Virus record (IMG/VR): IMGVR_UViG_3300028275_000006
Coordinates: 148,543 to 212,542 of that record
Reading direction: 5' to 3' (one strand)
Length of the DNA stretch: 64,000 nucleotides
The translations under genes and the position numbers were made by a program. The notes beneath the pieces are model-generated. The model did no database searches and was not told the origin of the DNA. It worked only from the letters and a program-made list of their open reading frames with translations. Positions 1 through 64,000 of this stretch are shown here, piece after piece (within the stretch, counting starts at the first letter, position 1; each line of letters begins with the position of its first letter).

Positions 1-191
1 TTATCCGGAATAAAAAATACAACTGTTTGTAAATGATCCAATCCTTCTTCTGCTAACCACCAACGGATAGGATACGCGGCTTTAGCACGAGATTCCCACT
101 CGTCCCACTCTTCGCTAGTCCCACACTTTAGTTTAGTAGTACCACGAAGCCAATCTGCAAATTTTGAACAAGTCCAATAATGATTACGCAT
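1..191 (-). CDS. hypothetical phage protein, 5' part only (MRNHYWTCSKFADWLRG...), runs off the window
   Basis: Translated by hand from ATG at 191; open frame to position 1; not in ORF track. Confidence 0.7.
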   Translation of the reverse strand, partial: MRNHYWTCSKFADWLRGTTKLKCGTSEEWDEWESRAKAAYPIRWWLAEEGLDHLQTVVFFIPD

Positions 192-192
192 T

Positions 193-327
193 TTAATCTA
201 TCTTATCTATTCCGTAGAGTTGCATGAAGCCGACCTTGTACACCGAAAACTCTATTGCCTCACTTAGTGTAGCAAACGTTCTCGATGAAAGTGTTCCAGC
301 AGTCATGTAGTATCTTACCTTATACAT
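193..327 (-). CDS. small hypothetical protein, 44 aa (MYKVRYYMTAG...)
   Basis: Hand-translated ORF that fills the gap between the ClpP-like stop and the next ATG. Confidence 0.55.
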   Translation of the reverse strand: MYKVRYYMTAGTLSSRTFATLSEAIEFSVYKVGFMQLYGIDKID

Positions 328-329
328 CA

Positions 330-893
330 CTATACTATATGATCCGCTACCCCAAAGTCAACCACTTCTTGTGCAGTTAGGTAAACATCGCTGGCTGGTA
401 GTAGTTTTGCTTTAACTCTACTTTTAACCAAGCCTGTTGTTTCGGTTAGAATTGTTATCATCTTTTCATTTAACAATTCGGTTTCTTTCATTTCTGCTTT
501 TAGGTCGTGATACTTAGCATCCATTCCGGATGTAAATTGGTGACACATAAAACTAGTATTACTAGCCGCATAACGATGCTTTTTATCACCGCAGGCAAAA
601 ATTAAAAATGCCGCACTCATGACAGCACCAATTCCAATAGTTCTTACAATATGTGGACTGCTACGCATTACATCAATTAACGCTAGAGCCTGATACAAAT
701 CTCCGCCCGTGCTGTTAATATACAAGGTCAAAGTTCTACCTTCGCCTTGTAAATTTTCATAGAGAATCCATTTGATGGCTTCGCCTACTGTATCTTCATC
801 TATCTCTCCATTCAAATAAAAAGTAGAATTTTCCAGTAATCTAAGATCAATTCTATCTTCCGCATTGAACTCATCAATTTTTTTCATTTTCAC
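330..893 (-). CDS. clpP: ClpP-like serine protease subunit (likely start ATG 887)
   Basis: YLNGEI, LYINSTGG, catalytic Ser region MSAA, His region FMCHQ, C-terminal DVYLTAQEVVDFGVADHI. Confidence 0.85.
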   Translation of the reverse strand: MKMKKIDEFNAEDRIDLRLLENSTFYLNGEIDEDTVGEAIKWILYENLQGEGRTLTLYINSTGGDLYQALALIDVMRSSPHIVRTIGIGAVMSAAFLIFACGDKKHRYAASNTSFMCHQFTSGMDAKYHDLKAEMKETELLNEKMITILTETTGLVKSRVKAKLLPASDVYLTAQEVVDFGVADHIV

Positions 894-1177
894 TCCGGTA
901 TATATTGTCCAAAGCCGTTCTCTTGGAAGTGTGTGTATACGGCATCTTTATCTATTTCATCTAATGCTTTTACTTCTTGTGCAAATGTATTAATGTTAAT
1001 AGTTCCGTTTGAACTTTTAGAACTTTTTAACATTTGGAGTATATCTGCTAAATGGCCTAATCTTTCCAATCCAACATCTACTTCTCCATCTTCAAATAAC
1101 TTGTATGCCCTTTCGGCATGGTCCGAGCAATACTCAAACATAGATGCTTCGAACTTCTGAACGTGTGCTTGTGACAT
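890..1177 (-). CDS. hypothetical protein
   Basis: ORF with SD (AAGGA) and an upstream sigma70 promoter; overlaps the clpP start. Confidence 0.7.
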   Translation of the reverse strand: MSQAHVQKFEASMFEYCSDHAERAYKLFEDGEVDVGLERLGHLADILQMLKSSKSSNGTININTFAQEVKALDEIDKDAVYTHFQENGFGQYIPE

Positions 1178-1203
1178 GATTCCTTACTTTATTAAGTGCT
1201 ACT

Positions 1204-1231
1204 ATTATAACACATTTATTTAACCTGTCAA
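1204..1231 (-). promoter_or_regulatory. sigma70-type early promoter TTGACA-16-TATAAT with extended -10 TG
   Basis: Minus strand reads TTGACAGGTTAAATAAATGTGTTATAAT. Confidence 0.7.
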
Positions 1232-1253
1232 ATACTTATCTACTCAGTTAACA

Positions 1254-1259
1254 TAAATA
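1254..1259 (+). promoter_or_regulatory. T4-like late promoter TAAATA
   Basis: CATAAATAC upstream of ATG 1284; motif recurs before many genes. Confidence 0.55.
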
Positions 1260-1283
1260 CACGTATAAAGAGCGGAGCGTAAA

Positions 1284-1565
1284 ATGGGTGATATATTCAA
1301 AATAATTGGTGATTTGGGTATGCCGGTAGCGGCGGCATTGGCAGGTGGATACTTTGTTTACCTAACAATCAAATTACTACTACAAGGTGTTTTGGGAAGT
1401 ATCAAAGGTATGGCCGGTATTATTACTGCGTTAGACAATCGTGTAAAAACAATGAACCACGATGTTGTACGTATTGATACTATTGTGTCCAACGCATTAG
1501 GTTTACGCCCTGACGTAGATCGTATTGCTAGAGCAGATGGTAAGAACGATGCTAGACGAGACTAA
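1284..1565 (+). CDS. small single-pass membrane protein (YvrJ/holin-like), paralog of 2045..2422
   Basis: LGMPVAAALAGGYFVY TM segment followed by an amphipathic ALDNRVKTMNHDVVRID. Confidence 0.6.
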   Translation: MGDIFKIIGDLGMPVAAALAGGYFVYLTIKLLLQGVLGSIKGMAGIITALDNRVKTMNHDVVRIDTIVSNALGLRPDVDRIARADGKNDARRD

Positions 1566-1719
1566 TACAAAATTACAAGATGCAATTATAACGTTGCATG
1601 ACATAGCCAGACTAATTGAACAAGAAGTTGGCCGAGGTAACCTTAGTGACGATATTAGAAACTGTGCTAATAGAGTCAATGTATTGATTAAGGAAAGAGT
1701 CGAAAATGCTGTATGTTGA
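1525..1719 (+). CDS. small hypothetical protein (start possibly 1549)
   Basis: ORF track; couples to neighbours. Confidence 0.45.
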   Translation: MLEQMVRTMLDETNTKLQDAIITLHDIARLIEQEVGRGNLSDDIRNCANRVNVLIKERVENAVC

Positions 1720-1903
1720 TTACAGTTGGGATTTAAATCCTAGCGGTATCATATTCGATGAAGAACTTGATATTGATAAGTTAGGTTGGAAGCACGGCGA
1801 TTGCTTTAGAATTACCAACGTTAATGGTAAGGCAATGCTGGTTAAAATGCACCCAGTAGAGCAATTTGTAAAAGGATACCCAGTAAATGTTCAAGAAGAA
1901 TAA
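1706..1903 (+). CDS. small hypothetical protein
   Basis: ORF track; overlapping start/stop with neighbours. Confidence 0.6.
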   Translation: MLYVDYSWDLNPSGIIFDEELDIDKLGWKHGDCFRITNVNGKAMLVKMHPVEQFVKGYPVNVQEE

Positions 1904-2045
1904 ATGGCAGTTGTGGTATGATGCACAACCCCAACACATCAAAGATTGGATGGATCAGCCAAGAGCAATTTGGTATGACAGCGATATGTGGAAGGCTGGC
2001 ATTACTGGATTAGTTGTTGGTTTAATAATAGGGATGATTATATAA
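1887..2045 (+). CDS. 52-aa protein with C-terminal TM helix (MFKKNKWQLWYDAQP...GLVVGLIIGMII)
   Basis: Hand-translated; TAATG overlap with the ATG at 2045; not in track. Confidence 0.65.
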   Translation: MFKKNKWQLWYDAQPQHIKDWMDQPRAIWYDSDMWKAGITGLVVGLIIGMII

Positions 2046-2422
2046 TGGATGTCGTAGAGTTAGTCAATAAGTATGGGTTTCCAATCGTTATGGCGGTTGG
2101 TATGGGTTTCATTATCAAATACGTTTGGGAATGGGCCACAAAAGAAGTTAAGCCAGTTATCAGCGATGCTAATACTGTGTTGATTGCTCTTATCGACCGT
2201 ATCCGTATGCTAGACAATGACTTGATTCGTCTTAACCAAAAAGTTAATACAGTCTTACACCTACGTGGTAAGATGATTGAATCGGATCGTGTTATGGAAA
2301 CTGCACTTGTAGAAGCACAGGCTAACAAGAAGTTCCACGAAGCAATGGAAGAAGCAGACAAGATTGGCGCAAAGAAAGTTGACCCGGACGATAAAAAGAC
2401 TGCGGCCGCTGGCGAGAGTTAA
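2045..2422 (+). CDS. single-pass membrane protein (YvrJ/holin-like); true start 2045, not 1988
   Basis: KYGFPIVMAVGMGFII TM segment; ALIDRIRMLDNDLIRL aligns with 1284..1565. Confidence 0.65.
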   Translation: MDVVELVNKYGFPIVMAVGMGFIIKYVWEWATKEVKPVISDANTVLIALIDRIRMLDNDLIRLNQKVNTVLHLRGKMIESDRVMETALVEAQANKKFHEAMEEADKIGAKKVDPDDKKTAAAGES

Positions 2423-2424
2423 TA

Positions 2425-3129
2425 ATGTCAACAATTATAGCCACCTTGGTGATGGTTCAAATCACCATAGCCTGTGTTACCCTTTATCTTCATAGAGGAC
2501 AAACACACAGAGCAGTAACATTCCATCCAGCAGTAAATCACTTCATGCGTTTTTGGCTTTGGCTTACAACAGGTATGGTTACCAAGCAATGGGTAGCAAT
2601 ACATCGCAAACATCATCAAGCCAGCGATACAGATTTAGATCCGCACAGTCCACAAGTTTACGGTATTAAAACTGTGCTATTCAAAGGCTGGAGTTTATAT
2701 CACTCTGCCAGTAAAGATACCGCAATGGTTGAAAAGTTAGGAGTAGGTACTCCTGATGATTGGCTAGAGCGTAATGTTTACACCCTACACAGCCGCCTTG
2801 GAATTCTCTTAATGTTAGTCATAGACTTATTGTTCTTTGGTCCTTGGGGTATTCTTGTGTGGGGCATTCAAATGATATGGATTCCATTCTGGGCCGCTGG
2901 TGTTATTAATGGACTGGCACATTGGTGGGGATATCGTAATACTGACACCAAAGACACTAGCCGTAACTTATGGCCTTGGGCTATTTGGATCGGTGGTGAG
3001 GAACTACATAACAATCATCATGCCGATGGGGCCAATGCTAGTTTCCGTCAACGTTGGTTTGAATTAGATATCGGTTGGATCTATATTAAGGTACTACGCT
3101 TCTTTAACCTTGCACAGGTTAGGAATTAA
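2425..3129 (+). CDS. membrane fatty acid desaturase (delta-9/DesA-like)
   Basis: Three His boxes HRGQTH, HRKHH, HNNHH and TM segments. Confidence 0.9.
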   Translation: MSTIIATLVMVQITIACVTLYLHRGQTHRAVTFHPAVNHFMRFWLWLTTGMVTKQWVAIHRKHHQASDTDLDPHSPQVYGIKTVLFKGWSLYHSASKDTAMVEKLGVGTPDDWLERNVYTLHSRLGILLMLVIDLLFFGPWGILVWGIQMIWIPFWAAGVINGLAHWWGYRNTDTKDTSRNLWPWAIWIGGEELHNNHHADGANASFRQRWFELDIGWIYIKVLRFFNLAQVRN

Positions 3130-3868
3130 CAGCAATAAACTCTGCTTCAGGAATACGTGTCTTAGTATTCTTACTTCCTAGTACTACTACAATTCTGCGT
3201 CCTATTTCTGTATCCAACATCATTACTATGCAACCTCCACTGGCTCTTATGTAGCCAGTTTTGCTGACAATAAATTCATGACGCTTGCCAATAATTGGAT
3301 TAGTATTATTAAAGATAAACCACTTTTTCTTTATCTTAATTTTAACCTGCGGTGTGCGTGATGCTTCAATAATCTCTGCGTAGTTCTTTGCCGCTAGAAC
3401 TAGTTTAATTAAATCAGTGGCTGTGCTTACATTAAACACACTAAGCCCTGTAGGTTCGACATACTTTGTGTCGTGCATACCTAACAGATGTGCTTTAGTA
3501 TTCATTGCTCTAACACAGGCATCCTTACCATTAGGATAGTATTGACACAGTAGATCAGCCGCTTTGTTGTCGCTGTGTACTAATGCTAGTTGTATTGTTT
3601 CGGCTCGGGTATACTTACCGATTTGTTCATCTAAGTTTTGATTAGCATCTAACACAACCATTGCCGTCATTAGTTTAGTAATGCTGGCAATACTACGCTG
3701 TTGATCTATGTTTTCGCTTTGAATAATTCTGCCGGATTCATCGGCCACGAGCCAGCTCTGAGCGGTGATAGACAGAGGTTTGGCAGTGGCGGCGCTTGTT
3801 TGCCCATGATGTAAAAAGGCAAAAAATACCAATATAGATATAACTCTACACATCTGTCTATTGTACAC
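3119..3868 (-). CDS. peptidase S11 D-Ala-D-Ala endo/carboxypeptidase (PBP7-like)
   Basis: Signal peptide; SxxK (SITK), SxN (SDN) and KTG motifs. Confidence 0.9.
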   Translation of the reverse strand: MYNRQMCRVISILVFFAFLHHGQTSAATAKPLSITAQSWLVADESGRIIQSENIDQQRSIASITKLMTAMVVLDANQNLDEQIGKYTRAETIQLALVHSDNKAADLLCQYYPNGKDACVRAMNTKAHLLGMHDTKYVEPTGLSVFNVSTATDLIKLVLAAKNYAEIIEASRTPQVKIKIKKKWFIFNNTNPIIGKRHEFIVSKTGYIRASGGCIVMMLDTEIGRRIVVVLGSKNTKTRIPEAEFIAVNS

Positions 3869-3889
3869 TCTGCTATAATCTCTGTCAAA

Positions 3890-5941
3890 TTATTTTTCAT
3901 GTGCTATGAATTCACCATTCCAATTATCTGGAAGGTTCTGTTCTTTCATAAACTCGCAACGTTCAATCCAGATTTTGTAGTACTTGTCCATTTGTCCACC
4001 AAAGTTGCCTTTTAGTTTTTTACACATAGCGGCTGCTTCGTCGAACTTCTTTTGTTTATACAAGGCATGCATCAACTCGTGCTGTACTTTATCTTTACTG
4101 TAATCTTCACCTTTGGTTCTTAATGCTGTATAGATTAAGTCTGCTACAGTTTTGCCTTTAGGTTGTAAGTTATCTAGCATTAGATAGAAGAAGTCATCTT
4201 TAGTACGGTTGTAAGTTTCAGCACCGATGATACATAACACGCCATAGGCCTTACAACGTGCTTCTAAACGAGCGGCGGTTGAAACCATGTCACCTAAGAT
4301 GTCGTAACTATGTCTGTCAGTTGATCCCATCTCACCAATAAAGCCAATACCTGAGTTACAACCCCAACCCATTGCGGCTGGTGGTAAGCCTTGTGCTTCC
4401 ATTAGTTTAGTATACTCATCAACAGCATCTAACATCTGTAAACCAACAGCAACAATAGTACGGGCATGATTAGGATCTTCAATCGGAGCACCGTGTATGT
4501 GCATACTTGCGTCACCTACATACTTTATGACCATACCCTTGTTGTCCATGATAGGCTGACTAATAGCATCCATGTAACCGTTCATATACTTGCCTAATCC
4601 AGCAACATCATCACCGTAGTGTTCTCCAATGGGTGTAAAGCCACGCAAGTCACTGAACATAACGGATACGTCTTTACGCACACCACGCTTGATTAGGTCT
4701 GGATCTTTTTGTAGCATTTCTACTACTTCCTTACTACAGTATCCAGCGAACTGTTTCTTAATTGCCTGTTTCTGTAAAAACTCGCTTATAAACTTAACGC
4801 CATAACAATGAAGAGCAACGATAATAAGGCCAAACGCGATCGCAGTCGCGTCTCCCAAGACGAGCCAATTATTGAAAGCGTAGATAGTACCAGGAACGAT
4901 GGCACCAACAATAACCACAGTAGCACCAATGCCAACATAAGTCCACCTCGATAAGAAAATTAATAATATGCCAAGTGATACTAATGCTAAAATTTCAACC
5001 CCGTCGGCATAGTCGGGACGTTGAATAACAATGCCGTTAACCATTGTACCAATTACTGCGGCCTGCACTTCGTGAGGAAATACAGCACCTTTGCTTGTCG
5101 GTAACGGATTACTAATACCAGCGGCAGTAGGACCTACAATAACGACGGCGCCACCTAAATCTTTTGGAAGTTTAACAGCACTAACGCTATGAGCTTCTTG
5201 GCTCCAATCGATCCAAATTCTTCCTAAACTATCTGTAGCAATAGGACCAAACTTTGGAATACGCATTTTCTCAACGCCGCCTTCAAAAAGTTTTACTTGG
5301 AAGGTAGAGTCTCCTGCGGCGACTCTAAGTGTCTCTAAACTCAATGCTGGATATAATTTGCCGTCTACAGTAACAATTAACGGCATGCGGCGATTAACAC
5401 CATCTACTTCTGGAAGTGTTCCTGTAATGCCAACACCTGCGGCATTTTGTTCTAGTTGAGGAACGTTGGCGATTAGTCCCGGGTATTGAATAATTTGATC
5501 TAGATGTTCTGGACCTAGTACAGCCGATCCTGGAACACGTGGTGTATTCTTTGTTTTCTGTGCTGGCGCACTTCCTAGTACTACAGGGAACTCTTTTAGA
5601 GTTTGTCCTAGCGCACCATCTCCACCAGTACGATCTGTCTCTGGCATAAGAACATTAAGTACAACAAGTCCTGCATTTCTTTGGTATAGTTCCTTCACAA
5701 GTTTAGCATATTCTGCTCTTGGTAAGGGCCACTGACCATATTTGTCTAACGTGGCTTCGTCGATATTTACAGTAACTATGTTGTTAACTGTAACTTCTTT
5801 ACTTGTAATTAATGTGTCAAAATAACGTAGTCTTACGCTTTCAACAAATGTAGGATCTGCAACTCTGACACCAACAACTAGTGCTAGAGTTAGTAAAGCA
5901 GTCCATGGACTTACTAGTATTTTTTTGAATTGTATTTTCAT
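3890..5941 (-). CDS. CHASE2-domain class III adenylate cyclase
   Basis: N-terminal TM, periplasmic CHASE2 (GQWPLPR, DGVNRRMPL), 3 TM, then FSDLRGFT, IKYVGD, YDILGD, AARLE. Confidence 0.92.
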   Translation of the reverse strand: MKIQFKKILVSPWTALLTLALVVGVRVADPTFVESVRLRYFDTLITSKEVTVNNIVTVNIDEATLDKYGQWPLPRAEYAKLVKELYQRNAGLVVLNVLMPETDRTGGDGALGQTLKEFPVVLGSAPAQKTKNTPRVPGSAVLGPEHLDQIIQYPGLIANVPQLEQNAAGVGITGTLPEVDGVNRRMPLIVTVDGKLYPALSLETLRVAAGDSTFQVKLFEGGVEKMRIPKFGPIATDSLGRIWIDWSQEAHSVSAVKLPKDLGGAVVIVGPTAAGISNPLPTSKGAVFPHEVQAAVIGTMVNGIVIQRPDYADGVEILALVSLGILLIFLSRWTYVGIGATVVIVGAIVPGTIYAFNNWLVLGDATAIAFGLIIVALHCYGVKFISEFLQKQAIKKQFAGYCSKEVVEMLQKDPDLIKRGVRKDVSVMFSDLRGFTPIGEHYGDDVAGLGKYMNGYMDAISQPIMDNKGMVIKYVGDASMHIHGAPIEDPNHARTIVAVGLQMLDAVDEYTKLMEAQGLPPAAMGWGCNSGIGFIGEMGSTDRHSYDILGDMVSTAARLEARCKAYGVLCIIGAETYNRTKDDFFYLMLDNLQPKGKTVADLIYTALRTKGEDYSKDKVQHELMHALYKQKKFDEAAAMCKKLKGNFGGQMDKYYKIWIERCEFMKEQNLPDNWNGEFIAHEK

Positions 5942-6474
5942 TTTTTAAATCCTGGCTTTGGTAAGTGGTTGCGGCCGTAACTAATTCTACTGCCTATAAT
6001 TTGTTCTAATGCTGTATGTAAGGCTTGTCCTGATAAATGTTTACGCAACCATTTTTCTGCTAAGTTGTTAATAATCTTTTCATTAGCGTGTGCAAAGCCG
6101 CCTTTACTTTTAGCGTGTACATAAGCGTGATATGCTTCGTGGGCCGCAACAGCAACGTCTCGTGCCGCGGTGCTGTCTAGATTTGGTAAGTTGATACTGC
6201 CAACGCCGTCGCCTGTATCCCTAAACATTGGATCTCCGCTACTCTGGTAGACATAATACATTCCAGGACCTAATTCGTCATCATCGTCAGTTACTCTATC
6301 TCTACCTAGAATATTTCTAACTACATCATATGCTGTCCAAAGCGTGGCTGCAGGTTCTCTGCTTAATTTTGTAGTTGGAAGCATTATTTTATCTTCAGGA
6401 TCGAAGTCACCATATCTTGCTTTTAAATCGGCGTCACTTGCTTCTGCTTCTTTTATAAATTCTTTTGCTCTCAT
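5938..6474 (-). CDS. MRAKEF-family protein with HExxH zinc-metalloprotease-like motif; true start 6474
   Basis: ATG at 6474 gives MRAKEFIKEA; HEAYH with downstream NEKIIN. Confidence 0.7.
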   Translation of the reverse strand: MRAKEFIKEAEASDADLKARYGDFDPEDKIMLPTTKLSREPAATLWTAYDVVRNILGRDRVTDDDDELGPGMYYVYQSSGDPMFRDTGDGVGSINLPNLDSTAARDVAVAAHEAYHAYVHAKSKGGFAHANEKIINNLAEKWLRKHLSGQALHTALEQIIGSRISYGRNHLPKPGFKK

Positions 6475-6614
6475 GATCTTGGTGCCGCGCCGTTTCGAGT
6501 AGCAGGATCCCATGAGTGGCAACCCTTGGGTCGTCCGTCTTTGTCGCAAAATGCTATTCCGGCGCAGCCTGCTAAGGTTGTAATAATTGCTAATATTAAG
6601 ATGTTTTTCAGCAT
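6471..6614 (-). CDS. 47-aa lipoprotein (MLKNILILAIITTLAG-C...) missed by the ORF track
   Basis: Lipobox LAGC; TAAATA 4 nt upstream; ATGA overlap with next gene. Confidence 0.75.
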   Translation of the reverse strand: MLKNILILAIITTLAGCAGIAFCDKDGRPKGCHSWDPATRNGAAPRS

Positions 6615-6632
6615 CCAATATTTAGTTAGATT

Positions 6633-9026
6633 TTATTGGCGAACAACTGTGCTACAACCCGCTGGATTTGTACAACTTTGAATGATGCTAAATGATTTGC
6701 CGCCTGTTTGTTGCAGGTCAACACTGGCTGGGCCACCTGCGTTAGTTACATCAATAACTGCTCTGTTAGCAGTATTTCCTGTTTGTGTCACTAGTGCTGA
6801 GTTGTTATTTCCTGTTAGTGTAATATCAGCGAAATGGCCAGCACCGCCAGACTGTGTAGTGTTTACAGTATTAATATCGCCTGTAACTTTACTGAACAAT
6901 ATGTGATTACCGGTTTGTGTATGATTTACAGTATTACCATTTCCTTGTATTTTAGTTTCAGCATAATTTGAACCACTAGCATTTGACTGATTAGTAGTTA
7001 TGTTATTGCCCCACCCAGGCACTTCTTGCTTTAAGTAGTTACTGCCAGTTTGAGTATTATTAACAATATTGTTGTTTCCTTCTAAGGTAAATTCGATTTT
7101 GTTCTTAGTACCACTTTGTGTAATAGTTACATTATTGTTAGTACCGTATGTTTGTGTGATGTACAATTCGTTATTGTAGTTTTGTGTACCGTTGTTCCAA
7201 GTATTAATTCTAGTTTGTTTAACATCTATATCTGCTGGAGGAACGTATGAGCCACCGCTACCTATAACTTGATCACCAGGCGCATTTGTTTGTGTAATTG
7301 TTCCACCTTCAACTACTGGTCCTAATAAAACTGTTGTACCCGACACGTCAACTACTGCGCTGTTAGAATAAACAAATCCACTAGTGTCAATTGTATTTGT
7401 TTCAGTAATCCACCCTGTAGTAAATGCAGAGTTAGGTACGTTCATACGGCCTGCACCGTAGTCCCATTGAAAACGTAGTCCATAGCCGCCGGTGTCGTTC
7501 CAGTACCATGCTTCAAAATTATAAGTCTGTCCTGCTACTATGTCTATCCAGCCAGACGCTGTATAGCCACCTATACTCTGAAGTTGGAATGTAGATCTAT
7601 CGTTGATAACTGTTTGTCCGTTTACACTCATAACAAATCCGTCATCGCTGTTGCTATAGAAGTATAATCTATATACAGTACCTGCAGGATAATTTTGTGT
7701 CGTCGGAGCAGTAATCGTTCCGTTGAATCTAACTAAGGTACCAGTGTCCATATTTGGAAAACTGCCGTTAGTCGGAACATAAACTCCGTTACTAGTTGTA
7801 CCAATACTAACAGGCTGTCCACCAGGTGGCATATCAGGTACACGATATGGCCCTAACCAGTTTTTAATACAACCTAACCAACCGCAGTTATAAGTGTAAG
7901 GATCGAATTTGTAGACTTTATAGTTTAATCCCTGCTGTATGTTTTGTGTTGTAGTTGTTGCTGTGCCGTTTGCTTCTATGGTGCTGCCATTAACGCCGGT
8001 TGTAGTAACTGTATTAATTGGTGTTGTAGTTGTTGTCAGAACACCGTTTACAATTTTTGTAGTTACTACGTTAGACGCAACCTTAGTTTGATATACTGCT
8101 TCAGTACCATTTGTACTTGTGCTAGTTCCGTCGCTGTAAGTTGTTGTAGTTACAGGTGTGCGATAAACAGTAGTTGTATTACCATTAACCACAGTTCTAG
8201 TTGTATAAGTTACACTAGTTCCTGTTACTGTAGGAGTCGGAGCAGGAGCCGCACCGGCAGTTGCGCCCGTGCCAGCATTGGTCACTGACATTGTGTTATT
8301 ATATCCACCAGCAGTACCACTAGTAGTACCACCAGTAGCACTAGGGCCGCCACCGTTAGCGTTAGCAACTAAGCCAACTGTACTCGAACCAGGCACTCCA
8401 TCGCTGTTAACGATACAGGCATTTGATCCGCCCCATGCACCTTGACAAGCACCGAACCCTGGATTTGATACCCAACCTTGTGCTGTTATATTATTATAAG
8501 GCCCAAACTCCGGGTTATACAATAAGTTGCCGCCGCCATTAAGTTGGAATGTAGGAGCACGATACCAAGGACCATAATCACCTGCCCAGTAACTTCCATC
8601 AATACCGTACATACTGACTGTGGCATAGGCTACTTGGCTTGCTTGTGCCGCAGTAAGCGTTGCACTGATAGTTACTGTAGTCCAAGGTACCGCAGTATCA
8701 ATACAAGGATTACCACACACAGCATTTGGGTTTGGTAAGTTAGCAGAGTTAGTTGAGTTTACGCTAGTGATTAATCCACCACTGCTGTTATAGAACTGTA
8801 TCTTTACGTTAGCCGTATCACTTTGTCCTGCACGGCCGCCGCCGTTGTGTGCTAGTACACTCATTGTAAATGTACCGCCTTGTTGCATATTACTATCAAA
8901 CACTACTTGTTGACTAATTGTAGTAGTAACATAAGCAGTAGCAATAGCATTATAAGTCACAGCCTGACTATGTGCGCTAATGCACACAGTTAAAAACACA
9001 AGGAACTGTAATAAACGTTTTATCAT
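6633..9026 (-). CDS. secreted 797-aa protein: FBA-like lectin domain, Thr-rich linker, PA14 domain, C-terminal curlin-like repeats
   Basis: Signal peptide; GIDGSYWAGDYGP; SDDG...GQTYNFEAWY; repeated (I/V)xQxGxxN. Confidence 0.75.
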   Translation of the reverse strand: MIKRLLQFLVFLTVCISAHSQAVTYNAIATAYVTTTISQQVVFDSNMQQGGTFTMSVLAHNGGGRAGQSDTANVKIQFYNSSGGLITSVNSTNSANLPNPNAVCGNPCIDTAVPWTTVTISATLTAAQASQVAYATVSMYGIDGSYWAGDYGPWYRAPTFQLNGGGNLLYNPEFGPYNNITAQGWVSNPGFGACQGAWGGSNACIVNSDGVPGSSTVGLVANANGGGPSATGGTTSGTAGGYNNTMSVTNAGTGATAGAAPAPTPTVTGTSVTYTTRTVVNGNTTTVYRTPVTTTTYSDGTSTSTNGTEAVYQTKVASNVVTTKIVNGVLTTTTTPINTVTTTGVNGSTIEANGTATTTTQNIQQGLNYKVYKFDPYTYNCGWLGCIKNWLGPYRVPDMPPGGQPVSIGTTSNGVYVPTNGSFPNMDTGTLVRFNGTITAPTTQNYPAGTVYRLYFYSNSDDGFVMSVNGQTVINDRSTFQLQSIGGYTASGWIDIVAGQTYNFEAWYWNDTGGYGLRFQWDYGAGRMNVPNSAFTTGWITETNTIDTSGFVYSNSAVVDVSGTTVLLGPVVEGGTITQTNAPGDQVIGSGGSYVPPADIDVKQTRINTWNNGTQNYNNELYITQTYGTNNNVTITQSGTKNKIEFTLEGNNNIVNNTQTGSNYLKQEVPGWGNNITTNQSNASGSNYAETKIQGNGNTVNHTQTGNHILFSKVTGDINTVNTTQSGGAGHFADITLTGNNNSALVTQTGNTANRAVIDVTNAGGPASVDLQQTGGKSFSIIQSCTNPAGCSTVVRQ

Positions 9027-10129
9027 TTTTGTATCAAGGTAATAATAGTATTACCTCCCTGATTTATTCTGTTCTTAAATTCTAAATTGCCCTGTGTTTG
9101 TAATATTGTTGAGTTTTGTGTGAGTGGTGTTTTAACACATTGTATGTCAGCACCGTTGTCGCGACAGAGTTCAACACTCATATCATCTTTGTAGGCTATA
9201 ATGCCACTGGACTTTTTATAGTCTGGTAGCACAGGATCTACAGGATCTAAAAACTTTTGATCCAGTATGTTTCCCACAATGTCGAATAAGTTAGCAAGGA
9301 AATCATTAGACAAAAAGTTTTTGGCTAACTTATCTTCATAAATCATATTGGCCTGCATATCTAAATAATTCTCCAAACCTTTCTCTTTTAAAAAGTCAAA
9401 GTCTAAAGCATTAAATGTTCTCTGTTGTTCTTGTTGTGCTTGTTTGACTTCGCGCGGAGGACTGACAATTAACATATTGCCAATGGCCATTTCACTTAGA
9501 TTTAATACTTTAGGCGGTGTAGGAGGTTGTGTTCTACTTTGAACTTTAGTTACTTGGAAGGGTTGATTTAGTATTACAGTACCTACATCATTGCTAACTT
9601 CAATACTGCCAGTCTTACAGTTAGTTTCAATATCTCTAACTGAGCGTGTTGGTCTATCATTAGGACAACTAGGTAAAAGAATAATTGTACTTTCGCCTAG
9701 CTCGTCTACAGTGGCAGTAAAGTCAGTACCGCGTACAGCAACAGTAGCACTAGGAGTAGAAAGGGCCACATTCTGAGGCGAATTCTTAGCAATCTGTCCA
9801 GACGCATAACGAACTGTGCCAAGAGCAATCTTAGCACCTAGTTTACCCGCCTTACTTTTTGGATCATAAACGAAATCATCAATTACAAGTTTAGAATTTT
9901 CATTGACTTGGACTTTAGTATCGTCCTCAAATGTTATCCCCACCTTGCCCTGCTGGGTCTTGATCGCATCGTTCATTTCCACTCCAGTCCCTTTCGACGC
10001 CGTTAGTGTCGAATTCTGTCTCTGGATAGTCGGGGGTGTATTGATTTGTTCCGTTACTTTGCCTATCGCGGCGTAGGCCAACGATGTACTCAGCAACGGA
10101 ACGCATAATACTACCATCCATAATTTCAT
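9023..10129 (-). CDS. periplasmic FecR-domain protein
   Basis: Signal peptide; GVEMNDAIKT, ITFEDDTKVQVNENSKLVID, TPSATVAVRGTDF. Confidence 0.85.
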   Translation of the reverse strand: MKLWMVVLCVPLLSTSLAYAAIGKVTEQINTPPTIQRQNSTLTASKGTGVEMNDAIKTQQGKVGITFEDDTKVQVNENSKLVIDDFVYDPKSKAGKLGAKIALGTVRYASGQIAKNSPQNVALSTPSATVAVRGTDFTATVDELGESTIILLPSCPNDRPTRSVRDIETNCKTGSIEVSNDVGTVILNQPFQVTKVQSRTQPPTPPKVLNLSEMAIGNMLIVSPPREVKQAQQEQQRTFNALDFDFLKEKGLENYLDMQANMIYEDKLAKNFLSNDFLANLFDIVGNILDQKFLDPVDPVLPDYKKSSGIIAYKDDMSVELCRDNGADIQCVKTPLTQNSTILQTQGNLEFKNRINQGGNTIITLIQK

Positions 10130-10138
10130 GGAACCCTC

Positions 10139-11113
10139 TTAGTTTTTCTGTAAAATAGTGTAAGTGTTGCCACTTCCTGATATAGCAAGATTAGTTAGAT
10201 TGCTAACTGATCCTTGTTGTGTAATACCAATAGTATTAGTACTACCTGTTACAGATAACGTTGTGCTGTGTCCAGTAGCAGATCCACCTGTTTGTGCAAG
10301 TGTAATGCCATTGCTACCGCCTGTTACAGTAATACTAGCATAGTGATCGTACGCACCAGTTTGTGTTACGTCTGTAGTATTACCAGAACCTGTGATGTTG
10401 ATAATTGCTTGAGCACCAGTTACACCGTATGCACTCTGTGTTACAGATGTAGTGTTAGTTGCACCAACAGTTGTTAGACTAACTTGACCTTTGTTTCCGG
10501 TCATGTTAAGTGTAGTTGCGTTGCCGCCGCCACCTGTTTGACTAACAGTTGCTACAGTTTCATCAGCGTTGATTGTACCTGTAAATGTGTTGTTAGCACC
10601 ACCACTAGTTCCAACAGTTAATTGGTTACTTGTACCAGTCATGTTAAGTGTTGTAGTTGCACTACCGCCACTTTGAACAAAACTAACAACGTTACCACTG
10701 GCTGTGCCTGTACCATTATTGTTAATATTAATGTAACCTGTGTTTCCACCACCACTTACTTGGTAATTTAAATTCACACCAATATTAGCATAACCTTGTA
10801 CAGTACCACCTTGTGTTGAGTTAACACCTAACGCCAATACGTTAGTTGCTCCTGTTTGCTCAATGTTGATAGTCTGTGCGGCACCAGTTAGTTTAGCAGG
10901 ATCAGTTGTTCCACCTGCTGTGCCATTTAATAATATACCCTTTACTTTGTTTCCTGCTCCGTCTTGAGTCATAGTAATAGTACTATTATCGCCGGACTGA
11001 TCAATGTAAATGCTATTGTCAGCCGCATAACCCAATGTTGTCATTGCAGACAACACCAGAATTGTGAGTAATTTTCTCGACAACCCACCAGCGCCTGTGA
11101 TTCTCTTATGCAT
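10139..11113 (-). CDS. curlin-repeat (CsgA/CsgB-like) beta-solenoid secreted protein
   Basis: Signal peptide; many Q-x-G-x-x-N repeats; Gly/Thr/Asn-rich. Confidence 0.8.
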   Translation of the reverse strand: MHKRITGAGGLSRKLLTILVLSAMTTLGYAADNSIYIDQSGDNSTITMTQDGAGNKVKGILLNGTAGGTTDPAKLTGAAQTINIEQTGATNVLALGVNSTQGGTVQGYANIGVNLNYQVSGGGNTGYININNNGTGTASGNVVSFVQSGGSATTTLNMTGTSNQLTVGTSGGANNTFTGTINADETVATVSQTGGGGNATTLNMTGNKGQVSLTTVGATNTTSVTQSAYGVTGAQAIINITGSGNTTDVTQTGAYDHYASITVTGGSNGITLAQTGGSATGHSTTLSVTGSTNTIGITQQGSVSNLTNLAISGSGNTYTILQKN

Positions 11114-11196
11114 CGTTTTTACAGAATTAGGTTATCTTCCCTAACTCGCTCCTTGGTCTAAGACCATTAAAAAATTTAAAGTGCTACCTCTCTTTC

Positions 11197-12366
11197 TTAT
11201 TTTTGTTTGTTAACTACTTCTTTTTTAACAAACCCTTTACGCTTCTCTACGTCCTGCACTTGTACCCAATCACCTTCGCTCCCGGTTATGAATACTCGTG
11301 TATTTGGCTTAAACTGCCAAGTCCTTTGACTCTTTTCGTTTGGCTCCTTGTATATAAACTGAGCATCCTTTAGAATTGCTTCTGTAGGTAACTTCTCTAG
11401 TTCTTTTGCGGCGGTACTGGGTACGGCCTTGGTTTCGGTTTCGGATTTGGTTTGTGATTGAACCACGACATCTTTCTTCTCCTCTACTTTAACTTCTTCT
11501 TTAATCTCAGAGCTAATTACCGGCTGGGCCGCTGGTGCTGGTACAGGTGCCTTGGCCGCTGGTGCGGATTCTGGTTTAAACTCCCATACACCTTTACGTT
11601 GTCCTTCCTTAATTAACTCTACGACTGCCATTTCAATAGTTGCCTTTGTAGCGTAAGTGCCAGGTTCATTGATAGTTAAACCTGCTTCTGCTTCAAATGC
11701 CTTAGTGCCTGCGTCAAAGAATTTTAATGCAGATACGCTGTCTGCTGAACTTAAGATAGTCTTTTGTACTGTCACTGTGGCTAATACCTTACCAGTGTTT
11801 ACGCTAACTGCTCGTAAACTTACTGTTACTGTATCAGTGCTCCACTGTGTATTTTTGCCTATGCCAAATATACGTTGACCTACACCACCGCTGGTAGTGC
11901 TTTGATCGTAGCCTACTATTCCGCCTTCTACAATAATTCCAGCGAATTGCATTGGTAGCAATGGTTTAGCATCTTTACCTTCATATGCTTCGCGCATTTG
12001 CCTAATAATTAAACGTTCTTTAGTTAGGTTATCAATGCCCACACGTTCTACAACGTCGAACCATTGACCGCGTCCTACATTTTGTAATGCCTGTATTAAG
12101 AATGTTTCTGCACCCTGTGTCACTGCTGTTGATAAACTGGCAATGTTTGCCTGCGGTCTACGTTGACCTGTTTTATCAGTAAAACTATAAACGGCCACGC
12201 TTAGTGGTCTTCCAGCGATTGGACTAGGTATTGTATCAAATTCTTTCTTAACATTAGTCATTTGCCCTGTAACTTCAGGACTCTTGTCTAGTACTCCAGT
12301 TGTCTGCATAACAGCACAACCTGAAAGCATAGTTAAAACTGCTAGGGATAGTATTGTCTTTTTCAT
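11197..12366 (-). CDS. csgG: CsgG curli secretion channel lipoprotein with a C-terminal SH3b-like extension
   Basis: Lipobox LSGC; AVYSFTDKTGQ, STAVTQGA, WFDVVERVGIDNLTKERLIIR, EAEAG; Pro/Ala linker then GDWVQV..GFV. Confidence 0.9.
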   Translation of the reverse strand: MKKTILSLAVLTMLSGCAVMQTTGVLDKSPEVTGQMTNVKKEFDTIPSPIAGRPLSVAVYSFTDKTGQRRPQANIASLSTAVTQGAETFLIQALQNVGRGQWFDVVERVGIDNLTKERLIIRQMREAYEGKDAKPLLPMQFAGIIVEGGIVGYDQSTTSGGVGQRIFGIGKNTQWSTDTVTVSLRAVSVNTGKVLATVTVQKTILSSADSVSALKFFDAGTKAFEAEAGLTINEPGTYATKATIEMAVVELIKEGQRKGVWEFKPESAPAAKAPVPAPAAQPVISSEIKEEVKVEEKKDVVVQSQTKSETETKAVPSTAAKELEKLPTEAILKDAQFIYKEPNEKSQRTWQFKPNTRVFITGSEGDWVQVQDVEKRKGFVKKEVVNKQK

Positions 12367-12369
12367 GTC

Positions 12370-12909
12370 TTAGTTCCCCGGCATTTGGAATGAACTTAAT
12401 GGAACATACACACAACTCATTCCAGTGTCTGTGCATGATGCTGTACTTGGGTTAGTGGCTGTAGGATCTGCAATCTTTAACATAATGCAGTATCCGTAGG
12501 CTGTTGAACAGTTAGCATCGTTAGCACTACTAACTCTGCCCCAACTAATATAGTTGCCCTGGAAGTCAATGTTGCCAGAACAGTTTGTGTTGCTACTTGC
12601 TGTACAGTTGTTATTGGCAAACATAGCGGTTGCTACGTTCTGACTAATCTGTGCATAGATACGTGATTCTAAGTTACTAACAAACTTAGCAAGGTTGGTG
12701 TTTTTCTTATCTGCGGCTGCTTTGTCAATTTCAGCCTGTAGTTTATCTGCACGTTCTTTCTGACGTGTGCGCTCTTGATTCTCAATGGTTAATACATGAC
12801 TGCTGTAACCTACGCCGTTAAAGGCAGGACTCTTAAAGGTGTAATCACCTAAAGGTGCTGCCGATACAATCATAGGCAATAATGCTATAAGTGATAATAG
12901 TTTTTTCAT
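12370..12909 (-). CDS. csgF: CsgF-like curli assembly protein
   Basis: Signal peptide; YTFKSPAFNG, FVSNLESRIYAQIS; directly upstream of csgG. Confidence 0.8.
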   Translation of the reverse strand: MKKLLSLIALLPMIVSAAPLGDYTFKSPAFNGVGYSSHVLTIENQERTRQKERADKLQAEIDKAAADKKNTNLAKFVSNLESRIYAQISQNVATAMFANNNCTASSNTNCSGNIDFQGNYISWGRVSSANDANCSTAYGYCIMLKIADPTATNPSTASCTDTGMSCVYVPLSSFQMPGN

Positions 12910-12976
12910 TCGGTTCGCTCCCGGCTATCTCACTATTATTTAATCTAGAGCAAGAAAGATTCTATTACCACATAAT

Positions 12977-13002
12977 AAAAAAGGGCTCCGAAGAGCCCTT
13001 TT
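12977..13002 (-). terminator. intrinsic terminator (UUCG loop), possibly bidirectional
   Basis: AAAAGGGCTC-TTCG-GAGCCCTTTTTT after the BI-1 gene. Confidence 0.85.
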
Positions 13003-13023
13003 ATTAATTAACATACTAGTTAA

Positions 13024-13713
13024 TTATTTTCTATCACCAAACAACTGTAGTAAATTAATGAACAGATTAATAAAATCCATATATAGTGTTAATGCACCTG
13101 TTACTTCGGTTGCAGGATCAGAGTCGATTGAAACCATTTCTCGTATTTGCTGTGTATCGTAAGCAGTTAATCCTAGAAAGATAATAATTGCTAATGCACT
13201 GATAACCATGGCCATTACACTACTACCAATAAAGATGTTAACAATACTGGCAATAACAATAGCAATCAATCCAATGAACATAAACTGTCCAAGACTTTCC
13301 AAACTACGTTTTGTAAAGTATCCATAGAAGCTCATTGTACCAAACAAGATCGCCGCACCCATAAACGCACTAACAATACTGCCCATGGTAAAGATAGCAA
13401 AAATTGTAGCAAAGCTCAAACCCATTAATGCCGCAAAACCATGTAAGCATAGTTGGGCGACTTGTTTACTAGGGTTATTAGATAGTACCATGCTAACACC
13501 AAAGATAGCAACCAGTGGTGCAAAAATTACAATCCACTTCATTACACCTGTAAAGAAGAATTGTAACAATTCTGGGCTAGTACCTACAAAGTAACTAACA
13601 ATCATAGACACAAGAACTGCTAGGCTCATGTGTCCATAGACACGACCCATTGCTTCATTGATCTGTGCGGCTGAACGGTAAATTCCAGTACCTGTGTAAC
13701 TTGCACCAAACAT
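13024..13713 (-). CDS. Bax inhibitor-1/YccA family membrane protein
   Basis: 7 TM; LTAYDTQQIR, GALTLYMDFINLF. Confidence 0.9.
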   Translation of the reverse strand: MFGASYTGTGIYRSAAQINEAMGRVYGHMSLAVLVSMIVSYFVGTSPELLQFFFTGVMKWIVIFAPLVAIFGVSMVLSNNPSKQVAQLCLHGFAALMGLSFATIFAIFTMGSIVSAFMGAAILFGTMSFYGYFTKRSLESLGQFMFIGLIAIVIASIVNIFIGSSVMAMVISALAIIIFLGLTAYDTQQIREMVSIDSDPATEVTGALTLYMDFINLFINLLQLFGDRK

Positions 13714-13735
13714 AAATTTCTCCTGAAGTTAAAAA

Positions 13736-13811
13736 TGGTGCCCCTTGTCCGACTCGAACAGACCACCTACTGATTACAAATCAGTTGCTCTACCAGATGA
13801 GCTAAAGGGGC
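13736..13811 (-). tRNA. trnT: tRNA-Thr(UGU), CCA encoded
   Basis: GCCCCTT acceptor/AAGGGGC-ACCA; D arm AGCTCATCTGGTAGAGC; anticodon stem ACTGA-TTTGTAA-TCAGT; T loop TTCGAGT. Confidence 0.95.
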
Positions 13812-13820
13812 AATGTTTTT

Positions 13821-13850
13821 ATTATATATGAACTTCGTAAGATTTGTCAA
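13821..13850 (-). promoter_or_regulatory. sigma70-type promoter for the tRNA/BI-1 unit
   Basis: TTGACA-18-TATAAT on the minus strand, ending 10 nt before the tRNA. Confidence 0.6.
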
Positions 13851-13861
13851 CTAGATTTGGC

Positions 13862-15415
13862 TTAACGGATTGCGAAACCCATTTTACCAACTGGTCTTCT
13901 TGTAGCGTAGAAGTTACTGCTGGCATCCAATTTAATTGTGCCCGTGAATACTGGAGGATAGATAACTTCAAAATTGGAGAAGTATGCTCCATTTGATGGT
14001 TTACCTTCAGCGTCCTTAGTAGGCTTCTGTTGTAATGAAGTTTTGACTTGTAACATATTGGAACGTTCCAGAACTGCTTTGAAGAAAGCATCTGTCTTGT
14101 AGTCCTTGTTTACTTTATTTGCTGTGCCAGTTGCTACTGCGGCTAATAAATGCCAACCAATTCTGTAGTCTGGTCTTGTCGAATCGTCTGTGCCTTTATA
14201 AACTAACAATCCTTTTAAGTCGCCTAGTGTTTCGTCATCAACATGCGGCTGATCGCTGTCAATGATTTCCATAATTTTTTCTGCTTGTGTACCATCGATG
14301 ATGCCTACTTTGACACCTAATTCTAATGCACCAGCAATAGAACCATTTCGTTTCCATTGTGCGCTTTTAGCCACATAACTCATGTCAGGGTCTTTAATAA
14401 TGTTTACAATGTCTAGTAGCTCTTGGAAGCCTGGGTTGACTTTAGGATCAAACAATCCTTCATAACGTTGCGGGTATGCCGCTATATCGTCTACCACACC
14501 AGATACAGATGCCTTTGCGCCGCCTTGCTTGTCTTTGGAACTTACACGAATCTTCACATCACCTGAAAACTTCAAATAACTATCGTATAGTTTTTCAGCA
14601 GGATCGTTTGGAAATTCTACACCAACGGCTTCTTCAAACTTCAAACCCATTCCGGCTTCGGCCTGTTGCCATGCACCACTTAAGAACTTTTTCTTAATTA
14701 ATGAAATTGGTGCGGCTGTTTCACCTAAATCAATTTCGTAACTCTTAGCATAGTCGCCGGCGCCGGGGACAGGATTACTGCTACCAGAAGCAACAGCCTG
14801 CAATAGTTGTACTACCTGTTGTTTAATAGCATCTGCTAGATCATCACGCTCTTGAATAGAACCTTGCACTTGTGTAGGAATATCATCTACAGCAATGGTT
14901 GTATTAGTAGGAATAATTCCAACAGGTTTTAAATTAGTTAGAGCACGTTGTTGTACTCCAGAAATTTTATCTTCCTCTCCTGCTTTGCCGCTTAGTTGTA
15001 CATAACCAGTTAGGTCTGAAAACTGTTTAGTCTGTAAGAAGATTGGATAAGCACCTGGCTTCTTAGCAGGCTTAAGAGCGATCCATGCTATGTTCTTTTT
15101 AGATTTTTCATCTTTAAAAATCATTACTAATGCGGCACCTGCTTTTTCAGGTATGCTTAGTCCGCCCACTGGCGGAAGTGTTAGTGCGTTAGATACTGCT
15201 ACATTGTTAGCCTTCACATAGTCCATAATCTCTGGAACTAGTTCTTGATAATTGTCTCGCTTGTCTACGTCTTGTGGAAACACTTGAGATGCAATCATAT
15301 GAATAACATTTCCATCTGCATTTTTAAATGCTACACGTTTGCCACGGCCGGCTTCTTCTGCACGGCGGGCCATGCCGCCTTCAGATTCAAATAAAATAAA
15401 TTCTTTTGCTCTCAT
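13862..15415 (-). CDS. MRAKEF-family 517-aa protein, possible PD-(D/E)xK nuclease-like core
   Basis: N-terminus MRAKEFILFES; LYDSY...IRVSSK resembles a D...(E/S)xK motif (weak). Confidence 0.55.
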   Translation of the reverse strand: MRAKEFILFESEGGMARRAEEAGRGKRVAFKNADGNVIHMIASQVFPQDVDKRDNYQELVPEIMDYVKANNVAVSNALTLPPVGGLSIPEKAGAALVMIFKDEKSKKNIAWIALKPAKKPGAYPIFLQTKQFSDLTGYVQLSGKAGEEDKISGVQQRALTNLKPVGIIPTNTTIAVDDIPTQVQGSIQERDDLADAIKQQVVQLLQAVASGSSNPVPGAGDYAKSYEIDLGETAAPISLIKKKFLSGAWQQAEAGMGLKFEEAVGVEFPNDPAEKLYDSYLKFSGDVKIRVSSKDKQGGAKASVSGVVDDIAAYPQRYEGLFDPKVNPGFQELLDIVNIIKDPDMSYVAKSAQWKRNGSIAGALELGVKVGIIDGTQAEKIMEIIDSDQPHVDDETLGDLKGLLVYKGTDDSTRPDYRIGWHLLAAVATGTANKVNKDYKTDAFFKAVLERSNMLQVKTSLQQKPTKDAEGKPSNGAYFSNFEVIYPPVFTGTIKLDASSNFYATRRPVGKMGFAIR

Positions 15416-16320
15416 TCACAGTTCCAACGTTTACGTGCTTTGCAGATTGCCTTGTCTGGTGTCTTAGTGCAATCAATATTGTGCATTTTCTTTTGGCCAT
15501 CACTTCTAGCACAAAAACTTGATCTACGCTTACTTGCCTTAGATCCTTTCTTTAATTTGCTAGGAGGTGTAGTGACTGCTGTTTTTAATTTACTACCAGG
15601 ATGTTCTCTACGATATGCTTTAACGGCTTTACTGCTCATGCCATCGGTTTTGTCTTTCTTATTAACCTTCTGCCAATCTTCTGACATACCTTCTGGGCCA
15701 ATTTGAACTAACCATTCTAATTCATCGTCTGCATCTCTAACACTGAAGAATTTAACATTAGGAATCTTCTTAGCCGCAAACCATTTGTTAGCCACTTTAA
15801 CCATTAGGGCACGATGTTGACGATCATTAACATCCGGTTCATATCCGCCTGTTAAGTTTGCCCACAATGCACTTGGATTGCCATGGCGATCGTAACCCAA
15901 CAATTCACGCCATTGTTGTTGTAAGCGATCTGGCACATACTGATCCAATTCAGTGTCGCTCATCCACTCTCGGCCAATATCGACACCTTCCGCCATGGCG
16001 GCTTCAGTTAAGTCTTCTGGGGCAAAACCAATATAACTCTTACCATGCTCATCGCCAGACTGCACAACAAATGCGCCGCCTTCTTCTGATTCGATTTCGC
16101 CAATTTCCCAACCCATACGATTTAATAGTTTTTCAACTTTTTGTTGTATGTCGTCATCGCCATTGTACCAAATACGAGCGTACTTGAGTAATGTTTCTTC
16201 TTCGTCGCCACTATTATCCGGCGCAAATTCTTTTACATTTTGCTTTTTCTTTTTAGCAATAGCGATAGCGGCTTGTTGTGCGGCATTGGTTGCTTCTGTG
16301 ATGAATTCTTTTGCTCTCAT
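15412..16320 (-). CDS. MRAKEF-family modular protein with basic Cys-containing C-terminal domain seen in T4-like phages
   Basis: MRAKEFITEA; C-terminal GSKLKTAVT...RRSSFCAR...CKARKRWNC. Confidence 0.7.
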   Translation of the reverse strand: MRAKEFITEATNAAQQAAIAIAKKKKQNVKEFAPDNSGDEEETLLKYARIWYNGDDDIQQKVEKLLNRMGWEIGEIESEEGGAFVVQSGDEHGKSYIGFAPEDLTEAAMAEGVDIGREWMSDTELDQYVPDRLQQQWRELLGYDRHGNPSALWANLTGGYEPDVNDRQHRALMVKVANKWFAAKKIPNVKFFSVRDADDELEWLVQIGPEGMSEDWQKVNKKDKTDGMSSKAVKAYRREHPGSKLKTAVTTPPSKLKKGSKASKRRSSFCARSDGQKKMHNIDCTKTPDKAICKARKRWNCE

Positions 16321-16343
16321 GGTAAAATCCGTCTATTCTGTAT

Positions 16344-17024
16344 TTAGCGAATTTCTGGGAACAAACATTCCTGTATGAATACCCTAACATCCTCTTCATC
16401 TAAGCCTAAACTAGCCATTACACGTGGAGTATGTGGGTTACATTTTTGATTGATTGCGTAGTAGTTCTGCGCTTCTGTGGTATTTTCAGTAGTATTATTA
16501 GTTTCTGCTACAGTTTCTAAGTAATGTGCCAGTGTATCTTTAGCCATTTCTATAATCTGCGCTAGTTCTTCTTCGCTCTGCACATTACCTGCGGCTACCA
16601 TGCTAGGGCTGAATATGTTGGTAGCCCATTCTGGTAGTTGGCGTTCTCTGCGCCATTCGAGTCGTTTAACATAATCAGCAAACCATTCCATCATAGGATG
16701 ATTAGAATCTCCTGCTTTGCTGTAATCATGAAAACAGCCAGTAATCTTATTCTTGCCTGCTACAACGTCAAAGCCGTAAATTGGTGCTGGATTGTGTAAG
16801 TGTGGGAAGATGCAACAATGCATCATCCAGAGTCCTTTGGTTTCTCTAGCATCCACAACATCAACGTGAGCACGGCGATAAGACCCACTGGTCCAAACAC
16901 GATTAACCCAACCAGGCTGATTAAAGCGATCCATGCCCGGTTCAAAGATTTCTGTTCCTGTTTCATTAAAACTGCTTTCTAAAAGATGCTGAACTTCAAT
17001 CAGCGTGTCCCATACTTTACTCAT
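16344..17024 (-). CDS. pcyX: ferredoxin-dependent bilin reductase (PcyX/PcyA-like)
   Basis: RRAHVDVVD, LWMMHCCIFP, PIYGFDVVAG, FHDYS, LPEWATNIFS, NPHTPRVM; adjacent to heme oxygenase. Confidence 0.85.
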   Translation of the reverse strand: MSKVWDTLIEVQHLLESSFNETGTEIFEPGMDRFNQPGWVNRVWTSGSYRRAHVDVVDARETKGLWMMHCCIFPHLHNPAPIYGFDVVAGKNKITGCFHDYSKAGDSNHPMMEWFADYVKRLEWRRERQLPEWATNIFSPSMVAAGNVQSEEELAQIIEMAKDTLAHYLETVAETNNTTENTTEAQNYYAINQKCNPHTPRVMASLGLDEEDVRVFIQECLFPEIR

Positions 17025-17571
17025 AGTGTGGAACTATATCCATCATTTGATCAAAGAATTTTGCCGCAAAATCAAAACATACTCTTGCTTCATCTGCTAG
17101 ACTATCATCTAGTTTTGCACGAATTGCTTCTTTGATCTTTTCAGGTTCGTCTCCAAACTGATAGTATTTGCCACTGCCTGGAACTCTTTTAGCAATCATT
17201 TGACCGCCTGATAAATCTCCCATGTGACGTACATAAATGTGTGCCATCAACTTTTTAGGATCATCTTTGATGCTGAGAATATATTTGATATATTCATCCA
17301 CTACCGGACACATTTTTGGTTCTTCAGGATTGTCTGAGCCCCATAGTTCTATGAAGTCAGATAAAATTGCAGGTGCTCTGCGTATCTCTGGTAGACCGGA
17401 AAGTAATCCATGTGGCATAGCACAGACTTCTAAAATCTCATACATTGGATGTTGATTTTTTAGATATGTTGCGTATAGTTTAGGATTTACATTTCCTGAA
17501 AATAAGACTTTAACAAAAGGCCTTGTTTCTGCTCTGCGATGTTGCTCGTGTGTAAGTTCTTTTAGACTCAT
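17017..17571 (-). CDS. hemO: heme oxygenase
   Basis: LKELTHEQHRRAE proximal His; AHIYVRHMGDLSGGQMI distal helix. Confidence 0.92.
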   Translation of the reverse strand: MSLKELTHEQHRRAETRPFVKVLFSGNVNPKLYATYLKNQHPMYEILEVCAMPHGLLSGLPEIRRAPAILSDFIELWGSDNPEEPKMCPVVDEYIKYILSIKDDPKKLMAHIYVRHMGDLSGGQMIAKRVPGSGKYYQFGDEPEKIKEAIRAKLDDSLADEARVCFDFAAKFFDQMMDIVPHYE

Positions 17572-17876
17572 TCGGAATCCACTTTAATTTGTAATGGGAA
17601 GCCTGCTTGACGTGCAAGGTGTGTTGCCTCAACACCTTTCTGCTCGGCGATCTCGTAGGTATAAACACCTACTACTGCTGAACCTTCATTGTGTACAGTT
17701 AATGTAATCTGTTCAGCATTTTCTCTGGAGTGCTTAAACACAGTCATTAGTAATTCAATAACAAAGTCGATTGGAGTTTTGTTATCATTTAAAAACAATA
17801 CCTTGTAACGCTTAGGTTCAGTGATATCGATTTTAATCTTTTCGTCAATTTTAATTTCGGTGTCTACAGTTGGCAT
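17568..17876 (-). CDS. clpS: ClpS N-degron adaptor
   Basis: YKVLFLNDNKTPIDFVIELL, VHNEGSAVVGVYTYEIAE, FPLQ. Confidence 0.92.
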   Translation of the reverse strand: MPTVDTEIKIDEKIKIDITEPKRYKVLFLNDNKTPIDFVIELLMTVFKHSRENAEQITLTVHNEGSAVVGVYTYEIAEQKGVEATHLARQAGFPLQIKVDSE

Positions 17877-17898
17877 ATTGGCCCTCCATTCTTAATGG

Positions 17899-17925
17899 TA
17901 TTTATTAGTGGGGGCCGGAGCCCCC
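17899..17925 (-). promoter_or_regulatory. GC hairpin followed by late promoter TAAATA upstream of clpS
   Basis: GGGGGC-TCCG-GCCCCC then ACTAATAAATA. Confidence 0.55.
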
Positions 17926-17931
17926 GATTTT

Positions 17932-18378
17932 TTACTTAACTTCTTTCACTTCAATCTTACGTGGCAGAAGTGCTTCAGGAACAATGCGCTCGATTTGAAT
18001 TGTAAGCACACCATCCTTAATTTCTGCTGACTTGATTTCCATGTGTTCTGCTAGAGTAAATCTACGTTCGAAATCACGGAAAGCAAGACCTCTGTGTAAG
18101 TACTCAACTTGGTATTCGCCTTCGTTAGCATTGATTGCCTTCTCGCCGCGAATAGTTAATTGATCACCTTCCACTTCTACTGCAACTTCATCTTTACCGA
18201 ATCCTGCTACAGCAACAACTATATTATACTGGTTTTCTCCAGACTTTTCAATATTATATGGAGGATAGTTGTTCGAAATCTGATGTGCAAAGCGTGTTTC
18301 GAAAGTATCGAATAGATTGTCGAAACCGATTAATGCTCTGTTTAGAGCGGCTGTGTCAAAACGTGTTAATTGTGTCAT
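17932..18378 (-). CDS. small heat shock protein Hsp20 (IbpA-like)
   Basis: NYPPYNIEK, AVAGF, YLHRGLAFRDFERRFTLA, DGVLTI. Confidence 0.93.
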   Translation of the reverse strand: MTQLTRFDTAALNRALIGFDNLFDTFETRFAHQISNNYPPYNIEKSGENQYNIVVAVAGFGKDEVAVEVEGDQLTIRGEKAINANEGEYQVEYLHRGLAFRDFERRFTLAEHMEIKSAEIKDGVLTIQIERIVPEALLPRKIEVKEVK

Positions 18379-18435
18379 TTTATATCTCCTTTAATTAAGC
18401 AAGAATTTTAGTAGGGCCCCACCCGGGCACCCTAC
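18376..18435 (-). promoter_or_regulatory. ROSE-like RNA thermometer in the hsp20 5' UTR
   Basis: UCUUGCU-UAAUUAA-AGGAGA pairing SD with a bulged G; upstream GUAGGG/CCCUAC hairpin. Confidence 0.7.
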
Positions 18436-18444
18436 ATAACGAGT

Positions 18445-20310
18445 TTAGTTTGTTTCCTTAAACTCGGCATTGATTGCATCTTCCTGAACAGGTTCAAATG
18501 GCTTGTCCTGTTTGGCCTGTGCAATCGCTTGACTGGCCACTGCTAGTTCGCTAGTCTTTTGTACGATAGCGTCTTTGTCAGAACCTGTCAATTCTGTTTG
18601 AAGTGCTTTAACAGCATCTTCGATCTTTGTTTTATCTGTGTCTGAAAGTGTTGTTTCTTTCATGTCGTTTTCAACATTGTTGATCAACGCCTCGGCTGTG
18701 TTCCTAGCATCGATAAGTTCACGTGCCTTCTTATCTGATTCGGCATTAACTTCTGCATCACGAACCATTTGTTCGATCTGCTCTTTGCTTAGACCACTGT
18801 CACTCTTAATTGTGATTTGATTTTCTTTGCCGGTGTTTTTATCTTTAGCACTAATTTTCATAATGCCGTTAGCATCGATGTCAAATGTAACTTCAATCTG
18901 TGGAGTGCCACGACGTGCTGGAGCAATACCGTCTAACTTAAACTCACCCAGGAGTTTGTTGTATTGGAATAGTTCACGCTCGCCTTGTGCTACTTTGATA
19001 TCAACTGCTGGTTGATTATCTTCTGCTGTGCTAAACACTTGGCTAGCCTTAGTAGGTATAGTTGTGTTCTTTTGTACAAGTTTAGTAAACACACCTCCCA
19101 TAGTTTCAATGCCTAGTGACAATGGTGTTACGTCTAACAATAGAACGTCTGTACGATCACCTGCTAGTACTGAACCTTGAATAGCCGCACCAACTGCTAC
19201 TGCTTCGTCTGGGTTAACGTCTTTGCGTGGAGCCTTACCGAATAGTTTTTCAACTGCTTCTTGTACCTTGGGCATACGTGTTTGCCCACCAACAAGAATA
19301 ACTTCGTCAATTTCTGATGGAGTAACACCTGCATCCTTCATAGCAACCTTACATGGTTCGATACTACGTTGGATTAGTTCTTCTACCAATGCTTCTAACT
19401 TAGCACGAGTAATCTTAACATTCATGTGCTTAGGACCACTTGCGTCTGCTGTGATGTAAGGTAAGTTAACATCAGTGCTGGCACTGCTAGATAACTCAAT
19501 CTTGGCTTTTTCAGCGGCTTCTTTTAGACGTTGTAAGGCCAACATGTCTTTCTTAAGGTTCATGCCTGACTCTTTCTTAAACTCGTCGACCAAGTAGTCC
19601 ATAATACGTTGGTCAAAGTCTTCACCACCTAAGAATGTGTCGCCGTTAGTGCTTAGTACTTCGATTTGTTTTTCGCCATCCACGTTGGCAATTTCAATGA
19701 TCGATACATCGAAAGTACCACCACCAAGGTCATAAACAGCAACTTTGCGATCTGCTTTGTCGTTTTTATCAACACCATAAGCAAGAGCTGCCGCAGTAGG
19801 CTCGTTAATAATACGCAATACTTCCAAGCCTGCGATTTTTCCAGCATCCTTAGTTGCCTGTCTTTGGCTGTCATTAAAGTATGCGGGAACTGTGATAACT
19901 GCTTGAGTAACTTTTTCACCTAAATAATCCTCTGCTGTCTTTTTCATCTTACGCAGAACTTCAGCACTAATCTGCGGAGGTGCTAATTCTTTACCCTGTG
20001 CGCGAACCCATGCATCTCCATTCTTGGATTCCATGATTTCGTAAGGCATTAGGTCAATATCTTTTTGTACAGCCTGTTCTTTGAACTTACGTCCAATAAG
20101 ACGCTTGGCCGCATAGATTGTGTTTTTGGGATTTGTTACTGCTTGACGTTTAGCACTAGCACCTACAAGTACTTCGTCTGTAGAATAGGCAACAATACTA
20201 GGTGTAGTTCTTGCACCTTCGCTGTTTTCAATAACTTTGGAATTTCCTGACTCGATGACTGCTACGCATGAATTGGTAGTACCCAAGTCGATACCGATGA
20301 CTTTGCTCAT
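18445..20310 (-). CDS. dnaK: Hsp70 chaperone DnaK
   Basis: [47 protein letters not shown]. Confidence 0.98.
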
Positions 20311-20400
20311 AACATTTCTCCTTATAATTAAGCAAGATTTTAATTGTGGGCAACTGCCCGTTTCGTAAAACCCTATTGGCGTTCTACAAAATTATTTATA
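20308..20400 (-). promoter_or_regulatory. late promoter TATAAATA plus multi-hairpin ROSE-like leader of dnaK
   Basis: TATAAATA at 20393-20400; stems GUAGAAC/GUUUUAC and GGGC/GCCC; final UCUUGCU-UAAUUAUA-AGGAGA. Confidence 0.68.
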
Positions 20401-20685
20401 TCAGATTTTATCTAAATTTGGTATTTTAGACCATTTTTTTAACTTTTCGACTTTTGCCCTTTTTGCTTCGTGCAATTTGCCCCAACTGACTACTTCGTTG
20501 ATCATTAGTATATCAATCATAGCCAGCATATCCCCTAGTTCTTCTTCTAGGTGCTGTCGATTGGTCTGCTCTGTTCCGTGTTTAGCATTGTCTATGCCAA
20601 AACGCCTAATTTTACTTACTGCTTGAATAACTTCTGCACACTCTTCCTGCAGAATGTCCATAACTTCGTTATTTTGTTCGTCCAT
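20401..20685 (-). CDS. MazG-like NTP pyrophosphohydrolase
   Basis: ILQEECAEVIQA...LEEELGDMLAMI acidic helices. Confidence 0.8.
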   Translation of the reverse strand: MDEQNNEVMDILQEECAEVIQAVSKIRRFGIDNAKHGTEQTNRQHLEEELGDMLAMIDILMINEVVSWGKLHEAKRAKVEKLKKWSKIPNLDKI

Positions 20686-20687
20686 TT

Positions 20688-20921
20688 TTAATACATTTTT
20701 TTAGGTAGTTGTTGTTTACGCAGTTCTTTTTGCCAACGATTCTTAGCCGCAGACTTTGCTCGCTTACGAGCAGTTGTTGGCTTTTCATAGAACTCGCGAT
20801 CTCTTAGTTCCTGCAATAATCCGCTATCCTGTATTTTCTTTTTGAAACGGCGTAGAGCTCTTTCAACGGGTTCACCGTCTTTTACAGTAACTCCACTACC
20901 ACGTAGTTGTTTATCCCTCAT
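20688..20921 (-). CDS. rpsU: ribosomal protein bS21
   Basis: VTVKDGEPVERALRRFKKK, REFYEKPTTARKR. Confidence 0.93.
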   Translation of the reverse strand: MRDKQLRGSGVTVKDGEPVERALRRFKKKIQDSGLLQELRDREFYEKPTTARKRAKSAAKNRWQKELRKQQLPKKMY

Positions 20922-21303
20922 TATCTTCCTCTGTTAATTTTGGAAAGTCGTAAAAACGATTTTTATTTATTAAATCCCAAGGTGCTTGCATATTCGTGCA
21001 TCTATAGTATGTAGTAGGAATACTCAAAATGTAAGCAAAGAACTGGCTTATACTTACAGGACTATTATCCATATCTATAAGAATAGTGTCGACGGAATTG
21101 GCTACGCTGAGTAACCATGCTATGTTGTCTTCGTCGCCTGTGTACAGATATATGTTTAAGTGTTCACTACAGTCTAAAGCATATTCCTGTACAGCGTCTT
21201 TGAGTGTGTCGCTAGGAGTAATAACTAGCATTGTTTGACTTTGATCGTATATACGATCCGGAGCGGTTATGATTTTGATTTTCTTCTTTGTATTCTCTGC
21301 CAT
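20911..21303 (-). CDS. hypothetical protein
   Basis: ORF track, coupled to rpsU. Confidence 0.7.
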   Translation of the reverse strand: MAENTKKKIKIITAPDRIYDQSQTMLVITPSDTLKDAVQEYALDCSEHLNIYLYTGDEDNIAWLLSVANSVDTILIDMDNSPVSISQFFAYILSIPTTYYRCTNMQAPWDLINKNRFYDFPKLTEEDNEG

Positions 21304-21340
21304 AATGTCTCTGTGTCTTGTTCAGCGTTTTGGACGTAGG

Positions 21341-22708
21341 TTACTCCTTGGTCTTGGTCACTTGTTGATTCTGTTCCTTCACTATGTAGGTTGTCTTTTT
21401 TTTTGAACTGTCAGGTTCTATGACTTCTGTAAGATCGGGCTTGTATCTGTCTCCTGTTACTTCGGATATATAATCCCCAGGACGCTCGTCCAAAGTTTCC
21501 TTCCAAGGTAACTCTTCAATTACACCAGATTCTTTTAATTTTTCCTGATGCTTAATAGTGTCATCTGGATTCTGTTCCTTCCAAATGCGCTTGGCTTCTT
21601 TTTCTTTTTCAAGTTCGCGTTCTGCTTCTTCAATCATTTTATTCCATTGCTCTAGTCCAATGTCTTCAACAATGTCCTTTTCTTCTTCTGGAATATAAGA
21701 TCTAGCATGTTCTACTATTTCAGCATCTTCATCGTCGGCATCTTCTACTTGATAGTTTTGGATGTCTGCGTGTTTAGGATACATCCAACCAATTGGATGC
21801 GGATCAGCACTTTCTTTAATCTGTTCGACTTGCTCTTCGACTAATGGACCATCGTCTGCTTCGTATTTAGGTTCATTCTGTGCATCAATTGGAGTTGGCA
21901 CAATTGGCGCTGGCTCAGGTTCTTCCTCTTCTTGTTTCCTAAACCATTGGAAACTATATTGGCTAGCCAGCAACAAAATAACAGCCAATGGGTCAAATAC
22001 TATAACAATAATAATGATTACCCAGGTAACTGCTTTTTCTAAAATCGTTTCATTTGTCTCGCCATAGACAAACGATGCGATATACTTAATTGGACCAACT
22101 TCGGCTTCGACCTTGCGTACCTCGGCGGCAATAGGCGCACGGGCATCATTAAGTTCCGCGATAGACTTCTGCGACTGTGATATTTCTGCTTGAAGTCTAG
22201 CACGTTCTTTCTGCTGGGACTTACGCAAAGCCACAGCCTTGTCGGCACCTTTTTCATCTGCTGAGCGACCCAATACTTGGTCCACTCCTTCATCCATCTG
22301 TTTAAGTGCTTTACGGTTTGCTTCAATATTTTCTTTTTCGGTTTTGATCTTTTCATCATAGATAGCAATCTTACTTTGAACATCGCCGCTTACTAGACTT
22401 TGGTCACTGTGTGCTTTGGATAAGAAACCAAAAATACCCATAGAGGTAATAAGCATTAGTATAGCAATAGCGGATAATAGATAACCTCTAATAAAGTTAG
22501 GTGCCCTGGACCAATTTTGTTTTAGCCAAACAGTTGCGGCTAACTTACTAACTTCTAGGGCTACACCCATAACAATGATAGGAATAACAGCCGCAGAGAA
22601 AATGGCCATTAGGCCCGCTACGCTGTAATAAATGGCTACAGCGGATATGGTTAATCCGCTGAACAATGTTAGCCAAGCAATTAGTTTGTCACTAGTTTGA
22701 TATCGCAT
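21341..22708 (-). CDS. membrane protein: 3 TM, coiled coil, TM, acidic cytoplasmic tail
   Basis: Hydrophobic N-terminus, heptad-rich middle, FDPLAVILLLA, Glu-rich C-terminus. Confidence 0.75.
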   Translation of the reverse strand: MRYQTSDKLIAWLTLFSGLTISAVAIYYSVAGLMAIFSAAVIPIIVMGVALEVSKLAATVWLKQNWSRAPNFIRGYLLSAIAILMLITSMGIFGFLSKAHSDQSLVSGDVQSKIAIYDEKIKTEKENIEANRKALKQMDEGVDQVLGRSADEKGADKAVALRKSQQKERARLQAEISQSQKSIAELNDARAPIAAEVRKVEAEVGPIKYIASFVYGETNETILEKAVTWVIIIIVIVFDPLAVILLLASQYSFQWFRKQEEEEPEPAPIVPTPIDAQNEPKYEADDGPLVEEQVEQIKESADPHPIGWMYPKHADIQNYQVEDADDEDAEIVEHARSYIPEEEKDIVEDIGLEQWNKMIEEAERELEKEKEAKRIWKEQNPDDTIKHQEKLKESGVIEELPWKETLDERPGDYISEVTGDRYKPDLTEVIEPDSSKKKTTYIVKEQNQQVTKTKE

Positions 22709-22718
22709 AATCTATTAT

Positions 22719-23177
22719 TTATTGGCGAGCAAAAGTCCAAAACTGACTATCTAATGTATAGCAACCAACTTCTTCATATTCTCTACTTTTGCCTTGTTTA
22801 TAAACTAGAGTAATTAATTTACGGCATACACCGCCTTGAACATGCCAAGACAATACCGGTTTAATTTTACCCCACGATTCTTCTGTGTTGTTATACCACT
22901 CCATAACCTGTCCATCTGGTACAGATTCTAATGTTAGTATAACAGCATTTGTGTGTCTACGTCTATCTTCTTTACTCAATGCGCCATCCCAACTTTTAAT
23001 TAGGTTGGCAAAAACACTAACAGCACTTCCAGGATAATCGTAATCATTTCTCACACCTCCGGTTGCACTTAATGGAACACGGAGATCTGAAGCCTGACTA
23101 GTTTGACAGATTAGCAGGGTCAGAAATGTAAACGTAATGACCTTGACGATGTGTTTCGCAAACATAGTTTCTTCCAT
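22719..23177 (-). CDS. secreted protein similar to RT0821/17-kDa surface antigen C-terminal domain
   Basis: Signal peptide; WYN...GKIKPV...GVCR...EVGC. Confidence 0.55.
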   Translation of the reverse strand: MEETMFAKHIVKVITFTFLTLLICQTSQASDLRVPLSATGGVRNDYDYPGSAVSVFANLIKSWDGALSKEDRRRHTNAVILTLESVPDGQVMEWYNNTEESWGKIKPVLSWHVQGGVCRKLITLVYKQGKSREYEEVGCYTLDSQFWTFARQ

Positions 23178-23436
23178 ATTGTGTAACTACAGGACGACAA
23201 TTTTGATCTACGCCAATTCTTGCAGGAACATGACGTTCAATAAAATCATCGGAGCATCTTACAGTAGTTTTGCTAGACACATTGGCTCCATCGACTACTT
23301 CGATAGTTTTTGATGTGTTACAAAACTGTGCCGTTTTAGTAGGAGCAGAACTACAGCCCGAGAGTAGAGCAATAATCACAAACATTACAATTATTGCTAA
23401 CCACAGATAGTTCTTAACTGTATAAGGGTGTGTCAT
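23098..23436 (-). CDS. lipoprotein, Cys-rich
   Basis: Lipobox LLSGC; four further Cys. Confidence 0.7.
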   Translation of the reverse strand: MTHPYTVKNYLWLAIIVMFVIIALLSGCSSAPTKTAQFCNTSKTIEVVDGANVSSKTTVRCSDDFIERHVPARIGVDQNCRPVVTQYGRNYVCETHRQGHYVYISDPANLSN

Positions 23437-23900
23437 TACTGAGCCTTTGCCTTAAGACGATTGAAAGTATCTTCAGTCATTTTCAAACGAACATAAGTGT
23501 AATATTGTCCGTTTAACGAGTACTGATGTTTCTTAGACTCTAATTGATCTTGTATCAATTGGTTACCAGTAGATGTTTCTACTCGGGTCTGAGTAGCCTT
23601 TCGTTCGTCGATAATTTCTACTTTAGTCAAAGAATTGACTCGACTACCTAAGCGTTTGGCAAAGCCGTCTAATGCAAAGGCATCTGCTTGTGCTTCTGAT
23701 GCTTGCTGGTAACGACTTTCGCCCATACCGCAAGAATAGACATAACCCTCACGTGCCCAAAACCAGCCTTCTTTGCCTCGTTGTTCGCAATCAGCATACC
23801 AACTTGGGTGTGCCGCAGTTTTACGGACTTCAATTTCCTTCATGCTTGAACAAGCAGAAAGAATACTTACCATAGATATTGCCAAAAGTGCCTTTTTCAT
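23436..23900 (-). CDS. lipoprotein (LPP20-like)
   Basis: Lipobox ILSAC; PSWY, YSCGMGES, ASEAQADAFA. Confidence 0.7.
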   Translation of the reverse strand: MKKALLAISMVSILSACSSMKEIEVRKTAAHPSWYADCEQRGKEGWFWAREGYVYSCGMGESRYQQASEAQADAFALDGFAKRLGSRVNSLTKVEIIDERKATQTRVETSTGNQLIQDQLESKKHQYSLNGQYYTYVRLKMTEDTFNRLKAKAQ

Positions 23901-23941
23901 AATGTGCCTTTCTGTGTGTGAAACAATTTACGACAGTTAAA

Positions 23942-23970
23942 AGTATAACACCACCCGAAGGTGGTGTCAA
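23942..23970 (-). promoter_or_regulatory. sigma70 promoter whose spacer is a UUCG hairpin (overlapping terminator)
   Basis: TTGACA-CCACCTTCGGGTGGTGT(17)-TATACT; ACACCACC-TTCG-GGTGGTGT. Confidence 0.75.
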
Positions 23971-23987
23971 CTGGTTTGGTAATCGAA

Positions 23988-24290
23988 TTACTTAAAGAAT
24001 ATCAATGCCATTAAAACGGCTTGAACAATAAAACCAAAGCCAATTGTAACTACATTTAGCATATCCTTTTGGACAGCGGCTTTGACAAACAACAGCGCAA
24101 GTCCGGACCAAACTAACAGTACCAAATCAACTGCTGGTAGTCTATCTGTAAGTCCACTCATTACTGCTAACAAACTTGGAATGGTACTAGCGTGTAATAC
24201 AATGACTGCTAACCAACCAAATGTTTCTGCGGAAATTTGAGATACTTTGGTAGTAACAAACTCTTTGAGTTGATCAATATTATTAATCAT
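23988..24290 (-). CDS. small multi-pass membrane protein
   Basis: Three hydrophobic segments. Confidence 0.7.
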   Translation of the reverse strand: MINNIDQLKEFVTTKVSQISAETFGWLAVIVLHASTIPSLLAVMSGLTDRLPAVDLVLLVWSGLALLFVKAAVQKDMLNVVTIGFGFIVQAVLMALIFFK

Positions 24291-24856
24291 ATTTTGGTTT
24301 CCTTGCCTTTATAAAAAATGTGTTGTCCAATTTTGCCTATTTTTTCCAAATTCCATCTTGGGTTGACGTAGGAGGCATGATAGTATAAAGCATCTTTGAG
24401 AACGTCCAATCTGAAATTCTCAAGTAAAACCTTCTTAGCAACTTCGTAACTTTCATTATAAGCCTCCTTGTTTACAGGTTTAGTTTTTGCCGCAGAGTCA
24501 CATGCCCATGAAAATTGGCACACAACTTTTTCCATAATTACGTTCTTTTGGTAAACGACACCGCAGACATCTTGTCCAAATTTGCCTGATGCAACACGGT
24601 TCATTGTTACTTGGGCAACAGCAACCTTACCTTCGAATGGCTCATAACCTGCTTCGCGATAAATGTTGATTGCCAAACAATCTAATTGACGCTCTCGTGT
24701 CTTGATAGACACTACGTCCTGTGAGTATAGCCCGCCTCGTTCACGCAATGACTGAAACTTTGTAGTCGTTACAGTTTGAACCAAAACGGCAACCATAACT
24801 AATCCTAAAAAATAGGATACTAATCTAAATGACTTTTCCATAAGTCCTCCTTTCAC
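24287..24856 (-). CDS. cell wall hydrolase, SleB/Hydrolase_2 family (likely start 24841)
   Basis: CLAINIYREAGYEP, AVAQVTMNRV, VCGVVYQ, CQFSW, ALYYHA, IGQHIFY. Confidence 0.9.
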   Translation of the reverse strand: MKGGLMEKSFRLVSYFLGLVMVAVLVQTVTTTKFQSLRERGGLYSQDVVSIKTRERQLDCLAINIYREAGYEPFEGKVAVAQVTMNRVASGKFGQDVCGVVYQKNVIMEKVVCQFSWACDSAAKTKPVNKEAYNESYEVAKKVLLENFRLDVLKDALYYHASYVNPRWNLEKIGKIGQHIFYKGKETKI

Positions 24857-24859
24857 TTA

Positions 24860-25110
24860 GTGTTATTTTGGGCATAATATTGCACCGCAACAACATTACA
24901 TTAAGGGAGTTAACTTCACGAGGCTCAATTAAAGAACCCTGGGTTCGTGTAGTTGTCTCCATTGGACGCACAATCTCATAACTTGTGTGCCTTTGGCGAA
25001 CTTGACCGCCCGAATCTCACGGGTTTCCAATTGGCCAAGACTCGCAGGATTGTTTCTGCTTGTGACATACTTTAATCCAACTATCTTAGTTTCTTTGCGA
25101 AACGTACAAA
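24860..25110 (-). ncRNA. candidate structured leader RNA upstream of the cell wall hydrolase
   Basis: About 290-nt gap with several stems (GCAG/CTGC, CCCG/CGGG, GGCG/CGCC, GCACA/TGTGC, CACGA/TCGTG, GGAG..AACT/AGTT..CTCC). Confidence 0.45.
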
Positions 25111-25150
25111 TATATAGTTCATAATTCCAAAATCACTAGTTAAATAGGCC

Positions 25151-25552
25151 CTATCTTCTCATTTTGGAGATTTCTACGGCTTCTTCATTACTAAAAATTG
25201 GAACTGCATTACTCTTGTGCATAGTACCGATGCCTTTGATCATTGTGCCTGTATAAACTTTATCTGGTGCTTTTAAACAAGGACCGCCAGTAAATGGTAA
25301 ACTAGCAATCTTTGGTGTTTCTCTAACGAATGGCTTGTTGACTACCGGATTCATCGTCGGTGCCGCTAGTCCACGCTTACGTTTTTTATCTTCGGCTTCG
25401 ATGGCCCACTTCTTTTGAAGTGCCTTCCAACTTTCGTCTAACTCTCTAGCCTTTTTGGCATGTTCAGCAGAACGAAACTTTTGTTTGCCTTTCTTTTTGC
25501 CAGTGGTACTAAGCCACGGGCCTTCTAAGTGCATACTCAAAGTTACCTCCAA
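25151..25552 (-). CDS. conserved T4-like phage hypothetical protein
   Basis: C-terminal VYTGTMIKGIGTMHKSNAVP motif recalled from T4-like phages. Confidence 0.7.
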   Translation of the reverse strand: MEVTLSMHLEGPWLSTTGKKKGKQKFRSAEHAKKARELDESWKALQKKWAIEAEDKKRKRGLAAPTMNPVVNKPFVRETPKIASLPFTGGPCLKAPDKVYTGTMIKGIGTMHKSNAVPIFSNEEAVEISKMRR

Positions 25553-25571
25553 ATATTGTTACTATAGGATT

Positions 25572-25600
25572 ATTATATAACAACTTTTGGTAACTGTCAA
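25572..25600 (-). promoter_or_regulatory. consensus sigma70 promoter
   Basis: TTGACA-17-TATAAT. Confidence 0.8.
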
Positions 25601-25610
25601 GTGTTTTGGT

Positions 25611-25931
25611 TTATACTCGAAATGACTCGCCACAGCCACAACGGTCACGTTCATTTGGATTGGTAAAGTCAAATCCTTCGTTAAGACCTTTCTTTACCCA
25701 TTCAACTTGTACACCGTCCAGGTATGCTAGACTTTTTGGATCAACAAATACGTGTACACCGTGACTAACAAAACTCATATCTTCTTTTGTGGGCTCGTCA
25801 ACAAATTCAATCATATAAGCCATTCCACTACAGCCTGTAGTTTTAACACCTAATCGAATGCCTAGCCCTTTGCCCCTACGGTCTAGTGTAATCTTTACTC
25901 GCTCTGCGGCTTTCTCAGACAGTGATATCAT
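25611..25931 (-). CDS. iscA: A-type Fe-S carrier IscA
   Basis: [25 protein letters not shown]. Confidence 0.93.
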
Positions 25932-26304
25932 TTTTTGCCTTGTAGTCTGCTACTGCGGCTTTGATAGCATCTTCCGCAAGAATTGAACAATGGATTTTAA
26001 CGGGTGGAAGTGCAAGTTCTTCGGCAATCGCGCTGTTCTTAATCTCTCCCGCTTGATCCAACGTTTTTCCTTTGAGCCACTCGGTGACCAACGATGAACT
26101 AGCAATAGCACTTCCGCATCCGTATGTCTTGAATTTCGCATCCTCAATAATGCCCTCGTTATTAACTTTAATTTGTAACTTCATCACGTCGCCGCAAGCA
26201 GGTGCTCCCACCATGCCTGTGCCAACGCCTTCCTCGTCTTTAGGGAAACTACCTACGTTGCGAGGATTTTCGTAGTGATCTATAACTCTATCGGAATAAG
26301 CCAT
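25915..26304 (-). CDS. iscU: Fe-S scaffold IscU
   Basis: [37 protein letters not shown]. Confidence 0.96.
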
Positions 26305-26313
26305 TTAATCTCC

Positions 26314-26619
26314 TTAAACTGAAAACGAACTTCCACATCCACAAGTTGTTTGTGCATTTGGATTTTCAATATTAAAACTAGAGCCCATTAAGTCATCGAT
26401 AAAGTCGACTTTGGCTCCTTGCAAATAGTTCATGCTCATTGAATCTATTAATATTCTACCAAATTCAAAGTCGTCTTCTTCTTTGTTTTTTGCAAAATCG
26501 AACACGTAATTAAATCCCGAACATCCTCCACCTTCTATTGCAATTCTAAGGTATTTTTCTTTGCTTTCATCCAGCACCATTTGAATTTCTTTTTCAGCGG
26601 TTTCTGTTATTGTAATCAT
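26314..26619 (-). CDS. erpA: A-type Fe-S carrier ErpA/HesB family
   Basis: GGGCSGFNY, NPNAQTTCGCGSSF. Confidence 0.85.
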   Translation of the reverse strand: MITITETAEKEIQMVLDESKEKYLRIAIEGGGCSGFNYVFDFAKNKEEDDFEFGRILIDSMSMNYLQGAKVDFIDDLMGSSFNIENPNAQTTCGCGSSFSV

Positions 26620-26705
26620 GTCGTGTCTCCGTTGTAGTAATATTTATCGCACAATTATCGTAGTTTAGTATTATTTTTGGTAGTTGTCAACCGATAAATA
26701 TGAAT

Positions 26706-27023
26706 ATGCCAGCACTAGCAAGATTAACAGATTTGGGAGAAGGAAAATGTCCTTTGCACTCCCCTAGCCCACCGGTAGATTATACTACCACACACATTGC
26801 CGGATGCAGTACTGTGTTTACAAACAACCTAGCACAACTAGTAGCCACTAGAGATCCTGGCGAACAATCCTGCGGACATACTAGCCAAACACTTACTGGA
26901 TCTGCTACTGTGTTTGCAGAAAACTTGCCTGTGCATCGTATTGGAGATACAGGCCTTGGACAAGGCGGAGATACATATACAACTATCACCGGAAGTTCTA
27001 ATGTGTTTAATGACGGAGCGTAA
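26706..27023 (+). CDS. PAAR-repeat spike tip protein (T4 gp5.4-like); likely start 26706
   Basis: PALARLTD, GCSTVFTN, CGH, GSATVFAENLPVHRIGD, GSSNVF. Confidence 0.85.
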   Translation: MPALARLTDLGEGKCPLHSPSPPVDYTTTHIAGCSTVFTNNLAQLVATRDPGEQSCGHTSQTLTGSATVFAENLPVHRIGDTGLGQGGDTYTTITGSSNVFNDGA

Positions 27024-27025
27024 CA

Positions 27026-28687
27026 ATGCCTTTACTAAATTTACCTAGCCCACCAGATGGGTTTGATTTTGCTACTAATGGATTTGGTCAACAAACCGGT
27101 ACATTAATCAAATCTGCGGCTAGTATAGTTAATGATGCGGCAAAGAAGATAGCCAGTTCATTTCCTAAGCCTCCTGCAGATGCAGGCACATTTACTCCCC
27201 CGGCAGATTCTAATGGTCCTAGTTTAAATGCTACTATAGATGCTATTAAAAATGGATCTATTAATAAAAGTATTACCGCTTCGATTAATAAAATCGGCGA
27301 CGTTGCTGGATCATTGCCTTCTGATGTCAGCGAAGGACTTGCTTCTGCACAGGCCGCAGTAGCCGCAAAGATGGCCGCGGCGCAGGCGCAACTTCCTAAA
27401 TTAATGGCAGTAGCACAGGCTAATATGGATCTAACAACTAAGAAAGCATTAGCAGCCGGTGCACCACCAACTGAAGAACAACTAAAAGCCGCCAGCGGTG
27501 CATTGGCTATATTTCAAGATGGACCTGCCGCTCTAAAAGCACAGGCAGAGGCTGTTAGTAAAACTGTAGCACAGGCAGGAGCAGACTTTGGTGCAAAACT
27601 TCCTGCGGCATTAAACACCGCATCTAATTTTGCTAAGGCAGGTTTAGATAAAGTATCAAGTCTTGCCACCGGCGCAGGCGCATCAATTACTTCGTTTGCT
27701 AATAGTGTACCTCCGCAGACTATCCCGGATCCACAGAATCCCAGTGGTCCTCCTATTACTAATCCGGCATATACTACATTTGCCGCTAATCCTGATAATG
27801 CCAGTAAGTTAAGTAGTCTAGCAAATTTAAAAACTGCTATGACTACTGCGGGTGCTGGTCTTACTGCGGCATTTGGTGCAATCGAAACTAAAGCCAATAC
27901 GGCTGTTAGTGCAGGTGTTGCAGATTTAAAGGCATTTGCATTTGCTAATCAATTGGCTCAACCTGCAGGTGGCATTATGGCCACGGCCAGGGCCGCTACG
28001 ATTGATGCTAGTCAAGTTAGTGCCGCACAAATTAATAAAGTTGTTGCACAGGCCGCTGCCAGCAATCCAGCACAACCGCCTAAGTCTCCAGAGTCTGAGA
28101 TTAAAGAAACAAAAATTAAAGAACCTGAAACTACTACTACAACTACACCTAAAACAGGAATCTTTGGCAAAGATCCTAATGAAAAAATTTCAGAGGCATT
28201 TGTTGAAGCCTATGCAATAAAATGGAGACAAATTAGGACTTACTTCGAGACTATTACTGCCAAAGATAATTTTGAAAAAAATCTTAATGCTTGGTACCCT
28301 GGATATGTTGCTATACGAGATAAAGGAAGACAAGTAGTAAAAGACAAACCAGATCCTGCTACTAGAACAGCCGAAGAAACGTATTACTCAGATAAGCGTG
28401 ATAAACTTAACGCAAACTTCCAAGAATATTCTGTTTTTTGGAAAGGTGCTAGTCGTACTCAAGCTCAAACTAATGAGAGAGCACGTCAGTGGCAATTGCT
28501 TAAAAAGTTATTTGACGAAAATAAAACATACGGCGAAGCACCGTTGAGTATTGAAACTGCTATTAAAACATCGGCTGTATTATCCGATGAAGAGGAAGCA
28601 AAATATTTTAAAACGTATGCGGATTTGATAAAGGCAAAGCCTGAAGCGGCCTTGCCTAGTAGTTTAGATCAACCGTTTTCAGCGTAA
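27026..28687 (+). CDS. Ala-rich 553-aa protein, probably virion-associated
   Basis: Directly follows PAAR; Ala-rich N-terminal part, Pro/Thr/Lys linker, distinct C-terminal domain. Confidence 0.6.
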   Translation: MPLLNLPSPPDGFDFATNGFGQQTGTLIKSAASIVNDAAKKIASSFPKPPADAGTFTPPADSNGPSLNATIDAIKNGSINKSITASINKIGDVAGSLPSDVSEGLASAQAAVAAKMAAAQAQLPKLMAVAQANMDLTTKKALAAGAPPTEEQLKAASGALAIFQDGPAALKAQAEAVSKTVAQAGADFGAKLPAALNTASNFAKAGLDKVSSLATGAGASITSFANSVPPQTIPDPQNPSGPPITNPAYTTFAANPDNASKLSSLANLKTAMTTAGAGLTAAFGAIETKANTAVSAGVADLKAFAFANQLAQPAGGIMATARAATIDASQVSAAQINKVVAQAAASNPAQPPKSPESEIKETKIKEPETTTTTTPKTGIFGKDPNEKISEAFVEAYAIKWRQIRTYFETITAKDNFEKNLNAWYPGYVAIRDKGRQVVKDKPDPATRTAEETYYSDKRDKLNANFQEYSVFWKGASRTQAQTNERARQWQLLKKLFDENKTYGEAPLSIETAIKTSAVLSDEEEAKYFKTYADLIKAKPEAALPSSLDQPFSA

Positions 28688-28981
28688 TTAAGACGCTAAC
28701 GTGATCCCAGTTGTTGTTTGAATGAACTGATCTGCAAACTGTTTGTCTGTTGCTTCTGCTACAGTTACAGTAGTCTTAAGTAGTTTAACTTCTTTGTCGG
28801 GACTTACTGTAAACAAATACGGCATAAGTCCTGGTCCTTTTGCACCCATACCAATAACCATTGGCTTACTCAACTTATAGTAAGTTGCTGTTTCCTCTGT
28901 AAGTTTGGCTACTAATTCTTCTCCTGAAGTTAGTTTAAGTGTAATTACTTCGCCTACTGATACGCCTTTGTCAATTAACAT
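28688..28981 (-). CDS. conserved phage protein, possible Sm-like fold
   Basis: VITLKLTSGEELVAK pattern. Confidence 0.55.
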   Translation of the reverse strand: MLIDKGVSVGEVITLKLTSGEELVAKLTEETATYYKLSKPMVIGMGAKGPGLMPYLFTVSPDKEVKLLKTTVTVAEATDKQFADQFIQTTTGITLAS

Positions 28982-28982
28982 A

Positions 28983-29225
28983 TTATCCCTTTAATGTTTC
29001 AAAAAATGCTTCGTCTTTACCTGCTAGGCCCTGATAGCCACCAGGAAGGAGAACGCCATCCTTAAAAATTTGTGGAACACTACGCAAGCCTTGATCCATA
29101 AGGAACTCACGTGCATCTGGTTCATCTTCCATCATAATTGTTTTAAATGGAATACCTTTGCTTTCTAACAATGCTTTTGCTCTGTCACAAAACGGACAGT
29201 TTTGTTTTGAATATACTGTAATCAT
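28983..29225 (-). CDS. glutaredoxin
   Basis: CPFC active site, RSVPQIF; follows nrdB. Confidence 0.92.
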   Translation of the reverse strand: MITVYSKQNCPFCDRAKALLESKGIPFKTIMMEDEPDAREFLMDQGLRSVPQIFKDGVLLPGGYQGLAGKDEAFFETLKG

Positions 29226-29234
29226 ACTTCTCTC

Positions 29235-30335
29235 TTATAAATTTGGTAATGCGTCATAATCGATTGCATCGCTCATAACGCCAATAACGTAGTTAGTGCT
29301 TTCATTCTCTTGTAGAGCAGTTTGTTTTTTACTAGTATCGCTGTGCTTGTTAAACCAAGGAATAGGAGTTGTCTTAGGTGCAGGGTTAGTGTACTTAATG
29401 CCAATCTCCTTGAGTGCGTTATATGCGGTGTAATCTACAAAGTCTTTAAGAATGTTAGCGTTTAATCCAATCACTGGTCCTTTTTGGAACAAGTAGTCGG
29501 CCCATGCTTTTTCTTCACGTATTACATCCATATATAGCGCCAAGACTTCTGCTTCACACTCTGTCTTGATTCGAGCAAAGCGTGGATCTTCTTTGACTAC
29601 TTGATTGATCAAATAGGCAGTCCAACCTTTGTGTAGTAATTCATCTTGTAGAATTAAACTGATAATGTTGCCATTACCAATAAAGATTTTATTTTCTACC
29701 ATTGCTAGACTTGTAGCAAACGATACCATAAAGCGGAATGCTTCTAAGGCATAACTTGCGTTCAACGCTAACCAAATTGACTTGACGTGTTCTACTTCGG
29801 AAATTTCTTCGCCTAGTTCTTTGCGGCAGTTAATTAAGTGTAGGTCGTCATAATACTTGCCTACACTACTAGCCATGTCTACAATCTCTTTAGTGTCGTG
29901 GATAGTATTGAATACTTCTTTAGGCACATTATAGATGTTACGGATGATATGACTGTAACTACGACTATGAATATTTGTTTCAAAGAATGTCCAGTTGTAA
30001 ACCAGTGCTTCTAGTTCTGGCAGACTTACGACCGGAGTAAAGATTTGACTTGGGCCACGGCCTTGTAAACTATCTAACGCTGTTTGACGCAACAAGTTAG
30101 ATGTAAAGATATGTTTTACGGCATCGCTGGCATCTTTAAAGTCCTGTGCGTCCTTAGTTAAACTAATTTCTTCAGGTACCCAAAAGAAGCCGCGAGCAGT
30201 AGTTTCGAAATTTTGAATTTTAGGATACTTTACTTCCTCAAATCTTTGAATAGTAACAGGACCCTGTGGGTCCAAGAACATCTTACGATTAAGATAGTCT
30301 GTCTTTGTGTTTAAATTGTATTGCGCTTTACTCAT
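29235..30335 (-). CDS. nrdB: ribonucleotide reductase class Ia beta subunit
   Basis: FFWVPEEI, ETNIHSRSY, LEAFRF, QDELLH, QENE. Confidence 0.96.
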   Translation of the reverse strand: MSKAQYNLNTKTDYLNRKMFLDPQGPVTIQRFEEVKYPKIQNFETTARGFFWVPEEISLTKDAQDFKDASDAVKHIFTSNLLRQTALDSLQGRGPSQIFTPVVSLPELEALVYNWTFFETNIHSRSYSHIIRNIYNVPKEVFNTIHDTKEIVDMASSVGKYYDDLHLINCRKELGEEISEVEHVKSIWLALNASYALEAFRFMVSFATSLAMVENKIFIGNGNIISLILQDELLHKGWTAYLINQVVKEDPRFARIKTECEAEVLALYMDVIREEKAWADYLFQKGPVIGLNANILKDFVDYTAYNALKEIGIKYTNPAPKTTPIPWFNKHSDTSKKQTALQENESTNYVIGVMSDAIDYDALPNL

Positions 30336-30505
30336 TTTGTTTCCAATGTTATTTGTCCGTCTACGATTGTTACACGTTTAACTGGACGGCCATCGACGTA
30401 CACAGGAACTTCAGTAAAGTTTTTCTTAATATTCGTAGCATCGGCCTTGTGTGCCAACTGTTGCCACGCTTTAAATATTTCTTGATGTATGTCGTAAGCG
30501 TCCAT
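30332..30505 (-). CDS. 57-aa protein between nrdA and nrdB (MDAYDIHQEIFKAW...)
   Basis: Hand-translated; TAATG and ATGA overlaps on both sides; not in track. Confidence 0.7.
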   Translation of the reverse strand: MDAYDIHQEIFKAWQQLAHKADATNIKKNFTEVPVYVDGRPVKRVTIVDGQITLETK

Positions 30506-32832
30506 TATAATTTACATGCCTCACAATCGTCTTCTAAATCTACTTCTACATAATTCTGTGCTACAGTTTGTACTAGTTCTTCTTCTTTGGCTTTACTACC
30601 TGCCTTGTTGATTAGGCTATAATAGAAAGTTTTTAGTCCCCAGTAGTGTGCCTGCATCAAGTTCTTAGCAATCAATGTAGTTGGCACTTTACGATCCGCA
30701 AAGTGTGCTGGATTGTAGAATGTGTTTGTACTAATTGACTGGTCAACATAGGCCGCAAGTACAGCCGCAGTCTTTAAGTAACCATCGCAGTCTTTCTGTT
30801 CCCACATCATTTGATATTTGTTCTTGAGTTTATGATACTCGGGGACAACTTGTACAAAGGAACCTGCTTTGCTTTCCTTAACTGAAATAAGCGACATAGG
30901 CATTTCAATGCCATTAGTGCTGTTAATGACAACACTAGAACTTTCAACAGGGGCAATGGCCATAAGTGTAGCATTTCTAACTCCGTGTTCTAACATCTCG
31001 CCACGCAAAGTTTCCCAATCAAGTTCCGGAGTAAAGTCTGCTAGTTCATTAACACCTTTAGCACGTAACTCCCAAGGAAACTCTCCCTGACCGTATCGTG
31101 TATGTGCGCTATGCAGACAAGGTCCACGTTCTTTGGCCAATTCAACTGTGGCTTCTGTTAGGTAGTAGGCTTGATGCTCCATCCATGTCTTGACATCTTG
31201 TAGTGCATCTTTTTCGCCATACTTGAGTCCACGCTTGGCGTGCCAGTATGCTAAGTTAGTAACGCCAATACCCAATGGTTGGATTTCGTCGTTGCTTAGT
31301 TTACTTTGAATACTTAGGAAGTCTTGGTAGTCCAGTATGTTGCATAGACTACGCTGAAGGATGCGGCAAGCTCTACGCATATCCTCAGGATTGCGGAATG
31401 CTCCCCAATTAATGGAGCCCAGAGTACAGAGAGCGATACGACCAGCATCGTCATCGAGACGCTTAAATGGCTTAGTAGGTAATAGTATTTCACAGCACAA
31501 ATTACTTTGATAGATTGTATGATACTCAGGATCAAATGGACCTTGGTTCATTACGTTGTCTACAAACACAAGATAGATACGTCCTGTGTCTGTACGTTCT
31601 TTTAGAATACCGCCTTTAAAAACTTCTTCTGCTGAAATTACTTTCTTGCGAAGATCTTTTTGCTTTTCATATTTGACATATAATTCTTCAAATAGTTTAG
31701 TATCCTGATAAAATGCTTCGTACAAATCTGGTACTTCATTAGGATCAAAGAATGTTATGTTTTCTTTGTTCTTGAATCGGCGCCAAAAGAACGCTGAGAG
31801 GACGACTCCGTAGTCCATGTGGCGGACTCTTGTCTCCTCAGTTCCTTGATTATTCTTGAGAACAATAAGATCATCGAACTGATGATGCCAAATAGGATAA
31901 AACACAGTAGCACTTGCATTACGAATGCCTCCTTGACTGCAACTCCTTAAATCACCGAACCACTTCTTCAAGAAGGGGATCATGCCAGTGTGCATGATTT
32001 CTCCACCACGGATCGGGGAGCCCAATGGGCGTAGTCGACCGATTTCCAATCCAATCCCCGCTCTCTTACTGGCGTACTTAGCCATCATCTCTCCAGAAGC
32101 AAATATGCTATCCAGATCGTCGTCACTGCGGATAAGAACACAACTAGAAAACTGCTTAGTTGGAGTGCCAAGCCCTGCCAACACAGGTGTAGCAAGAGTA
32201 AACAAACCATCGGATGCTGCCGCATAGTATTCTTTAATGTAACGCATTCTTGCACTATTCGGTTCTTCCTTATGGAAGACTGTAGCCGCGGCCACCATAT
32301 ATCTAACCTGTGGAGTTTCATAAATTTCCTTTGTCGCACGATTGCGTACCAAATACTTCTCTATTAACTGCTCAATAGCCGCATAACTATACTCTTCATC
32401 TTTAGAATGGTCTAACATATCATCCATTCTATTCCAATCATCTTCGCTATACCAATTCATTAGTTCTGGTGTGTATAGTCCGACTTCAATATTTTTCTTT
32501 ACGATCTCGTAGAGGCGAGGAGGCTCGTATTCGCCATATACATCCTTACGTAGCATACTCAAGCGTTGCTTGCCTGCTACATATTGATAATTTACATGAC
32601 CTACATCTGGATTATGTTCAACGTCAATTAAATCTACAATCGCTCGTAGTGTAATTTCATCGATTTCTTGAGTAGTAATGCCATCATAGAAATGAGGCTG
32701 TGCTTTAATTTCAATCATCGACTGACTTACGTCTGCAATACCAGCACATACTTTCGCTACCTGTGCCTGCCACTTTTCAATCGTTAATTTCTCTCTGTTA
32801 CCGTTTCTTTTTATTACTGTTATATTTGTCAT
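30505..32832 (-). CDS. nrdA: ribonucleotide reductase class Ia alpha subunit with ATP cone
   Basis: VIKRNG ATP cone; FSSCVL, QSNLCCEI, LMAIAP, C-terminal CEACKL. Confidence 0.97.
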   Translation of the reverse strand: MTNITVIKRNGNREKLTIEKWQAQVAKVCAGIADVSQSMIEIKAQPHFYDGITTQEIDEITLRAIVDLIDVEHNPDVGHVNYQYVAGKQRLSMLRKDVYGEYEPPRLYEIVKKNIEVGLYTPELMNWYSEDDWNRMDDMLDHSKDEEYSYAAIEQLIEKYLVRNRATKEIYETPQVRYMVAAATVFHKEEPNSARMRYIKEYYAAASDGLFTLATPVLAGLGTPTKQFSSCVLIRSDDDLDSIFASGEMMAKYASKRAGIGLEIGRLRPLGSPIRGGEIMHTGMIPFLKKWFGDLRSCSQGGIRNASATVFYPIWHHQFDDLIVLKNNQGTEETRVRHMDYGVVLSAFFWRRFKNKENITFFDPNEVPDLYEAFYQDTKLFEELYVKYEKQKDLRKKVISAEEVFKGGILKERTDTGRIYLVFVDNVMNQGPFDPEYHTIYQSNLCCEILLPTKPFKRLDDDAGRIALCTLGSINWGAFRNPEDMRRACRILQRSLCNILDYQDFLSIQSKLSNDEIQPLGIGVTNLAYWHAKRGLKYGEKDALQDVKTWMEHQAYYLTEATVELAKERGPCLHSAHTRYGQGEFPWELRAKGVNELADFTPELDWETLRGEMLEHGVRNATLMAIAPVESSSVVINSTNGIEMPMSLISVKESKAGSFVQVVPEYHKLKNKYQMMWEQKDCDGYLKTAAVLAAYVDQSISTNTFYNPAHFADRKVPTTLIAKNLMQAHYWGLKTFYYSLINKAGSKAKEEELVQTVAQNYVEVDLEDDCEACKL

Positions 32833-32869
32833 TTACGCCTCGATTGCAAAGTATGATATTTAGTACTGT

Positions 32870-33295
32870 TCAAAACTGTTCGGACAATACATGAGTTTTT
32901 TCTATATGTATGTTCTTTGGAATGTCTTTAATATGCACACTTTTTTCTTGGTCTAGTCCTATTACACGGTCGCCCGCAATTAACATATAATATAACTTGG
33001 ACTGTTCTTTGTCAAGGCCAACTTGAATCTCATAATGCCAATCTTTAAATTTTTCAGTTAGCATTAATGTATATCCAATTGCCAGTGTTGCGGTGTACTC
33101 GCAATAGACATTCTCCTCAATCATCTCCCATGGATCTGGCCATGTTGTTTGGTCATAAGGATCGATGTTACGCACAGATTTTGGAATTGTGTTCCAAAAG
33201 TCTATGGCTGTTTGAATTGGATCAGTGTCAGAGGTTAATTGGTCTCTGAGACCTCTCCAGGCGGCTAGGCGATCTTCGAATCGTTTGAGAACCAT
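32870..33295 (-). CDS. hypothetical protein (transglutaminase-like Cys possible)
   Basis: WPDPWEMIEENVYCEY. Confidence 0.65.
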   Translation of the reverse strand: MVLKRFEDRLAAWRGLRDQLTSDTDPIQTAIDFWNTIPKSVRNIDPYDQTTWPDPWEMIEENVYCEYTATLAIGYTLMLTEKFKDWHYEIQVGLDKEQSKLYYMLIAGDRVIGLDQEKSVHIKDIPKNIHIEKTHVLSEQF

Positions 33296-33298
33296 GTA

Positions 33299-34927
33299 TT
33301 AACTAATTGTTTCGTACCAATAGTTAATATAACCATCCTCAGAGACTGCTGTATTTGTATATCTAACAAACACAGTTGGATCATTGGTAAATGTTCCTGC
33401 GTTTTCTAAAGTTGCTGAAAAACTTAGGTCTTCAATGTTTGAAGAATTACCAATGGTACTACAGTCGTCTGTAAGGTGTACTAGATCATTTTCTCTATCT
33501 ACATTAACAAAAATAGTTCCTTGTCTTGTAACGGCCTGTGCAGGGCTTGTATAGAAATAATGAATGATGTGAGAAGTGCTGGTATTAGCAGGCAGTTTAA
33601 TAAACGGACTACCAGTTGCACCCGAGTCGATATAAATTTCGTTGTTGTATTTGTGTTCCGATTTTACTATGCCTTTTACTTCTGGAATATAAGGAATAGA
33701 ATTCAAGTATGTTGGATTAGAAGTTAATTCGATACTTCTTTCAAAGTAATCGTTAGTAGAAACGTTACCGCCTGAAACAAAATTAACTACTTCATAGGTT
33801 GCAGTTTCTTCAGTACCGCCGTCATTACCAACTTGTACATAGGTATTGCTTTCAGATACGTTGCCTGTACCTGCAATAATTTCGTATCCAGTTTCTGTAA
33901 TTCTAGAAAAACGTGAATGTGTAACTTTGTTTTCGTGCGGACCATACTGACGTCCACTGGCTAATGAATCTACGTTGTGGCCAAATCTAATTCCTCTACG
34001 TAGTTCATAGAATGTACTGTTGGTAAAATGATTAGATTCGATGTCGTATGTACTGTCGATACCATAAGCAAAGTTTGTAATGTCAACATTGTCAAACAAA
34101 TTACCAGTACAAGATACGCTGGCTGATTTTGCCACTAATCTTAATCCAACGCTGTCTGCATTTAAGGCTGTACTTGGGTATGCCCATACACCTTTAATCT
34201 TTAGATTACTAAATGTAGAATTTTTAGCGGCTATTAATTCTAAGCCAGGCTTATTTGCCACAGTATTTTCTAAGGTCATGTCGGACATGCCTATTAACTG
34301 TGGTTGATTTAAACTGGTCATAGTAGATGTGTCTGTATAGACACCTGGAGTACTGTCGCTACCAACTGTATATGCTACTGCAAATGCACCTGTCTGGCGA
34401 ATCACTGTTTTATCTTTGCCAGCACCTTGTAAGTTTGCATAAGGAGGAATACGTAGTGGAGAAGTAATTTTATAGATACCTGCTTCAAACACTAATTTAA
34501 TTCTGCTGGCTGTAGATCCTTTGGTAGCATCGTTTAGATATAATTGATCAATAGCACGTTGAATGGCTAATGTATCGTCTGTAGTACCATTTCCCACAGC
34601 ACCAAATGCTCTAACAGAAACTACATCATCAAGACGTTCTTGAACAGTACGTTGTATCGGTTGCGCGGCGCTTGGACCTGTTTGGATTGTGGCATCATTT
34701 CTCTTGTACTGATATTGTAATGCTAGGTCAAGAATGTTGTCGTGTTCTGTAATAATTTTAGTGTTGCCCACATACGGAGCACCTTCACTAACACTACCAT
34801 TACCTATGAACAATTCTTGCGTGTCAATTGCCCAACCAATTTCTCCGCTGGCTAACTGCGGTAAACTAGTACCTGAATTTTTACGTCCTCTTCGATGCTG
34901 AATTTTTGATATTTGCACTACAGCCAT
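33299..34927 (-). CDS. virion structural protein with Mtd-like N-terminus and pectate-lyase-like beta-helix
   Basis: QISKIQHRRG..LPQLASGEIGWAID; VSVRAFGAVGNGTTDDTLAIQRAI. Confidence 0.75.
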   Translation of the reverse strand: MAVVQISKIQHRRGRKNSGTSLPQLASGEIGWAIDTQELFIGNGSVSEGAPYVGNTKIITEHDNILDLALQYQYKRNDATIQTGPSAAQPIQRTVQERLDDVVSVRAFGAVGNGTTDDTLAIQRAIDQLYLNDATKGSTASRIKLVFEAGIYKITSPLRIPPYANLQGAGKDKTVIRQTGAFAVAYTVGSDSTPGVYTDTSTMTSLNQPQLIGMSDMTLENTVANKPGLELIAAKNSTFSNLKIKGVWAYPSTALNADSVGLRLVAKSASVSCTGNLFDNVDITNFAYGIDSTYDIESNHFTNSTFYELRRGIRFGHNVDSLASGRQYGPHENKVTHSRFSRITETGYEIIAGTGNVSESNTYVQVGNDGGTEETATYEVVNFVSGGNVSTNDYFERSIELTSNPTYLNSIPYIPEVKGIVKSEHKYNNEIYIDSGATGSPFIKLPANTSTSHIIHYFYTSPAQAVTRQGTIFVNVDRENDLVHLTDDCSTIGNSSNIEDLSFSATLENAGTFTNDPTVFVRYTNTAVSEDGYINYWYETIS

Positions 34928-34960
34928 AATCTACACTCCGTTATGACTGTATTTATGTGT

Positions 34961-35653
34961 TTAGGGTAGTCTATAATATTGTGCCACCCTGTCACACCAG
35001 CGATTTGTCCAGTAGTCAAAATCTGAAGGTTCTAATATAAACTCTTGATATTCGTAGTCTTTGCTACACATTAAAATAACACCCTTGCGTATATTAGTGC
35101 CGTGTATTTCGTTGTGTGCTAGAGCGTAGGCTGTTAACTGTAAAAAGTAATCCTCGATCCACTCAAGTTTCTTGGGTTTGTTAGTCTGCTTAAAGTCTAG
35201 GATACTTTCGTCGCCTTCGTGTATGCCTACACAGTCTGTGGTTCCTGCATATAATTCTGGGAAATACAAAGGAACTTCACTGCCCCATACTTCCTTAATT
35301 TTAGGGAATCCTTGTGCAATAACAATCTTAGCCATGTCCAGGCTTTGTTGTGCATAAGGGTTACTCACACTTTCTTTTAGTGGCTCACCTTTAATGTAGT
35401 TTTCTAGGTATGTGTGCATCCTAGTTCCGCGACTGGCGGCTTCGGTGGTAATCTGTTGTGCTTTTTGTTCGCCAACAGCCTTTTTCCAATTAGCCAGTGC
35501 TTCACGGGCTTCTGCTGGTTTAGTTTTATCTAGGATTGTTGTTACACTGGGAACTTTAAACCCATCTGGGCAAGCATATAAACGCTTGCCAGTGGATTCA
35601 TCTCTATTAAGTTTAGTGTAGGTATATTTTGGCTGTAATAATGTCGTAGTCAT
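34961..35653 (-). CDS. PD-(D/E)xK exonuclease
   Basis: PSVTTIL, RGTRMHTYLE, EVPL, YAGTTDC, ILDFKQT, QLTAY. Confidence 0.88.
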   Translation of the reverse strand: MTTTLLQPKYTYTKLNRDESTGKRLYACPDGFKVPSVTTILDKTKPAEAREALANWKKAVGEQKAQQITTEAASRGTRMHTYLENYIKGEPLKESVSNPYAQQSLDMAKIVIAQGFPKIKEVWGSEVPLYFPELYAGTTDCVGIHEGDESILDFKQTNKPKKLEWIEDYFLQLTAYALAHNEIHGTNIRKGVILMCSKDYEYQEFILEPSDFDYWTNRWCDRVAQYYRLP

Positions 35654-35659
35654 GACGCA

Positions 35660-35688
35660 ATTATAACATTATGTTTACAGCCTGTCAA
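35660..35688 (-). promoter_or_regulatory. consensus sigma70 promoter for the exonuclease
   Basis: TTGACA-17-TATAAT. Confidence 0.8.
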
Positions 35689-36017
35689 GAGGCCATTGCT
35701 GTATTTGTTGCGTGTTTTGCCATTTGTGCAACAGCGTCACTGCCTGTGTCGCCGTCTACTGGACCTTGTGGTGGTGTTTGATTTTTAGTCTTTAGTTCAA
35801 TGCCGTTTTGATCAAATCGTGCTACTAATTTTTGTAGATTAGGATCTGCATCGAAGGTTAATTTAAATGTGTCGTAGTCGAATTCTTCTTGGCCAATGTT
35901 TGTCATGAAACGATTAATTTCGTCCCATCTAAAATTGCCTGGAATGTTTTTGCTATCGGCTTTACCGATCAAACTCCTAAGAATTAGGATTAGGTTTGGA
36001 TCGGTTGCCTCAATTAC
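35685..36017 (-). CDS. start-less ORF, probable -1 frameshift extension of 36014..36901
   Basis: Frame open from 36047; no ATG/GTG before TTG 35972, and that TTG is only 1 nt from AGGAG. Confidence 0.6.
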   Translation of the reverse strand, partial: VIEATDPNLILILRSLIGKADSKNIPGNFRWDEINRFMTNIGQEEFDYDTFKLTFDADPNLQKLVARFDQNGIELKTKNQTPPQGPVDGDTGSDAVAQMAKHATNTAMAS

Positions 36018-36023
36018 TTTTTT
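35958..36023 (-). promoter_or_regulatory. candidate -1 frameshift signal: A_AAA_AAG plus downstream hairpin
   Basis: Heptamer 36023-36017; hairpin 36009-35958 (GGC/GCC, ACCGAT/ATCGGT, CAAAC/GTTTG, TCCTAA/TTAGGA). Confidence 0.7.
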
Positions 36024-36901
36024 TTTGGTGCTAGTAAACTTGCTAGTTTACGGCTAAACTCGATTGATTCACGAGTAGCACGACCTGCGGGCTCTTCGCC
36101 ACCTGCCGCTGGAGCAGCCGCTCCTGCTTCTTCTTCACCGCCAACTACTGTGCCTGATTCAGCACCTGCTTCTGGTTCTTCTGCGCCTGCTTCTGGTGCT
36201 GGCTCTGCGCCCATTGTTGGAGCGGCTCCTTCACCTTCGCCTGTTAAGATAGCAACTGCTTGTGTTAGTTGCTGACGTGAACTTTCTAATGCTGTGTAGA
36301 TAGTTGCAAGGGCTGGTTTAACAACTCCCTCGAACTCCATTGATGTATCACTGCCCATTTCGTCTCTTATAGAGTCAATTAATTCTAACATTGATTCGGC
36401 CTGCATATTTGCTGTGTCTTCCATCCAGCCTGTAACGCGGTCAACCATGTCACGAGCGGCCATGATTAACTCGGCCTTTTCTTCTTCGCCTTCACGTAGT
36501 ACAGATTCTACTTGTACTACGGCTTTGTTCTTATTAACTTTATTCTGTAATTCTTCTGGAAGATCTTCAAATGCGATAACACCTTGCTCTACTTTTTCTA
36601 ATACCATGCTTTCCATTTCAGTATAGCCGCTGTCAGTAGTCATTTCGTTGCTACGCTCTTCGATAGCACGATTTAACACATCTAGGAACAGTTTGTTCTT
36701 AGAATATGTTTCGTCTTCGTAGACAGCATTGTAGCTCTCGCTGGCTTCAAACTGACTAATCTTTGTACGTAACTTGTTACGTGCATCTTCTAACTGTTCA
36801 AGAGTGAAACTCTCTAAATCAATTTTCTGTCCAAATTGCTGGGCTACGCTTTCGTTTAACGCCTTGGCAGTTAATGGTTTGTTAAGTTCTGTAATACGCA
36901 T
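36014..36901 (-). CDS. acidic coiled-coil protein, probable prohead core/scaffold-like
   Basis: Glu-rich, heptads, many (L/I/V)xE sites; late promoter TATAAATA at 36932-36939. Confidence 0.55.
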   Translation of the reverse strand: MRITELNKPLTAKALNESVAQQFGQKIDLESFTLEQLEDARNKLRTKISQFEASESYNAVYEDETYSKNKLFLDVLNRAIEERSNEMTTDSGYTEMESMVLEKVEQGVIAFEDLPEELQNKVNKNKAVVQVESVLREGEEEKAELIMAARDMVDRVTGWMEDTANMQAESMLELIDSIRDEMGSDTSMEFEGVVKPALATIYTALESSRQQLTQAVAILTGEGEGAAPTMGAEPAPEAGAEEPEAGAESGTVVGGEEEAGAAAPAAGGEEPAGRATRESIEFSRKLASLLAPKKK

Positions 36902-36934
36902 GGTTAAAATCTTCCTGTGAAGTTGTTTTATTAT

Positions 36935-37378
36935 TTATACAATCGACGAGTAGAACAGGTTGTCGATTCGAGCCTTGGCTGTCTTAGCATAATCCTTGAC
37001 TAACTCAAATCTCCAGTAAGCACTTTCCCTAGTCACAGGGTCCTTTGCGTTCTGGGCTGTTTTTCTGTAAAACTGTGAATCTATATAGTTCTTTCTAAAA
37101 ATCTCATCGTTGTTTTTAATATCATCGATGCTGTGTTTTTTGCCTTTTTCGTGCATTTTGCATATAGCAAAAGCACTTACTTTTAAAAATACTGTGGCCA
37201 CGTGAATTTTGCGTTTGTCTGCTAAAATTACGTTCCAATTATCGTCTGTACCTTTTACAATGATATACTTCTTGTATCGTATCTGACGTTTGTTTACTGC
37301 TACAAAGATGCCCTGCTTGACAACTATGTCATAGAGCATGGAATCTAAATCTGCGGCGGCTTGTTTAATATCAAACAT
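36935..37378 (-). CDS. hypothetical protein
   Basis: ORF track, coupled operon. Confidence 0.7.
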   Translation of the reverse strand: MFDIKQAAADLDSMLYDIVVKQGIFVAVNKRQIRYKKYIIVKGTDDNWNVILADKRKIHVATVFLKVSAFAICKMHEKGKKHSIDDIKNNDEIFRKNYIDSQFYRKTAQNAKDPVTRESAYWRFELVKDYAKTAKARIDNLFYSSIV

Positions 37379-37571
37379 TTGGATATACGTAAGAAGAATG
37401 TTTACCTTGTACTTTAATTAACAGACTCTTACGTATAAGACTTTCGATTATGGATTGCTCTCTTTCATTAAATCCTGCTAAGATGCTGGGCTCAGTGATA
37501 GTTTCAAGAAGTTCTTGTTCCTCCTTGCTGGTCCATACATCTATTTTTCTTACAAATTCGTTAATTTTCAT
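37371..37571 (-). CDS. small hypothetical protein (MKINEF...)
   Basis: ORF track, overlapping junctions. Confidence 0.65.
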   Translation of the reverse strand: MKINEFVRKIDVWTSKEEQELLETITEPSILAGFNEREQSIIESLIRKSLLIKVQGKHSSYVYPNV

Positions 37572-37831
37572 TTTAATTCAGCCATCTGCTTTTTAAGGTC
37601 AGTTATCTGTTTTGTTAAATCAGCGATTTGATCAGTAATTTCTTTTTTCTTGTCTTGCACTTCTTTTTGATGCTGTGCTATCTGTAACTGCATTTGTTTT
37701 TGCTGTGCGGCAGGATCCTGAGCAACCATTTGATTATTAGGATCCAGTGTGGCTCCTTGCGCTGTGGCTCCTGGAGCGGGCGCGGCACCTGGTGCTGGGG
37801 GTACTGCTTCTAATAAGTCTGATATTTTCAT
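37568..37831 (-). CDS. small coiled-coil protein (MKISDLLEA...)
   Basis: ORF track; Pro/Ala linker and Gln/Lys heptads. Confidence 0.65.
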   Translation of the reverse strand: MKISDLLEAVPPAPGAAPAPGATAQGATLDPNNQMVAQDPAAQQKQMQLQIAQHQKEVQDKKKEITDQIADLTKQITDLKKQMAELK

Positions 37832-38556
37832 AGTTGTCTCTGCTCTATACTTAATTCTTGATCTTGTAGTGTGTTAATATGATCATTGAGTTTTTCGATC
37901 CATCCCTGACTGCGTAGCATTTTGAATACTAAATTCTCTGTGCCAAATTCTCCATCACGGGCTAGACCTGCCTGTCGCATACGTTTTATGTCTTTCCACA
38001 TATCTTCTGCTAGGGCAATGTCATTGTCGCCTAACACTACAATAATTCTATCTCTGTAGTTCTTGTACTTATCCTTAACATCCTGTGTGTTAATATCTAC
38101 ATCTTGTCGTGTGGGTTTTTCAATCCAACGACTCCTTAACACGCTGTAAATTCCCAAACTGTGGTGCTCTTGGTTTACGTCCTGGGCATATAGCTCTACG
38201 TCTATACCTCGCACTTTGATGTCATGTCTAGCATTATATACATTTTTCTTGGCATCCAGCAGTTCGCGGAATTCTGGCTTGTCTGGTACAGCAACAACAA
38301 TGTGCAGATCCAAGTCACTCTGTGGAGTATAACTGAATGCCGCGTTACTGCCGCTGACTGTGATATCTTTAACGTCTAACTCAACTCCTATGAAATCTTT
38401 AAAGTGGCGAGCAATATCAATCAACGCTCTGCGTACTTCCCCGTGCATCATACCCGACTCAGTGAACAATTTAGGGTTCAGTATGTCGTGGAAGACCACA
38501 GCATTACTAATGCTAAAGTCGGGACTAGGAATACCAGTTAATTCTGTGACGTTCAT
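37828..38556 (-). CDS. Pol-beta-superfamily nucleotidyltransferase; likely start 38556
   Basis: ITVSGSNA...SDLDLHIVV (GS..DxD) plus later VELY. Confidence 0.75.
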   Translation of the reverse strand: MNVTELTGIPSPDFSISNAVVFHDILNPKLFTESGMMHGEVRRALIDIARHFKDFIGVELDVKDITVSGSNAAFSYTPQSDLDLHIVVAVPDKPEFRELLDAKKNVYNARHDIKVRGIDVELYAQDVNQEHHSLGIYSVLRSRWIEKPTRQDVDINTQDVKDKYKNYRDRIIVVLGDNDIALAEDMWKDIKRMRQAGLARDGEFGTENLVFKMLRSQGWIEKLNDHINTLQDQELSIEQRQL

Positions 38557-38563
38557 ACTATAT

Positions 38564-38989
38564 TTATTCGTCGTCCGACGCAAAAATTACTGTGTTCTTG
38601 TGCTGTGGAGATTTAGTATCCAGCAGAGCACGTTCCAAGTCTGCTGTTTCGTTCAAGTCTACAATCATTGGAATGAAGTTTAAATCTTCAATTAACAGAC
38701 CTGCATTGTTTCCTTCTGCATCTTTGTATCCGTCAGCATACTCTATGCTAAACTTAAATGTCCAGATATTGTGCTGGCCTTTGTAGGCAGATCCAAATCC
38801 ATAGTCCTTGACATCATCTTCCCTAAGTTTGGGACTGTTGATGTAGTGCGGGTTTACACGCATACCTATGGTTTGAATCAACATTGTAAAGTTTTGATTT
38901 TGGAAATAGTCTATTTCCTTGCCCGGCTCTTTTCTTCGCTGTCCAGTCTCAGTAATATCTACTAACGTCTGTATGGTAAACTCTTTCAT
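38564..38989 (-). CDS. hypothetical protein; likely start 38989
   Basis: TAAATA 5 nt upstream of ATG 38989. Confidence 0.65.
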   Translation of the reverse strand: MKEFTIQTLVDITETGQRRKEPGKEIDYFQNQNFTMLIQTIGMRVNPHYINSPKLREDDVKDYGFGSAYKGQHNIWTFKFSIEYADGYKDAEGNNAGLLIEDLNFIPMIVDLNETADLERALLDTKSPQHKNTVIFASDDE

Positions 38990-39008
38990 GTGAGTATTTA
39001 ACAGCCAC

Positions 39009-39034
39009 AAAAAAAGCCCTAGTTAAACTAGAGC
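39009..39034 (-). terminator. intrinsic terminator
   Basis: GCTCTAG-TTTAA-CTAGGGC-T7. Confidence 0.8.
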
Positions 39035-39053
39035 TTTAATGTATCCTGTTGGT

Positions 39054-39296
39054 TCAACCCATCTTTAATAAGATTGCTACTACTAACGAAATAACGCCTG
39101 CAATGATAGTGCCGGCTGTGCCAATAATAACTTTGGTTAAACTCTTTTGACCTTCGATGATATCGTTATGCACTGACTCTACTTTTTCTTCAAGTGCAGT
39201 TAAACGACCTTCAAGTTGTCCATAGCGTAAAGCACAAAGGTCAACGTGTGCTTCTAAACTAGTTTTTTCTAATTCTGTTGTAGGCGCTGTAGCCAT
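39054..39296 (-). CDS. small coiled-coil plus C-terminal TM protein (XhlA/holin-like)
   Basis: Heptads then IIGTAGTIIAGVISLVVAILL. Confidence 0.55.
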   Translation of the reverse strand: MATAPTTELEKTSLEAHVDLCALRYGQLEGRLTALEEKVESVHNDIIEGQKSLTKVIIGTAGTIIAGVISLVVAILLKMG

Positions 39297-39347
39297 GTTT
39301 TATCTCCAAAATAAAAATACATGCCTAGTTGTGTGCCTTTGTTATAT

Positions 39348-39677
39348 TTATTTATCGGTATTGACCGATTTGCGACCTTTGACAAAGTCTTTGATGTCTC
39401 GAAGTTCCACCAAGACTTCACCAACATTGTCTCTAGTTTTATCCCACTGGTGTACTAGTTTGTTGATAACATATATTGCCCACCACCACCATATCACTGC
39501 TATGGCAAACATACTAGTCTCACCAAATACCATAGCCCTGGCAAAGAGAGTGTTGTCGCCAAATACCCATATAAAGAAAATGCCTGCAAGAGATACCAAG
39601 GGTAGTACTGCCGCTAACCATGCCCATATTTTAATTTGTTTAAGTGTTTTTATTCTGAAGTTGTTGAAGTCGTTCAT
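39348..39677 (-). CDS. two-TM membrane protein
   Basis: Two hydrophobic segments, charged C-terminus. Confidence 0.65.
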   Translation of the reverse strand: MNDFNNFRIKTLKQIKIWAWLAAVLPLVSLAGIFFIWVFGDNTLFARAMVFGETSMFAIAVIWWWWAIYVINKLVHQWDKTRDNVGEVLVELRDIKDFVKGRKSVNTDK

Positions 39678-39722
39678 TTTAATTGTGCCTCTATGAACAA
39701 TTATTTAATGTATTTTCCAGTC

Positions 39723-39749
39723 AAAAAAAAGCCCTAGATAAACTAGGGC
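39723..39749 (-). terminator. intrinsic terminator
   Basis: GCCCTAG-TTTAT-CTAGGGC-T8. Confidence 0.85.
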
Positions 39750-39779
39750 CCTTCCTTCCCATCCCTGGGTTATTTGCTA

Positions 39780-40118
39780 TTAAGCGATTGTTAAACTAGA
39801 TGCTAAAGTAACAGTTGCACCGCTTAGGTCGTAACCGTTAACAGTACCCATTGCTTGGATACGTGCTTGTAGTGTTGTTGCATCTACAGCGTGACCATCA
39901 ACGATAACATGGATCTTGTCTGTTGCTGAATAGTACATTAAAGGTTGTACTTCACGAACTACTGCTTCAAGAGCTTGATCTACTTCACCTGCGCCGTCGC
40001 CATCTTGATCTGCTAGTGTTGCACCAGCATCGATAACGAATGCTTTTAATTGATATACTGAGTATACAGTACCTTGCACAAATTTTGTGCTACCATTATA
40101 ACGTGTTGTTGCTGACAT
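39780..40118 (-). CDS. small protein, probable late/virion protein
   Basis: Strong SD AGGAG, own late promoter and terminator. Confidence 0.65.
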   Translation of the reverse strand: MSATTRYNGSTKFVQGTVYSVYQLKAFVIDAGATLADQDGDGAGEVDQALEAVVREVQPLMYYSATDKIHVIVDGHAVDATTLQARIQAMGTVNGYDLSGATVTLASSLTIA

Positions 40119-40120
40119 AA

Positions 40121-40192
40121 TTTTTCTCCTCGTGTCATATGCCTATTACTCTATAGGACTTTTGTAATTTTATTTAGCCAAAAGGAGAAAAA
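40121..40192 (-). promoter_or_regulatory. anti-SD/SD 10-bp inverted repeat flanking a late promoter
   Basis: TTTTTCTCCT (40192-40183), TAAATA (40176-40171), AGGAGAAAAA (40130-40121). Confidence 0.65.
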
Positions 40193-40206
40193 CCGGTGTC
40201 TATCGG

Positions 40207-40482
40207 TTAGTTTTCAGGATTATTTTTAGCGGCTCTGCGCTGTTCTTGAATTTTCTGTACTCCACGGCGGAATTTGCGTGGGTCACCTGTGCGTATAGCA
40301 TTAAGGAAACGGCGTTCTAGTTCTGCACTTTCTTCCTCATTGAACTGCTGGCGCACTAAACTTAGTAGATTAACTGCGCTGTCAATGATATTTTGACCTC
40401 TATTTTCTATTAGAAGTTCTGTATTTCTACTATTGCCTAAACTACTAAGTTCTTCTAAAATCGAACGTGTACGTTTTTTCAT
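40207..40482 (-). CDS. hypothetical protein
   Basis: ORF track; upstream TTGCAA-17-TATAAT at 40512-40540. Confidence 0.7.
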   Translation of the reverse strand: MKKRTRSILEELSSLGNSRNTELLIENRGQNIIDSAVNLLSLVRQQFNEEESAELERRFLNAIRTGDPRKFRRGVQKIQEQRRAAKNNPEN

Positions 40483-40631
40483 AAGCCCTGTTTCCTGTTA
40501 TGTATTTACCTATTATACATTAAAGATTTTGGAATTGCAAGAGTCAACGGAAGTATGTGGCACTGCGTTATATTGTATAAATATATCAGTAGAAACCATG
40601 AGTTACTACACACATACACGGAGAATACAAA

Positions 40632-40742
40632 ATGTTCAAATTTATTGCTGACTTTTTAAAGTCGTTTCAAAAAGCGCGAGTAGCCGCACACTTCGCAAGA
40701 ATGGGTGATTACAAAGCCGCACAATCAATCTACAGAGATTAA
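40632..40742 (+). CDS. 36-aa basic small protein (MFKFIADFLKSFQKARVAAHFARMG...)
   Basis: Hand-translated; SD GGAG; TATAAATA at 40576-40583; not in track. Confidence 0.6.
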   Translation: MFKFIADFLKSFQKARVAAHFARMGDYKAAQSIYRD

Positions 40743-40744
40743 TA

Positions 40745-41317
40745 ATGTCTTACACTATCTATAAACTGCCGACTCACGAGTTCTATAGATATAGAACTCA
40801 CTTGTTAAGTCTCGACGACGAAACTAGATATCTACGATTTGGATTTCATATTCCAAATATAACAATTAATGAATTAGTTAATCGTTGGGAATTAAATTCG
40901 GATAAGCATAAAATATTTGCTATTGAAAACGATAACTTAGAAGTTGTTGCTGTAGCACATATCAGTCTAGAAGACGATCCAGCAGAACTAGCCTTTAGTG
41001 TTTTTAAAGAATGTCAAGGTCAAGGTATGGGCGATGCTCTAATGGCTCGTGCTATTGAATACTGTCAAAATCGTAATATCAAACACGGCTGTATGGTCTG
41101 TTTAGGTATCAATGACAAAATTAAAAGCCTGGCTAGAAAACACAATGTTCTTGTTAAAACAGAATACAGTGACAGCCACGGTGAAATAGAAATTCCAAAC
41201 CCTACTCCAGTTAGTCTATGGAAAGAGTACATGGAAGACAATTTTGCTAAGATAGACCATCTAGGCAAAACACAAAGGAAATTTGCTCAAATATTCAGAT
41301 TTCCGTTGCTTTTTTAA
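40745..41317 (+). CDS. GNAT-family acetyltransferase
   Basis: AELAFSV...QGQGMGDALM acetyl-CoA motif A. Confidence 0.88.
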   Translation: MSYTIYKLPTHEFYRYRTHLLSLDDETRYLRFGFHIPNITINELVNRWELNSDKHKIFAIENDNLEVVAVAHISLEDDPAELAFSVFKECQGQGMGDALMARAIEYCQNRNIKHGCMVCLGINDKIKSLARKHNVLVKTEYSDSHGEIEIPNPTPVSLWKEYMEDNFAKIDHLGKTQRKFAQIFRFPLLF

Positions 41318-41390
41318 CAGAAGGCATATATACTATAGATTACTAGCAAGGTGCTAGTTAATCGTAACATACACACACAAGGAGAAAATT

Positions 41391-41597
41391 ATGTTTACAC
41401 CAGACTTTTACATCGACGGCGTTCAAAACGCTAAAAAGCAAATCGTTAATACATTTATCACTAACGATTCATTCAAAAAAGAACTTATCAAACTAGTTGA
41501 TGCACAGACTGAGTTTGCCAAGGGTCAAGTTAAAACTACTCTAGCAATCGCAGAAGCATTCGTTAAGAACGCATCAGCCGCTGTTTACACTAAGTAA
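41391..41597 (+). CDS. small amphipathic helical protein, phasin-like
   Basis: Helical pattern LVDAQTEFAK; tentative. Confidence 0.45.
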   Translation: MFTPDFYIDGVQNAKKQIVNTFITNDSFKKELIKLVDAQTEFAKGQVKTTLAIAEAFVKNASAAVYTK

Positions 41598-41626
41598 TCA
41601 TTAATTAACACACACAGGAGAAAATT

Positions 41627-41893
41627 ATGAGTGATTTAACACCAAAACTACCAGAAGTAAAATTCAACAAAAACGGTTATGAAATTCGTACTGACATACT
41701 AGCAATGGCTAAAGACTTAGTTAGCCAAGACTTCCATGTGAAGTTTCAAGGTTGGGAAATGACTGCTACTCGTGATGAGAAGACAGGTCAGATTGTTAGC
41801 AAAGTAGATATGCCAGAGTTTCCAGGACTTGAGAAAGTTTTAGAAGCCGCTGAAAAGATGTACGCTTTTGTTAATACTGGCGCAAAGAAATAA
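41627..41893 (+). CDS. conserved hypothetical protein
   Basis: KNGYEIRTDILAMAKD...AEKMYAFV; strong SD. Confidence 0.7.
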   Translation: MSDLTPKLPEVKFNKNGYEIRTDILAMAKDLVSQDFHVKFQGWEMTATRDEKTGQIVSKVDMPEFPGLEKVLEAAEKMYAFVNTGAKK

Positions 41894-41932
41894 TAATTAT
41901 TATATTAATCCCATAGGGAAATTATAGAAAAT

Positions 41933-41960
41933 AAAAAAGGACTCTTCGGAGTCCTTTTTT
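41933..41960. terminator. bidirectional intrinsic terminator
   Basis: AAAAAAGGACTC-TTCG-GAGTCCTTTTTT between convergent genes. Confidence 0.9.
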
Positions 41961-43371
41961 ATACTTGAGCGGCAAATATTGTGCCGCCTATCTTTTCGCC
42001 GCCAGCGGCTATCATCTTATCTCTAAATCCAATGTTAGTGCCTGCACCGTAGGCCGCACTAGAAGCCGCTGTAAAGTATTTGAGATTTGTTGGAACTTGC
42101 GGAAGAATATTAATTGCGCCATCTACAATGTTAGCCAATTGTCTATCAGTTGGGCCACGTGTAAAGTTAGCACTTGGGCCCGGATCAAATCTTGTACCAG
42201 TAACTGCTTGGAACTGATTTGGAGCTCTTAACACACTGATAACATTGTCGCCCCAATTACCTGTGCGTGTTCTGTTTAGGATAACGCCCATAACATAGGC
42301 TTGTTCTTTACTGTTATTGCTTGCTTCAGCAGTTGTAGCACGTAACAAGTAATTCCATTCTTTGTCGTCCATTGGACGTCCTAGATACTTTTCTGCTGTT
42401 GCTCTTGCCTTTTGCGTACTCTCGGTGCTAGTTAAGGCTGCAACTTCTTCAGCACCTCTGCTATAGTCTAATGACTTAACATCCTTGTTAGTACTCTTTG
42501 TTAAAGTAGCCAATACTTCAGGCTTGGCTTTGAGCATGGCGTTCATTTTATCCGCAGTTTGCTGATTAACAATTCCTGTTGCTTCTAAGCCATTCTTCTC
42601 TTGGAAGGTTTTGATAGCACCTGTTGTTTCTTTACCTTGAATCCCATCAACACCATATTTAGGTAAAGGTACGCCCAATGCTTCTAATGCCTTTTGTGCA
42701 TCTGCAATTAATGGGCCACGTTTGCCGTCTGGAACTTCTACACTAAATGGAACTGCCGTAGCATCTTTTTCTTTATTGTCTGCTGTATCTTTACTAGCAG
42801 GTGCGGCAATAGAAGAACCTGCTTGAAATAGTTTACTGTATCCGTTAAACGGGTGTATGCCATCGCCCTTGGCTATGTTTGGATCAAAGGTGTTTAGTGA
42901 ACCTAAAAACTTTGCTCCTGCGCCTGCGGCAATGCCGGATAGTTTTTGATTTGCGCCTGTGTAATCTACAGTCCATTGTTTACCATTAGTAAACTTTGTA
43001 GGCTTTTGCAAAGGTGTTTTGCCATCAGCAACACCAACTAGTGCTACCGATGCTCCTGCATCTTTTAACGCTTTAATCTGTTGACTAATTGGACCAAAGT
43101 TTTCCGATTGAATCTGTGTTCCGTCTTCTGTTTCTACTTTACCACTGTTAGCGGCTCCACTACTTAAAATAACAATAGCACCTTTTGCTTTGCCACTTTT
43201 AACAAAGGGCGTTACAAGATTTTGTAGAACAAATGTAGTGTTTTTTCCAGGATTAGTGTATTCTTTGCTAACGCCACCGGCGCCAGCAATGCCATTGGCA
43301 ATACTGTCTCCAATTACGTAAACGTTGGATTTTGATTCAAAAAGTTTGGATAAGAATTCTTTGGCTCTCAT
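41959..43371 (-). CDS. MRAKEF-family fusion: SGNH hydrolase, PG-binding domain, SleB-like cell wall hydrolase
   Basis: VIGDS...DGIHP; VDGIQGKETTGAIKTFQ..NGLEATG; TTAEA...VILNR...NQFQAV. Confidence 0.82.
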   Translation of the reverse strand: MRAKEFLSKLFESKSNVYVIGDSIANGIAGAGGVSKEYTNPGKNTTFVLQNLVTPFVKSGKAKGAIVILSSGAANSGKVETEDGTQIQSENFGPISQQIKALKDAGASVALVGVADGKTPLQKPTKFTNGKQWTVDYTGANQKLSGIAAGAGAKFLGSLNTFDPNIAKGDGIHPFNGYSKLFQAGSSIAAPASKDTADNKEKDATAVPFSVEVPDGKRGPLIADAQKALEALGVPLPKYGVDGIQGKETTGAIKTFQEKNGLEATGIVNQQTADKMNAMLKAKPEVLATLTKSTNKDVKSLDYSRGAEEVAALTSTESTQKARATAEKYLGRPMDDKEWNYLLRATTAEASNNSKEQAYVMGVILNRTRTGNWGDNVISVLRAPNQFQAVTGTRFDPGPSANFTRGPTDRQLANIVDGAINILPQVPTNLKYFTAASSAAYGAGTNIGFRDKMIAAGGEKIGGTIFAAQV

Positions 43372-43462
43372 AGTCTTATTTATGTAAACTTCTCTGTTGG
43401 GTTAGGCGTTATTATATTATAGCACTTAAAAAGGTGGATTACTATGTTGATGAGGACCAATT

Positions 43463-43828
43463 ATGAAACGCTTAGTAGTATTCATTGCGTTGACAACAAG
43501 TTTGACATTAAGCCTGGCAAATACGAGCTTGAAAAACCCGACCCATTCAGTCTCCGTTGCCCAACACCCGACTGTGATACGAAGCGCACAGGTCCGTGTA
43601 AATCTACCGAAAATCCAAAAACCTAAGATATTTGTTGGACATCCACATAAAATCTTTGTCTCTGATTGGGACGGAGATTTCCTAGAAATTGATGATGTTA
43701 TCACCAGTTATCGTCGTAGGGATTTAAACAAGATTGAACACGAAGACGGTATCAGTGATAATGTTCGTTGGCGATTGTTTTTAGCTCGCCAACTAGCATT
43801 ACTCAAATATAGACAAATTTACAGTTAA
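43463..43828 (+). CDS. hypothetical secreted protein
   Basis: N-terminal signal-like segment; SD GAGG. Confidence 0.55.
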   Translation: MKRLVVFIALTTSLTLSLANTSLKNPTHSVSVAQHPTVIRSAQVRVNLPKIQKPKIFVGHPHKIFVSDWDGDFLEIDDVITSYRRRDLNKIEHEDGISDNVRWRLFLARQLALLKYRQIYS

Positions 43829-44634
43829 TCTGCTTTGCCGCACTTAGCACGTTTAGCATTAGTTAACGCACCGTAGTCCACAGGCCATTCTTGTCCAGGT
43901 TGTAGTTCTTTTGCGTTAGCAGGATACTTGAATGTAACGCCTGCTTGTTGTTGTATTTGTGCTACTGGTACACGGAACTTGGTCAAGTCGTTGCCAAGAT
44001 TAACATATGGTTTAGTGTGTGGGAAAGCCCAACCAGCAATAGCACCTGTTTGTTGATCAATAACAATCTTGTAGTAGCCATGTGGAACAATAACGCCATT
44101 GCCAATTACACCGTCACCAGCGCCATAAAATGCTCCAACGTATATTGTAAACGGACGATTCTGCTGTACCGCCCACCCACGTACTGAAGTTTCCAGTAGT
44201 TTCCAAATTCCACGATTTAAACTGCCGTGTTGTGGATACATATTGGTCATTAGGAAACTCTCATACTCCACGATCTGTGACCAACTTAGGTCACCATCGG
44301 GAGCGGCATGTCCTTTGTCGTAGCCTGTGCCTGCGTAGTCATTAGGAGTAGCACCCCCAGGAACTGACTGATCCGCAACGAATGCGTTCGTACGTGGAAA
44401 GCATCCTAAAGCATTTTGTGGAAGTAATGTGTATGCTACATAAGCAGGAATCTTAACAGGAGCATCGTATGCTACTAGATATGCTTCGCGGCAAATTGGA
44501 GCAACTTGTCGTTGTGTTTGAGCAAAGCCGTAAGGACTGTGTACTTGACAGGCTTGTACTGGTAGTGGAGCACGTTGTTCCCAGGCAAACACTTGGGTTG
44601 AAACAAACGCTAACAATAATAATAACTTCTTCAT
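43825..44634 (-). CDS. secreted DNA/RNA non-specific endonuclease (NucA/EndA-like)
   Basis: Signal peptide; YDKGHAAP, TNMYPQ, LNRGIWKLLE, VPHGYYKIV. Confidence 0.9.
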   Translation of the reverse strand: MKKLLLLLAFVSTQVFAWEQRAPLPVQACQVHSPYGFAQTQRQVAPICREAYLVAYDAPVKIPAYVAYTLLPQNALGCFPRTNAFVADQSVPGGATPNDYAGTGYDKGHAAPDGDLSWSQIVEYESFLMTNMYPQHGSLNRGIWKLLETSVRGWAVQQNRPFTIYVGAFYGAGDGVIGNGVIVPHGYYKIVIDQQTGAIAGWAFPHTKPYVNLGNDLTKFRVPVAQIQQQAGVTFKYPANAKELQPGQEWPVDYGALTNAKRAKCGKAD

Positions 44635-44667
44635 AATAATCCTTAGTAATTAAGTGCTATTATTTAG

Positions 44668-47600
44668 TTATCGAGCGATCTCTGTAATACGAAGTGTTAG
44701 TGCTGTTGATGAATTTGTAACGGTTATGCTATCGTCCGCTGAGTCTCTACGAACACCAACGGTAATAGTCTTTGCTGTGGTACTTGAATTTGTATATCTA
44801 CCCGTTAGCGGAAATAAATTACCTGTTCTACCGCTTTCATTACTTCTTGTCATTTGACGAGCGTAGACTATTTCAGAACCATCTACTTTGATACGAGAAA
44901 AATAACTGTCTGTACCAGCACCACCACTATCTGATGCCGCTCTATAGTCTGCCACGTGAACGTGTATGATCAAGTAACTTGAATTGCTGGTCGGTGTATA
45001 ACTGTAGGTAAGAAGATCTGTGTCGCTGGTGCTAGTAGCCACTGTAGTATTATTAACAGTAAACTCGCTGTTGTTCAACATAGTATCTTTGATGACTTGT
45101 CCAGCTCTCCAAGCACCTGCTTGTATAAATCCAGTAGTGGCCAAGTTACCTGTAGTATCTACAGCCATCTTTACTGCGCCGCCACTTTCATTTAGGTTGT
45201 TAGTCACACGGAACAGTTGTCCGCTTAGGACAGTGAATGACCCGTTGTAACTATCAACAGCCCAGTTATTATTGTTGGCATAATACATCAACACACCCGG
45301 AGTGTCTGTAGTGCCGTTGTCTAGGGCAATATCACCAGTGCCCAGTGTTTTGGTGTATGTACCAGTGCCCGCTTTAACAGCACTGGCAATGTTTGTAGTG
45401 CCACTGCTGTTGCCAATGTTTAGAGTAGTTGCGGCACCTGCAAAGTTAACGGTAGTTGCTGTTGTGTTAAAGATATTAGCACTAGTGTTTCCGGTTAATA
45501 AATTCTGTGCTGTAACATCGCCGGTACTGGTAGAGAACCCGCCGGCATAGATAGTGCCAACTGAGTTGATACCGCCACCAAGATATATGTTACCAGCAAC
45601 ACCTACACCACCAGATACTTTCAATGCTCCAGTTGTTGTGTTTGCGCTGTTAGTAGTATCTGTAATGCTAACTGCACCACTAGATGTTAAACCAGTTAAT
45701 GTTCCTACACTAGTCAAACTACTGTTTACCACAGTAGATTTTAATGTTACGCCAGTTAGAGTATCTGCGGCTGCTGTAACGGTAATGTTTGCGCTACCAT
45801 TAAAACTTACACCGTTAATATTACGAGCAGTTTGTAGAGTAGTTGCTGTAGTAGCATTACCAGTATAGGCTGTTGTTTGTACAGTACTATCTGGGAATGT
45901 TATCTGTCCAGCCTTGTCAAATACCCAAGTCTTGATAGACCTTACACTTGCTGTTCCTGATGACACATAAAGAGTAACACCTGAAGTATCAGTTGTTACA
46001 TAACTGTCAAAAGGAAGTCCTGCTCCAATAGTAGTGGCTTTCCAATACAAATTAGAACTAGATGTATCACCACTGCTCTTTACGCCAATACTGTTAGTGC
46101 CGCTGTCAAGAGTATTACTAGGCAGAGTTGTGGTTCCATCGTTGTTAAACTTCCATTCATAGTATGGTGCTGGGCCGCCTGTTTGGATTGTTAAACCAGT
46201 TGCTTGTCTAAATGTATTTGTGTTAGATAAGATTAAACTGCCGGCGCCATCAAAGCCTAACGAACTAGTAAAGCCACTGGCTTTGATACTGTTGACTTCA
46301 ATAGTAGCACTAGAGCCTAGACTAATACTTGTACCGTTAACTGTGACTGCGCTGTTGGCTAGTTTGCTGTTGGCTATTGATCCAGCCAACATAGTATTAG
46401 TTACTGTACCTGTGTCACCAGTTGTTATCACTGTACCAGTTGTTGCTGGCATTGTGATAGTAGTTGTACCAGCAGCCGCACTTGCTTTCAATACAGTAGT
46501 GCCACTTGTTGATCCGTTGAATGTAGCACCAGTACCACCTATGGTTGGTAATGTCAGCGTTTTGTTAGTCAGTGTCTCACTGCCCGCCAGTGTAGCAAAA
46601 TCTCCATCAGTCAGTGCTGAGTTAAACTGAGCAGTGGTTCCGCTGACTGTATTAGAACCTAGAGCAATAGTTTTGTTGGTTAGTGTTTGGCTACCAGTTA
46701 GGGTTGCTACTGTTGAATCAATAGCGATAGTAACTGCTGAACTACCGTTATAAGTTGTGCCGCTTAATCCTGTGCCAATAGTTAAGGCATTTAAGTTACT
46801 GCCCAGACTTACACCAGATATAGTGCTGTTGGCTAGTTTAGCATTGGCGATTGATCCTGCTAACATTGTATTTGTAACAGTACCAGTATCACCTGTAGTA
46901 ACTACTGTGCCTGTAGTTGCTGGTAAAGTAATAGTTGTAGTACCTGCGGCTGCTGATGCTTTTACTACTGTAGTACCACTTGAGCTGCCGTTGAACGTAG
47001 CGCCAGTACCACCTATCGTTGGTAGTGTTAATGTCTTGTTGGTTAATGTTTCAGCACCAGTTAGAGTAGCATAGCCACTGTCGTTAGTCAGTTGGCTAAC
47101 GTTAGTTGGAACTGTAGGAGCACCAGTTAACTTACTGTAGGCAAGACTTGTTATCCAGGCAGGGTTAGCATACGATCCTGTTGAGTATAATCCGTTGGTA
47201 ACTGTTGCCGCATTACCATCAATGCTTACACCAGTTAGTGTTTGGCTAGCACTTAGTCTTGTAAAGTCTAAACTGGTTGTGCCAATATAAGCACTAGAGT
47301 AGATAGTTGGCTTGTTTGTTAAGTCTGTGTAACTGCCACTAAACAATGTAGGTGTACCAGTTAGTTTGCTGTAGGCTAGGCTTGTTATCCACGCAGGGTT
47401 ACTGTATGTTCCTGTAGTGTAGACTCCATCAGTTACTGTACCGGCATTGCCATCAATGCTTACACCTGTTAAAGTTTGGCTAGCACTTGTTCTGTTTAGT
47501 GCTATGCTGGTTGTACCAATGTAGTGCGTGTCTGCTCGTAGGGCTACGGTTGAGTCTACAGCGATAGTAACTGCGGTACTACCATCAAAACTTGTACCAC

Positions 47601-50600
47601 TCAATCCACTGCCAATAGTTAGTGCGTTAGTTGTACTGGCTGTAACAGTAATGCCAGCAGAGCCGTCAAAGCTCACATTGTTAATTGTTCTTGCTGTGCC
47701 TAGTTTAGTTGCTGTTGCGGCATTGCCTGTAATGCTACCTACAATGCTGTTAGTTGCTGTTAGACTTGTGATAGTCACAGCACCGTTCATAGTTGTTGTA
47801 GTTGTAGCACTACCTAAGTTAAGTGTAGCAGTACCACTTGTAACACCCGTACCAATGTTAATAGTACTTGTACCGCCTGCTAAGTTTGTGCCAATGTTTA
47901 AATTCTTAACATAGGTAGCACCCGTTGCCGCGGTAAGAATGTTTAGTGTGTGATTAAAAACACTACTACTAGGACCCAATGTTAAAGAAGGTGTTGAGGC
48001 ATAAGCATTGGTACTGGTTGTGCTGTCAAGGTTAGTAATGTAAGCAGTACTAATACTTGGACTTGAGTTAGTAACTAATGATGTACCTGTTCCAACCAAT
48101 CCACTCACTAACTGTGTATAAGACAAGTTAGCAGTTGCGTTAGATGCTGTGCTGACTACGGTGAATGTAGTTTGTCTTGCTGTCGCTATAGTATTAGAAA
48201 CTATTTGTGTGCCGGTACTCAACTGATAAGTTATAGTTGCTGCCGAAGTAAAGAATGTAATCTGTTGCCCAGCAGTTAGCGTAGTCAAGTCTGGCAGTTT
48301 GAATATGTGTGTACCGCTTATTGATCCTGTAACATTGTAATATCTAGTTATAGTTGCGGCATCTAATGTTGTAGTAGCACCTGCTGTTGCCACAACGGTA
48401 GTAGTACTTGTATCCAAACTAACTGTGACTGCGGCACTACCATTGAAGGTGCTGGCTGTGCCTGTTAAGCCTCTACCGATAGTTAGTGCGTTGGCTGTGT
48501 TGACTGTGCCACTGCTACCTAAACTTATACTTGTTCCATTAACTGTGATTGTGCTGTTGGCTAACTTGTTATTGGCAATACTGCCGGCCAACATAGTATT
48601 AGTAACAGTACCAGTGTCTGTGGTTAGAACAGCATTAGTAACCTTACTACCTGCTAAACTGGTAATCCAACTTGGATTAGCGTAACTTCCTGTAGTGTAA
48701 ACACCATTAGTCACGGTGGCAGCATTGCCAGCAATACTGTCTGGAACTACGATACTAGATGTTTGTTCAACTGTTAGAATAACTGCCGGGGCTCGTGGCA
48801 CTGAAGGACTTGTTTGTGCGGCAATGGTCTTAAGGTAAACATCAGTGCTAGGACTCTGCCAATATATCTGTATCTGTTCTCCTGCTTCAACAGTTAGAAT
48901 GAACGGATTGATAGCAACCAACTTGCCCAATGATCCTGTATCAGCATCGATAGTATAAACCACTGTACTGTCATCTACGTTTGAAGTAACACCATTGACT
49001 GTAGTCTTTAACCAAACACTGACATCCTGTTCTGCGGCATTGTCATTGACAAACTGTAAACTGAATACGATAGAATATGTGCCAGCATAACTGAACGTGA
49101 TCTTAGATCCGTTCTGTATTGTAATACCGTTGGCTTCATAAGTTCCGCCAATTAATACTAGGTTAGCACTGGTAGCACCTGCGTTAGACTGTTGTGCTGT
49201 GACATCATAGAAACTACCGTAGTAGCCTAGAGCACCTGTAGCACCTCCACCCGATCCGCCTGGTATCCAACTATGTGTAACAGAGTCATAGGTTAATACT
49301 TGTCCTGTGATAGCACCTGTGACGTTAACATCTGTCAGTGCTGACAAGGATGTAGTCAGTGTTGGTTGATTAGTTACGTTGGCCCAATCAACAGAGCCAG
49401 TCCAAGCAGTTGTCTGTGTAGTTTCGTCAGCAAAGTTTATGCTTGGAACAGAGATACCAGACTCTACTGACAGTACACCAGTAGCATAGTCTAAGACAAA
49501 TGCGTTGTCGTGCCAAGCACCATCGTTGCGAGTAATATAGAAACTGTGATCGTTTCTGCGACCCATTGCCAGTTTAGGATCTCCGTTCCATTCAAATGTA
49601 AATGTATTAAATCCTGGACTAGCCGAAACTTGATTAAAGTTAATATCTGGTTCGCTACCAATAACACGAAGAATACCAACACCATCCTGTAAGACACTGG
49701 CTGTCAATGTCATAGCCGGTTGGTTAGTGTTATTACTTTCAAAAGCAAATGTACCGTTGAAGGTTGGATTGTTAATTGTTGGACTGGTAAATGTTTTATT
49801 GGTTAGTGTTTCTTCGCCAGTTAAAGTAGCATAGCCAGATAATGCGGCACTGGTAATAAATCCTGCGTTGTTAGTTAAGTCGCCGGTATCTAATGGAATA
49901 GTTGGAGCATCGGTTAAATCATTCCAACTGTATGTTCCTAACCACGCTGTTGTCTGTGTAGTGTTGTCGTTGAATGTTAACTGTTTGCTCAGTTTAACTT
50001 CTGTACTACTAAATCGAATGACTTCTCTATCGCCTGTGGCTACATTGCCTGCTACAATCTTTGTGTAGGTATTAGCAATACTTGTACCTAATACTAGATT
50101 ACCTCCGCCAGCATTGCCACCTTGAACATACAACCAACCATCACGTTGTCCCACGTTGTCATATAGGCTATTCTCTGCTGTACCATCCCAGCTCGCACCG
50201 TTGATACCCATGTCAATGTAGTAGTCTGTGTCACTGCCATTAGGACTTGTTGCTACCCATTCTGTACTTGAGTGAGCACCGTCGCTGGTATTTTGGAAGT
50301 TATTCTGTGCGTAGTCGTTGACCTGTGCTTGACTTTGGATAACTGTATTTGGTAGTGCTGCCACACCTGCCGCACGTCCTGCGAATACTGCTGTGAATCC
50401 ATCAGCATCGCCAGGGAGGATACCTGTAGTGTGTAACTTGCCATTAGCATCAAGATTGATAGTGTTTAGATCAAAATTACTTTGAACTAGAAAGTTGCTG
50501 TCGTTTGACAGTTGGCTAACTGCTGTAGGTATGCTTGCTGATGTAATATAGCCGCGACTGGTTACATAACTTTGTGTAGCATAACTTGATAATGAACTGG

Positions 50601-51063
50601 ATGTTAGGTATCCGCTGTCGTTAGTAAATGAGCTAACATTTGTAGGCTTGCCAGTTAAGTCGGCGTAAGCACCACTGAATAGTGAAGGCTTGCCTGTGAC
50701 TGCGTCCCAACTTACACCTGTGATAAATCCTGTGTCGTTTGTAAGTTGGCTAACATTTGTTGGAACTGTAGGGGCACCTGATATACTAGAGTAGGGAACT
50801 GTGCCTACACTGATAACGCTGTTATCGATAGCAATAGTTGTGCCATCAATCTTAATACCACCTTTAACTGTGGTAGTTGCTGTAGGTAGCACATAACTAC
50901 TGCCGCCCGCTCCGCCTACGGCTAAACCGCCCGGAGTTTCACCGTCAGAGATGCGTATTGTATTGGTTATTCCATCGTACCAAAGACGGTCTTTTTCACC
51001 TATACGGGTGTCGCCGTCTTCGTAGTTTCTTCGTTGGGTTCGGAAATCTTGTGTAAATGACAT
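44668..51063 (-). CDS. long tail fibre/adhesin, 2131 aa, with internal repeats
   Basis: Mtd-like N-terminus, Thr/Gly-rich fibre repeats, GYYGSFYD domain, C-terminal receptor-binding-like domain. Confidence 0.85.
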   Translation of the reverse strand: MSFTQDFRTQRRNYEDGDTRIGEKDRLWYDGITNTIRISDGETPGGLAVGGAGGSSYVLPTATTTVKGGIKIDGTTIAIDNSVISVGTVPYSSISGAPTVPTNVSQLTNDTGFITGVSWDAVTGKPSLFSGAYADLTGKPTNVSSFTNDSGYLTSSSLSSYATQSYVTSRGYITSASIPTAVSQLSNDSNFLVQSNFDLNTINLDANGKLHTTGILPGDADGFTAVFAGRAAGVAALPNTVIQSQAQVNDYAQNNFQNTSDGAHSSTEWVATSPNGSDTDYYIDMGINGASWDGTAENSLYDNVGQRDGWLYVQGGNAGGGNLVLGTSIANTYTKIVAGNVATGDREVIRFSSTEVKLSKQLTFNDNTTQTTAWLGTYSWNDLTDAPTIPLDTGDLTNNAGFITSAALSGYATLTGEETLTNKTFTSPTINNPTFNGTFAFESNNTNQPAMTLTASVLQDGVGILRVIGSEPDINFNQVSASPGFNTFTFEWNGDPKLAMGRRNDHSFYITRNDGAWHDNAFVLDYATGVLSVESGISVPSINFADETTQTTAWTGSVDWANVTNQPTLTTSLSALTDVNVTGAITGQVLTYDSVTHSWIPGGSGGGATGALGYYGSFYDVTAQQSNAGATSANLVLIGGTYEANGITIQNGSKITFSYAGTYSIVFSLQFVNDNAAEQDVSVWLKTTVNGVTSNVDDSTVVYTIDADTGSLGKLVAINPFILTVEAGEQIQIYWQSPSTDVYLKTIAAQTSPSVPRAPAVILTVEQTSSIVVPDSIAGNAATVTNGVYTTGSYANPSWITSLAGSKVTNAVLTTDTGTVTNTMLAGSIANNKLANSTITVNGTSISLGSSGTVNTANALTIGRGLTGTASTFNGSAAVTVSLDTSTTTVVATAGATTTLDAATITRYYNVTGSISGTHIFKLPDLTTLTAGQQITFFTSAATITYQLSTGTQIVSNTIATARQTTFTVVSTASNATANLSYTQLVSGLVGTGTSLVTNSSPSISTAYITNLDSTTSTNAYASTPSLTLGPSSSVFNHTLNILTAATGATYVKNLNIGTNLAGGTSTINIGTGVTSGTATLNLGSATTTTTMNGAVTITSLTATNSIVGSITGNAATATKLGTARTINNVSFDGSAGITVTASTTNALTIGSGLSGTSFDGSTAVTIAVDSTVALRADTHYIGTTSIALNRTSASQTLTGVSIDGNAGTVTDGVYTTGTYSNPAWITSLAYSKLTGTPTLFSGSYTDLTNKPTIYSSAYIGTTSLDFTRLSASQTLTGVSIDGNAATVTNGLYSTGSYANPAWITSLAYSKLTGAPTVPTNVSQLTNDSGYATLTGAETLTNKTLTLPTIGGTGATFNGSSSGTTVVKASAAAGTTTITLPATTGTVVTTGDTGTVTNTMLAGSIANAKLANSTISGVSLGSNLNALTIGTGLSGTTYNGSSAVTIAIDSTVATLTGSQTLTNKTIALGSNTVSGTTAQFNSALTDGDFATLAGSETLTNKTLTLPTIGGTGATFNGSTSGTTVLKASAAAGTTTITMPATTGTVITTGDTGTVTNTMLAGSIANSKLANSAVTVNGTSISLGSSATIEVNSIKASGFTSSLGFDGAGSLILSNTNTFRQATGLTIQTGGPAPYYEWKFNNDGTTTLPSNTLDSGTNSIGVKSSGDTSSSNLYWKATTIGAGLPFDSYVTTDTSGVTLYVSSGTASVRSIKTWVFDKAGQITFPDSTVQTTAYTGNATTATTLQTARNINGVSFNGSANITVTAAADTLTGVTLKSTVVNSSLTSVGTLTGLTSSGAVSITDTTNSANTTTGALKVSGGVGVAGNIYLGGGINSVGTIYAGGFSTSTGDVTAQNLLTGNTSANIFNTTATTVNFAGAATTLNIGNSSGTTNIASAVKAGTGTYTKTLGTGDIALDNGTTDTPGVLMYYANNNNWAVDSYNGSFTVLSGQLFRVTNNLNESGGAVKMAVDTTGNLATTGFIQAGAWRAGQVIKDTMLNNSEFTVNNTTVATSTSDTDLLTYSYTPTSNSSYLIIHVHVADYRAASDSGGAGTDSYFSRIKVDGSEIVYARQMTRSNESGRTGNLFPLTGRYTNSSTTAKTITVGVRRDSADDSITVTNSSTALTLRITEIAR
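46350..48730 (-). repeat. intragenic protein repeats of the tail fibre (approximate bounds)
   Basis: Two ~75-aa copies TLTNKTLTLPTIGGTG...NTMLAGSIAN.KLANS (~46350-46580, ~46825-47055) and three GNA.TVT.G.Y.TG.Y.NP.WITSLA copies. Confidence 0.8.
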
Positions 51064-51102
51064 TAAACTATCTCACGTTTAATGTATTTACCGTAAAACG
51101 TA

Positions 51103-51309
51103 TCAGTGTTCGCTACGTGTAAGTTTTTGAATAACAGGACTGTCTTTGCCCTGTTCTGCTTTGTCCAGCTCTAAATGCTGTTGTAATGGCGGAACCATTA
51201 CAGGATCTGGGTCTTTTTCTTCGGCATCGTGGCTTTGTTTATCACTAGAGTTATCGTCTAGTGCATCAATTATATCTGCTAGTGATCTTAGGAATTCTGC
51301 GGCTCTCAT
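51103..51309 (-). CDS. small acidic protein starting MRAAEFL; likely start 51309
   Basis: TAAATA 5 nt upstream of ATG 51309. Confidence 0.65.
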   Translation of the reverse strand: MRAAEFLRSLADIIDALDDNSSDKQSHDAEEKDPDPVMVPPLQQHLELDKAEQGKDSPVIQKLTRSEH

Positions 51310-51317
51310 ACAATTAT

Positions 51318-51959
51318 TTAGTTCCACGCAACCATTTTAAATCTTTCTTCAGGAATGCCGAAATATTCGCATTTCCAGCGACTCTGTGCAAAGAAATCCA
51401 AGTGATGCCAAGAATTTTTATGTGCTAGTATCTGCTTACCAGCATCTTCCCAATCTATAGCCAACAACACAGGTTCTATAGTTTCACGTACAGATTCAAT
51501 TTCCGCATAGTCAAAACTATCCCATTCCCAGTGTAGGACTTCAAGTGCGTTGCCCTGTTGATCTACATAGTCCATGCTAAAATCTAATCCCCATTTGGGT
51601 CTTAGAGCTATAACTTTATGTATTAAGGGTAAACTTTTTGCCCAGTACTGTAGTTCTTCTAAGGCGGCTCCTGCGTAACCTTTACGTTCGAATAATAGAC
51701 TGTGATTTAATACACTGCCTTCTATTGTATGTTCCTGAGTAAACCACGGCTGTTTAAGTGCTGTGCGATGTTCCCTATGCTTCTTTGGTTTGGTCCAATT
51801 ACTGTAGGCATAGTGCTTTTCGAGATCAGTTAGGTCATAACCGTTCTGATCAAATAATGCAACATCCTCTACTGTTGGGATATAAACTATCTTTTCTACA
51901 GGTTTATCCCAATAACCGTTGGCGTCAAATTTGTTATCAGTTAGAGCTACGTTGGACAT
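51318..51959 (-). CDS. conserved hypothetical protein
   Basis: ORF track; Trp/Tyr-rich. Confidence 0.7.
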   Translation of the reverse strand: MSNVALTDNKFDANGYWDKPVEKIVYIPTVEDVALFDQNGYDLTDLEKHYAYSNWTKPKKHREHRTALKQPWFTQEHTIEGSVLNHSLLFERKGYAGAALEELQYWAKSLPLIHKVIALRPKWGLDFSMDYVDQQGNALEVLHWEWDSFDYAEIESVRETIEPVLLAIDWEDAGKQILAHKNSWHHLDFFAQSRWKCEYFGIPEERFKMVAWN

Positions 51960-52098
51960 TTTTATCTAAACAATCCGAACAACCACATTCGTTGCAATCG
52001 CAGCCGTCAGTCATACAACTGAATCCGCAATGTGCGGTGCACCAGCACTGACATTTAGGTTTTAATCTTTGATAAGTCGTGTCGTTGTTTTCGCTCAT
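51937..52098 (-). CDS. 53-aa Cys-rich, metallothionein-like protein
   Basis: CQCWCTAHCGFSCMTDGCDCNECGCSDC: 10 Cys and 1 His; SD GAGGA. Confidence 0.6.
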   Translation of the reverse strand: MSENNDTTYQRLKPKCQCWCTAHCGFSCMTDGCDCNECGCSDCLDKNVQRSSN

Positions 52099-52100
52099 AA

Positions 52101-53723
52101 TTAATCCTCGCTCCATACTAATCCTGCAATACAAGGACTAATACTGTTTGTGCTTTTAACAGCAATACTTAACCAACTACCTGGCGGAACTGTGATACGA
52201 TAAGCACTTAGGTCAATGTTAATAGTTCCGTTAATACCACAAAAGCCTGTATATATAGGAGTATCTATAGTGTTATCAAATGTTCCTGTGACTGTACTAC
52301 GAACTTCGTTGCAACGAGTAATAGCATAGTATTCGTGTGTTCCTGAAAAACTACTTGGTTCAAAGTATAAGTAAACTTCCACAGGGTCTGTGCTCTGTAC
52401 TGACAGGCTCATGCTTTTGACAATGGCTTCTTTGGCATTGATGATATAGTTGCCGTTGTTAGCACCTGCTAATCCGTTAGTGACTACAGCATTTTTAATA
52501 GTCATTATATGATGTATGATATCTTTTGCTAGGCCTGTTTTGCTTGTTGAATAAGAGCGTGTGAGTTCGTTTAGGTGAATTGTACCTTCGACAGCGGCAT
52601 AGATACTAGCACCATATACACTTATGTCTGTGGTATTAGTTGTGTTAACAGCGTTGTAGGTAATCTTAAAACTTGGATTAGCAGTATGAGGAGTAGTATG
52701 TTGATTAACATAGTGTTCGCGATGTACATAGATCATTGTTCCCGAATCTTGATCTTCTATAGCATAACTGATTACACCTGCGCCTAACCAGCGCATAGCA
52801 ATTTGGTAGACATTAAGTTTAGTATGATCTAAAGTCATACCACTAGGATTAGAGTCAATGGAATTGCTGCCATCTAGTTTGTCAATGTTCCAATCTTCTT
52901 GATAGGTCCAGTTATCTGTTTGTGCCAACCCTGCTTGTCTTACAGTAAATGTAGCAGTAGCATTGCCTGTACTGCTAAAACTAAATGTGCCATTCATCGG
53001 GCCTAGACTAGGTGCCAACCACATCATAGCGCCATCTGTTTGTTGCATCAACCAACCACCATATCCACCTACACGGTTAACAATTTCTGTAATTGCATGT
53101 GCGGCTGTGCCCGATGTCAGTGCTACAGTATAGGCCGTTCCGTTAAGAGTGATAGTAGCAGTCTGCCCAGCGTTGGGTGCCGTGTTTATAATTAATGTTA
53201 AGATTGTGGCCTTACCGCCTGTGCTTCGAACAACTCCAAAACGATTGCCATTCCAGCCAAAGCCCACACGATTTTCTTGATTGGCTAAACCAGCAAACTG
53301 ACTACTGCCTGCAACGCCCGTAGTAAAACCTGCGGTCATACGACTTATAATGCCCTGTCCTGGACGATAGCGAACAAAACGTTTGCTACGCAATACACCA
53401 TAACCACCTGCTGTGGTTCCTGAGTGTACTCTAAACATCTGATCTACTGAACCGGCACTAGATCCTGTACCGTTTGTGTATGTTTGTATAACATCTGCTG
53501 TGGCGCCATATATACCATCTAATTGTATAACAGCAGTAGGAGTGATTGCTAATGGTTCGCCAAAAGCAGATACCTGACCGGCAACACTAGGCCCTGACAA
53601 TTTAGCCGCTACACGAATCATTGGCTTACCAGCCAAGTCGTACTCCATGGCCTTGTGTAGGTTTAGAAGGTTTGGTTCGTCCGAGTGGACGTAGTCTGTC
53701 GAGTTAGGATTTCTTACACCCAT
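52101..53723 (-). CDS. virion structural protein
   Basis: AFGEPL, SKRFVRYRPGQG, DWNIDKLDG beta-rich pattern recalled from T4-like virion proteins. Confidence 0.6.
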   Translation of the reverse strand: MGVRNPNSTDYVHSDEPNLLNLHKAMEYDLAGKPMIRVAAKLSGPSVAGQVSAFGEPLAITPTAVIQLDGIYGATADVIQTYTNGTGSSAGSVDQMFRVHSGTTAGGYGVLRSKRFVRYRPGQGIISRMTAGFTTGVAGSSQFAGLANQENRVGFGWNGNRFGVVRSTGGKATILTLIINTAPNAGQTATITLNGTAYTVALTSGTAAHAITEIVNRVGGYGGWLMQQTDGAMMWLAPSLGPMNGTFSFSSTGNATATFTVRQAGLAQTDNWTYQEDWNIDKLDGSNSIDSNPSGMTLDHTKLNVYQIAMRWLGAGVISYAIEDQDSGTMIYVHREHYVNQHTTPHTANPSFKITYNAVNTTNTTDISVYGASIYAAVEGTIHLNELTRSYSTSKTGLAKDIIHHIMTIKNAVVTNGLAGANNGNYIINAKEAIVKSMSLSVQSTDPVEVYLYFEPSSFSGTHEYYAITRCNEVRSTVTGTFDNTIDTPIYTGFCGINGTINIDLSAYRITVPPGSWLSIAVKSTNSISPCIAGLVWSED

Positions 53724-53746
53724 AGAATAACTCCGTTATTTAGAAA

Positions 53747-54037
53747 TTAATCTAGGTCTAAAATACTTGTATAACTTTGTGTTGCTGTGTAAATTGCAAC
53801 CTTATTTCCAGATTTGAAGTTAAAAATCATTTGTGCATTTGCAGGGATTACAAATTTTGTAACGCTTGCGGTTGGATTAGTCCCAAATTCAATATAAGTC
53901 GGTTGGGCTCCTGTTGTGATTAAAATTCTTCTTGCTGTAATTGCTGTGCTTTGTACACTGGCATTATTAGTGCTCACAGTTTGATATCGATTAGTATCAA
54001 CACCGTCCAGCGTTTGTATTGTATAATATTGACTCAT
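53747..54037 (-). CDS. small beta-rich protein, probably structural
   Basis: SD AAGGA; late promoter upstream. Confidence 0.6.
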   Translation of the reverse strand: MSQYYTIQTLDGVDTNRYQTVSTNNASVQSTAITARRILITTGAQPTYIEFGTNPTASVTKFVIPANAQMIFNFKSGNKVAIYTATQSYTSILDLD

Positions 54038-54120
54038 TTGTATTTCCTTTGATATTTAAAATCTGTTTGATTAGAATACTGATTTCTAATCAGGATTCCA
54101 TAATATTTGTAACTGTAATA

Positions 54121-54136
54121 TATTTATCGTTAAATA
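54121..54136. promoter_or_regulatory. back-to-back late promoters
   Basis: TAAATA on minus (54121-54126) and on plus (54131-54136). Confidence 0.55.
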
Positions 54137-54142
54137 TTGCTT

Positions 54143-54751
54143 ATGAAACCTTTGTTGATGATACACGAAGTCCGTGAATGGATGTTTGATTTACCCTTAA
54201 ATGATTACATCTTGACCTTTGATGACGGATTGTACAGCCAGTATTACTACAACGATTGTTTCAAACAATTAACTACGCAGAGAATATACTACATCAGTTC
54301 AGGCATTGTTAGCAGTGGTTGTCAAAGCCTAGATTTTCCAAACTGTGTTCAAGCACATAAAAAAGCAAGATTGGGCGACTTTGAAGATTATATGACTGTG
54401 GAACAGATCAAAGAGCTCATGCAAGACCCTAATGTTATCATTGGCGCACACAGCCACAGTCACACTAGGTTAGATAACTTTACTAGTCTAGCAGAAAAAG
54501 TTGCTTATATTAATCAAGACACTGAACAGATGATACAATGGTTTGAAACAAATCTAGGATTTAAACCAACGCACTTCTGTTTCCCTTACAACGAAGATCC
54601 ACACGGACTGTACAAAGGACTAGTTAAAAAGTTTGGGATTACTGACTGCGCTGGATCCGGTCGAATACCAATCGAAATGCTTCGGCATAAGGAAGGCCAA
54701 CCTGATAGCCTCGATACTTTGCCAGCGTGGTCATTGCCTCGATACTCCTAG
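54143..54751 (+). CDS. polysaccharide deacetylase (NodB-like)
   Basis: LTFDDG, IGAHSHSH, FCFPY. Confidence 0.85.
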   Translation: MKPLLMIHEVREWMFDLPLNDYILTFDDGLYSQYYYNDCFKQLTTQRIYYISSGIVSSGCQSLDFPNCVQAHKKARLGDFEDYMTVEQIKELMQDPNVIIGAHSHSHTRLDNFTSLAEKVAYINQDTEQMIQWFETNLGFKPTHFCFPYNEDPHGLYKGLVKKFGITDCAGSGRIPIEMLRHKEGQPDSLDTLPAWSLPRYS

Positions 54752-55298
54752 CATCTGGAAACTCGTAAGTTTCTGTTGAGTATCTACTTAGGGCCTCTTT
54801 CTTAGAGTCAATATAATCACTGATGTCTACATAGGTTGTAGGTTGAAACGCAGGTGTTAGTTGATTAAATGTCCAATCTGTGCTAGACGGCACTTCAAAG
54901 AAATAAAGTTGATTAACAGTACTATCTGGTTTGGGACGACTGGCTATCATAACTGCATCTGCCAATACTCTGTGGTCGTGATTTATATCTGATATGTTAT
55001 GTGTGTAAACTACTTCAGGTTTATGTTGAATAAACAACTGTGTCAATAGATGTGCAGTATCATTAAGTTCTAAACTAAGATCTTTATTATTCCAAATCTT
55101 CCATTCTATTCCTAGTTGTTCGCAGTTGGCTTTGAGTGCAAACACTCTGTCAGCGGCAACTTGTTCAAAGTTCGGACGCTCTCCGTTACACAAGCAGAAT
55201 AGTGTAACCTTATGTCCTTCAGCCACCATCCGAGCCATAGTACCGTATGGACCATATGCTTCATCGTCTGGGTGTGCTAGGACAAACAGTATGTTCAC
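54639..55298 (-). CDS. PIG-L/LmbE family N-acetyl sugar deacetylase
   Basis: AHPDDE, HNISDINHDH, AEAF. Confidence 0.92.
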   Translation of the reverse strand: MNILFVLAHPDDEAYGPYGTMARMVAEGHKVTLFCLCNGERPNFEQVAADRVFALKANCEQLGIEWKIWNNKDLSLELNDTAHLLTQLFIQHKPEVVYTHNISDINHDHRVLADAVMIASRPKPDSTVNQLYFFEVPSSTDWTFNQLTPAFQPTTYVDISDYIDSKKEALSRYSTETYEFPDARSIEAMTTLAKYRGYQVGLPYAEAFRLVFDRIQRSQ

Positions 55299-56167
55299 AG
55301 CATGTCCTTGATAATATCATCTAAGTCATACTGTGCTACAAAACCTGTAAGATATTTTACTTTAGTTAGATCTGGGATTCTACTGACAATGTCACTGTGC
55401 GGTGTTGGCACATAGTTTATCTTAGATGTAGAGTTCGATAGTTTAATCACTCGCTCTGCTAATTCTTTGATAGTCACTACGCTGTCACTGCCTACATTAA
55501 AGATTTCTCCGTTGATGTTTTCGATCTTTAACAACAACTCAACAGCATCATTGATGTGACAGAAACTACGTACCTGCCCGCCATCGCTATAGACTGTAAG
55601 ATCCCTACCAACCTTGGCCGCATCAACAAACCTTGGCAGCACCATGCCATGCTCGCCTAACTGCCCAGGGCCTGTTACATTAAAGAATCTAACTATAGTG
55701 TAAGGGAATGTACTGGCAGATATCATAAACTCTGTCATTAACTTTGCCGCGGCATATCCCCAACGCAAATCTGTAGGAGGACCAATGTGTAGAGTGTTAT
55801 CTTCGCTGAATGGTCCGTCGCCGTAGACTTCTGATGTAGAACTAAAGATTACTTTGTTTTGATATCTTTCAAACAAAGGAATCAAACGACTCATTAGTTC
55901 AATATTGTTTCTTAATGTAGTTGTTGGATTGTTGACTATGTTAGCAACACCTACAGATCCTGCTAGAAAATATACAACATCTGTTTCTAACAGCAATTCA
56001 TCAAGTACAGCGTTGCGTATGTCTGCATGAATGAACTTAACTGGAAAGTTTGGAGCACTGGATGTTATTAAGGAATCAACAATAGTAACATCGTGTCCGT
56101 CTTTGATAAGACGCTTTGCTAAGTGGGCGCCAATAAAACCAGCGCCACCTAATAATAGATACTTCAT
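55295..56167 (-). CDS. NAD-dependent sugar epimerase/dehydratase
   Basis: GGAGFIG, SSTSEVYG, YAAAK, RFFNVTGP. Confidence 0.92.
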   Translation of the reverse strand: MKYLLLGGAGFIGAHLAKRLIKDGHDVTIVDSLITSSAPNFPVKFIHADIRNAVLDELLLETDVVYFLAGSVGVANIVNNPTTTLRNNIELMSRLIPLFERYQNKVIFSSTSEVYGDGPFSEDNTLHIGPPTDLRWGYAAAKLMTEFMISASTFPYTIVRFFNVTGPGQLGEHGMVLPRFVDAAKVGRDLTVYSDGGQVRSFCHINDAVELLLKIENINGEIFNVGSDSVVTIKELAERVIKLSNSTSKINYVPTPHSDIVSRIPDLTKVKYLTGFVAQYDLDDIIKDML

Positions 56168-56961
56168 AGATTAATTATAATCACTTCCCCTGCAAAATCG
56201 TCAAAATAAACATGAGGAATAGTTTTAACGAAATCAGTTTGTTCTGCTGTTAATGTTGAAAACGGAAAGAAGTATCCATTTCCATTTATATACTTTTCAG
56301 AATTCTTTGCAATCATTAATACCCCTAATTTAACATTTGGGTTTTGTAAAAATGACAGACAATCGACACAGTAAACTTTACCGTCAACTAAATGTAATTT
56401 ATCTGTAAGATCTGTTAAAAGTGGATTAATGTTATCTGTGAATGTGTTTTGTATTTTTGTCAGTAAAGTTTTATCGAGCTCGTCTATAGTGATAACATCT
56501 GTACCTACGTCCATACATTTAAAGAACTGAGGAGTTTCTAAAGTAAGCTCTGGAAAACCTGCTGGTCTATTTTTAAACAAATTAGAAAGTTGCTCAAAGT
56601 CAAATGCGTCTAAAATTTGAGAACCTACAACAGAAATATATTTTTTCTTATCATCTACACGACTATTTGGATTATCTTTTAAGAAATCTAATTCGGTAAT
56701 GTCTTCGTTTAAATTAGTTTCTAACCAACCTTTGTAGTAGTATGCGGCGCCTTCGTGTAGACAGTATTGATCCCAATAACCCCATTGCATTTCTGGATCG
56801 ACAAACGTGTCGTATTCTGCTTCTAAAGCAAGTATTGTACTAGTTCTGCGGCAACCAGACTGTCCGTCTGGATTATACTCACAAAGTCTAAAAAGGTTTT
56901 CTTTGGAATTTTCCACAGAAGACGCAGGGATAGAGACTTGTTCGTTAGTAGGTTCTGTCAT
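56164..56961 (-). CDS. hypothetical protein in the sugar-modification cluster
   Basis: ORF track, coupled junction. Confidence 0.65.
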   Translation of the reverse strand: MTEPTNEQVSIPASSVENSKENLFRLCEYNPDGQSGCRRTSTILALEAEYDTFVDPEMQWGYWDQYCLHEGAAYYYKGWLETNLNEDITELDFLKDNPNSRVDDKKKYISVVGSQILDAFDFEQLSNLFKNRPAGFPELTLETPQFFKCMDVGTDVITIDELDKTLLTKIQNTFTDNINPLLTDLTDKLHLVDGKVYCVDCLSFLQNPNVKLGVLMIAKNSEKYINGNGYFFPFSTLTAEQTDFVKTIPHVYFDDFAGEVIIINL

Positions 56962-56970
56962 TTTTATTCC

Positions 56971-57618
56971 TCAATATTCTATAATATTAGCATCTAATAC
57001 AGGATAGTCAATACCCAAATGATTGACTATAGTATCAATATCTGTTCCTTGTTCGATGTATAGTGTATTTACCCTATTATCTTCATTGTAAAGATAGAGA
57101 AAGAACGGCTTGTTATCCTTGAGTTCAAAGTGCTTAAAATCTATTAATTTAATTTGATTGCCGTTTCTAGCCAAATTATAAGTCATGCTGTTGTAGAATG
57201 GAGTGAGTTCTAACTGTTTGTGTTGAAGTTTCAAATAATGAAATTCCTGCTCTGTAACTGATTCTACAGGATCTCCTTCCCAGTATTCATAGACCAAAAA
57301 ACTATCATTGCTTTCTAGTAATTTGGGTAATAGATTTCCCTGATAAGATTCTAAAAATGCAAATATGTCTACGGGCTGTTTTTGTTTTGTCAAATAGCAG
57401 TAGTAAGGATCTACTTCAGTAGTGTAAGTATCTGCATTAGAGTAAATGAATTGTAACGCTCGCCTGTGAACGTACTTTTTGTTATTGTGTTCAAAGAAGT
57501 AAAAATATATCTTACGAGTAAAAGGCGTGTGGTCTAGTCCGTAAATGCGTTTAAAGTCATCACGGGCTTCCTTTATAAATTGCACCTTACTGTTAATAAG
57601 ATATGTATTCATCCTCAC
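56971..57618 (-). CDS. hypothetical protein with kinase-like motif
   Basis: LPKLLES..FLVYEYWEG and YNLARNGNQIKLIDF. Confidence 0.45.
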   Translation of the reverse strand: MRMNTYLINSKVQFIKEARDDFKRIYGLDHTPFTRKIYFYFFEHNNKKYVHRRALQFIYSNADTYTTEVDPYYCYLTKQKQPVDIFAFLESYQGNLLPKLLESNDSFLVYEYWEGDPVESVTEQEFHYLKLQHKQLELTPFYNSMTYNLARNGNQIKLIDFKHFELKDNKPFFLYLYNEDNRVNTLYIEQGTDIDTIVNHLGIDYPVLDANIIEY

Positions 57619-58666
57619 GCACCAAGTCTAATGTTGAGCAATGAATGCCGCCTGCAAAGATTTCACCGTGCTCTAGTTTAATAGGAATGACTGTAAAACC
57701 ATTCTTATCTAATATGTCTGCAACACCAACAGCACGATCGGTAACCAACACAGTATTTTCGTCAACACTTAATACATTAACGTCCATACCACGACTGCTG
57801 GCTAGTCTAATATCAATATCTGTCATACCTCGTACATCAATGTTTGCTGTTAGGTCTTTAGGATACAAGTAAGTCCAGTTGCGGAACTTAGCAGGCAACA
57901 GATCTTTAATGTTTGGGTACAAGGGATTAACTAGGAACACTCCTGGCCGTAGACAGATTAGGCAACCATCGATATGATTATCTGCTACATGTAAGACATG
58001 GAAGTCTGTGTCTGGATAAAAGCTCTTGATCCACTCGTAGCCCAAGTATTGATTATAACTGTTGATGTTAACAACACAGTCTTTGCCTATGCGTAGGAAC
58101 TGTGCGCCATCTACTGCCATTACATAGTTACTGGGAATGTTTGCATAGTCACGACTATCTCCCCAATGCCCTAGGTCAATAGTGTCTTCTGTTAACTCAG
58201 TGTGCGGAGCCTTAATCCATTGCCCGCCACGTCCTCTATCCCATGCACGACTATACACATCATGTAACAGAGTATTTTCATAATAACGATTGCGTACAAA
58301 AGTAGGAGTTTCAATTAACTTGTTGCCATACACTAATGTTAGATCACGTACATTACTTGCCGAACTTAGTTCACTACGAAAACTAGGGGTAGTAAACGGA
58401 ACAATCTTATCTAGCACATCGGGTCTGTGTACTGTTACTCCTAGGCTTTCTAATGTCTTTGCCAACCCATCTAACTGTTCATTGCGTTGATCAATCAATT
58501 CCATGCTGACTGTATAGTTTTCAAACGGTGCTTCGTAGATGCGTTCGTCTAAGGCTTCTCTATAAAACTGTTTGAATGTAATGTCGCTGATACGCTTGGC
58601 TAGTTTTAATTCTCTGCCAACTACTACTTCTTTTAAACGGCCAAAACTTGTGTGTGAGTTAATCAC
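57593..58666 (-). CDS. L-arginine-dependent amidinotransferase (AGAT/StrB1 family)
   Basis: SFGRLKEVVVG, VRD, DGAQ, HIDG, C-terminal GGIHCSTLD. Confidence 0.9.
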   Translation of the reverse strand: MINSHTSFGRLKEVVVGRELKLAKRISDITFKQFYREALDERIYEAPFENYTVSMELIDQRNEQLDGLAKTLESLGVTVHRPDVLDKIVPFTTPSFRSELSSASNVRDLTLVYGNKLIETPTFVRNRYYENTLLHDVYSRAWDRGRGGQWIKAPHTELTEDTIDLGHWGDSRDYANIPSNYVMAVDGAQFLRIGKDCVVNINSYNQYLGYEWIKSFYPDTDFHVLHVADNHIDGCLICLRPGVFLVNPLYPNIKDLLPAKFRNWTYLYPKDLTANIDVRGMTDIDIRLASSRGMDVNVLSVDENTVLVTDRAVGVADILDKNGFTVIPIKLEHGEIFAGGIHCSTLDLVREDEYISY

Positions 58667-59507
58667 GTAACTTCCTCATTCTATTAAAATATTCTACTTT
58701 CTCTCTGACTTTGTCATACACAGGATCATGTATAAGGTGTTCGTGCCAGAAGTATACTGTTCTAAGTTCATCGTCTGTAAACTCCTTTACTGGTGTATAC
58801 CACTCGCCTATCTGATACTTTTGTATTGGCTGTACGGGCCACAGTTTGTTGTTATAGATCTTGTCCATAACGTATTCTTCTAAGTAGTAGTCTCCGCTGA
58901 CTGCACGAACTTTCTCCCATTCAGGATCATGATTAGTCATTGTGTCAGTTAGGACATCAAAGAAGAATTTATAAAATCCACTGTCACGTCTGCTGATAGT
59001 AAAGCCTGTGTCAAATGGATTACTCCATCCTTCTTTAACTGTACGCTGTTGTGCTGTACAGTAGTCATCGTACTGTCCGCAGATCAATGTTTCACTGTTA
59101 ACTAACTCTTCCGGCAAGGGCTTAATCAAATTCATGTCTAAGTCTATTTTGATTAGTACATCTTCTGCAAGCCTCTGCTCTAGCAACATACCTACTAAAG
59201 GAACATTTAAGAAACCACTGATAAATGTTTCTGTGATAGGCTGATACTCTTCTATGTAAGTTACATTTAATTCTTTAAATCGTTCTTTTGTTTTGTCAGT
59301 TACAATGTTGTGTGTGGGACAAAAAGCATAGATAGCACAGTCCTTTAACCATCCGCCATTCTTACGCCAGTTCTCAAAGCACAGTACTGCTTCGCTTTCA
59401 AACAAACGTCTAGTACCAACAATACCTTTCTGCTCGTTAAGGTTGTTAGCATCTCCTTCGATGGCTGTGATTAGGGCATACTTCATACTGCATAGTCCTT
59501 TAAACAC
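58659..59507 (-). CDS. glycosyltransferase-like protein (GT-A fold)
   Basis: IKIDLD DxD motif, FDTGF, FWHEH. Confidence 0.55.
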   Translation of the reverse strand: MFKGLCSMKYALITAIEGDANNLNEQKGIVGTRRLFESEAVLCFENWRKNGGWLKDCAIYAFCPTHNIVTDKTKERFKELNVTYIEEYQPITETFISGFLNVPLVGMLLEQRLAEDVLIKIDLDMNLIKPLPEELVNSETLICGQYDDYCTAQQRTVKEGWSNPFDTGFTISRRDSGFYKFFFDVLTDTMTNHDPEWEKVRAVSGDYYLEEYVMDKIYNNKLWPVQPIQKYQIGEWYTPVKEFTDDELRTVYFWHEHLIHDPVYDKVREKVEYFNRMRKLRD

Positions 59508-60118
59508 GCAAACTTTGAAATGTCTGGATAGTCTTTGTGTGAGCCATTAGTGTAGTGTTCGCTGAGTTGATTAAGCAACAATACACCACGTGCGGCTTCG
59601 TCTGGGCTCATGTACATATGATAACCCATAATGATACCTGTGTCCTGTGCTGTAGGAATAGCACTGTCTCTACCGTCGTGGCGCATACGTTTTAGTTTCT
59701 CATACATCTCTTTGTTGTCTAATAGAATTGCTCCGCCCTTACCTATTGCTAGACGCTTCTTCTGTTGAAAACTAACACACTGGATTTGCCCAGGCACATA
59801 CATATTCTTTTCAAAACCTACAGCATAGTCATAGACATTAGTGTGTCCAATACGATAGTTGCCCATCCAATCATCGAACTCTAACCATACATTGTATCCG
59901 TAGTTGATCAGTGTCATTGGAACACTTAGGTATGTCTGTGTTGGTATACTGACTTTCTGTTTCTTCTTACCATAGTATTCCATTGCTAACAGTATAGCAT
60001 TGGTGCAACGATCTACTGCCACAGCATAAGGAGCACCTGTGTATTCACATAGGCGTTGCTCAAATAGTTCTACAAAATCGTTGTTGTTGTGATAATCTCG
60101 TTTAATGTCTTTAGACAT
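59483..60118 (-). CDS. DegT/DnrJ/StrS PLP sugar aminotransferase (short form)
   Basis: FEQRLCEYTGAPYAVAVDRCT, YDYA, SFQQKKRL..GKGGAI, GYHMYM. Confidence 0.85.
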   Translation of the reverse strand: MSKDIKRDYHNNNDFVELFEQRLCEYTGAPYAVAVDRCTNAILLAMEYYGKKKQKVSIPTQTYLSVPMTLINYGYNVWLEFDDWMGNYRIGHTNVYDYAVGFEKNMYVPGQIQCVSFQQKKRLAIGKGGAILLDNKEMYEKLKRMRHDGRDSAIPTAQDTGIIMGYHMYMSPDEAARGVLLLNQLSEHYTNGSHKDYPDISKFACLKDYAV

Positions 60119-61038
60119 ACTGTATCCTTTTTTAACTCGTCTAGCAAAGTGACTATGTTAGTTATCATAGGCACTGGCTTCCATTCAATTTTCTTAATCA
60201 AAGTGTTGCTAGTATCTTGCAGTTGTTCGTAGTCGTAGAATAATTCTTCTCGTAGTTTCTCTCCAGGTCTACATCCAATTATGACCTGCGGGTAATCTTT
60301 AGGTACTAGGTCCATTATAGACTGCTCGTCGCCCATATCTAAGATGTATGTTGCTTTGGCAAATTCTAAATGAACAATATTAATGATTAACGATACTGCA
60401 TCCTGTACTGAAATAAAGTAACGCTTCATTTCAGGATCTGTAATAGTTATTGGCAAATTGTTTGCTATCTGCCACTCTAATGTTTCTACAAAGGATCCCG
60501 ATGATCTAAAAACATTTCCAAATCTAACAATTTTCATTTCTGTGTCAGATGTTCTAGCATATTGCTGTACAATACGTTCGCACCAAAGTTTAGTGTAGCC
60601 CATATTGTTAGTAGGGTTTACTGCCTTGTCGCTGGATATGTGTATCATACATTTCACTTCGTCCGAATGATTACATAAATTAATAACAGATAGAATATTG
60701 TTCTTAACTACAGAATAAAAGTTATTTTCATCTTCTAGTGTATCTACATGTTTATAGGCAGCGGCATTAAAAATATAATCTATTTGATATTTGTCAAAGA
60801 TCATGTCGACTAACTTCTTGTCGCTGACATCTCCGACTATACAATGCACGTTCTTAGCACCAATGCCGCGCTGTAGTTTATAGATAGCGTATTCGCTGAT
60901 ATCAACTGCTATAATAGTTTTTGCCTGTATCTGATTTACCAATTCACTGCCAATAGTTCCGCCAGCGCCAGTTATTAAAACTGTGCTGTCTAAAAAATTT
61001 TGCAAATCGTCTATGTTTAGTTTGTTTTTTATTTCCAA
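60070..61038 (-). CDS. CapD/PglF-type UDP-sugar 4,6-dehydratase
   Basis: TGAGGTIGSEL, NAAAYKHV, SSDKAVNP, VRFGNV, RPGEKLREEL. Confidence 0.92.
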   Translation of the reverse strand: MEIKNKLNIDDLQNFLDSTVLITGAGGTIGSELVNQIQAKTIIAVDISEYAIYKLQRGIGAKNVHCIVGDVSDKKLVDMIFDKYQIDYIFNAAAYKHVDTLEDENNFYSVVKNNILSVINLCNHSDEVKCMIHISSDKAVNPTNNMGYTKLWCERIVQQYARTSDTEMKIVRFGNVFRSSGSFVETLEWQIANNLPITITDPEMKRYFISVQDAVSLIINIVHLEFAKATYILDMGDEQSIMDLVPKDYPQVIIGCRPGEKLREELFYDYEQLQDTSNTLIKKIEWKPVPMITNIVTLLDELKKDTVCLKTLNEIITTTTIL

Positions 61039-62555
61039 TTTAGTTTCTTCGTTTTATAGTTGTTGACAAACACTTTAAAATTTTCTGTGTGTTTAATAGC
61101 AGTCTCTTCGACTAATTTTAATTTTTCTTCAAGAGTAAGCACATCGCCGTTTTCGTGACACAATATTCTTGACAATAAGTATCCTTCAGTCCTAGCAAGA
61201 TTCTTTTCTCCCACTAACCAAATTTTATCTAATTTGTTACACCAATCCCATGCTTGCATAATATCCATGTTAGGATTCTTCCAGGCTATGGGAGGATTTT
61301 TACCTGTTCCAGGTAACATTACTTTTGTTCTGTCTACTGTTTTATCTTTTTCAAATATAAAATTAGGATTAGGATTAAGATCTATTTCAATCTGTTCATA
61401 TCCGTATTTTTGAAAATCATCGGAAATTCTATTTTCTCTAGAGTCTCCCCAGTCCATTATTTCTAAAGGACAAGCCACTGCTAACTGATCTCTCCAATGA
61501 TTCTTAACCCATTGGTAAGTAGTTTCTAAACTGTCTAATGTTTCGTGTGGCAGGCCTGCTATCAAACTGATAGTTGCCCTGTACTTGTTACCTACGTGCT
61601 TTTGAAAGTATTCTTTAACTTCTACTAGTCCTTCTTTCATTCGTGTAGTGTTACCATTTTTTCCTATGTAACTTGCTGATTTAGGGTTAAATGTTTCTAT
61701 GCCATAGAAATGTCCAAGGAACCCCATTCTTAATAAATCTTCTCTATCGTGCTTACGATTTATTAATAAATCAGCACGGATGAATCCAGCAAAGTATGGC
61801 TTCCACGGTAACGTTTCAACTAAGTCTGCTATTCTAGAAATCTTATAGGGCCTGTCATTGAATGTTTCGTCGCTAATATGATAGTTCTCTATACCAAAAC
61901 GATCATAGGCATCCATGAATTGTTCTCTTACGTTTTTAATATCTCTAGTATAATCTTCTTTGGCACCGATCACAGGAAAATTACAGAACTTACAGGCAAA
62001 CTTACAACCTCGACTGAATTCTATTCTGCCCCATTCGTTAGGCATTAAAAAGTCTCTATCCTCATATTTGATCATAGCATGTTTCATAGGATATGCAGGA
62101 TAGTCTCTATTGGCATTTATAATCTTAGTTCTGCTAGAAATATTTTCAAACTTTGGACTTTGGCCATTTGAAAATTTATAGTTAAGTAACTCTTCTATAG
62201 CATACTCGCCATAGCCATAAATGTGATAGTCCGAATATGAATAATCAATAAGTTGCGATTGCCCGCCTGATATAAAAACTATGTCTGGATAGTTCTTTTT
62301 TATCCATTCAAAGGCTAGACGAAATTTATGTATAGACTGCGCTCTGTTCCAAAGATAAGAAAATCCTATAAACTTTGTATTTGATGTAACTCTAGATTTT
62401 ACAAGTTCTAACAGTTCTTCCGGAGTCCAATACATTATAAAGTCCACAACTTCGCAGTCCCAATTCAAGGAACGAAGGTGATTAGCCATTCTGTGTATGC
62501 CGCCAACTCTATCAATTAGCACAACATTCACAGCCAAAAGTAAACAATGATTCAT
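61029..62555 (-). CDS. B12-binding-type radical SAM enzyme
   Basis: N-terminal cobalamin-binding-like region; SRGCKFACKFC, DETF, GIET, IAGLPHET. Confidence 0.85.
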   Translation of the reverse strand: MNHCLLLAVNVVLIDRVGGIHRMANHLRSLNWDCEVVDFIMYWTPEELLELVKSRVTSNTKFIGFSYLWNRAQSIHKFRLAFEWIKKNYPDIVFISGGQSQLIDYSYSDYHIYGYGEYAIEELLNYKFSNGQSPKFENISSRTKIINANRDYPAYPMKHAMIKYEDRDFLMPNEWGRIEFSRGCKFACKFCNFPVIGAKEDYTRDIKNVREQFMDAYDRFGIENYHISDETFNDRPYKISRIADLVETLPWKPYFAGFIRADLLINRKHDREDLLRMGFLGHFYGIETFNPKSASYIGKNGNTTRMKEGLVEVKEYFQKHVGNKYRATISLIAGLPHETLDSLETTYQWVKNHWRDQLAVACPLEIMDWGDSRENRISDDFQKYGYEQIEIDLNPNPNFIFEKDKTVDRTKVMLPGTGKNPPIAWKNPNMDIMQAWDWCNKLDKIWLVGEKNLARTEGYLLSRILCHENGDVLTLEEKLKLVEETAIKHTENFKVFVNNYKTKKLNWK

Positions 62556-63463
62556 ATAATGTAACGTAAGTCTTTTTTATCGCAGAGTTCTATAACTGCA
62601 CGGTCGCAGTATTTACAGACTTCGTACTGCATGTTCAAAATTTTCTCGTAGTCGCCGTCCCATTCTTTGCCTTTGCTGGCTTCCAAAAACAAATAGCAGG
62701 GATATACTTTGCCGTCAATGTCCACTTGCTGGCTTTTGTTTTCCCAACTCATGCAGTAGGCTTTGCCTTTAACTGGACTAGCATATTTGGCACGGGCAAA
62801 CTTATCCATCTGCTGATAGTCATCTATTTTTTTAGGATTGGGTCTTAATTTAAGTAGGTTCGTTTTGTCTACGTAATTGGATTCTTCTTTCTGCAGGAAT
62901 GTTTCTGTCCAATAGACATGACTAAACTCGCTGACCATTTGTTTGAACTCTAGCCCATCAAAGTCATCGCTGTTATAATAAAAACGAATACACTGAGCAT
63001 AGTCATTCTTATTATCACTACGGAACGCACGAGCATTCTCTAGTATTTTTGCTAGACTAGTTCCTGTACGATATATTTCGTGTAGTTCTTGTGTGCTACC
63101 ACAAATGCTGAAATAAACTTTGTCATCTGCGTTCATTAGAGTAGATAACTCTTTCCACCAGTCGGGCTTGTGTGTTGCTCCGTTAGTACAGATTTCAATC
63201 TTTAGTCCACGGGCCTTCATGTATTTGACTAAAGGAAAGAAGTCTTTGTAGATAGTTGGTTCCGATATAGTACCAACAAGACGTATCCATTCTAAGTCTG
63301 GAAACGTTTCTAATTGATCTATGACTTCCTGTAGTGGACGAACTTTATTCTCTGGGTAGTGTTCTTTGAATGCTGTATAGTTTCTATAGCATAGTCCACA
63401 CTGAGCATTACAGTATGTTGTAAGTTCTAACTCTAGGTCAATAACCTTAGGCATCTTTAACAT
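62552..63463 (-). CDS. radical SAM/SPASM protein
   Basis: CNAQCGLC, GTISEP, TNG, C-terminal C..PC..CKYC. Confidence 0.88.
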   Translation of the reverse strand: MLKMPKVIDLELELTTYCNAQCGLCYRNYTAFKEHYPENKVRPLQEVIDQLETFPDLEWIRLVGTISEPTIYKDFFPLVKYMKARGLKIEICTNGATHKPDWWKELSTLMNADDKVYFSICGSTQELHEIYRTGTSLAKILENARAFRSDNKNDYAQCIRFYYNSDDFDGLEFKQMVSEFSHVYWTETFLQKEESNYVDKTNLLKLRPNPKKIDDYQQMDKFARAKYASPVKGKAYCMSWENKSQQVDIDGKVYPCYLFLEASKGKEWDGDYEKILNMQYEVCKYCDRAVIELCDKKDLRYII

Positions 63464-64000
63464 ACAAAGTCCAATCCCATTTTATCAATAAAGGTACGTG
63501 TACGCTTCTCACATAGGAAACAATCTGGAAACTTAAAGGATAGGATATCACTGTAGTCCATGTCTTCTTTGTCTGCTGGAAAGTAGTCTTGCTCATTCTC
63601 AGCATGAGTATAACAGGCACTGACCTGTCCCCATTGGTTAATGTATATTTTCTTTTGTTGTAGACTACGGCATTGTATGTTGTATTGTTTACCGTCGTTG
63701 GGCTCAGGACGATTCTTAAACAACAACTTAATAGTTTGCTCCCGGGTCTTAACAGGACGAATGCCTAGTTCTACTTCTTTGTTGTAGACGTTTACTCTAC
63801 GCACACCTTCTGTTTCAACTTTCATTACATTACTGAATTGATCAAAGATTGCTTTCATCTCTGGGCTTTCTCTATCCTCTGCATTGTACTCAAAACGGAT
63901 ATGTTGTATCCAATCATTCTTACGTCTGTTCTTACGGAACGCCGCGGCATTGTCTAGGATCTGTTGTAGGTCACTGCCCACACGATACTTGGCATGTATT
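63457..64000 (-). CDS. radical SAM/SPASM paralog, 3' part only
   Basis: Frame open to window end; aligns with 62552..63463; C-terminal C..ACY..CFLC. Confidence 0.75.
   Translation of the reverse strand, partial: IHAKYRVGSDLQQILDNAAAFRKNRRKNDWIQHIRFEYNAEDRESPEMKAIFDQFSNVMKVETEGVRRVNVYNKEVELGIRPVKTREQTIKLLFKNRPEPNDGKQYNIQCRSLQQKKIYINQWGQVSACYTHAENEQDYFPADKEDMDYSDILSFKFPDCFLCEKRTRTFIDKMGLDFVC

What the first reader, a model, noticed from the sequence alone, without database searches (positions are those of the whole stretch)
18376..20400. ROSE-like RNA thermometers in front of both phage hsp20 and phage dnaK
Seen: both leaders end AAAAU(U)CUUGCU-UAAUUA(U)A-AGGAGA (18385-18404; 20317-20337). UCUUGCU pairs with AGGAGA leaving a bulged G, and each has extra upstream hairpins; the dnaK leader starts at a perfect TATAAATA. 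Known: the U(U/C)GCU motif with a bulged G opposite the SD defines ROSE thermometers, found almost only before small heat-shock genes. Inferred: a phage uses temperature-gated translation for a two-gene chaperone set, with ROSE extended to dnaK and driven by a late rather than sigma32 promoter.
Basis: partly seen in the sequence, partly recalled or inferred. Interest (0 to 1): 0.8.

Follow-up and report, generated by a model that had tools for sequence, protein, structure and literature searches.

The report
ROSE-like leaders on phage chaperone genes
Two neighbouring chaperone genes (dnaK and hsp20) of an uncultured river phage each carry a folded RNA leader of the ROSE "RNA thermometer" type, and hundreds of aquatic phages, cultured cyanophages and SAR11 bacteria place the same leader before these genes, which suggests, untested, that these phages make their own chaperones mainly when it gets warm.

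Summary
Both leaders, on the minus strand, share AAAAU(U)CUUGCUUAAUUA(U)AAGGAGA. In this sequence UCUU[G]CUU pairs imperfectly with the Shine-Dalgarno (SD) sequence AAGGAGA. Each leader also has a 5' hairpin with a bulged G, and the dnaK leader has a third hairpin.

A covariance model built from relatives hits the 64-kb window only at these two sites (52 and 27.8 bits). In phage loci fetched by protein similarity alone, 79 of 79 dnaK and 77 of 78 hsp20 leaders carry the motif. All 122 exact occurrences of the 18-mer read from IMG/VR precede one of these two genes.

Hairpin 1 covaries strongly. The SD hairpin is invariant and never loses its bulge. The same leader precedes hsp20 in SAR11 and SAR86, a dnaK-dnaJ operon in an alphaproteobacterial assembly, and hsp20 in cultured cyanophages and a pelagiphage.

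It resembles Rfam ROSE_3 in both hairpins but scores below that family's threshold. Energy models do not single out the SD hairpin, and temperature gating is inferred by homology only.

Verdict: new, phage-borne members of the known short ROSE-like thermometer class. They sit behind a NATAAATA late-type box instead of a sigma-32 promoter.

The parts
20393..20400 (-). TATAAATA box (NATAAATA class), putative late-type promoter of the dnaK-hsp20 unit
   Evidence: Lies directly after the mazG stop and 5 nt before hairpin 1. A NATAAATA box ends 5 nt before hairpin 1 in 23 of 48 unique dnaK leaders of relatives. ATAAATA on the coding strand is intergenic in 10 of 12 copies. The transcription start was not mapped.
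20365..20387 (-). dnaK leader hairpin 1: 7 bp, bulged G20380, 2 bp, loop AAUA
   Evidence: Model R1 alignment and minimum-free-energy fold. 8 of 9 pairs show compensatory changes across relatives.
20348..20359 (-). dnaK leader extra hairpin GGGC-AGUU-GCCC, a clade-specific insertion that makes a three-hairpin leader
   Evidence: Appears as a 22-nt insertion relative to model R1. It is folded in every prediction. It is present, with different sequences, in related dnaK leaders.
20317..20337 (-). dnaK SD hairpin: UCUU[G20333]CUUA (20329-20337), loop AUUA (20325-20328), UAAGGAGA (20317-20324)
   Evidence: Energy is -2.8 kcal/mol at 37 C and -6.4 at 15 C.
20303..20309 (-). UGAGCAA (the UG of the start codon plus codons 2-3), a perfect 7-bp complement of the anti-SD UUGCUUA and a possible alternative partner
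   Evidence: This is the minimum-free-energy structure once 15 coding nucleotides are included. It lies about 3 kcal/mol below the ROSE-like conformer at 5-45 C. Complementarity of 7 bp or more occurs in 64 of 116 unique dnaK leaders.
18445..20310 (-). dnaK (621 aa)
   Evidence: Pfam HSP70 855 bits. At least 587 IMG/VR stretches encode relatives.
18411..18435 (-). hsp20 leader hairpin 1: 7 bp, bulged G18428, 3 bp, loop GGGU
   Evidence: Model R1 scores 52 bits. Folds. Covariation.
18385..18404 (-). hsp20 SD hairpin: UCUU[G18400]CUU (18397-18404), loop AAUUA (18392-18396), AAGGAGA (18385-18391)
   Evidence: The predicted probability that the SD is unpaired rises from 0.07 at 10 C to 0.30 at 45 C. 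With the bulge deleted in silico it stays at 0.01-0.03.
17932..18378 (-). hsp20 (148 aa)
   Evidence: Pfam HSP20 and phrog_432.
20401..20685 (-). mazG-like gene upstream; its stop codon abuts the TATAAATA box
   Evidence: The consensus ...aatctga.ATaAATA of relatives shows conserved gene order. RNA-library contigs bridge mazG and dnaK.

Best explanation
The two leaders are phage copies of the short ROSE-like RNA thermometer.

Transcription probably starts just after the NATAAATA box at 20393-20400 and yields a dnaK-hsp20 message, possibly longer. This step is inferred. Each coding region is preceded by a stable 5' hairpin with a bulged G. By analogy with Pseudomonas ibpA, this hairpin would act as a folding and stability module. 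A weak 3' hairpin follows, in which UCUU[G]CUU pairs with the SD AAGGAGA through a U.G wobble and a bulged G.

At low water temperature the SD (and, in dnaK, possibly also the start codon through an alternative pairing of the same anti-SD) is masked and little chaperone is made. Warming melts the imperfect helix like a zipper and lets 30S ribosomal subunits bind. The phage's own DnaK and Hsp20 would then be translated in proportion to temperature, without needing host sigma-32.

Shown here: the sequences, the predicted folds, the conservation, the covariation of hairpin 1, the exclusivity to these two genes, and the similarity to ROSE_3 and to host hsp20 leaders.

Inferred: the transcription start, the repression and the temperature response.
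For: - Motif and folds.
- Model R1 hits the window only at the two leaders.
- In loci fetched by protein similarity alone, 79 of 79 dnaK and 77 of 78 hsp20 leaders carry the anti-SD/SD motif.
- All 122 exact 18-mer sites read from IMG/VR precede DnaK or Hsp20 homologues: 77 and 43, plus 2 cut by contig ends. These Hsp20s are as little as 32% identical to the window's.
- All model hits in about 1.05 Mb of phage DNA lie before these genes, with one exception.
- Hairpin 1: 97% of cells are paired against 82% in shuffles, 8 of 9 pairs show double changes, and the covariation score is 0.45 and 0.41 against 0.16 and 0.14 shuffled and at most 0.14 in slid controls. RNAalifold on an unfitted MAFFT alignment finds the same hairpin with the same bulge.
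- Anti-SD: among 344 unique leaders the bulged purine is never lost (G 297, A 47). The only other changes keep pairing (U.G to C-G), and a perfect complement never appears.
- Both hairpins align to Rfam ROSE_3, including the GAUGCC...GGGUC bulge motif (29.2 bits, E 2e-4 for a relative; 19.6 bits for the window's dnaK leader).
- The same leader precedes hsp20 in about 60 SAR11 and SAR86 genomes behind (A)CCATAT, a sigma-32-type -10 box.
- Experimentally validated two-hairpin ROSE-like thermometers of Pseudomonas ibpA have the same plan and a 61-62 nt leader.
- Deleting the bulge in silico closes the SD. The same deletion abolishes expression in tested ROSE-like elements.
Against: - No experiment was done.
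- Nearest-neighbour energies do not single out the SD hairpin. It gives -1.6 and -2.8 kcal/mol at 37 C, with z-scores of -0.2 and -1.5 against shuffles.
- The cost of opening SD to AUG (3.0-7.7 kcal/mol) is within or below the range of 10 other strong-SD genes of the window.
- For dnaK the model prefers a non-ROSE conformer in which the anti-SD pairs with the start-codon region and the SD is mostly open (probability unpaired about 0.75).
- No Rfam ROSE model reaches its gathering score, and the hsp20 leader gets no ROSE hit at all.
- Helix 2 offers no compensatory changes, because one strand is the SD itself.
- Contigs from RNA libraries run through the promoter box.
Confidence: 0.65

Rival explanations
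1. The leader is a constitutive expression module. Hairpin 1 only protects the 5' end of the mRNA and the SD is strong. The anti-SD pairing is too weak to gate translation at environmental temperatures. The element is conserved because it came along with captured host heat-shock genes.
For: Hairpin 2 is no more stable than shuffled sequences. The cost of opening the ribosome-binding region is within the range of other genes. A stabilising role for hairpin I is proposed for Pseudomonas ibpA. RNA-library contigs show the block 16.4-20.1 kb at higher word depth than the upstream genes, with no temperature information.
Against: It does not explain why UCUU[G/A]CUU is almost invariant at a fixed distance from the SD in 344 unique leaders of two unrelated genes. 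It does not explain why the destabilising bulge and U.G wobble are always kept, or why the 18-mer stays identical before Hsp20s that are only 32-48% identical in protein. Validated short ROSE-like hairpins are similarly weak in energy models (my reading of that work).
Confidence: 0.2
2. The two bulged-purine helices are binding sites for a trans-acting factor, either a phage or host protein or a small RNA. That factor, not temperature as such, would set translation of the chaperones.
For: Both helices share the local motif 5'-U[G]C over 5'-GG. The apical part of hairpin 1 (Y-G-CC...GG-R) is conserved in sequence while the lower stem covaries freely. The bulge identity tends to switch from G to A in both hairpins and both leaders together (G/G 218, A/A 43, A/G 20, G/A 1).
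Against: The element works in very different cellular backgrounds (SAR11, SAR86, cyanophage hosts, freshwater hosts), so a factor would have to be universal. On a DnaK tree the joint switching rests on only 3-4 independent pairs and is not significant (sign test P 0.125-0.5). The same hairpin-1 motif is part of the ROSE_3 consensus, for which no factor is known.
Confidence: 0.1
3. For dnaK specifically, the working switch is not the ROSE helix. It is the pairing of the anti-SD UUGCUUA with UGAGCAA (the start codon and codons 2-3), which masks the AUG rather than the SD.
For: This conformer is about 3 kcal/mol more stable than the ROSE-like one at 5-45 C. Complementarity of 7 bp or more is found in 64 of 116 unique dnaK leaders.
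Against: dnaK leaders that begin AUGUCUAAG keep the ROSE helix but have only 4-5 bp to the coding region. The ROSE helix forms first during transcription and is the minimum-free-energy fold of the leader up to the AUG. AGC AAA may simply be the inherited codons for Ser-Lys.
Confidence: 0.15
4. The similarity of the two leaders is a chance resemblance of two AT-rich ribosome-binding regions.
For: Loose matches to the 12-mer occur at chance frequency in the window.
Against: The exact 12-mer occurs only at these two sites. Model E-values are 1.8e-13 and 3.3e-6. The element is conserved across hundreds of contigs.
Confidence: 0.01

Closest known systems
Short ROSE-like RNA thermometers of Pseudomonas ibpA (Krajewski et al. 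2013, PMC3669281)
   Same: Two hairpins in a leader of about 60 nt. Hairpin I sits at the very 5' end. The SD lies in hairpin II, imperfectly paired to U(U/C)GCU. The AUG is unpaired. The gene controlled is a small heat-shock gene.
   Different: The element here is phage-borne. It sits behind a NATAAATA box instead of a sigma-32 promoter (NNCTTGAA-N13-18-CNCCATAT). Hairpin II is shorter (7-8 pairs including a U.G wobble, AU-rich). The element also precedes dnaK, where a third hairpin is inserted. It is untested.
Rfam ROSE_3 (RF02523)
   Same: Both hairpins align: GAUGCC-loop-GGGUC with a bulged G in hairpin 1, and ACUYGCU...AGGAG in hairpin 2.
   Different: Scores are 19.6 bits (window dnaK leader), no hit (window hsp20 leader) and 21.6-29.2 bits (relatives), against a gathering score of 43. 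The phage hairpin 2 lacks the GA/UC extension of the consensus.
hsp20 leaders of SAR11 (Pelagibacteraceae) and SAR86, and a dnaK-dnaJ leader of an alphaproteobacterial assembly (found here; not annotated by Rfam)
   Same: They carry the identical 18-mer CUUGCUUAAUUA(N)AAGGAG and the same bulged hairpin 1. Model R1 scores 41-59 bits.
   Different: The cellular copies stand behind (A)CCATAT, a sigma-32-type -10 box. The phage copies stand behind NATAAATA, or behind a fused CCCCATATAAATA in some marine contigs.
RNA thermometers so far reported in phage genomes: lambda cIII, SPbeta blyA, and a sigma-70 gene of a gut Caudoviricetes (PMC11182007)
   Same: They are cis-acting, temperature-sensitive structures in phage mRNA leaders.
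   Different: As that paper describes them, blyA and the sigma-70 leader are of the fourU kind. Lambda cIII is, from my own knowledge, a two-conformer switch. None is ROSE-like, none controls a chaperone gene, and each is confined to one phage or a few.
Anabaena 'avalong' ROSE-like thermometer (Cimdins et al. 2014, PMC4152365)
   Same: A ROSE-like anti-SD whose bulged residue is not G (it is U there, A in 47 of 344 phage leaders). Deleting the bulge shuts expression off.
   Different: It has a long first hairpin with an alternative anti-SD in its loop, and it is cyanobacterial rather than viral.

Membership tests
ROSE-like RNA thermometer (class as defined in the literature) | Lies in the 5' untranslated leader of a heat-shock gene | tested here: met
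   The leaders lie directly before hsp20 (Pfam HSP20) and dnaK (Pfam HSP70).
ROSE-like RNA thermometer (class as defined in the literature) | [quoted passage not shown] | tested here: met
   Two hairpins for hsp20 and three for dnaK in the predicted folds. Hairpin 1 is supported by covariation. The hairpin that holds the SD is predicted only.
ROSE-like RNA thermometer (class as defined in the literature) | Conserved U(U/C)GCU anti-SD imperfectly paired with the SD | tested here: met
   UUGCU is present in both leaders. Among 344 unique leaders of relatives the core reads UUGCU, UCGCU, UUACU or UCACU. Cyanophage isolates have CUCGCU.
ROSE-like RNA thermometer (class as defined in the literature) | Predicted bulged G opposite the SD | tested here: met
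   G20333 and G18400 are bulged in all folds. The bulge is never lost in 344 unique leaders (G 297, A 47).
ROSE-like RNA thermometer (class as defined in the literature) | Translation is repressed at low temperature and released at high temperature by melting of the SD hairpin | not testable with these tools
   Only energy models were available. The hsp20 SD opens gradually (0.07 to 0.30 between 10 and 45 C). The hairpins are not exceptional against shuffles or against other genes.
ROSE-like RNA thermometer (class as defined in the literature) | Usual (not defining) context: a sigma-32-dependent promoter | tested here: not met
   The window has TATAAATA before dnaK and no box before hsp20. The SAR11 and SAR86 copies do have CCATAT.
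Rfam RF02523 ROSE_3 | Covariance-model score at or above the curated gathering score (43 bits) | tested here: not met
   No match at gathering score. The dnaK leader scores 19.6 bits. The hsp20 leader has no hit at E up to 10 in a 131-nt search. The best relative scores 29.2 bits.
Other Rfam ROSE models | Any match to the covariance model | tested here: not met
   No other ROSE family appears at E up to 10.
fourU RNA thermometer | A run of four U pairing with the SD | tested here: not met
   The anti-SD is UCUUGCUU, with no UUUU opposite AGGA.
T4-type late promoter | A TATAAATA / NATAAATA box a few nucleotides before the transcript start, enriched before late genes | tested here: inconclusive
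   The box is at 20393-20400. Exact TATAAATA is not enriched in the window (3 found, 6.3 expected). ATAAATA on the coding strand is intergenic in 10 of 12 copies (P 7e-10) and lies before tail and virion genes. The start site was not mapped, and a gp55-type late sigma factor was not looked for.

The most novel reading that the evidence does not exclude
The element is more than a host thermometer carried along with a captured gene. It would be a phage-adapted, low-temperature-tuned sensor, rewired from sigma-32 to the late promoter, that couples chaperone supply during virion assembly to water temperature across cyanophages, pelagiphages and large freshwater phages. It would work as a two-module device: hairpin 1 and the SD hairpin share the same U[G]C/GG bulge module, switch it from G to A together, and therefore either melt cooperatively or are read by one common partner.
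Probability: 0.15. Interest if true: 0.75.

Novelty: new member of a known kind. Interest (0 to 1): 0.6.

Why it matters
hsp20 is one of the most widespread auxiliary genes of marine T4-like cyanophages. 508 GenBank phage records encode a homologue. Hundreds of uncultured aquatic phage contigs also encode a DnaK.

If their leaders are working thermometers, temperature would directly set how much chaperone a phage makes during infection. That would give a simple, testable molecular link between water temperature and phage productivity.

A 2024 paper counts only three RNA thermometers in phage genomes, none of them ROSE-like. This finding would add a whole, very large family. It would also extend ROSE control from small heat-shock genes to dnaK.

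The element is easy to test, because cultured cyanophages and a pelagiphage carry it. It also corrects gene starts: the annotated hsp20 of P-HM2 reads through the element.

Tried and rejected
- Rfam at gathering scores found only a tRNA in the window. Permissive searches gave sub-threshold ROSE_3 hits, plus weak hits to freshwater-2 and DUF2815 RNA that rest on the SD-AUG tail only.
- DNA search of GenBank phages with the region found no close relative, only distant dnaK matches of 64-70% identity, several of them to records that look like host DNA. A protein search found no phage DnaK above 70% identity.
- Thermodynamics as a discriminator failed. Opening energies and z-scores of the SD hairpins are ordinary. 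My first evaluation of the ROSE-like conformer used a structure string shifted by one position and was redone.
- MAFFT alone could not align the SD hairpin because loop lengths vary. I therefore built a gapless 14-sequence seed and a covariance model. Counts on alignments fitted to that model lean towards the structure, so serves as the unfitted control.
- Exact TATAAATA is not enriched in the window. The relaxed ATAAATA box is.
- River metatranscriptomes hold the locus, but only as assembled contigs. These carry no strand or 5' end information and may include DNA, so they neither map the transcription start nor prove transcription.
- The joint G-to-A switching of the two bulges was tested on a DnaK tree. 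There were too few independent pairs for significance.
- Literature searches found no report of ROSE-like elements in phages, before phage hsp20 or dnaK, or in SAR11. The library lacks most subscription journals, so absence is not proof.
Full report
**What is in the window**

The region lies in a block of genes that all sit on the minus strand. In order they are a mazG-like gene (20401-20685), dnaK (18445-20310, 621 aa, Pfam HSP70 855 bits), hsp20 (17932-18378, Pfam HSP20), clpS, a heme oxygenase and a ferredoxin-dependent bilin reductase.

The rest of the window encodes ribonucleotide reductase, tail-fibre and tail-spike-like proteins, virion proteins, an endolysin-like protein and one tRNA. 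The same sequence is part of a 212-kb IMG/VR contig and occurs in riverine metagenomes. It is therefore a large uncultured freshwater phage. No GenBank phage is close at the DNA level.

**Check of the observation**

Read on the minus strand, both leaders contain AAAAU(U)CUUGCUUAAUUA(U)AAGGAGA just before the AUG. The exact 12-mer CTTGCTTAATTA occurs nowhere else in the 64 kb.

The predicted fold of the hsp20 leader has two parts:
- a strong hairpin at 18411-18435 with bulged G18428;
- a weak hairpin at 18385-18404 in which UCUU[G18400]CUU pairs with AAGGAGA.

The dnaK leader has the same first hairpin (20365-20387, bulged G20380), an extra hairpin (20348-20359) and the SD hairpin (20317-20337, bulged G20333). 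TATAAATA lies at 20393-20400, between the mazG stop codon and hairpin 1.

**Comparative evidence**

In the loci returned, all 122 sites lie 5-9 nt before an ORF. Of those ORFs, 77 are DnaK homologues, 43 are Hsp20 homologues (as little as 32% identical to the window's), and 2 are cut off by contig ends but begin like DnaK.

That scan selects for the motif, so I also fetched loci by protein similarity alone. Among these, 77 of 78 hsp20 leaders and 79 of 79 dnaK leaders have an anti-SD/SD pair of the form YU(U/C)(G/A)CU(U/A)-loop-AAGGAG.

I built a covariance model (R1) from 14 gaplessly alignable leaders, none from this phage.
- Scored at every position of the window, it finds only the two leaders: 52 bits (E 1.8e-13) and 27.8 bits (E 3.3e-6, with the extra hairpin as a 22-nt insertion). 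The next hit has E 1.1.
- In 630 kb and 426 kb of related phage loci, its 93 and 133 hits all end just before hsp20 or dnaK. The single exception is described below.
- Of 72 dnaK-centred loci with hits, 53 carry the element before both genes.

The dnaK-hsp20 pair with one leader each is thus a conserved phage module.

**Structure support**

For hairpin 1:
- 8 of 9 pairs show changes on both sides.
- 97% of cells are paired, against 82% after shuffling.
- The covariation score is 0.45 and 0.41, against 0.16 and 0.14 shuffled and at most 0.14 when partners are slid.

Those alignments were fitted to the model. As a control, RNAalifold on a plain MAFFT alignment of 26 leaders predicts the same hairpin, with the same unpaired column and 8 of 10 pairs compensated.

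The SD hairpin cannot covary, because one strand is the SD. It is 100% paired, four or five of its six pairs are invariant, and the rest change only between U.G and C-G. What argues for function is the way it is conserved. In 344 unique leaders the anti-SD is CUUgCUU in 277, the bulged purine is never lost (G 297, A 47), and a perfect complement of the SD never appears. Selection appears to keep the helix imperfect, which is the hallmark of a zipper-type thermometer.

**Relation to known families**

The literature defines ROSE-like thermometers as follows:
- two to four hairpins;
- the SD in the last hairpin, imperfectly paired with U(U/C)GCU;
- a predicted bulged G.

All of these features are met. 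The validated ibpA thermometers of Pseudomonas are the closest match. They have two hairpins in a 61-62 nt leader, hairpin I at the 5' end, and an unpaired AUG.

Rfam's ROSE_3 model aligns to both hairpins. Its consensus hairpin 1, GAUGCC-loop-GGGUC with a bulged G, is the same motif as in the phage leaders. The scores nevertheless stay below the gathering score of 43:
- 19.6 bits for the window's dnaK leader;
- no hit for its hsp20 leader;
- 21.6-29.2 bits for relatives.

I therefore file the element under the literature class "ROSE-like" and not as a member of RF02523 as currently modelled.

**Cells and cultured phages**

The same 18-mer scan of one genome per species returned 83 stretches, of which the 80 made available were read:
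- 61 of these precede hsp20 homologues, almost all in Pelagibacteraceae (SAR11) plus SAR86. They have the same bulged hairpin 1 and an upstream (A)CCATAT box that fits the sigma-32 -10 consensus CNCCATAT.
- 3 precede dnaK. One of these is a canonical dnaK-dnaJ operon on a 934-kb alphaproteobacterial contig (R1 45.5 bits).

ROSE before dnaK therefore also exists in cells.

Among GenBank phages, 508 records encode an Hsp20 homologue, mostly cyanomyoviruses. All six records I fetched carry the element before hsp20:

| Phage | R1 score (bits) |
|---|---|
| S-RSM4 | 35.6 |
| P-SSM2 | 30.9 |
| S-RIM2 | 19.7 |
| P-HM2 | 17.5 |
| Pelagibacter phage HTVC115P | 15.4 |
| S-PRM1 | 10.1 (weak) |

In these phages the anti-SD reads ACUCGCU. 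No cultured phage has a close DnaK.

I found no paper that reports any of this. A 2024 paper counts three thermometers in phages, none of them ROSE-like.

**Promoter**

Exact TATAAATA is not enriched in the window (3 found, 6.3 expected). The relaxed box ATAAATA on the coding strand is intergenic in 10 of 12 copies, although only 8.2% of the window is intergenic (P 7e-10). It precedes tail-spike-like, virion, endolysin-like and clpS genes as well as dnaK.

In relatives a NATAAATA box (GATAAATA 20, TATAAATA 14, CATAAATA 8) ends 5 nt before hairpin 1 in 23 of 48 unique dnaK leaders. This fits a T4-type late promoter whose transcript begins at hairpin 1. From memory, NATAAATA is also the late-promoter consensus described for cyanomyoviruses.

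The hsp20 leader of this phage has no such box in its 66-nt spacer. Other phages do have one there.

Contigs from four river metatranscriptomes cover dnaK-hsp20-clpS-heme oxygenase as single pieces and bridge the mazG-dnaK junction. Word depth is higher over 16.4-20.1 kb than further upstream. This is compatible with co-transcription and with read-through from mazG. Contigs carry no 5' ends and may include DNA, so the transcription start remains open. They do show that the whole leader, including UUGCU, is present in what was sequenced from RNA libraries.

**Energetics, stated plainly**

The SD hairpins are weak: -1.6 kcal/mol (hsp20) and -2.8 kcal/mol (dnaK) at 37 C, and -4.7 and -6.4 at 15 C. 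They are not more stable than shuffled sequences (z -0.2 and -1.5).

The cost of opening SD to AUG is within or below that of 10 other strong-SD genes of the window.

The hsp20 SD is predicted to open gradually (unpaired probability 0.07 at 10 C, 0.30 at 45 C). Deleting the bulged G in silico closes it (0.01-0.03). This matches experiments on ROSE-like elements, where bulge deletion shuts expression off.

For dnaK, once 15 coding nucleotides are included, the model prefers a different structure. The anti-SD UUGCUUA pairs perfectly with UGAGCAA (the start codon and codons 2-3). This lies about 3 kcal/mol below the ROSE-like conformer at all temperatures. That complementarity occurs in 64 of 116 unique dnaK leaders, but not in those beginning AUGUCUAAG. 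Either conformer hides part of the ribosome-binding site, so the logic is unchanged, but the geometry for dnaK is uncertain.

Energy models neither prove nor refute thermosensing here.

**Mechanism and rivals**

My best explanation is a ROSE-like zipper thermometer before each gene, transcribed from a late-type promoter. Translation of the phage's own DnaK and Hsp20 would then rise with temperature independently of host sigma-32.

| Explanation | Confidence |
|---|---|
| ROSE-like thermometer before each gene (homology to ROSE-like leaders alone: about 0.9) | 0.65 |
| Constitutive stabiliser-plus-SD leader | 0.2 |
| Binding site for a trans-acting factor that reads the two similar bulged helices | 0.1 |
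| For dnaK, a start-codon-masking conformer | 0.15 |
| Chance resemblance | 0.01 |

The factor idea draws on the joint G-to-A change of the bulges in both hairpins and both leaders (G/G 218, A/A 43, A/G 20, G/A 1). On a tree of 72 DnaK proteins the states changed at least 5 and 10 times and always in the same direction when both changed. With only 3-4 independent pairs this is not significant.

**Novelty and verdict**

The kind of element is known. The members are new: phage-borne, extremely widespread in aquatic phages, attached to dnaK as well as hsp20, and moved from a sigma-32 promoter to a late-type one.

This would interest specialists in RNA thermometers and in marine phage ecology. It is easy to test in cultured cyanophages. 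Temperature gating itself has not been demonstrated.

Noticed in passing
L028:1800-2000: In one viral contig a ROSE-like element (R1 29 bits) stands behind TGTATAAATA. It is followed by an 8-codon ORF (MIKTILSS) and then, about 80 nt later, by a sigma-70-like TTGACA-N17-TATACT and groES-groEL. It is either an orphaned leader or an upstream-ORF arrangement on a phage chaperonin operon.
   Followed up: partly
L046, L049, L068-L076 (about 60 nt before hsp20): These marine contigs have CCCCATATAAATA or CCCCATATATATAATA before hairpin 1. This is a perfect sigma-32-type -10 box (CNCCATAT) fused to the NATAAATA box, as if the gene could be read by both host heat-shock and phage late transcription.
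   Followed up: no
alignments A3 and A4; unique leaders of L001-L279: The bulged purine of hairpin 1 and that of the anti-SD tend to be the same letter (G/G 218, A/A 43, A/G 20, G/A 1). In some contigs all four bulges of the two leaders are A. A test on a DnaK tree had too few independent pairs.
   Followed up: partly
L364:493-570 (Prochlorococcus phage P-HM2, PHM2_147): The annotated hsp20 start lies 24 codons upstream and reads through the ROSE-like element. The in-frame ATG at L364:565, 7 nt after UAGGAGAA, is the likely start.
   Followed up: partly
window 16344-20685 (-): The gene block mazG - dnaK - hsp20 - clpS - heme oxygenase - ferredoxin-dependent bilin reductase combines chaperone, protease-adaptor and pigment-pathway genes in a freshwater phage. 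In RNA-library contigs it has higher word depth than the genes upstream.
   Followed up: no
window 17899-17926: A G+C-rich hairpin (17909-17926) lies between hsp20 and clpS. On the coding strand it is followed by AATAAATA (17899-17906), 23 nt before clpS. This may be a terminator or processing site plus a promoter of clpS's own.
   Followed up: no
window, minus strand: 54127, 43383, 36938, 34956, 26647, 22722, 20399, 17905: ATAAATA boxes lie 6-84 nt before gene starts, including tail-spike-like, virion and endolysin-like genes. 10 of 12 copies fall in the 8.2% of the window that is intergenic.
   Followed up: partly
L283:4230-7825 (-): An alphaproteobacterial assembly (934-kb contig) has the full two-hairpin leader before a canonical dnaK-dnaJ operon (R1 45.5 bits). 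This would be a cellular ROSE-like element on dnaK.
   Followed up: partly
window 13736-13811 (-): A single tRNA-Thr (anticodon UGU) lies in the phage window.
   Followed up: no

Follow-up and report, generated by a model that had tools for sequence, protein, structure and literature searches.

Several described systems place a structured RNA near a gene in a way that bears on the locus analyzed here. Translational riboswitches control genes by sequestering the Shine-Dalgarno (SD) sequence, and c-di-AMP riboswitches (the ydaO-yuaA motif, Rfam RF00379) precede cell wall hydrolase genes and contain a GGAG/CUCC helix. In phage T4, a simple hairpin in the lysozyme (gene e) mRNA is reported to hide the ribosome binding site and block translation of early transcripts (McPheeters et al. 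1986), while in lambdoid phages the nut (boxA/boxB) sites recognized by N protein and the put RNAs of HK022 act in cis on phage transcripts. Larger phage-associated noncoding RNAs such as GOLLD and ROOL are highly structured, of unknown function, and abundant in freshwater metagenomes. Here, we characterize a roughly 250-nt structured RNA that lies directly 5' of an endolysin gene in a jumbo phage, matches no catalogued RNA family, is conserved in over a hundred related freshwater phages, and probably controls when the lysis gene is translated, although this function is inferred.

The analyzed stretch of DNA (the window) comprises 64,000 nt, bases 148543 to 212542 of a 212.5-kb IMG/VR virus record (IMGVR_UViG_3300028275_000006) that has about 40% G+C and is estimated by CheckV to be 55% complete. 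All genes around the element are on the minus strand. The downstream gene (24841-24287) encodes a 184-aa Hydrolase_2/SleB-type cell wall hydrolase with an N-terminal hydrophobic segment (Pfam PF07486, E = 1.4e-26, together with PHROG endolysin families) and is followed by a 100-aa open reading frame (24290-23988) with three predicted membrane-spanning segments, which we infer to be holin-like, and then by an intrinsic-terminator-like hairpin at 23969-23946. The upstream gene, here termed up (25534-25151), encodes a 127-aa basic protein of unknown function (phrog_27048) and is preceded by a sigma-70-type promoter, TTGACA-17-TATAAT (25600-25572), that matches the consensus at 12 of 12 positions; a match to this promoter pattern is present in 75 of 93 distinct relatives. 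The up reading frame stops at 25151 and the hydrolase reading frame opens at a GTG at 24856, but its real start is the ATG at 24841-24839 behind AAAGGAGG, so that the gap between the two genes is 294 nt to the GTG and 309 nt to the ATG.

The initial annotation had described a noncoding gap of about 290 nt before a SleB-like hydrolase gene in a genome where most genes overlap, with at least six local stems, a closing GGAG-AC-AACT/AGTT-AA-CTCC helix, and a 30-codon reading frame with a weak SD, and this observation is confirmed. In the closing helix, GGAG at 24960-24957 pairs with CUCC at 24909-24906 and AACU at 24954-24951 pairs with AGUU at 24915-24912; the 30-codon reading frame (MSQAETILRV...) is at 25068-24976, though without an SD in front of it; and the local stems are real, with comparative analysis giving seven hairpins. 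The statement that most genes overlap is roughly true for this window, but the element is preceded by about 45 nt of variable spacer, and while the whole element runs from the ACG at 25105 through the SD at 24852-24846, the structured part itself is 25105-24861. The single-sequence fold has a z score of -2.36.

To assess how widely the element is conserved, we used the hydrolase protein to retrieve 304 relatives in viral contigs and kept the best 80. In nearly all of these loci the up homolog ends about 290 to 315 nt before the hydrolase start, and gap length and sequence are conserved in 79 of the 80, with spacers that align in long invariant blocks. A scan with a 23-nt motif from the 5' end of the element recovered at least 119 viral contigs, and in total we identified 85 distinct full-length versions. 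An HMM search, and later a covariance model, matched the element in every related locus, with one copy per locus that lies directly 5' of the hydrolase gene wherever that flank was included, with one exception described below. The element is single copy in its own genome and in five other large records, including a 353-kb record that is 98% complete; the carriers are therefore jumbo phages. A search of one genome for each of 185,579 bacterial and archaeal species recovered the most conserved block only once, on a 4.3-kb contig of a Crocinitomicaceae MAG that carries the same gene arrangement and is thus probably a phage contig. Near-identical DNA was present in 24 riverine runs, 6 of which were metatranscriptomes, but these are represented only by contigs that break inside the element because strains share its conserved words, and they gave no information on transcript start, end, strand, or level. 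Across 71 relatives the leader is 76% identical to the copy in the window, compared with 74% and 73% for the hydrolase and up coding sequences, respectively, indicating that it is at least as conserved at the nucleotide level as its neighbors. A blastn search of the 2-kb region against cultured phages found nothing relevant, cultured relatives of the up protein (PhiW-14 and ACP17) have no comparable gap, and a search with the hydrolase of L084, a divergent locus in our set, returned only its own contig. A looser pattern, GAAACCCG...CGGG...CAAAGR, was also used to scan metagenomes but lacked specificity, with only 3 of 120 rows representing true elements.

The apparent exceptions to this arrangement are informative. 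Where the spacer is about 780 nt, an HNH homing endonuclease gene has been inserted between up and the element, which stays attached to the hydrolase gene. In L099/L125, another relative, an IS200/IS605 insertion (TnpA plus TnpB) sits between the element and the hydrolase gene. One further relative, L070, has the same SD and hydrolase behind a different upstream gene and lacks both the element and up, although up is upstream of the leader in all other hydrolase loci whose upstream flank was included. The leader is therefore not indispensable for the gene.

From an alignment of 84 distinct full-length versions, in which 110 of 269 positions are invariant, we derived a fold of seven hairpins (P1, P2, P3, P3b, P4, P6, and P7). 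P1 (25103-25089) is a 5-bp hairpin, GUUUC/GAAAC, with a GNRA-like GCAAA loop (variants GCAA, GUAA, and AAAAA); 99.8% of its alignment cells are paired, but it is nearly invariant and so shows no covariation. It is followed by a nearly invariant single-stranded junction, J1/2 (25088-25079), UAAGAUAGU(W), which could alternatively pair with GUCUUGG in the 5' strand of P3, though only through invariant bases. P2 (25078-25047) has a 5-bp stem (GGAUU/AAUCC in the window) and a variable loop of 20 to 30 nt, and 4 of its 5 pairs show changes on both sides, for example AU/GC/GU and UA/AU/CG. P3 (25045-24996) is a long helix, GCGAG[U]CUUGGCC/GGUCAAG-UUCGC (3' strand GGUCAAGUUCGC), that encloses the A-rich internal loop AAUUGGAAA and the invariant P3b stem (25023-25009; CCCG/CGGG, loop UGAGAUU). 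P4 (24991-24964) is an 8- to 9-bp hairpin, GGCACACAA/UUGUGCGUCC, with the conserved loop GUUAUGAG, in which six pairs show changes on both sides (ACAA/UUGU, AUGA/UCAU, ACUG/CAGU, GGUAACAGA/UCUGUUGCU, and others). P6 (24960-24906) is an irregular 18-bp hairpin of four stacked segments, P6 (GGAG/CUCC), P6a (AACU/AGUU), P6b (CACG/CGUG), and P6c (GGGUUC/GAGCCU), with the internal loop AACCCA; 99% of its cells are paired and it is mostly invariant. After a nearly invariant single-stranded AAUGUAA (J6/7, 24902-24896), P7 (24895-24861; UGUUGUU.../...AAUAACA) varies in sequence and length, with changes on both sides in 5 of 6 inner pairs and no U-tract after it.

For P1, P2, P4, P6, and P7 together, 95.0% of cells form standard pairs compared with 86.9% in shuffled alignments, and 15 pairs and 341 cells changed on both sides; the covariation score is 0.254 against 0.103, with 0 of 500 shuffles as good, and sliding the partners by 1 to 3 columns lowers the score to 0.058 or less. 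Because the covariance-model alignment retained a one-column offset of the second clade in P3 and P3b, we judged those helices by anchored extraction and duplex folding rather than by column counts. P3 has an almost invariant 5' strand, and its eight 3'-strand variants all remain complementary, keeping 10 to 12 bp at -11 to -15 kcal/mol in all 19 variant combinations; these one-sided changes are consistent with pairing but are not compensatory. Invariant G:U and U:G pairs in P6c would be A-C mismatches on the opposite strand, which shows that the RNA is read from the gene strand. With 24 nt of coding sequence added, the minimum-free-energy fold of the window's copy reproduces P2, P3, P3b, P4, P6, and P7. 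Four other candidate long-range pairings (CUAAGAU/GUCUUGG, GUUUC with a second GAAAC, AUAGU/GUUAU, and UAUAU/AUGUA) involve only invariant bases and thus have no covariation support, and a local hairpin flagged as terminator-like, GAACC-CAG-GGUUC, was rejected because it exists in only one clade.

The analysis further supports a pseudoknot between the P3b loop (UGAGAU, 25019-25014) and the P6 internal loop (24945-24940), which change together: UGAGAUU occurs with AACCCA or UAUGUCA in the first main clade, UAUUUU with AAAGUA in the second main clade, UUAUUU with AACUAA in L084, AUUUUU with AAAA in the relative L054, and UGAGAAU with AUUUUA in the relative L200. Cognate loop partners pair better than all but 2 of 120 permutations, and on the covariance-model alignment the six proposed pairs are 82.3% paired against 64.5% in shuffles, with covariation of 0.383 against 0.135 and 0 of 500 shuffles as good. 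Most covariation in P3 and the pseudoknot separates the two main clades, and the number of independent events is therefore small; even so, the three rare variants independently keep the pairing.

An invariant CUCCCUU (24909-24903) at the base of P6 is complementary to the SD, AAGGAGG (24852-24846), which, like the ATG start codon, is conserved in all loci including L070. The CUCC of this segment can pair either with the upstream GGAG (24960-24957), closing P6, or with the SD 55 nt downstream across P7, so that two GGAG copies compete for one CUCC; RNAalifold pairs CUCCCUU with the SD. Three versions of the comparative fold, with the SD free, with CCUU:AAGG formed, and with CUCC paired to the GGAG of the SD, have predicted energies of -55.1, -54.8, and -54.2 kcal/mol, respectively, and over 80 homologs the predicted probability that the SD is paired averages 0.49 (10 to 90% range, 0.08 to 0.87). 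No base in the GGAG, CUCCCUU, or SD segments varies informatively, however, and hence neither pairing is backed by covariation. No terminator was predicted between P7 and the SD, so the fold should be part of the endolysin mRNA, although this rests on position and sequence rather than on mapped transcript ends. Upstream of the element, 6 nt before the ACG that opens it, a conserved CTATAT box (25117-25112; TATAT invariant) stands amid variable flanks in the spacer alignment and may be either a -10-like promoter element or part of the RNA; it is not enriched elsewhere in the window, which gives no support to its being a general phage promoter, and no sigma-70 promoter or terminator was predicted in the spacer.

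Taken together, we interpret the element as a new family of structured RNA that forms the 5' leader of a lysis operon comprising the endolysin gene and the 100-aa membrane protein candidate. The chain of hairpins, the pseudoknot that ties P3b to P6 in a compact fold, and the invariance of the junctions and loops are what the analysis demonstrates, and we consider it very likely that this is a conserved structured RNA; the gating of translation initiation, the switching between two states, and the binding of any signal by the RNA are inferences, and we regard the gating of endolysin translation through competition for the SD as about as likely as not. In this view, pairing of CUCCCUU with the upstream GGAG would close P6 and leave the SD free, with translation on, whereas pairing with the SD would turn translation off, and an as yet unidentified signal that stabilizes the tertiary fold would shift this nearly isoenergetic balance and so set when, or how much, endolysin is made. 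The signal could be a small molecule, as in a riboswitch, or a phage or host factor such as the adjacent basic up protein; the element occurs in only one gene context, which offers no clue to a ligand. Fixed synteny in a set of related phages can also mimic a functional link. A possible but tentative extension is that this is a new riboswitch class carried by jumbo phages, in which the pseudoknotted fold would bind a host- or phage-made metabolite, such as a nucleotide signal, a cell wall precursor, or a polyamine, and thereby free or hide the endolysin ribosome binding site, so that the phage would time lysis by reading the chemical state of the infected cell. The earlier proposal of an undescribed cis-regulatory RNA, riboswitch variant, or leader-peptide attenuator timing a muralytic gene is thus partly supported: the RNA is undescribed, conserved, and structured, lies in the leader position of an endolysin gene, and carries an anti-SD/SD arrangement that fits cis-regulation, but neither a c-di-AMP riboswitch variant nor a leader peptide is supported.

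Other explanations deserve consideration alongside this one. The element could be a stand-alone noncoding RNA of the phage, such as an RNP component, ribozyme, decoy, or anti-defense RNA, that merely sits upstream of the endolysin gene because gene order is fixed in this phage group. Its size and complexity resemble those of large noncoding RNAs more than typical translational operators, it is present once per genome, it survives separated from the gene in L099/L125, and L070 does without it; but there is no terminator or other 3'-end signal between P7 and the SD, the element ends a fixed short distance before the SD, it carries the invariant anti-SD-like segment, and inserted HNH genes landed upstream of it, and we therefore consider this reading unlikely, albeit not negligible. 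Somewhat less likely still is that the RNA is the target of a phage protein rather than of a metabolite, with the adjacent up protein binding it, for example at the boxB-like hairpin P1, with up acting as a translational repressor or activator or as a lambda N-like processive antiterminator and the RNA serving as an enlarged nut-like site. Consistent with this, up is the first gene behind a conserved sigma-70-type promoter and the RNA follows it, as in the lambda pR-cro-nutR layout; up and the RNA are both absent in L070; a terminator-like hairpin follows the two-gene lysis unit; P1 has the boxB shape of a 5-bp stem with a GNRA-like pentaloop, though this shape is not specific to boxB; and up is small, lysine/arginine rich, and apparently largely disordered (AlphaFold model of low confidence, pLDDT 64.6, pTM 0.27). 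Its nearest named look-alikes by language-model features are lambda N-type antiterminators, with scores of 0.81 to 0.83, but scores below 0.9 are leads only and shuffled proteins reach 0.8 a third of the time. In contrast, no Pfam N-family hit (N_peptide or N36) was found in any of 28 up homologs even at E<=10, Pfam and NCBIfam searches gave nothing for up, its conserved N- and C-terminal motifs are unlike those of N proteins, homologs in the Delftia phage PhiW-14 group have no such RNA next to them, nut and put sites are far smaller, and no boxA was identified.

Two further readings are very unlikely. Although known c-di-AMP riboswitches precede cell wall hydrolase genes and a GGAG/CUCC helix is present here, no Rfam 15 family reached its gathering score in the whole window apart from one tRNA (13739-13811), and a search of the 601-nt region (24700-25300) at E<=10 with permissive filters returned only three chance-level hits (E 0.9 to 2.5; a snoRNA, a plastid intron, and a lncRNA), none of them a riboswitch, which argues against membership in this or another known family; the chain of seven hairpins also shows no pseudo-two-fold symmetry. 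Nor does conservation reflect coding of a small protein or leader peptide, by the 30-codon reading frame or another frame. The ATG at 25068 is present in 51 of 84 versions, and the P2 loop that contains it is conserved in that subset, but it is absent in the other 33, reading frame length ranges from 13 to 71 codons, 1- and 2-nt indels are scattered through conserved blocks and interrupt every frame, and substitutions are compensatory in stems rather than periodic in threes. Full-text literature searches found no description of such an element.

These findings have several implications. Phage lysis timing is usually explained by holin protein clocks and transcription programs, and a large, strongly conserved RNA fold on the endolysin ribosome binding site would add a checkpoint at the RNA level; if responsive to a ligand, it would be the first riboswitch-type control of a lysis gene. 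Whatever its function, this orphan RNA, which is abundant in river and lake viromes and present in their metatranscriptome assemblies, is now well delimited by an alignment of 85 or more distinct versions, a secondary structure with a pseudoknot, and a covariance model suitable for RNA family databases.

Compared with described systems, the predicted mode of action is closest to that of SD-sequestering riboswitches, with which the element shares a conserved multihelix, aptamer-like fold with a pseudoknot and invariant junctions, a position directly 5' of a gene, and an anti-SD segment predicted to be shared between a helix of the fold and the ribosome binding site; it differs in matching no known class, in being larger than most riboswitches, in lacking an enclosing P1 helix, and in its restriction to one phage group and one gene context. 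The c-di-AMP riboswitch has a similar genomic position and GGAG/CUCC helix but a different helix layout. The nut and put elements likewise are cis-acting RNAs in phage transcripts, and a 5-bp hairpin with a GNRA-like pentaloop following a small early gene, next to a gene for a small basic protein, is common to lambda and this locus, but those elements are only 15 to 70 nt. GOLLD and ROOL are similarly phage borne and structured but are 500 to 800 nt, typically lie near tRNA genes, and are not tied to the SD of a downstream gene; neither matches here. In its biological role the element most resembles the T4 lysozyme mRNA hairpin, in that it would control a phage endolysin at translation initiation through RNA structure that hides the ribosome binding site, and the unit may likewise be read from an early sigma-70-type promoter; however, T4 uses one simple hairpin that is bypassed by a late promoter inside it, whereas the element here is a 250-nt conserved tertiary fold for which no internal promoter has been shown. 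We therefore consider it a distinct family among the structured leader RNAs presumed to act in cis, unusual for its size, its pseudoknotted fold, and its position on a phage lysis operon.

A perfect sigma-70-type promoter (TTGACA-17-TATAAT; window 25572-25600, minus strand) lies in front of the "up" gene, which precedes the structured leader of the endolysin gene. A match to this pattern was found at the matching place in the related loci L002 to L199, in 75 of 93 distinct relatives and often just after a terminator hairpin, suggesting an early, host-polymerase-driven unit composed of up, the leader, the endolysin gene, and the gene for a 100-aa membrane protein. A strong, terminator-like hairpin followed by a U-run lies after the 100-aa membrane-protein gene (window 23942-23970, minus strand); it overlaps a promoter-like TTGACA-17-TATACT, so a unit boundary is likely here. 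Within the leader, the invariant junction at window 24896-24905 (minus strand) reads UUAAUGUAAUGU, which is a tandem UAAUG and contains a start-stop pair (AUG UAA); a few relatives lack the AUG or the stop.

Comparison of related loci showed that this arrangement has been interrupted by insertions in some relatives. In the related loci L040 (2201-2710) and L113 (4921-5346), HNH-type homing-endonuclease genes are inserted between up and the leader, and in L040 the start of the inserted gene overlaps the up stop codon; these insertions explain the roughly 780-nt spacers in several loci. In L099 (3883-6451), and also in L125, an IS200/IS605-type element with a 418-aa TnpB-like ORF and a 132-aa TnpA-like ORF is inserted between the leader and the hydrolase (endolysin) gene, with the insertion point just after the 5' part of hairpin P7 of the leader. 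In another relative, L070 (2452-3549), the hydrolase gene keeps the same Shine-Dalgarno sequence and start codon but follows an unrelated 172-aa gene, and both the leader and the up gene are missing. The only hit among 185,579 species genomes was L200 (accession no. JBDNIA010000258.1), a short contig of 4.3 kb binned into a Crocinitomicaceae MAG that carries the up, leader, and hydrolase arrangement; it is probably a phage contig rather than a clue to the host.

Other features encoded in the window include three iron-sulfur cluster assembly genes in a row (window 25611-26619, minus strand), comprising an IscA/HesB-like gene, a NifU/IscU-like gene, and a second IscA-like gene. A tRNA gene (Rfam, 64.6 bits; window 13739-13811, minus strand) and a PAAR-motif protein gene (window 26700-27023, plus strand) are also present. 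We also compared the protein encoded by up (window 25154-25534, minus strand) to named proteins by language-model features; although the best scores, 0.81 to 0.83, fall below the level at which such hits are reliable and Pfam does not confirm the match, the nearest named look-alikes recovered by this comparison were lambda N-type antitermination proteins.

What the first reader, a model, noticed from the sequence alone, without database searches (positions are those of the whole stretch)
35685..36901. Candidate programmed -1 ribosomal frameshift in a scaffold/core-like head gene
Seen: the 295-aa gene ends CCA AAA AAA AAG TAA, containing A_AAA_AAG (36023-36017). A hairpin starts 7 nt later (36009-35958: GGC/GCC, then 17 bp in three stems). 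The -1 frame continues KKK-VIEATDPNLILIL... for 110 aa to 35685 and has no usable start of its own (TTG only 1 nt after AGGAG). Known: A_AAA_AAG with a 3' stem-loop 5-9 nt away is the bacterial dnaX/IS frameshift signal; phage frameshifts are best known in tail chaperone (G/GT) and some capsid genes. Inferred: 295-aa and 405-aa isoforms are made; V-I-E just after the junction resembles a T4 gp21 protease site that could release the extension inside the head.
Basis: partly seen in the sequence, partly recalled or inferred. Interest (0 to 1): 0.85.

Follow-up and report, generated by a model that had tools for sequence, protein, structure and literature searches.

The report
Conserved poly-A frameshift in phage gene
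A run of nine A's at the end of a late phage gene lets part of its product continue into a start-less downstream reading frame; relatives across aquatic metagenomes keep this signal, so it is a real programmed frame change, though the protein's function and the slipping machine (ribosome, RNA polymerase or both) are still open.

Summary
The 295-codon ORF (36901-36014, minus strand) ends CCA AAA AAA AAG TAA. A 20-bp hairpin starts 7 nt later, and the -1 frame stays open for 110 codons with no usable start. The run is A9 in DNA and in RNA-library contigs, so it is not an assembly error.

Of 94 distinct homologous junctions (33-100% protein identity), 90 keep nine or ten A's followed by a 98-155-codon -1 ORF. 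Three lack a long run and give the second ORF its own ATG. None is an in-frame fusion. The codons right after the junction evolve as coding sequence in the -1 frame only.

A frame change producing 295-aa and 405-aa proteins is therefore very likely. The mechanism is not settled. The in-phase A_AAA_AAG, the adjacent stop and a covarying hairpin point to ribosomal -1 frameshifting. The strict length of nine, and a second conserved A9G site in the same window (21404-21395) with no stimulators, point to RNA-polymerase slippage. I think both contribute.

The "scaffold/core head gene" label is not shown. The gene has a conserved T4-type late promoter and a [LIVM]-x-E motif at the junction, and that motif is about 11-fold depleted inside the extension. 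This fits protease release but remains an inference.

The parts
36932..36939 (-). TATAAATA, a T4-type late-promoter motif 30 nt upstream of the ORF1 ATG
   Evidence: One search finds only 3 copies in the window. ATAAATA lies within -60..-15 of the ORF1 start in 83 of 87 distinct homologous loci, against a background of 0.016 per 45-nt window. NATAAATA/TATAAATA is the late promoter of T4-like phages (PMC2984593).
36014..36901 (-). ORF1: 295 codons plus TAA. The predicted protein is all-alpha, with an N-terminal helical domain, a long helical hairpin (residues 116-220), a disordered acidic Gly/Ala/Pro linker (226-278) and a conserved C-terminal helix ending in KKK.
   Evidence: AlphaFold model with pLDDT 74.5. 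More than 3500 homologues, nearly all ending ...KKK. Weak match of residues 133-223 to phrog_14154 'virion structural protein'.
36018..36026 (-). A9 run, the site of the frame change. Together with G36017 it forms two tandem in-phase slippery heptamers (A_AAA_AAA and A_AAA_AAG, the latter at 36023-36017).
   Evidence: Among 94 distinct junctions: A9G 74, A10T 13, A9C 3, A8G 1. Three have no long run (L023 keeps a six-A remnant, L015 and L054 none) and have their own ATG.
36014..36016 (-). 0-frame TAA stop directly 3' of the heptamer ('shifty stop' context)
   Evidence: The stop lies 0-1 nt after the run in 67 of the 92 junctions that have a run of six or more A's.
35958..36009 (-). RNA hairpin of 20 bp (3+7+4+6) that starts 7 nt after the heptamer. 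It is the candidate 3' stimulator of ribosomal -1 frameshifting.
   Evidence: -21.2 kcal/mol, z -4.6. In the 8-sequence subclade alignment A4, 91.9% of cells are paired, 5 pairs change on both sides, and the covariation score is reached by 2 of 500 shuffles; slid registers give 19-51% paired.
35685..36017 (-). Extension ORF in the -1 frame: 110 codons plus TGA. It encodes a conserved ~100-aa alpha/beta domain with winged-helix-like topology and a basic C-terminal helix. It has no start of its own.
   Evidence: AlphaFold model with pLDDT 78.6 and a core near 90. The top fold matches are winged-helix domains but none is significant. Substitution pattern in the -1 frame: third codon positions 928 against 433 and 311; synonymous codon changes 565 against 94 and 45 in the other frames.
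36009..36017 (-). Codons V-I-E just after the junction, an instance of a conserved [LIVM]-x-E motif (putative prohead-protease site)
   Evidence: The motif ends 3-10 residues after the run in 85 of 91 junctions. At least some of the other six are A10 junctions whose Ile codon the script skipped. Inside the extension there are 8 occurrences against 91.8 +/- 8.7 expected from shuffles.
35970..35972 (-). TTG that gene callers use as the start of a 95-aa ORF. I reject it as the real start.
   Evidence: It lies 1 nt after AGGAG. Neither the TTG nor the AGGAG is conserved. It falls at residue 16, in the middle of predicted helix 1 (residues 7-22; pLDDT 94 for residues 11-20).

Best explanation
The A9G run at the end of ORF1 is a programmed -1 recoding site. 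Most expression events stop at TAA and give the 295-aa protein. A fixed minority continue in the -1 frame and give a 405-aa fusion, ORF1 plus ...APKKK-VIEATDPN... and the extension domain. I think two processes add up. First, the bacterial RNA polymerase that transcribes this late gene slips on the nine-A run and makes some A10 mRNAs, which read straight through. This is the stimulator-independent part and explains why exactly nine A's are kept across the family and at a second gene. Second, on A9 mRNAs the ribosome slips -1 on A_AAA_AAG. In the window's clade this is helped by the adjacent stop codon and by the hairpin 7 nt downstream. Shown here: the sequence features, their conservation, coding constraint in the -1 frame, the lack of a start, and hairpin covariation. 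Inferred: that a shift occurs, and how the two mechanisms share it. For function I propose, with low confidence (about 0.3), that ORF1 is a late, virion- or prohead-associated helical protein. It would carry the winged-helix-like extension as cargo, and a T4-type prohead protease would release the cargo after the conserved [LIVM]-x-E at the junction.
For: Sequence and hairpin. A9 in DNA and RNA-library contigs. Conservation: 90 of 94 distinct junctions (33-100% ORF1 identity) have A9 or A10 followed by a 98-155-codon -1 ORF that is open only 4-37 codons upstream, and none of these 94 is an in-frame fusion. -1-frame coding right after the stop. The extension is a real folded, conserved domain whose first helix lies upstream of any start codon. 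It is a bona fide gene elsewhere, with an ATGA stop/start overlap to an ORF1 that then lacks KKK and the A-run. For the ribosomal part: the heptamer is in phase in 88 of 91 long runs. The hairpin covaries. Strong structure (z < -3) occurs in the 60 nt downstream in 19% of junctions against 1% upstream, and starts 4-10 nt after the run in several unrelated clades. For the polymerase part: the run length is 9-10 in 90 of 94 junctions although a heptamer needs only 6 A's plus G. The preceding codon always ends in A unless a third AAA compensates. The base after the run varies (G, C or T). A second A9G site at 21404-21395 is kept in 23 of 53 homologues, and its -1 frame encodes the motif (GYVQNAEQ..W.RI) that is in frame in the 26 homologues without a run. 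That site has no downstream structure and no nearby stop. Literature: slippage is efficient at 9 A/T with bacterial RNA polymerase (PMC5009743), and A_AAA_AAG alone gives only about 0.3% ribosomal shifting in E. coli (PMC4066793). Late promoter. Protease motif.
Against: No direct evidence for either product exists: no proteomics, no reporter, no read-level RNA data. The RNA-library contigs show only A9. Contigs hide minority variants, and RNA libraries can hold DNA, so this neither supports nor excludes slippage. Most lineages lack a predicted 3' structure, and the sister clade's conserved hairpin lies about 47 nt downstream, too far for a classical stimulator. There is no upstream SD-like stimulator. 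The host and its tRNA-Lys and polymerase properties are unknown. The functional model rests on a weak PHROG match, a promoter motif and motif statistics from related, non-independent sequences. A prohead protease was not located in this genome.
Confidence: 0.55

Rival explanations
1. Purely ribosomal -1 programmed frameshifting of the dnaX/IS911 type. tRNA-Lys slips on A_AAA_AAG, stimulated by the 3' hairpin and the adjacent stop, and transcript heterogeneity plays no meaningful part.
For: The in-phase heptamer, 7-nt spacer and 20-bp hairpin form a textbook cassette. The hairpin covaries. Independent hairpins at canonical spacing occur in other clades. The stop is adjacent in 67 of 92 junctions. 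Both A9G sites in the window share the same phase and the same following G.
Against: This model gives no reason to keep nine A's when six plus G suffice. Yet 90 of 94 junctions and 23 of 23 site-2 runs have nine or more, including a synonymous position. About 75% of lineages and all site-2 homologues lack predicted stimulators. Without stimulators this heptamer shifts at about 0.3% in E. coli. Bacterial RNA polymerase is reported to slip efficiently on A9.
Confidence: 0.22
2. Purely transcriptional slippage, as in Thermus dnaX, the Shigella spa13 example given in the review, and many IS elements. The polymerase adds one A on the A9/T9 tract. The hairpin is unrelated to recoding and serves, for example, mRNA stability.
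For: Run length of nine conserved at two genes. The following base and, rarely, the phase vary while the length is kept. Most lineages lack stimulators. The late gene is presumably transcribed by host core polymerase. Literature.
Against: A downstream RNA hairpin cannot act on a polymerase that has not yet transcribed it. Yet such hairpins are enriched just after the run, at 5-10 nt spacing, in several clades, and the window's one covaries. The heptamer phase is almost invariant. RNA-library contigs show only A9 (weak evidence).
Confidence: 0.18
3. No recoding. The extension is an ordinary separate gene started at the TTG (35972), at ATT (36014-36012), or by termination-reinitiation at the TAA.
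For: In a minority of lineages the extension really is a separate, translationally coupled gene with ATGA or TAATG overlaps. Gene callers annotate a 95-aa TTG ORF.
Against: In 86 of 91 run-bearing junctions no ATG/GTG/TTG lies within 12 nt of the run. The first such codon is usually 23-288 nt downstream. The TTG and AGGAG are not conserved, their spacing is 1 nt, and the TTG would cut predicted helix 1. The 15 codons before it are under -1-frame coding constraint. Wherever a start codon exists at the junction without recoding, the A-run has been lost (L015, L054, L159, L160).
Confidence: 0.04
4. Artefact or decay: a homopolymer sequencing or assembly error splits one 405-codon gene, or the downstream frame is a dead remnant.
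For: Homopolymers are error-prone. One in-frame fusion exists in a distant relative (P0224/L158).
Against: The same A9 appears in many independent assemblies and in RNA-library contigs. The split arrangement is kept in 90 of 94 diverged junctions. The extension is under purifying selection and folds confidently. Even the fused relative keeps A9G and has a -1 stop two codons later, which would still give two products.
Confidence: 0.01

Closest known systems
E. coli dnaX and IS911/IS3-type bacterial -1 ribosomal frameshift cassettes
   Same: The slippery heptamer A_AAA_AAG is in phase. A stem-loop lies 7 nt downstream. Two products share an N-terminus at a set ratio. One relative (L158) even has the dnaX-like layout, in which the shift gives the short form.
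   Different: There is no upstream SD-like stimulator. The run is nine A's, not six. The 3' structure is clade-specific rather than family-wide. The shift extends the protein, as in IS transposases, rather than truncating it. The gene family is unrelated.
Programmed transcriptional slippage (Thermus thermophilus dnaX, Shigella spa13, IS elements)
   Same: A homopolymeric tract of nine bases equals the RNA-DNA hybrid length. The length is conserved and no RNA stimulators are needed. The spa13 case also yields a C-terminal extension.
   Different: Here the run also forms a perfect in-phase ribosomal heptamer with a stop and, in some clades, a hairpin. Transcript heterogeneity has not been observed. 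The context is a late gene of a T4-like phage.
Phage frameshift-made C-terminal extensions (T7/T3 capsid 10A/10B, lambda tail chaperone G/GT, Listeria phage capsid and tail genes)
   Same: A late phage gene makes a minor longer isoform through a -1 shift near its 3' end, and the extension is a separate small domain.
   Different: This is not a major capsid or tail-chaperone gene, neither by homology nor by position (it lies between small unknown genes and an exonuclease). The signal is A9G. The same extension is a stand-alone coupled gene in other lineages, which is not known for G/GT.
T4 prohead core and internal proteins (gp22, gp67/68, IPI-III with a capsid-targeting sequence cleaved by gp21)
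   Same: Late expression signal. An acidic, helical protein of about 30 kDa. A [LIVM]-x-E motif sits at the boundary of a small cargo domain that itself avoids the motif. Stand-alone extensions and ORF1 both start M-[RK]-[LIF]-x-E, which recalls short cleavable N-terminal leaders (T4 sequences recalled from memory: a lead only).
   Different: No sequence or fold homology was detected. The gene is not in a head module. HTVC008M, the nearest cultured relative, has its own gp21/gp22/gp23 block and no ORF1/extension homologue. Virion presence and cleavage are untested.

Membership tests
Bacterial/phage -1 programmed ribosomal frameshift site | X_XXY_YYZ heptamer in the 0-frame phase at the ORF overlap | tested here: met
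   A_AAA_AAG at 36023-36017 is in phase. 88 of the 91 runs of eight or more A's are in the same phase.
Bacterial/phage -1 programmed ribosomal frameshift site | Downstream -1 ORF that is conserved, coding, and lacks its own initiation signal | tested here: met
   110 codons in the window. -1 ORFs of 98-155 codons in 90 of 94 junctions. A start codon lies within 12 nt of the run in only 5 of 91. Synonymous bias is seen in the -1 frame only.
Bacterial/phage -1 programmed ribosomal frameshift site | Stimulatory RNA structure 5-9 nt 3' of the heptamer, supported by covariation | tested here: inconclusive
   Met in the window's subclade and in several other clades. Absent from about 75% of junctions and from the second site.
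Bacterial/phage -1 programmed ribosomal frameshift site | Upstream Shine-Dalgarno-like stimulator (dnaX/IS911 type) | tested here: not met
   There is no GGAGG-like element in the 30 nt upstream. The upstream 50 nt shows no excess structure. This feature is optional for the class.
Bacterial/phage -1 programmed ribosomal frameshift site | Trans-frame protein demonstrated | not testable with these tools
   This needs proteomics or a reporter assay.
Programmed transcriptional slippage | Homopolymeric A or T tract of about 9 or more bases at the ORF junction | tested here: met
   A9 at 36026-36018. A9 or A10 in 90 of 94 junctions. A second conserved A9 at 21404-21396.
Programmed transcriptional slippage | Selection on tract length rather than on codon phase or flanking bases | tested here: inconclusive
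   The length is strictly kept, including a synonymous third position, and the following base varies. But the phase is nearly invariant: only 3 of 91 differ.
Programmed transcriptional slippage | mRNA population with extra A's that are absent from the DNA | tested here: inconclusive
   Only assembled contigs of RNA libraries could be laid. They show A9 with no indel, but contigs drop minority variants.
T4-type prohead core / internal (capsid-targeted) proteins | Homology to gp22, gp67, gp68 or the IPs, or a position in the head module next to gp21 and gp23 | tested here: not met
   Pfam, PHROGs, PDB sequence and fold searches give no such match. The neighbours are small unknown genes, an exonuclease and a tailspike-like gene. 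HTVC008M keeps its head module elsewhere and has no homologue.
T4-type prohead core / internal (capsid-targeted) proteins | Late-gene expression from a (N/T)ATAAATA promoter | tested here: met
   TATAAATA at 36939-36932. ATAAATA is found upstream in 83 of 87 loci against a background of 0.016.
T4-type prohead core / internal (capsid-targeted) proteins | Cleavage after Glu in an L/I-x-E motif by the prohead protease, with the mature cargo lacking the motif | tested here: inconclusive
   The motif is conserved at the junction and about 11-fold depleted inside the extension. Cleavage was not tested, and no protease gene was located on an ORF1-bearing contig.
Phage tail assembly chaperone G/GT frameshift | Gene pair located between the major tail or tube gene and the tape-measure gene | tested here: not met
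   Conserved synteny is p148-p80-(NTase)-p66-p147-ORF1-extension-exonuclease-tailspike-like.

The most novel reading that the evidence does not exclude
This abundant, uncultured aquatic T4-like phage lineage uses a bare A9G tract as a general recoding device, read by both polymerase and ribosome, at several late or membrane genes. At ORF1 the device serves to tether a small winged-helix-like cargo domain to a helical carrier. The cargo would then be built into the prohead at a fixed ratio and cut free by the prohead protease. Other lineages would reach the same end with a separate, translationally coupled gene carrying the same short M-[RK]-[LIF]-x-E leader.
Probability: 0.2. Interest if true: 0.75.

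Novelty: new member of a known kind. Interest (0 to 1): 0.6.

Why it matters
Gene callers split this locus and start the second gene inside its first helix, so the fusion and a whole domain family are mis-annotated. The representative search alone found 699 clusters of that family at 50% identity. This is one of the best comparatively supported recoding sites outside tail-chaperone, capsid and IS genes. There are 94 diverged junctions and repeated switches between a frameshift fusion and coupled separate genes. One relative has a reversed, dnaX-like layout, and a second A9G site lies in the same genome. That makes it a natural system for asking when evolution picks polymerase slippage, ribosomal slippage or ordinary coupling to set a protein ratio. 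If the carrier, cargo and protease model holds, it would also show a new way for T4-like phages to load proteins into the head.

Tried and rejected
- **Known relatives.** Megablast and tblastn against 50,697 phage records found no close relative. The only hit was a partial match of ORF1's helical domain to a 593-aa hypothetical protein of Sinorhizobium jumbo phage Phosso, a member of phrog_14154.
- **Function searches.** Pfam and PHROGs gave nothing for the extension and only the weak PHROG match for ORF1. PDB sequence profiles and Foldseek against PDB and BFVD gave nothing significant: winged-helix-like hits for the extension at E > 0.1, non-specific helical hits for ORF1, and BFVD hits that are only uncharacterised members of the same family. 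The protein atlas returned only the protein's own family. Neighbouring small genes have no PHROG match.
- **RNA families.** Rfam has no family match at the junction.
- **Nearest cultured phage.** I fetched Pelagibacter phage HTVC008M whole and searched it with profiles of both parts. It has no homologue, and its single nine-A run (eight A's or fewer elsewhere) was not looked at further.
- **Prohead protease.** A scan with the HTVC008M prohead protease returned only HTVC008M-like contigs and none that carry ORF1. I could not show a T4-type protease in this genome.
- **Reads.** Read laying could use only Logan contigs, so the share of A10 transcripts could not be measured.
- **Other stimulators.** An upstream stimulator (SD-like element or nascent-RNA hairpin next to the run) is not supported. 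The hairpin is not an intrinsic terminator: no terminator-like site on the gene's strand, and RNA-library contigs run across it.
- **Internal starts.** The TTG and ATT starts are rejected.
Full report
**1. The observation**

On the minus strand the 295-codon ORF (36901-36014) ends CCA AAA AAA AAG TAA.
- The A-run is nine bases (36026-36018). With G36017 it forms A_AAA_AAG in the 0-frame phase.
- The -1 frame from G36017 reads V-I-E-A-T-D-P-N-L-I-L-I-L... for 110 codons, to a TGA at 35687-35685.
- That frame is open only 10 codons upstream of the junction. Its first ATG/GTG/TTG is the TTG at 35972, one base after AGGAG. Its first ATG is 111 nt from the run.

A nine-A run alone is not unusual here: 2 found, 3.5 expected. 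The case therefore rests on comparison with relatives.

**2. Not an error**

Seven IMG/VR contigs and two JGI contigs are identical across the junction. One of the JGI contigs is 304,615 bp and probably the source.

Logan contigs of one riverine DNA run and three riverine metatranscriptome runs bridge the run with A9 and no indel. Contigs hide minority variants, and RNA libraries can hold DNA. This fixes the majority sequence only.

**3. Conservation**

ORF1 has more than 3500 homologues. The 120 best are 285-346 aa apart from two truncated entries, none is about 405 aa, and nearly all end in KKK.

I collected 132 loci from viral and metagenome contigs, which gave 94 distinct junctions at 33-100% ORF1 identity.

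| Junction type | Count |
|---|---|
| A9 then G | 74 |
| A10 then T | 13 |
| A9 then C | 3 |
| A8 then G | 1 |
| No long run | 3 |

- All 91 long runs are followed by a -1 ORF, 98-155 codons long where complete.
- The 0-frame stop lies 0-1 nt after the run in 67 junctions.
- No ATG/GTG/TTG lies within 12 nt of the run in 86 of 91.
- None of the 94 is an in-frame fusion.
- The three junctions without a long run (L015, L023, L054) give the same domain its own ATG.

Among close pairs, differences in the 44 nt after the stop fall on the third codon position of the -1 frame (928, against 433 and 311). Synonymous codon changes number 565 in that frame, against 94 and 45 in the other two. The stretch between the stop and any possible start is therefore translated in the -1 frame.

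**4. The extension is a real domain**

An AlphaFold model built on 41 sequences has pLDDT 78.6, with a core near 90. Its topology is H-E-H-H-E-E plus a C-terminal helix.
- The best fold matches are winged-helix domains. None is significant.
- Helix 1 (residues 7-22) lies upstream of the TTG at residue 16, so the gene-caller ORF would be truncated.

A profile search of 1.84 billion representatives finds 699 clusters.
- 47 of the best 150 start M-[RK]-[LIF]-x-[ED]. All but three of them are stand-alone proteins of 107-134 aa.
- In the contexts I read, these overlap the stop of an ORF1 homologue by ATGA. That ORF1 lacks KKK and the run, and the synteny is the same.
- One distant relative is an in-frame fusion (P0224/L158). 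It still carries A9G and has a -1 stop two codons later, so a shift there would make the short form, as in dnaX.

The two-product design is thus kept in three different layouts. Frameshift fusion and coupled genes appear to have replaced each other more than once.

**5. Ribosome or polymerase?**

For the ribosome:
- The heptamer is in phase in 88 of 91 long runs, and the stop is adjacent.
- The window's hairpin is kept in its eight-sequence subclade: 91.9% of cells are paired and five pairs change on both sides. Some of those changes are doubly synonymous, for example ATC/AGG to ATT/AGA. Slid registers give 19-51% paired.
- Strong structure (z < -3) occurs in the 60 nt downstream in 19% of junctions, against 1% upstream. 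It starts 4-10 nt after the run in several unrelated clades. A 3' RNA structure cannot act on a polymerase that has not yet made it.

For the polymerase:
- The run is 9-10 bases almost everywhere, although six A's plus G would do.
- The preceding codon always ends in A (CCA, TCA, GGA) unless a third AAA compensates.
- The base after the run varies.
- About three quarters of lineages have no predicted stimulator.

A second A9G lies in the same window, at 21404-21395, 61 nt before the stop of a 455-aa membrane protein.
- It is kept with exactly nine A's, same phase and same G, in 23 of 53 distinct homologues.
- Its -1 frame encodes ...GYVQNAEQ..T[LI]W.RI... This is the very C-terminus that is in frame in the 26 homologues without a run.
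- It has no hairpin (mean z -0.3) and no nearby stop.

From the literature:
- Bacterial polymerase slips efficiently on nine A/T, the length of the RNA-DNA hybrid (PMC5009743).
- A_AAA_AAG without stimulators shifts only about 0.3% in E. coli (PMC4066793).

My reading is that the tract provides a basal polymerase-slippage route in the whole lineage. The window's clade, and some others, add ribosomal frameshifting. My rough probabilities:

| Reading | Probability |
|---|---|
| Recoding is real | about 0.9 |
| Both mechanisms contribute | about 0.5 |
| Ribosome only | about 0.2 |
| Polymerase only | about 0.2 |

**6. What phage, and what gene?**

The window shares several features with Pelagibacter phage HTVC008M and the Melnitz phages, which are T4-like (Kyanoviridae) (PMC7029224):
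- a syntenic curli block (CsgG, curlin-repeat genes and a cyclase);
- RNR, Hsp20, ribosomal protein S21, thioredoxin and an exonuclease.

HTVC008M has no ORF1 or extension homologue. Its gp21/gp22/gp23 head block is elsewhere.

The local order p148-p80-(NTase)-p66-p147-ORF1-extension-exonuclease-tailspike-like is conserved across the family.

ORF1 is preceded by TATAAATA (36939-36932). ATAAATA lies at -60..-15 in 83 of 87 loci, against a background of 0.016. This matches the T4 and cyanophage late promoter (PMC2984593). The exonuclease has its own perfect sigma-70-type promoter, which overlaps the extension's stop. ORF1-extension therefore looks like a late unit transcribed by host core polymerase.

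ORF1 is predicted all-helical with a long helical hairpin and a disordered acidic linker. Its hairpin domain weakly matches the N-terminus of phrog_14154 'virion structural protein'. This fits a virion or assembly role but does not show a scaffold.

**7. The protease idea**

A [LIVM]-x-E motif ends 3-10 residues after the run in 85 of the 91 run-bearing junctions, and such a motif also stands near the start of the stand-alone forms.

Inside the extension the motif occurs 8 times in 84 sequences, against 91.8 +/- 8.7 in shuffles.

| Motif inside the extension | Observed against expected |
|---|---|
| [LIVM]-x-E | about 11-fold fewer |
| [LIVM]-x-D (control) | 1.8-fold fewer |
| E-x-[LIVM] (control) | 1.4-fold fewer |
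| [AGS]-x-E | enriched |

ORF1 is not depleted: 657 observed against 720 expected.

T4-type prohead proteases cut after Glu, and T4 core proteins lose short N-terminal leaders (PMC5694885; PMC9958956). The L/I-x-E consensus is from my own knowledge.

The pattern fits a cargo released from a degradable carrier. The sequences are related, however, the protease was not found on these contigs, and nothing shows that the proteins enter the head. I give this model about 0.3.

**8. Verdict**

The mechanism is probably mixed, and the functional label is only partly supported. This is a new, well-supported member of known recoding classes, in an uncultured and widespread phage lineage. Its unusual features are the strictly conserved nine-A tract, a second site in the same genome, and the exchange with coupled separate genes.

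Noticed in passing
window 21395-21404 (minus strand), inside ORF 21341-22708: A second A9G run sits in the same codon phase (TCA AAA AAA AAG), 61 nt before the stop of a 455-aa membrane protein. 23 of 53 distinct homologues keep exactly A9G. Their -1 frame encodes the conserved C-terminal motif GYVQNAEQ..T[LI]W.RI, which is in frame in the 26 homologues that lack the run. There is no downstream structure and no adjacent stop. This is probably a second programmed frame change.
   Followed up: yes
window 35660-35688 (minus strand): A perfect sigma-70 consensus promoter (TTGACA, 17 nt, TATAAT, with TG) overlaps the stop of the extension ORF, just upstream of the exonuclease ATG at 35653. The exonuclease is probably an early gene, separate from the late ORF1-extension unit.
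   Followed up: no
L012, L013, L011, L115, L019, L125 and relatives, about 47-78 nt after the A-run (alignment A5, columns 57-88): The sister clade lacks the window's hairpin. It has its own conserved 12-bp hairpin (GGCAGGGC..GCCCTGCC type) inside the extension codons for I-G-R-A-D-Q-K-G-R-P-A, with two covarying pairs. It lies too far from the run for a classical frameshift stimulator, and its role is unknown.
   Followed up: partly
L158:2577-2600 (protein P0224, 517 aa): This is the only in-frame ORF1-extension fusion found. It keeps A9G (TCA AAA AAA AAG ATA AGT GAA) and has a TGA two codons on in the -1 frame. That is a dnaX-like reversed layout, or else an assembly indel. Only one contig carries it.
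   Followed up: partly
proteins P0121 (261 aa), P0122 (463 aa), P0124 (771 aa); context of P0124: In some lineages the extension domain is the N-terminus of a much longer protein with Gly/Ala-rich hydrophobic stretches. The position is still directly after ORF1 with a 4-nt overlap. No family match was found.
   Followed up: partly
window 3890-12909 (minus strand): A curli-type block is syntenic with Pelagibacter phage HTVC008M: a CHASE2-adenylate/guanylate cyclase, curlin-repeat proteins, a FecR-domain protein, CsgG with an added SH3 domain, and a homologue of the HTVC008M gene annotated CsgF.
   Followed up: partly
window 18445-20310, 17935-18390, 20688-20921, 13024-13713: The phage encodes a full DnaK/Hsp70 (about 68% identical to bacterial DnaK), an Hsp20, a ribosomal protein S21 homologue and a Bax1-I family membrane protein.
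   Followed up: partly
N-termini of ORF1 (window 36901-36884) and of stand-alone extension proteins (P0122-P0270): ORF1 starts MRITE[FL] in 109 of 120 homologues. 47 of the 150 top extension representatives (all but three of them stand-alone proteins) start M-[RK]-[LIF]-x-E-[VFI]. The shared short leader contains a [LIF]-x-E motif and may be a common targeting or cleavage signal.
   Followed up: partly
L020, L064 (TAATG) and L053 (GTGA) junctions: Three lineages keep A9G and also have a start codon overlapping the ORF1 stop in the -1 frame. They may be intermediates between the frameshift fusion and coupled separate genes.
   Followed up: no
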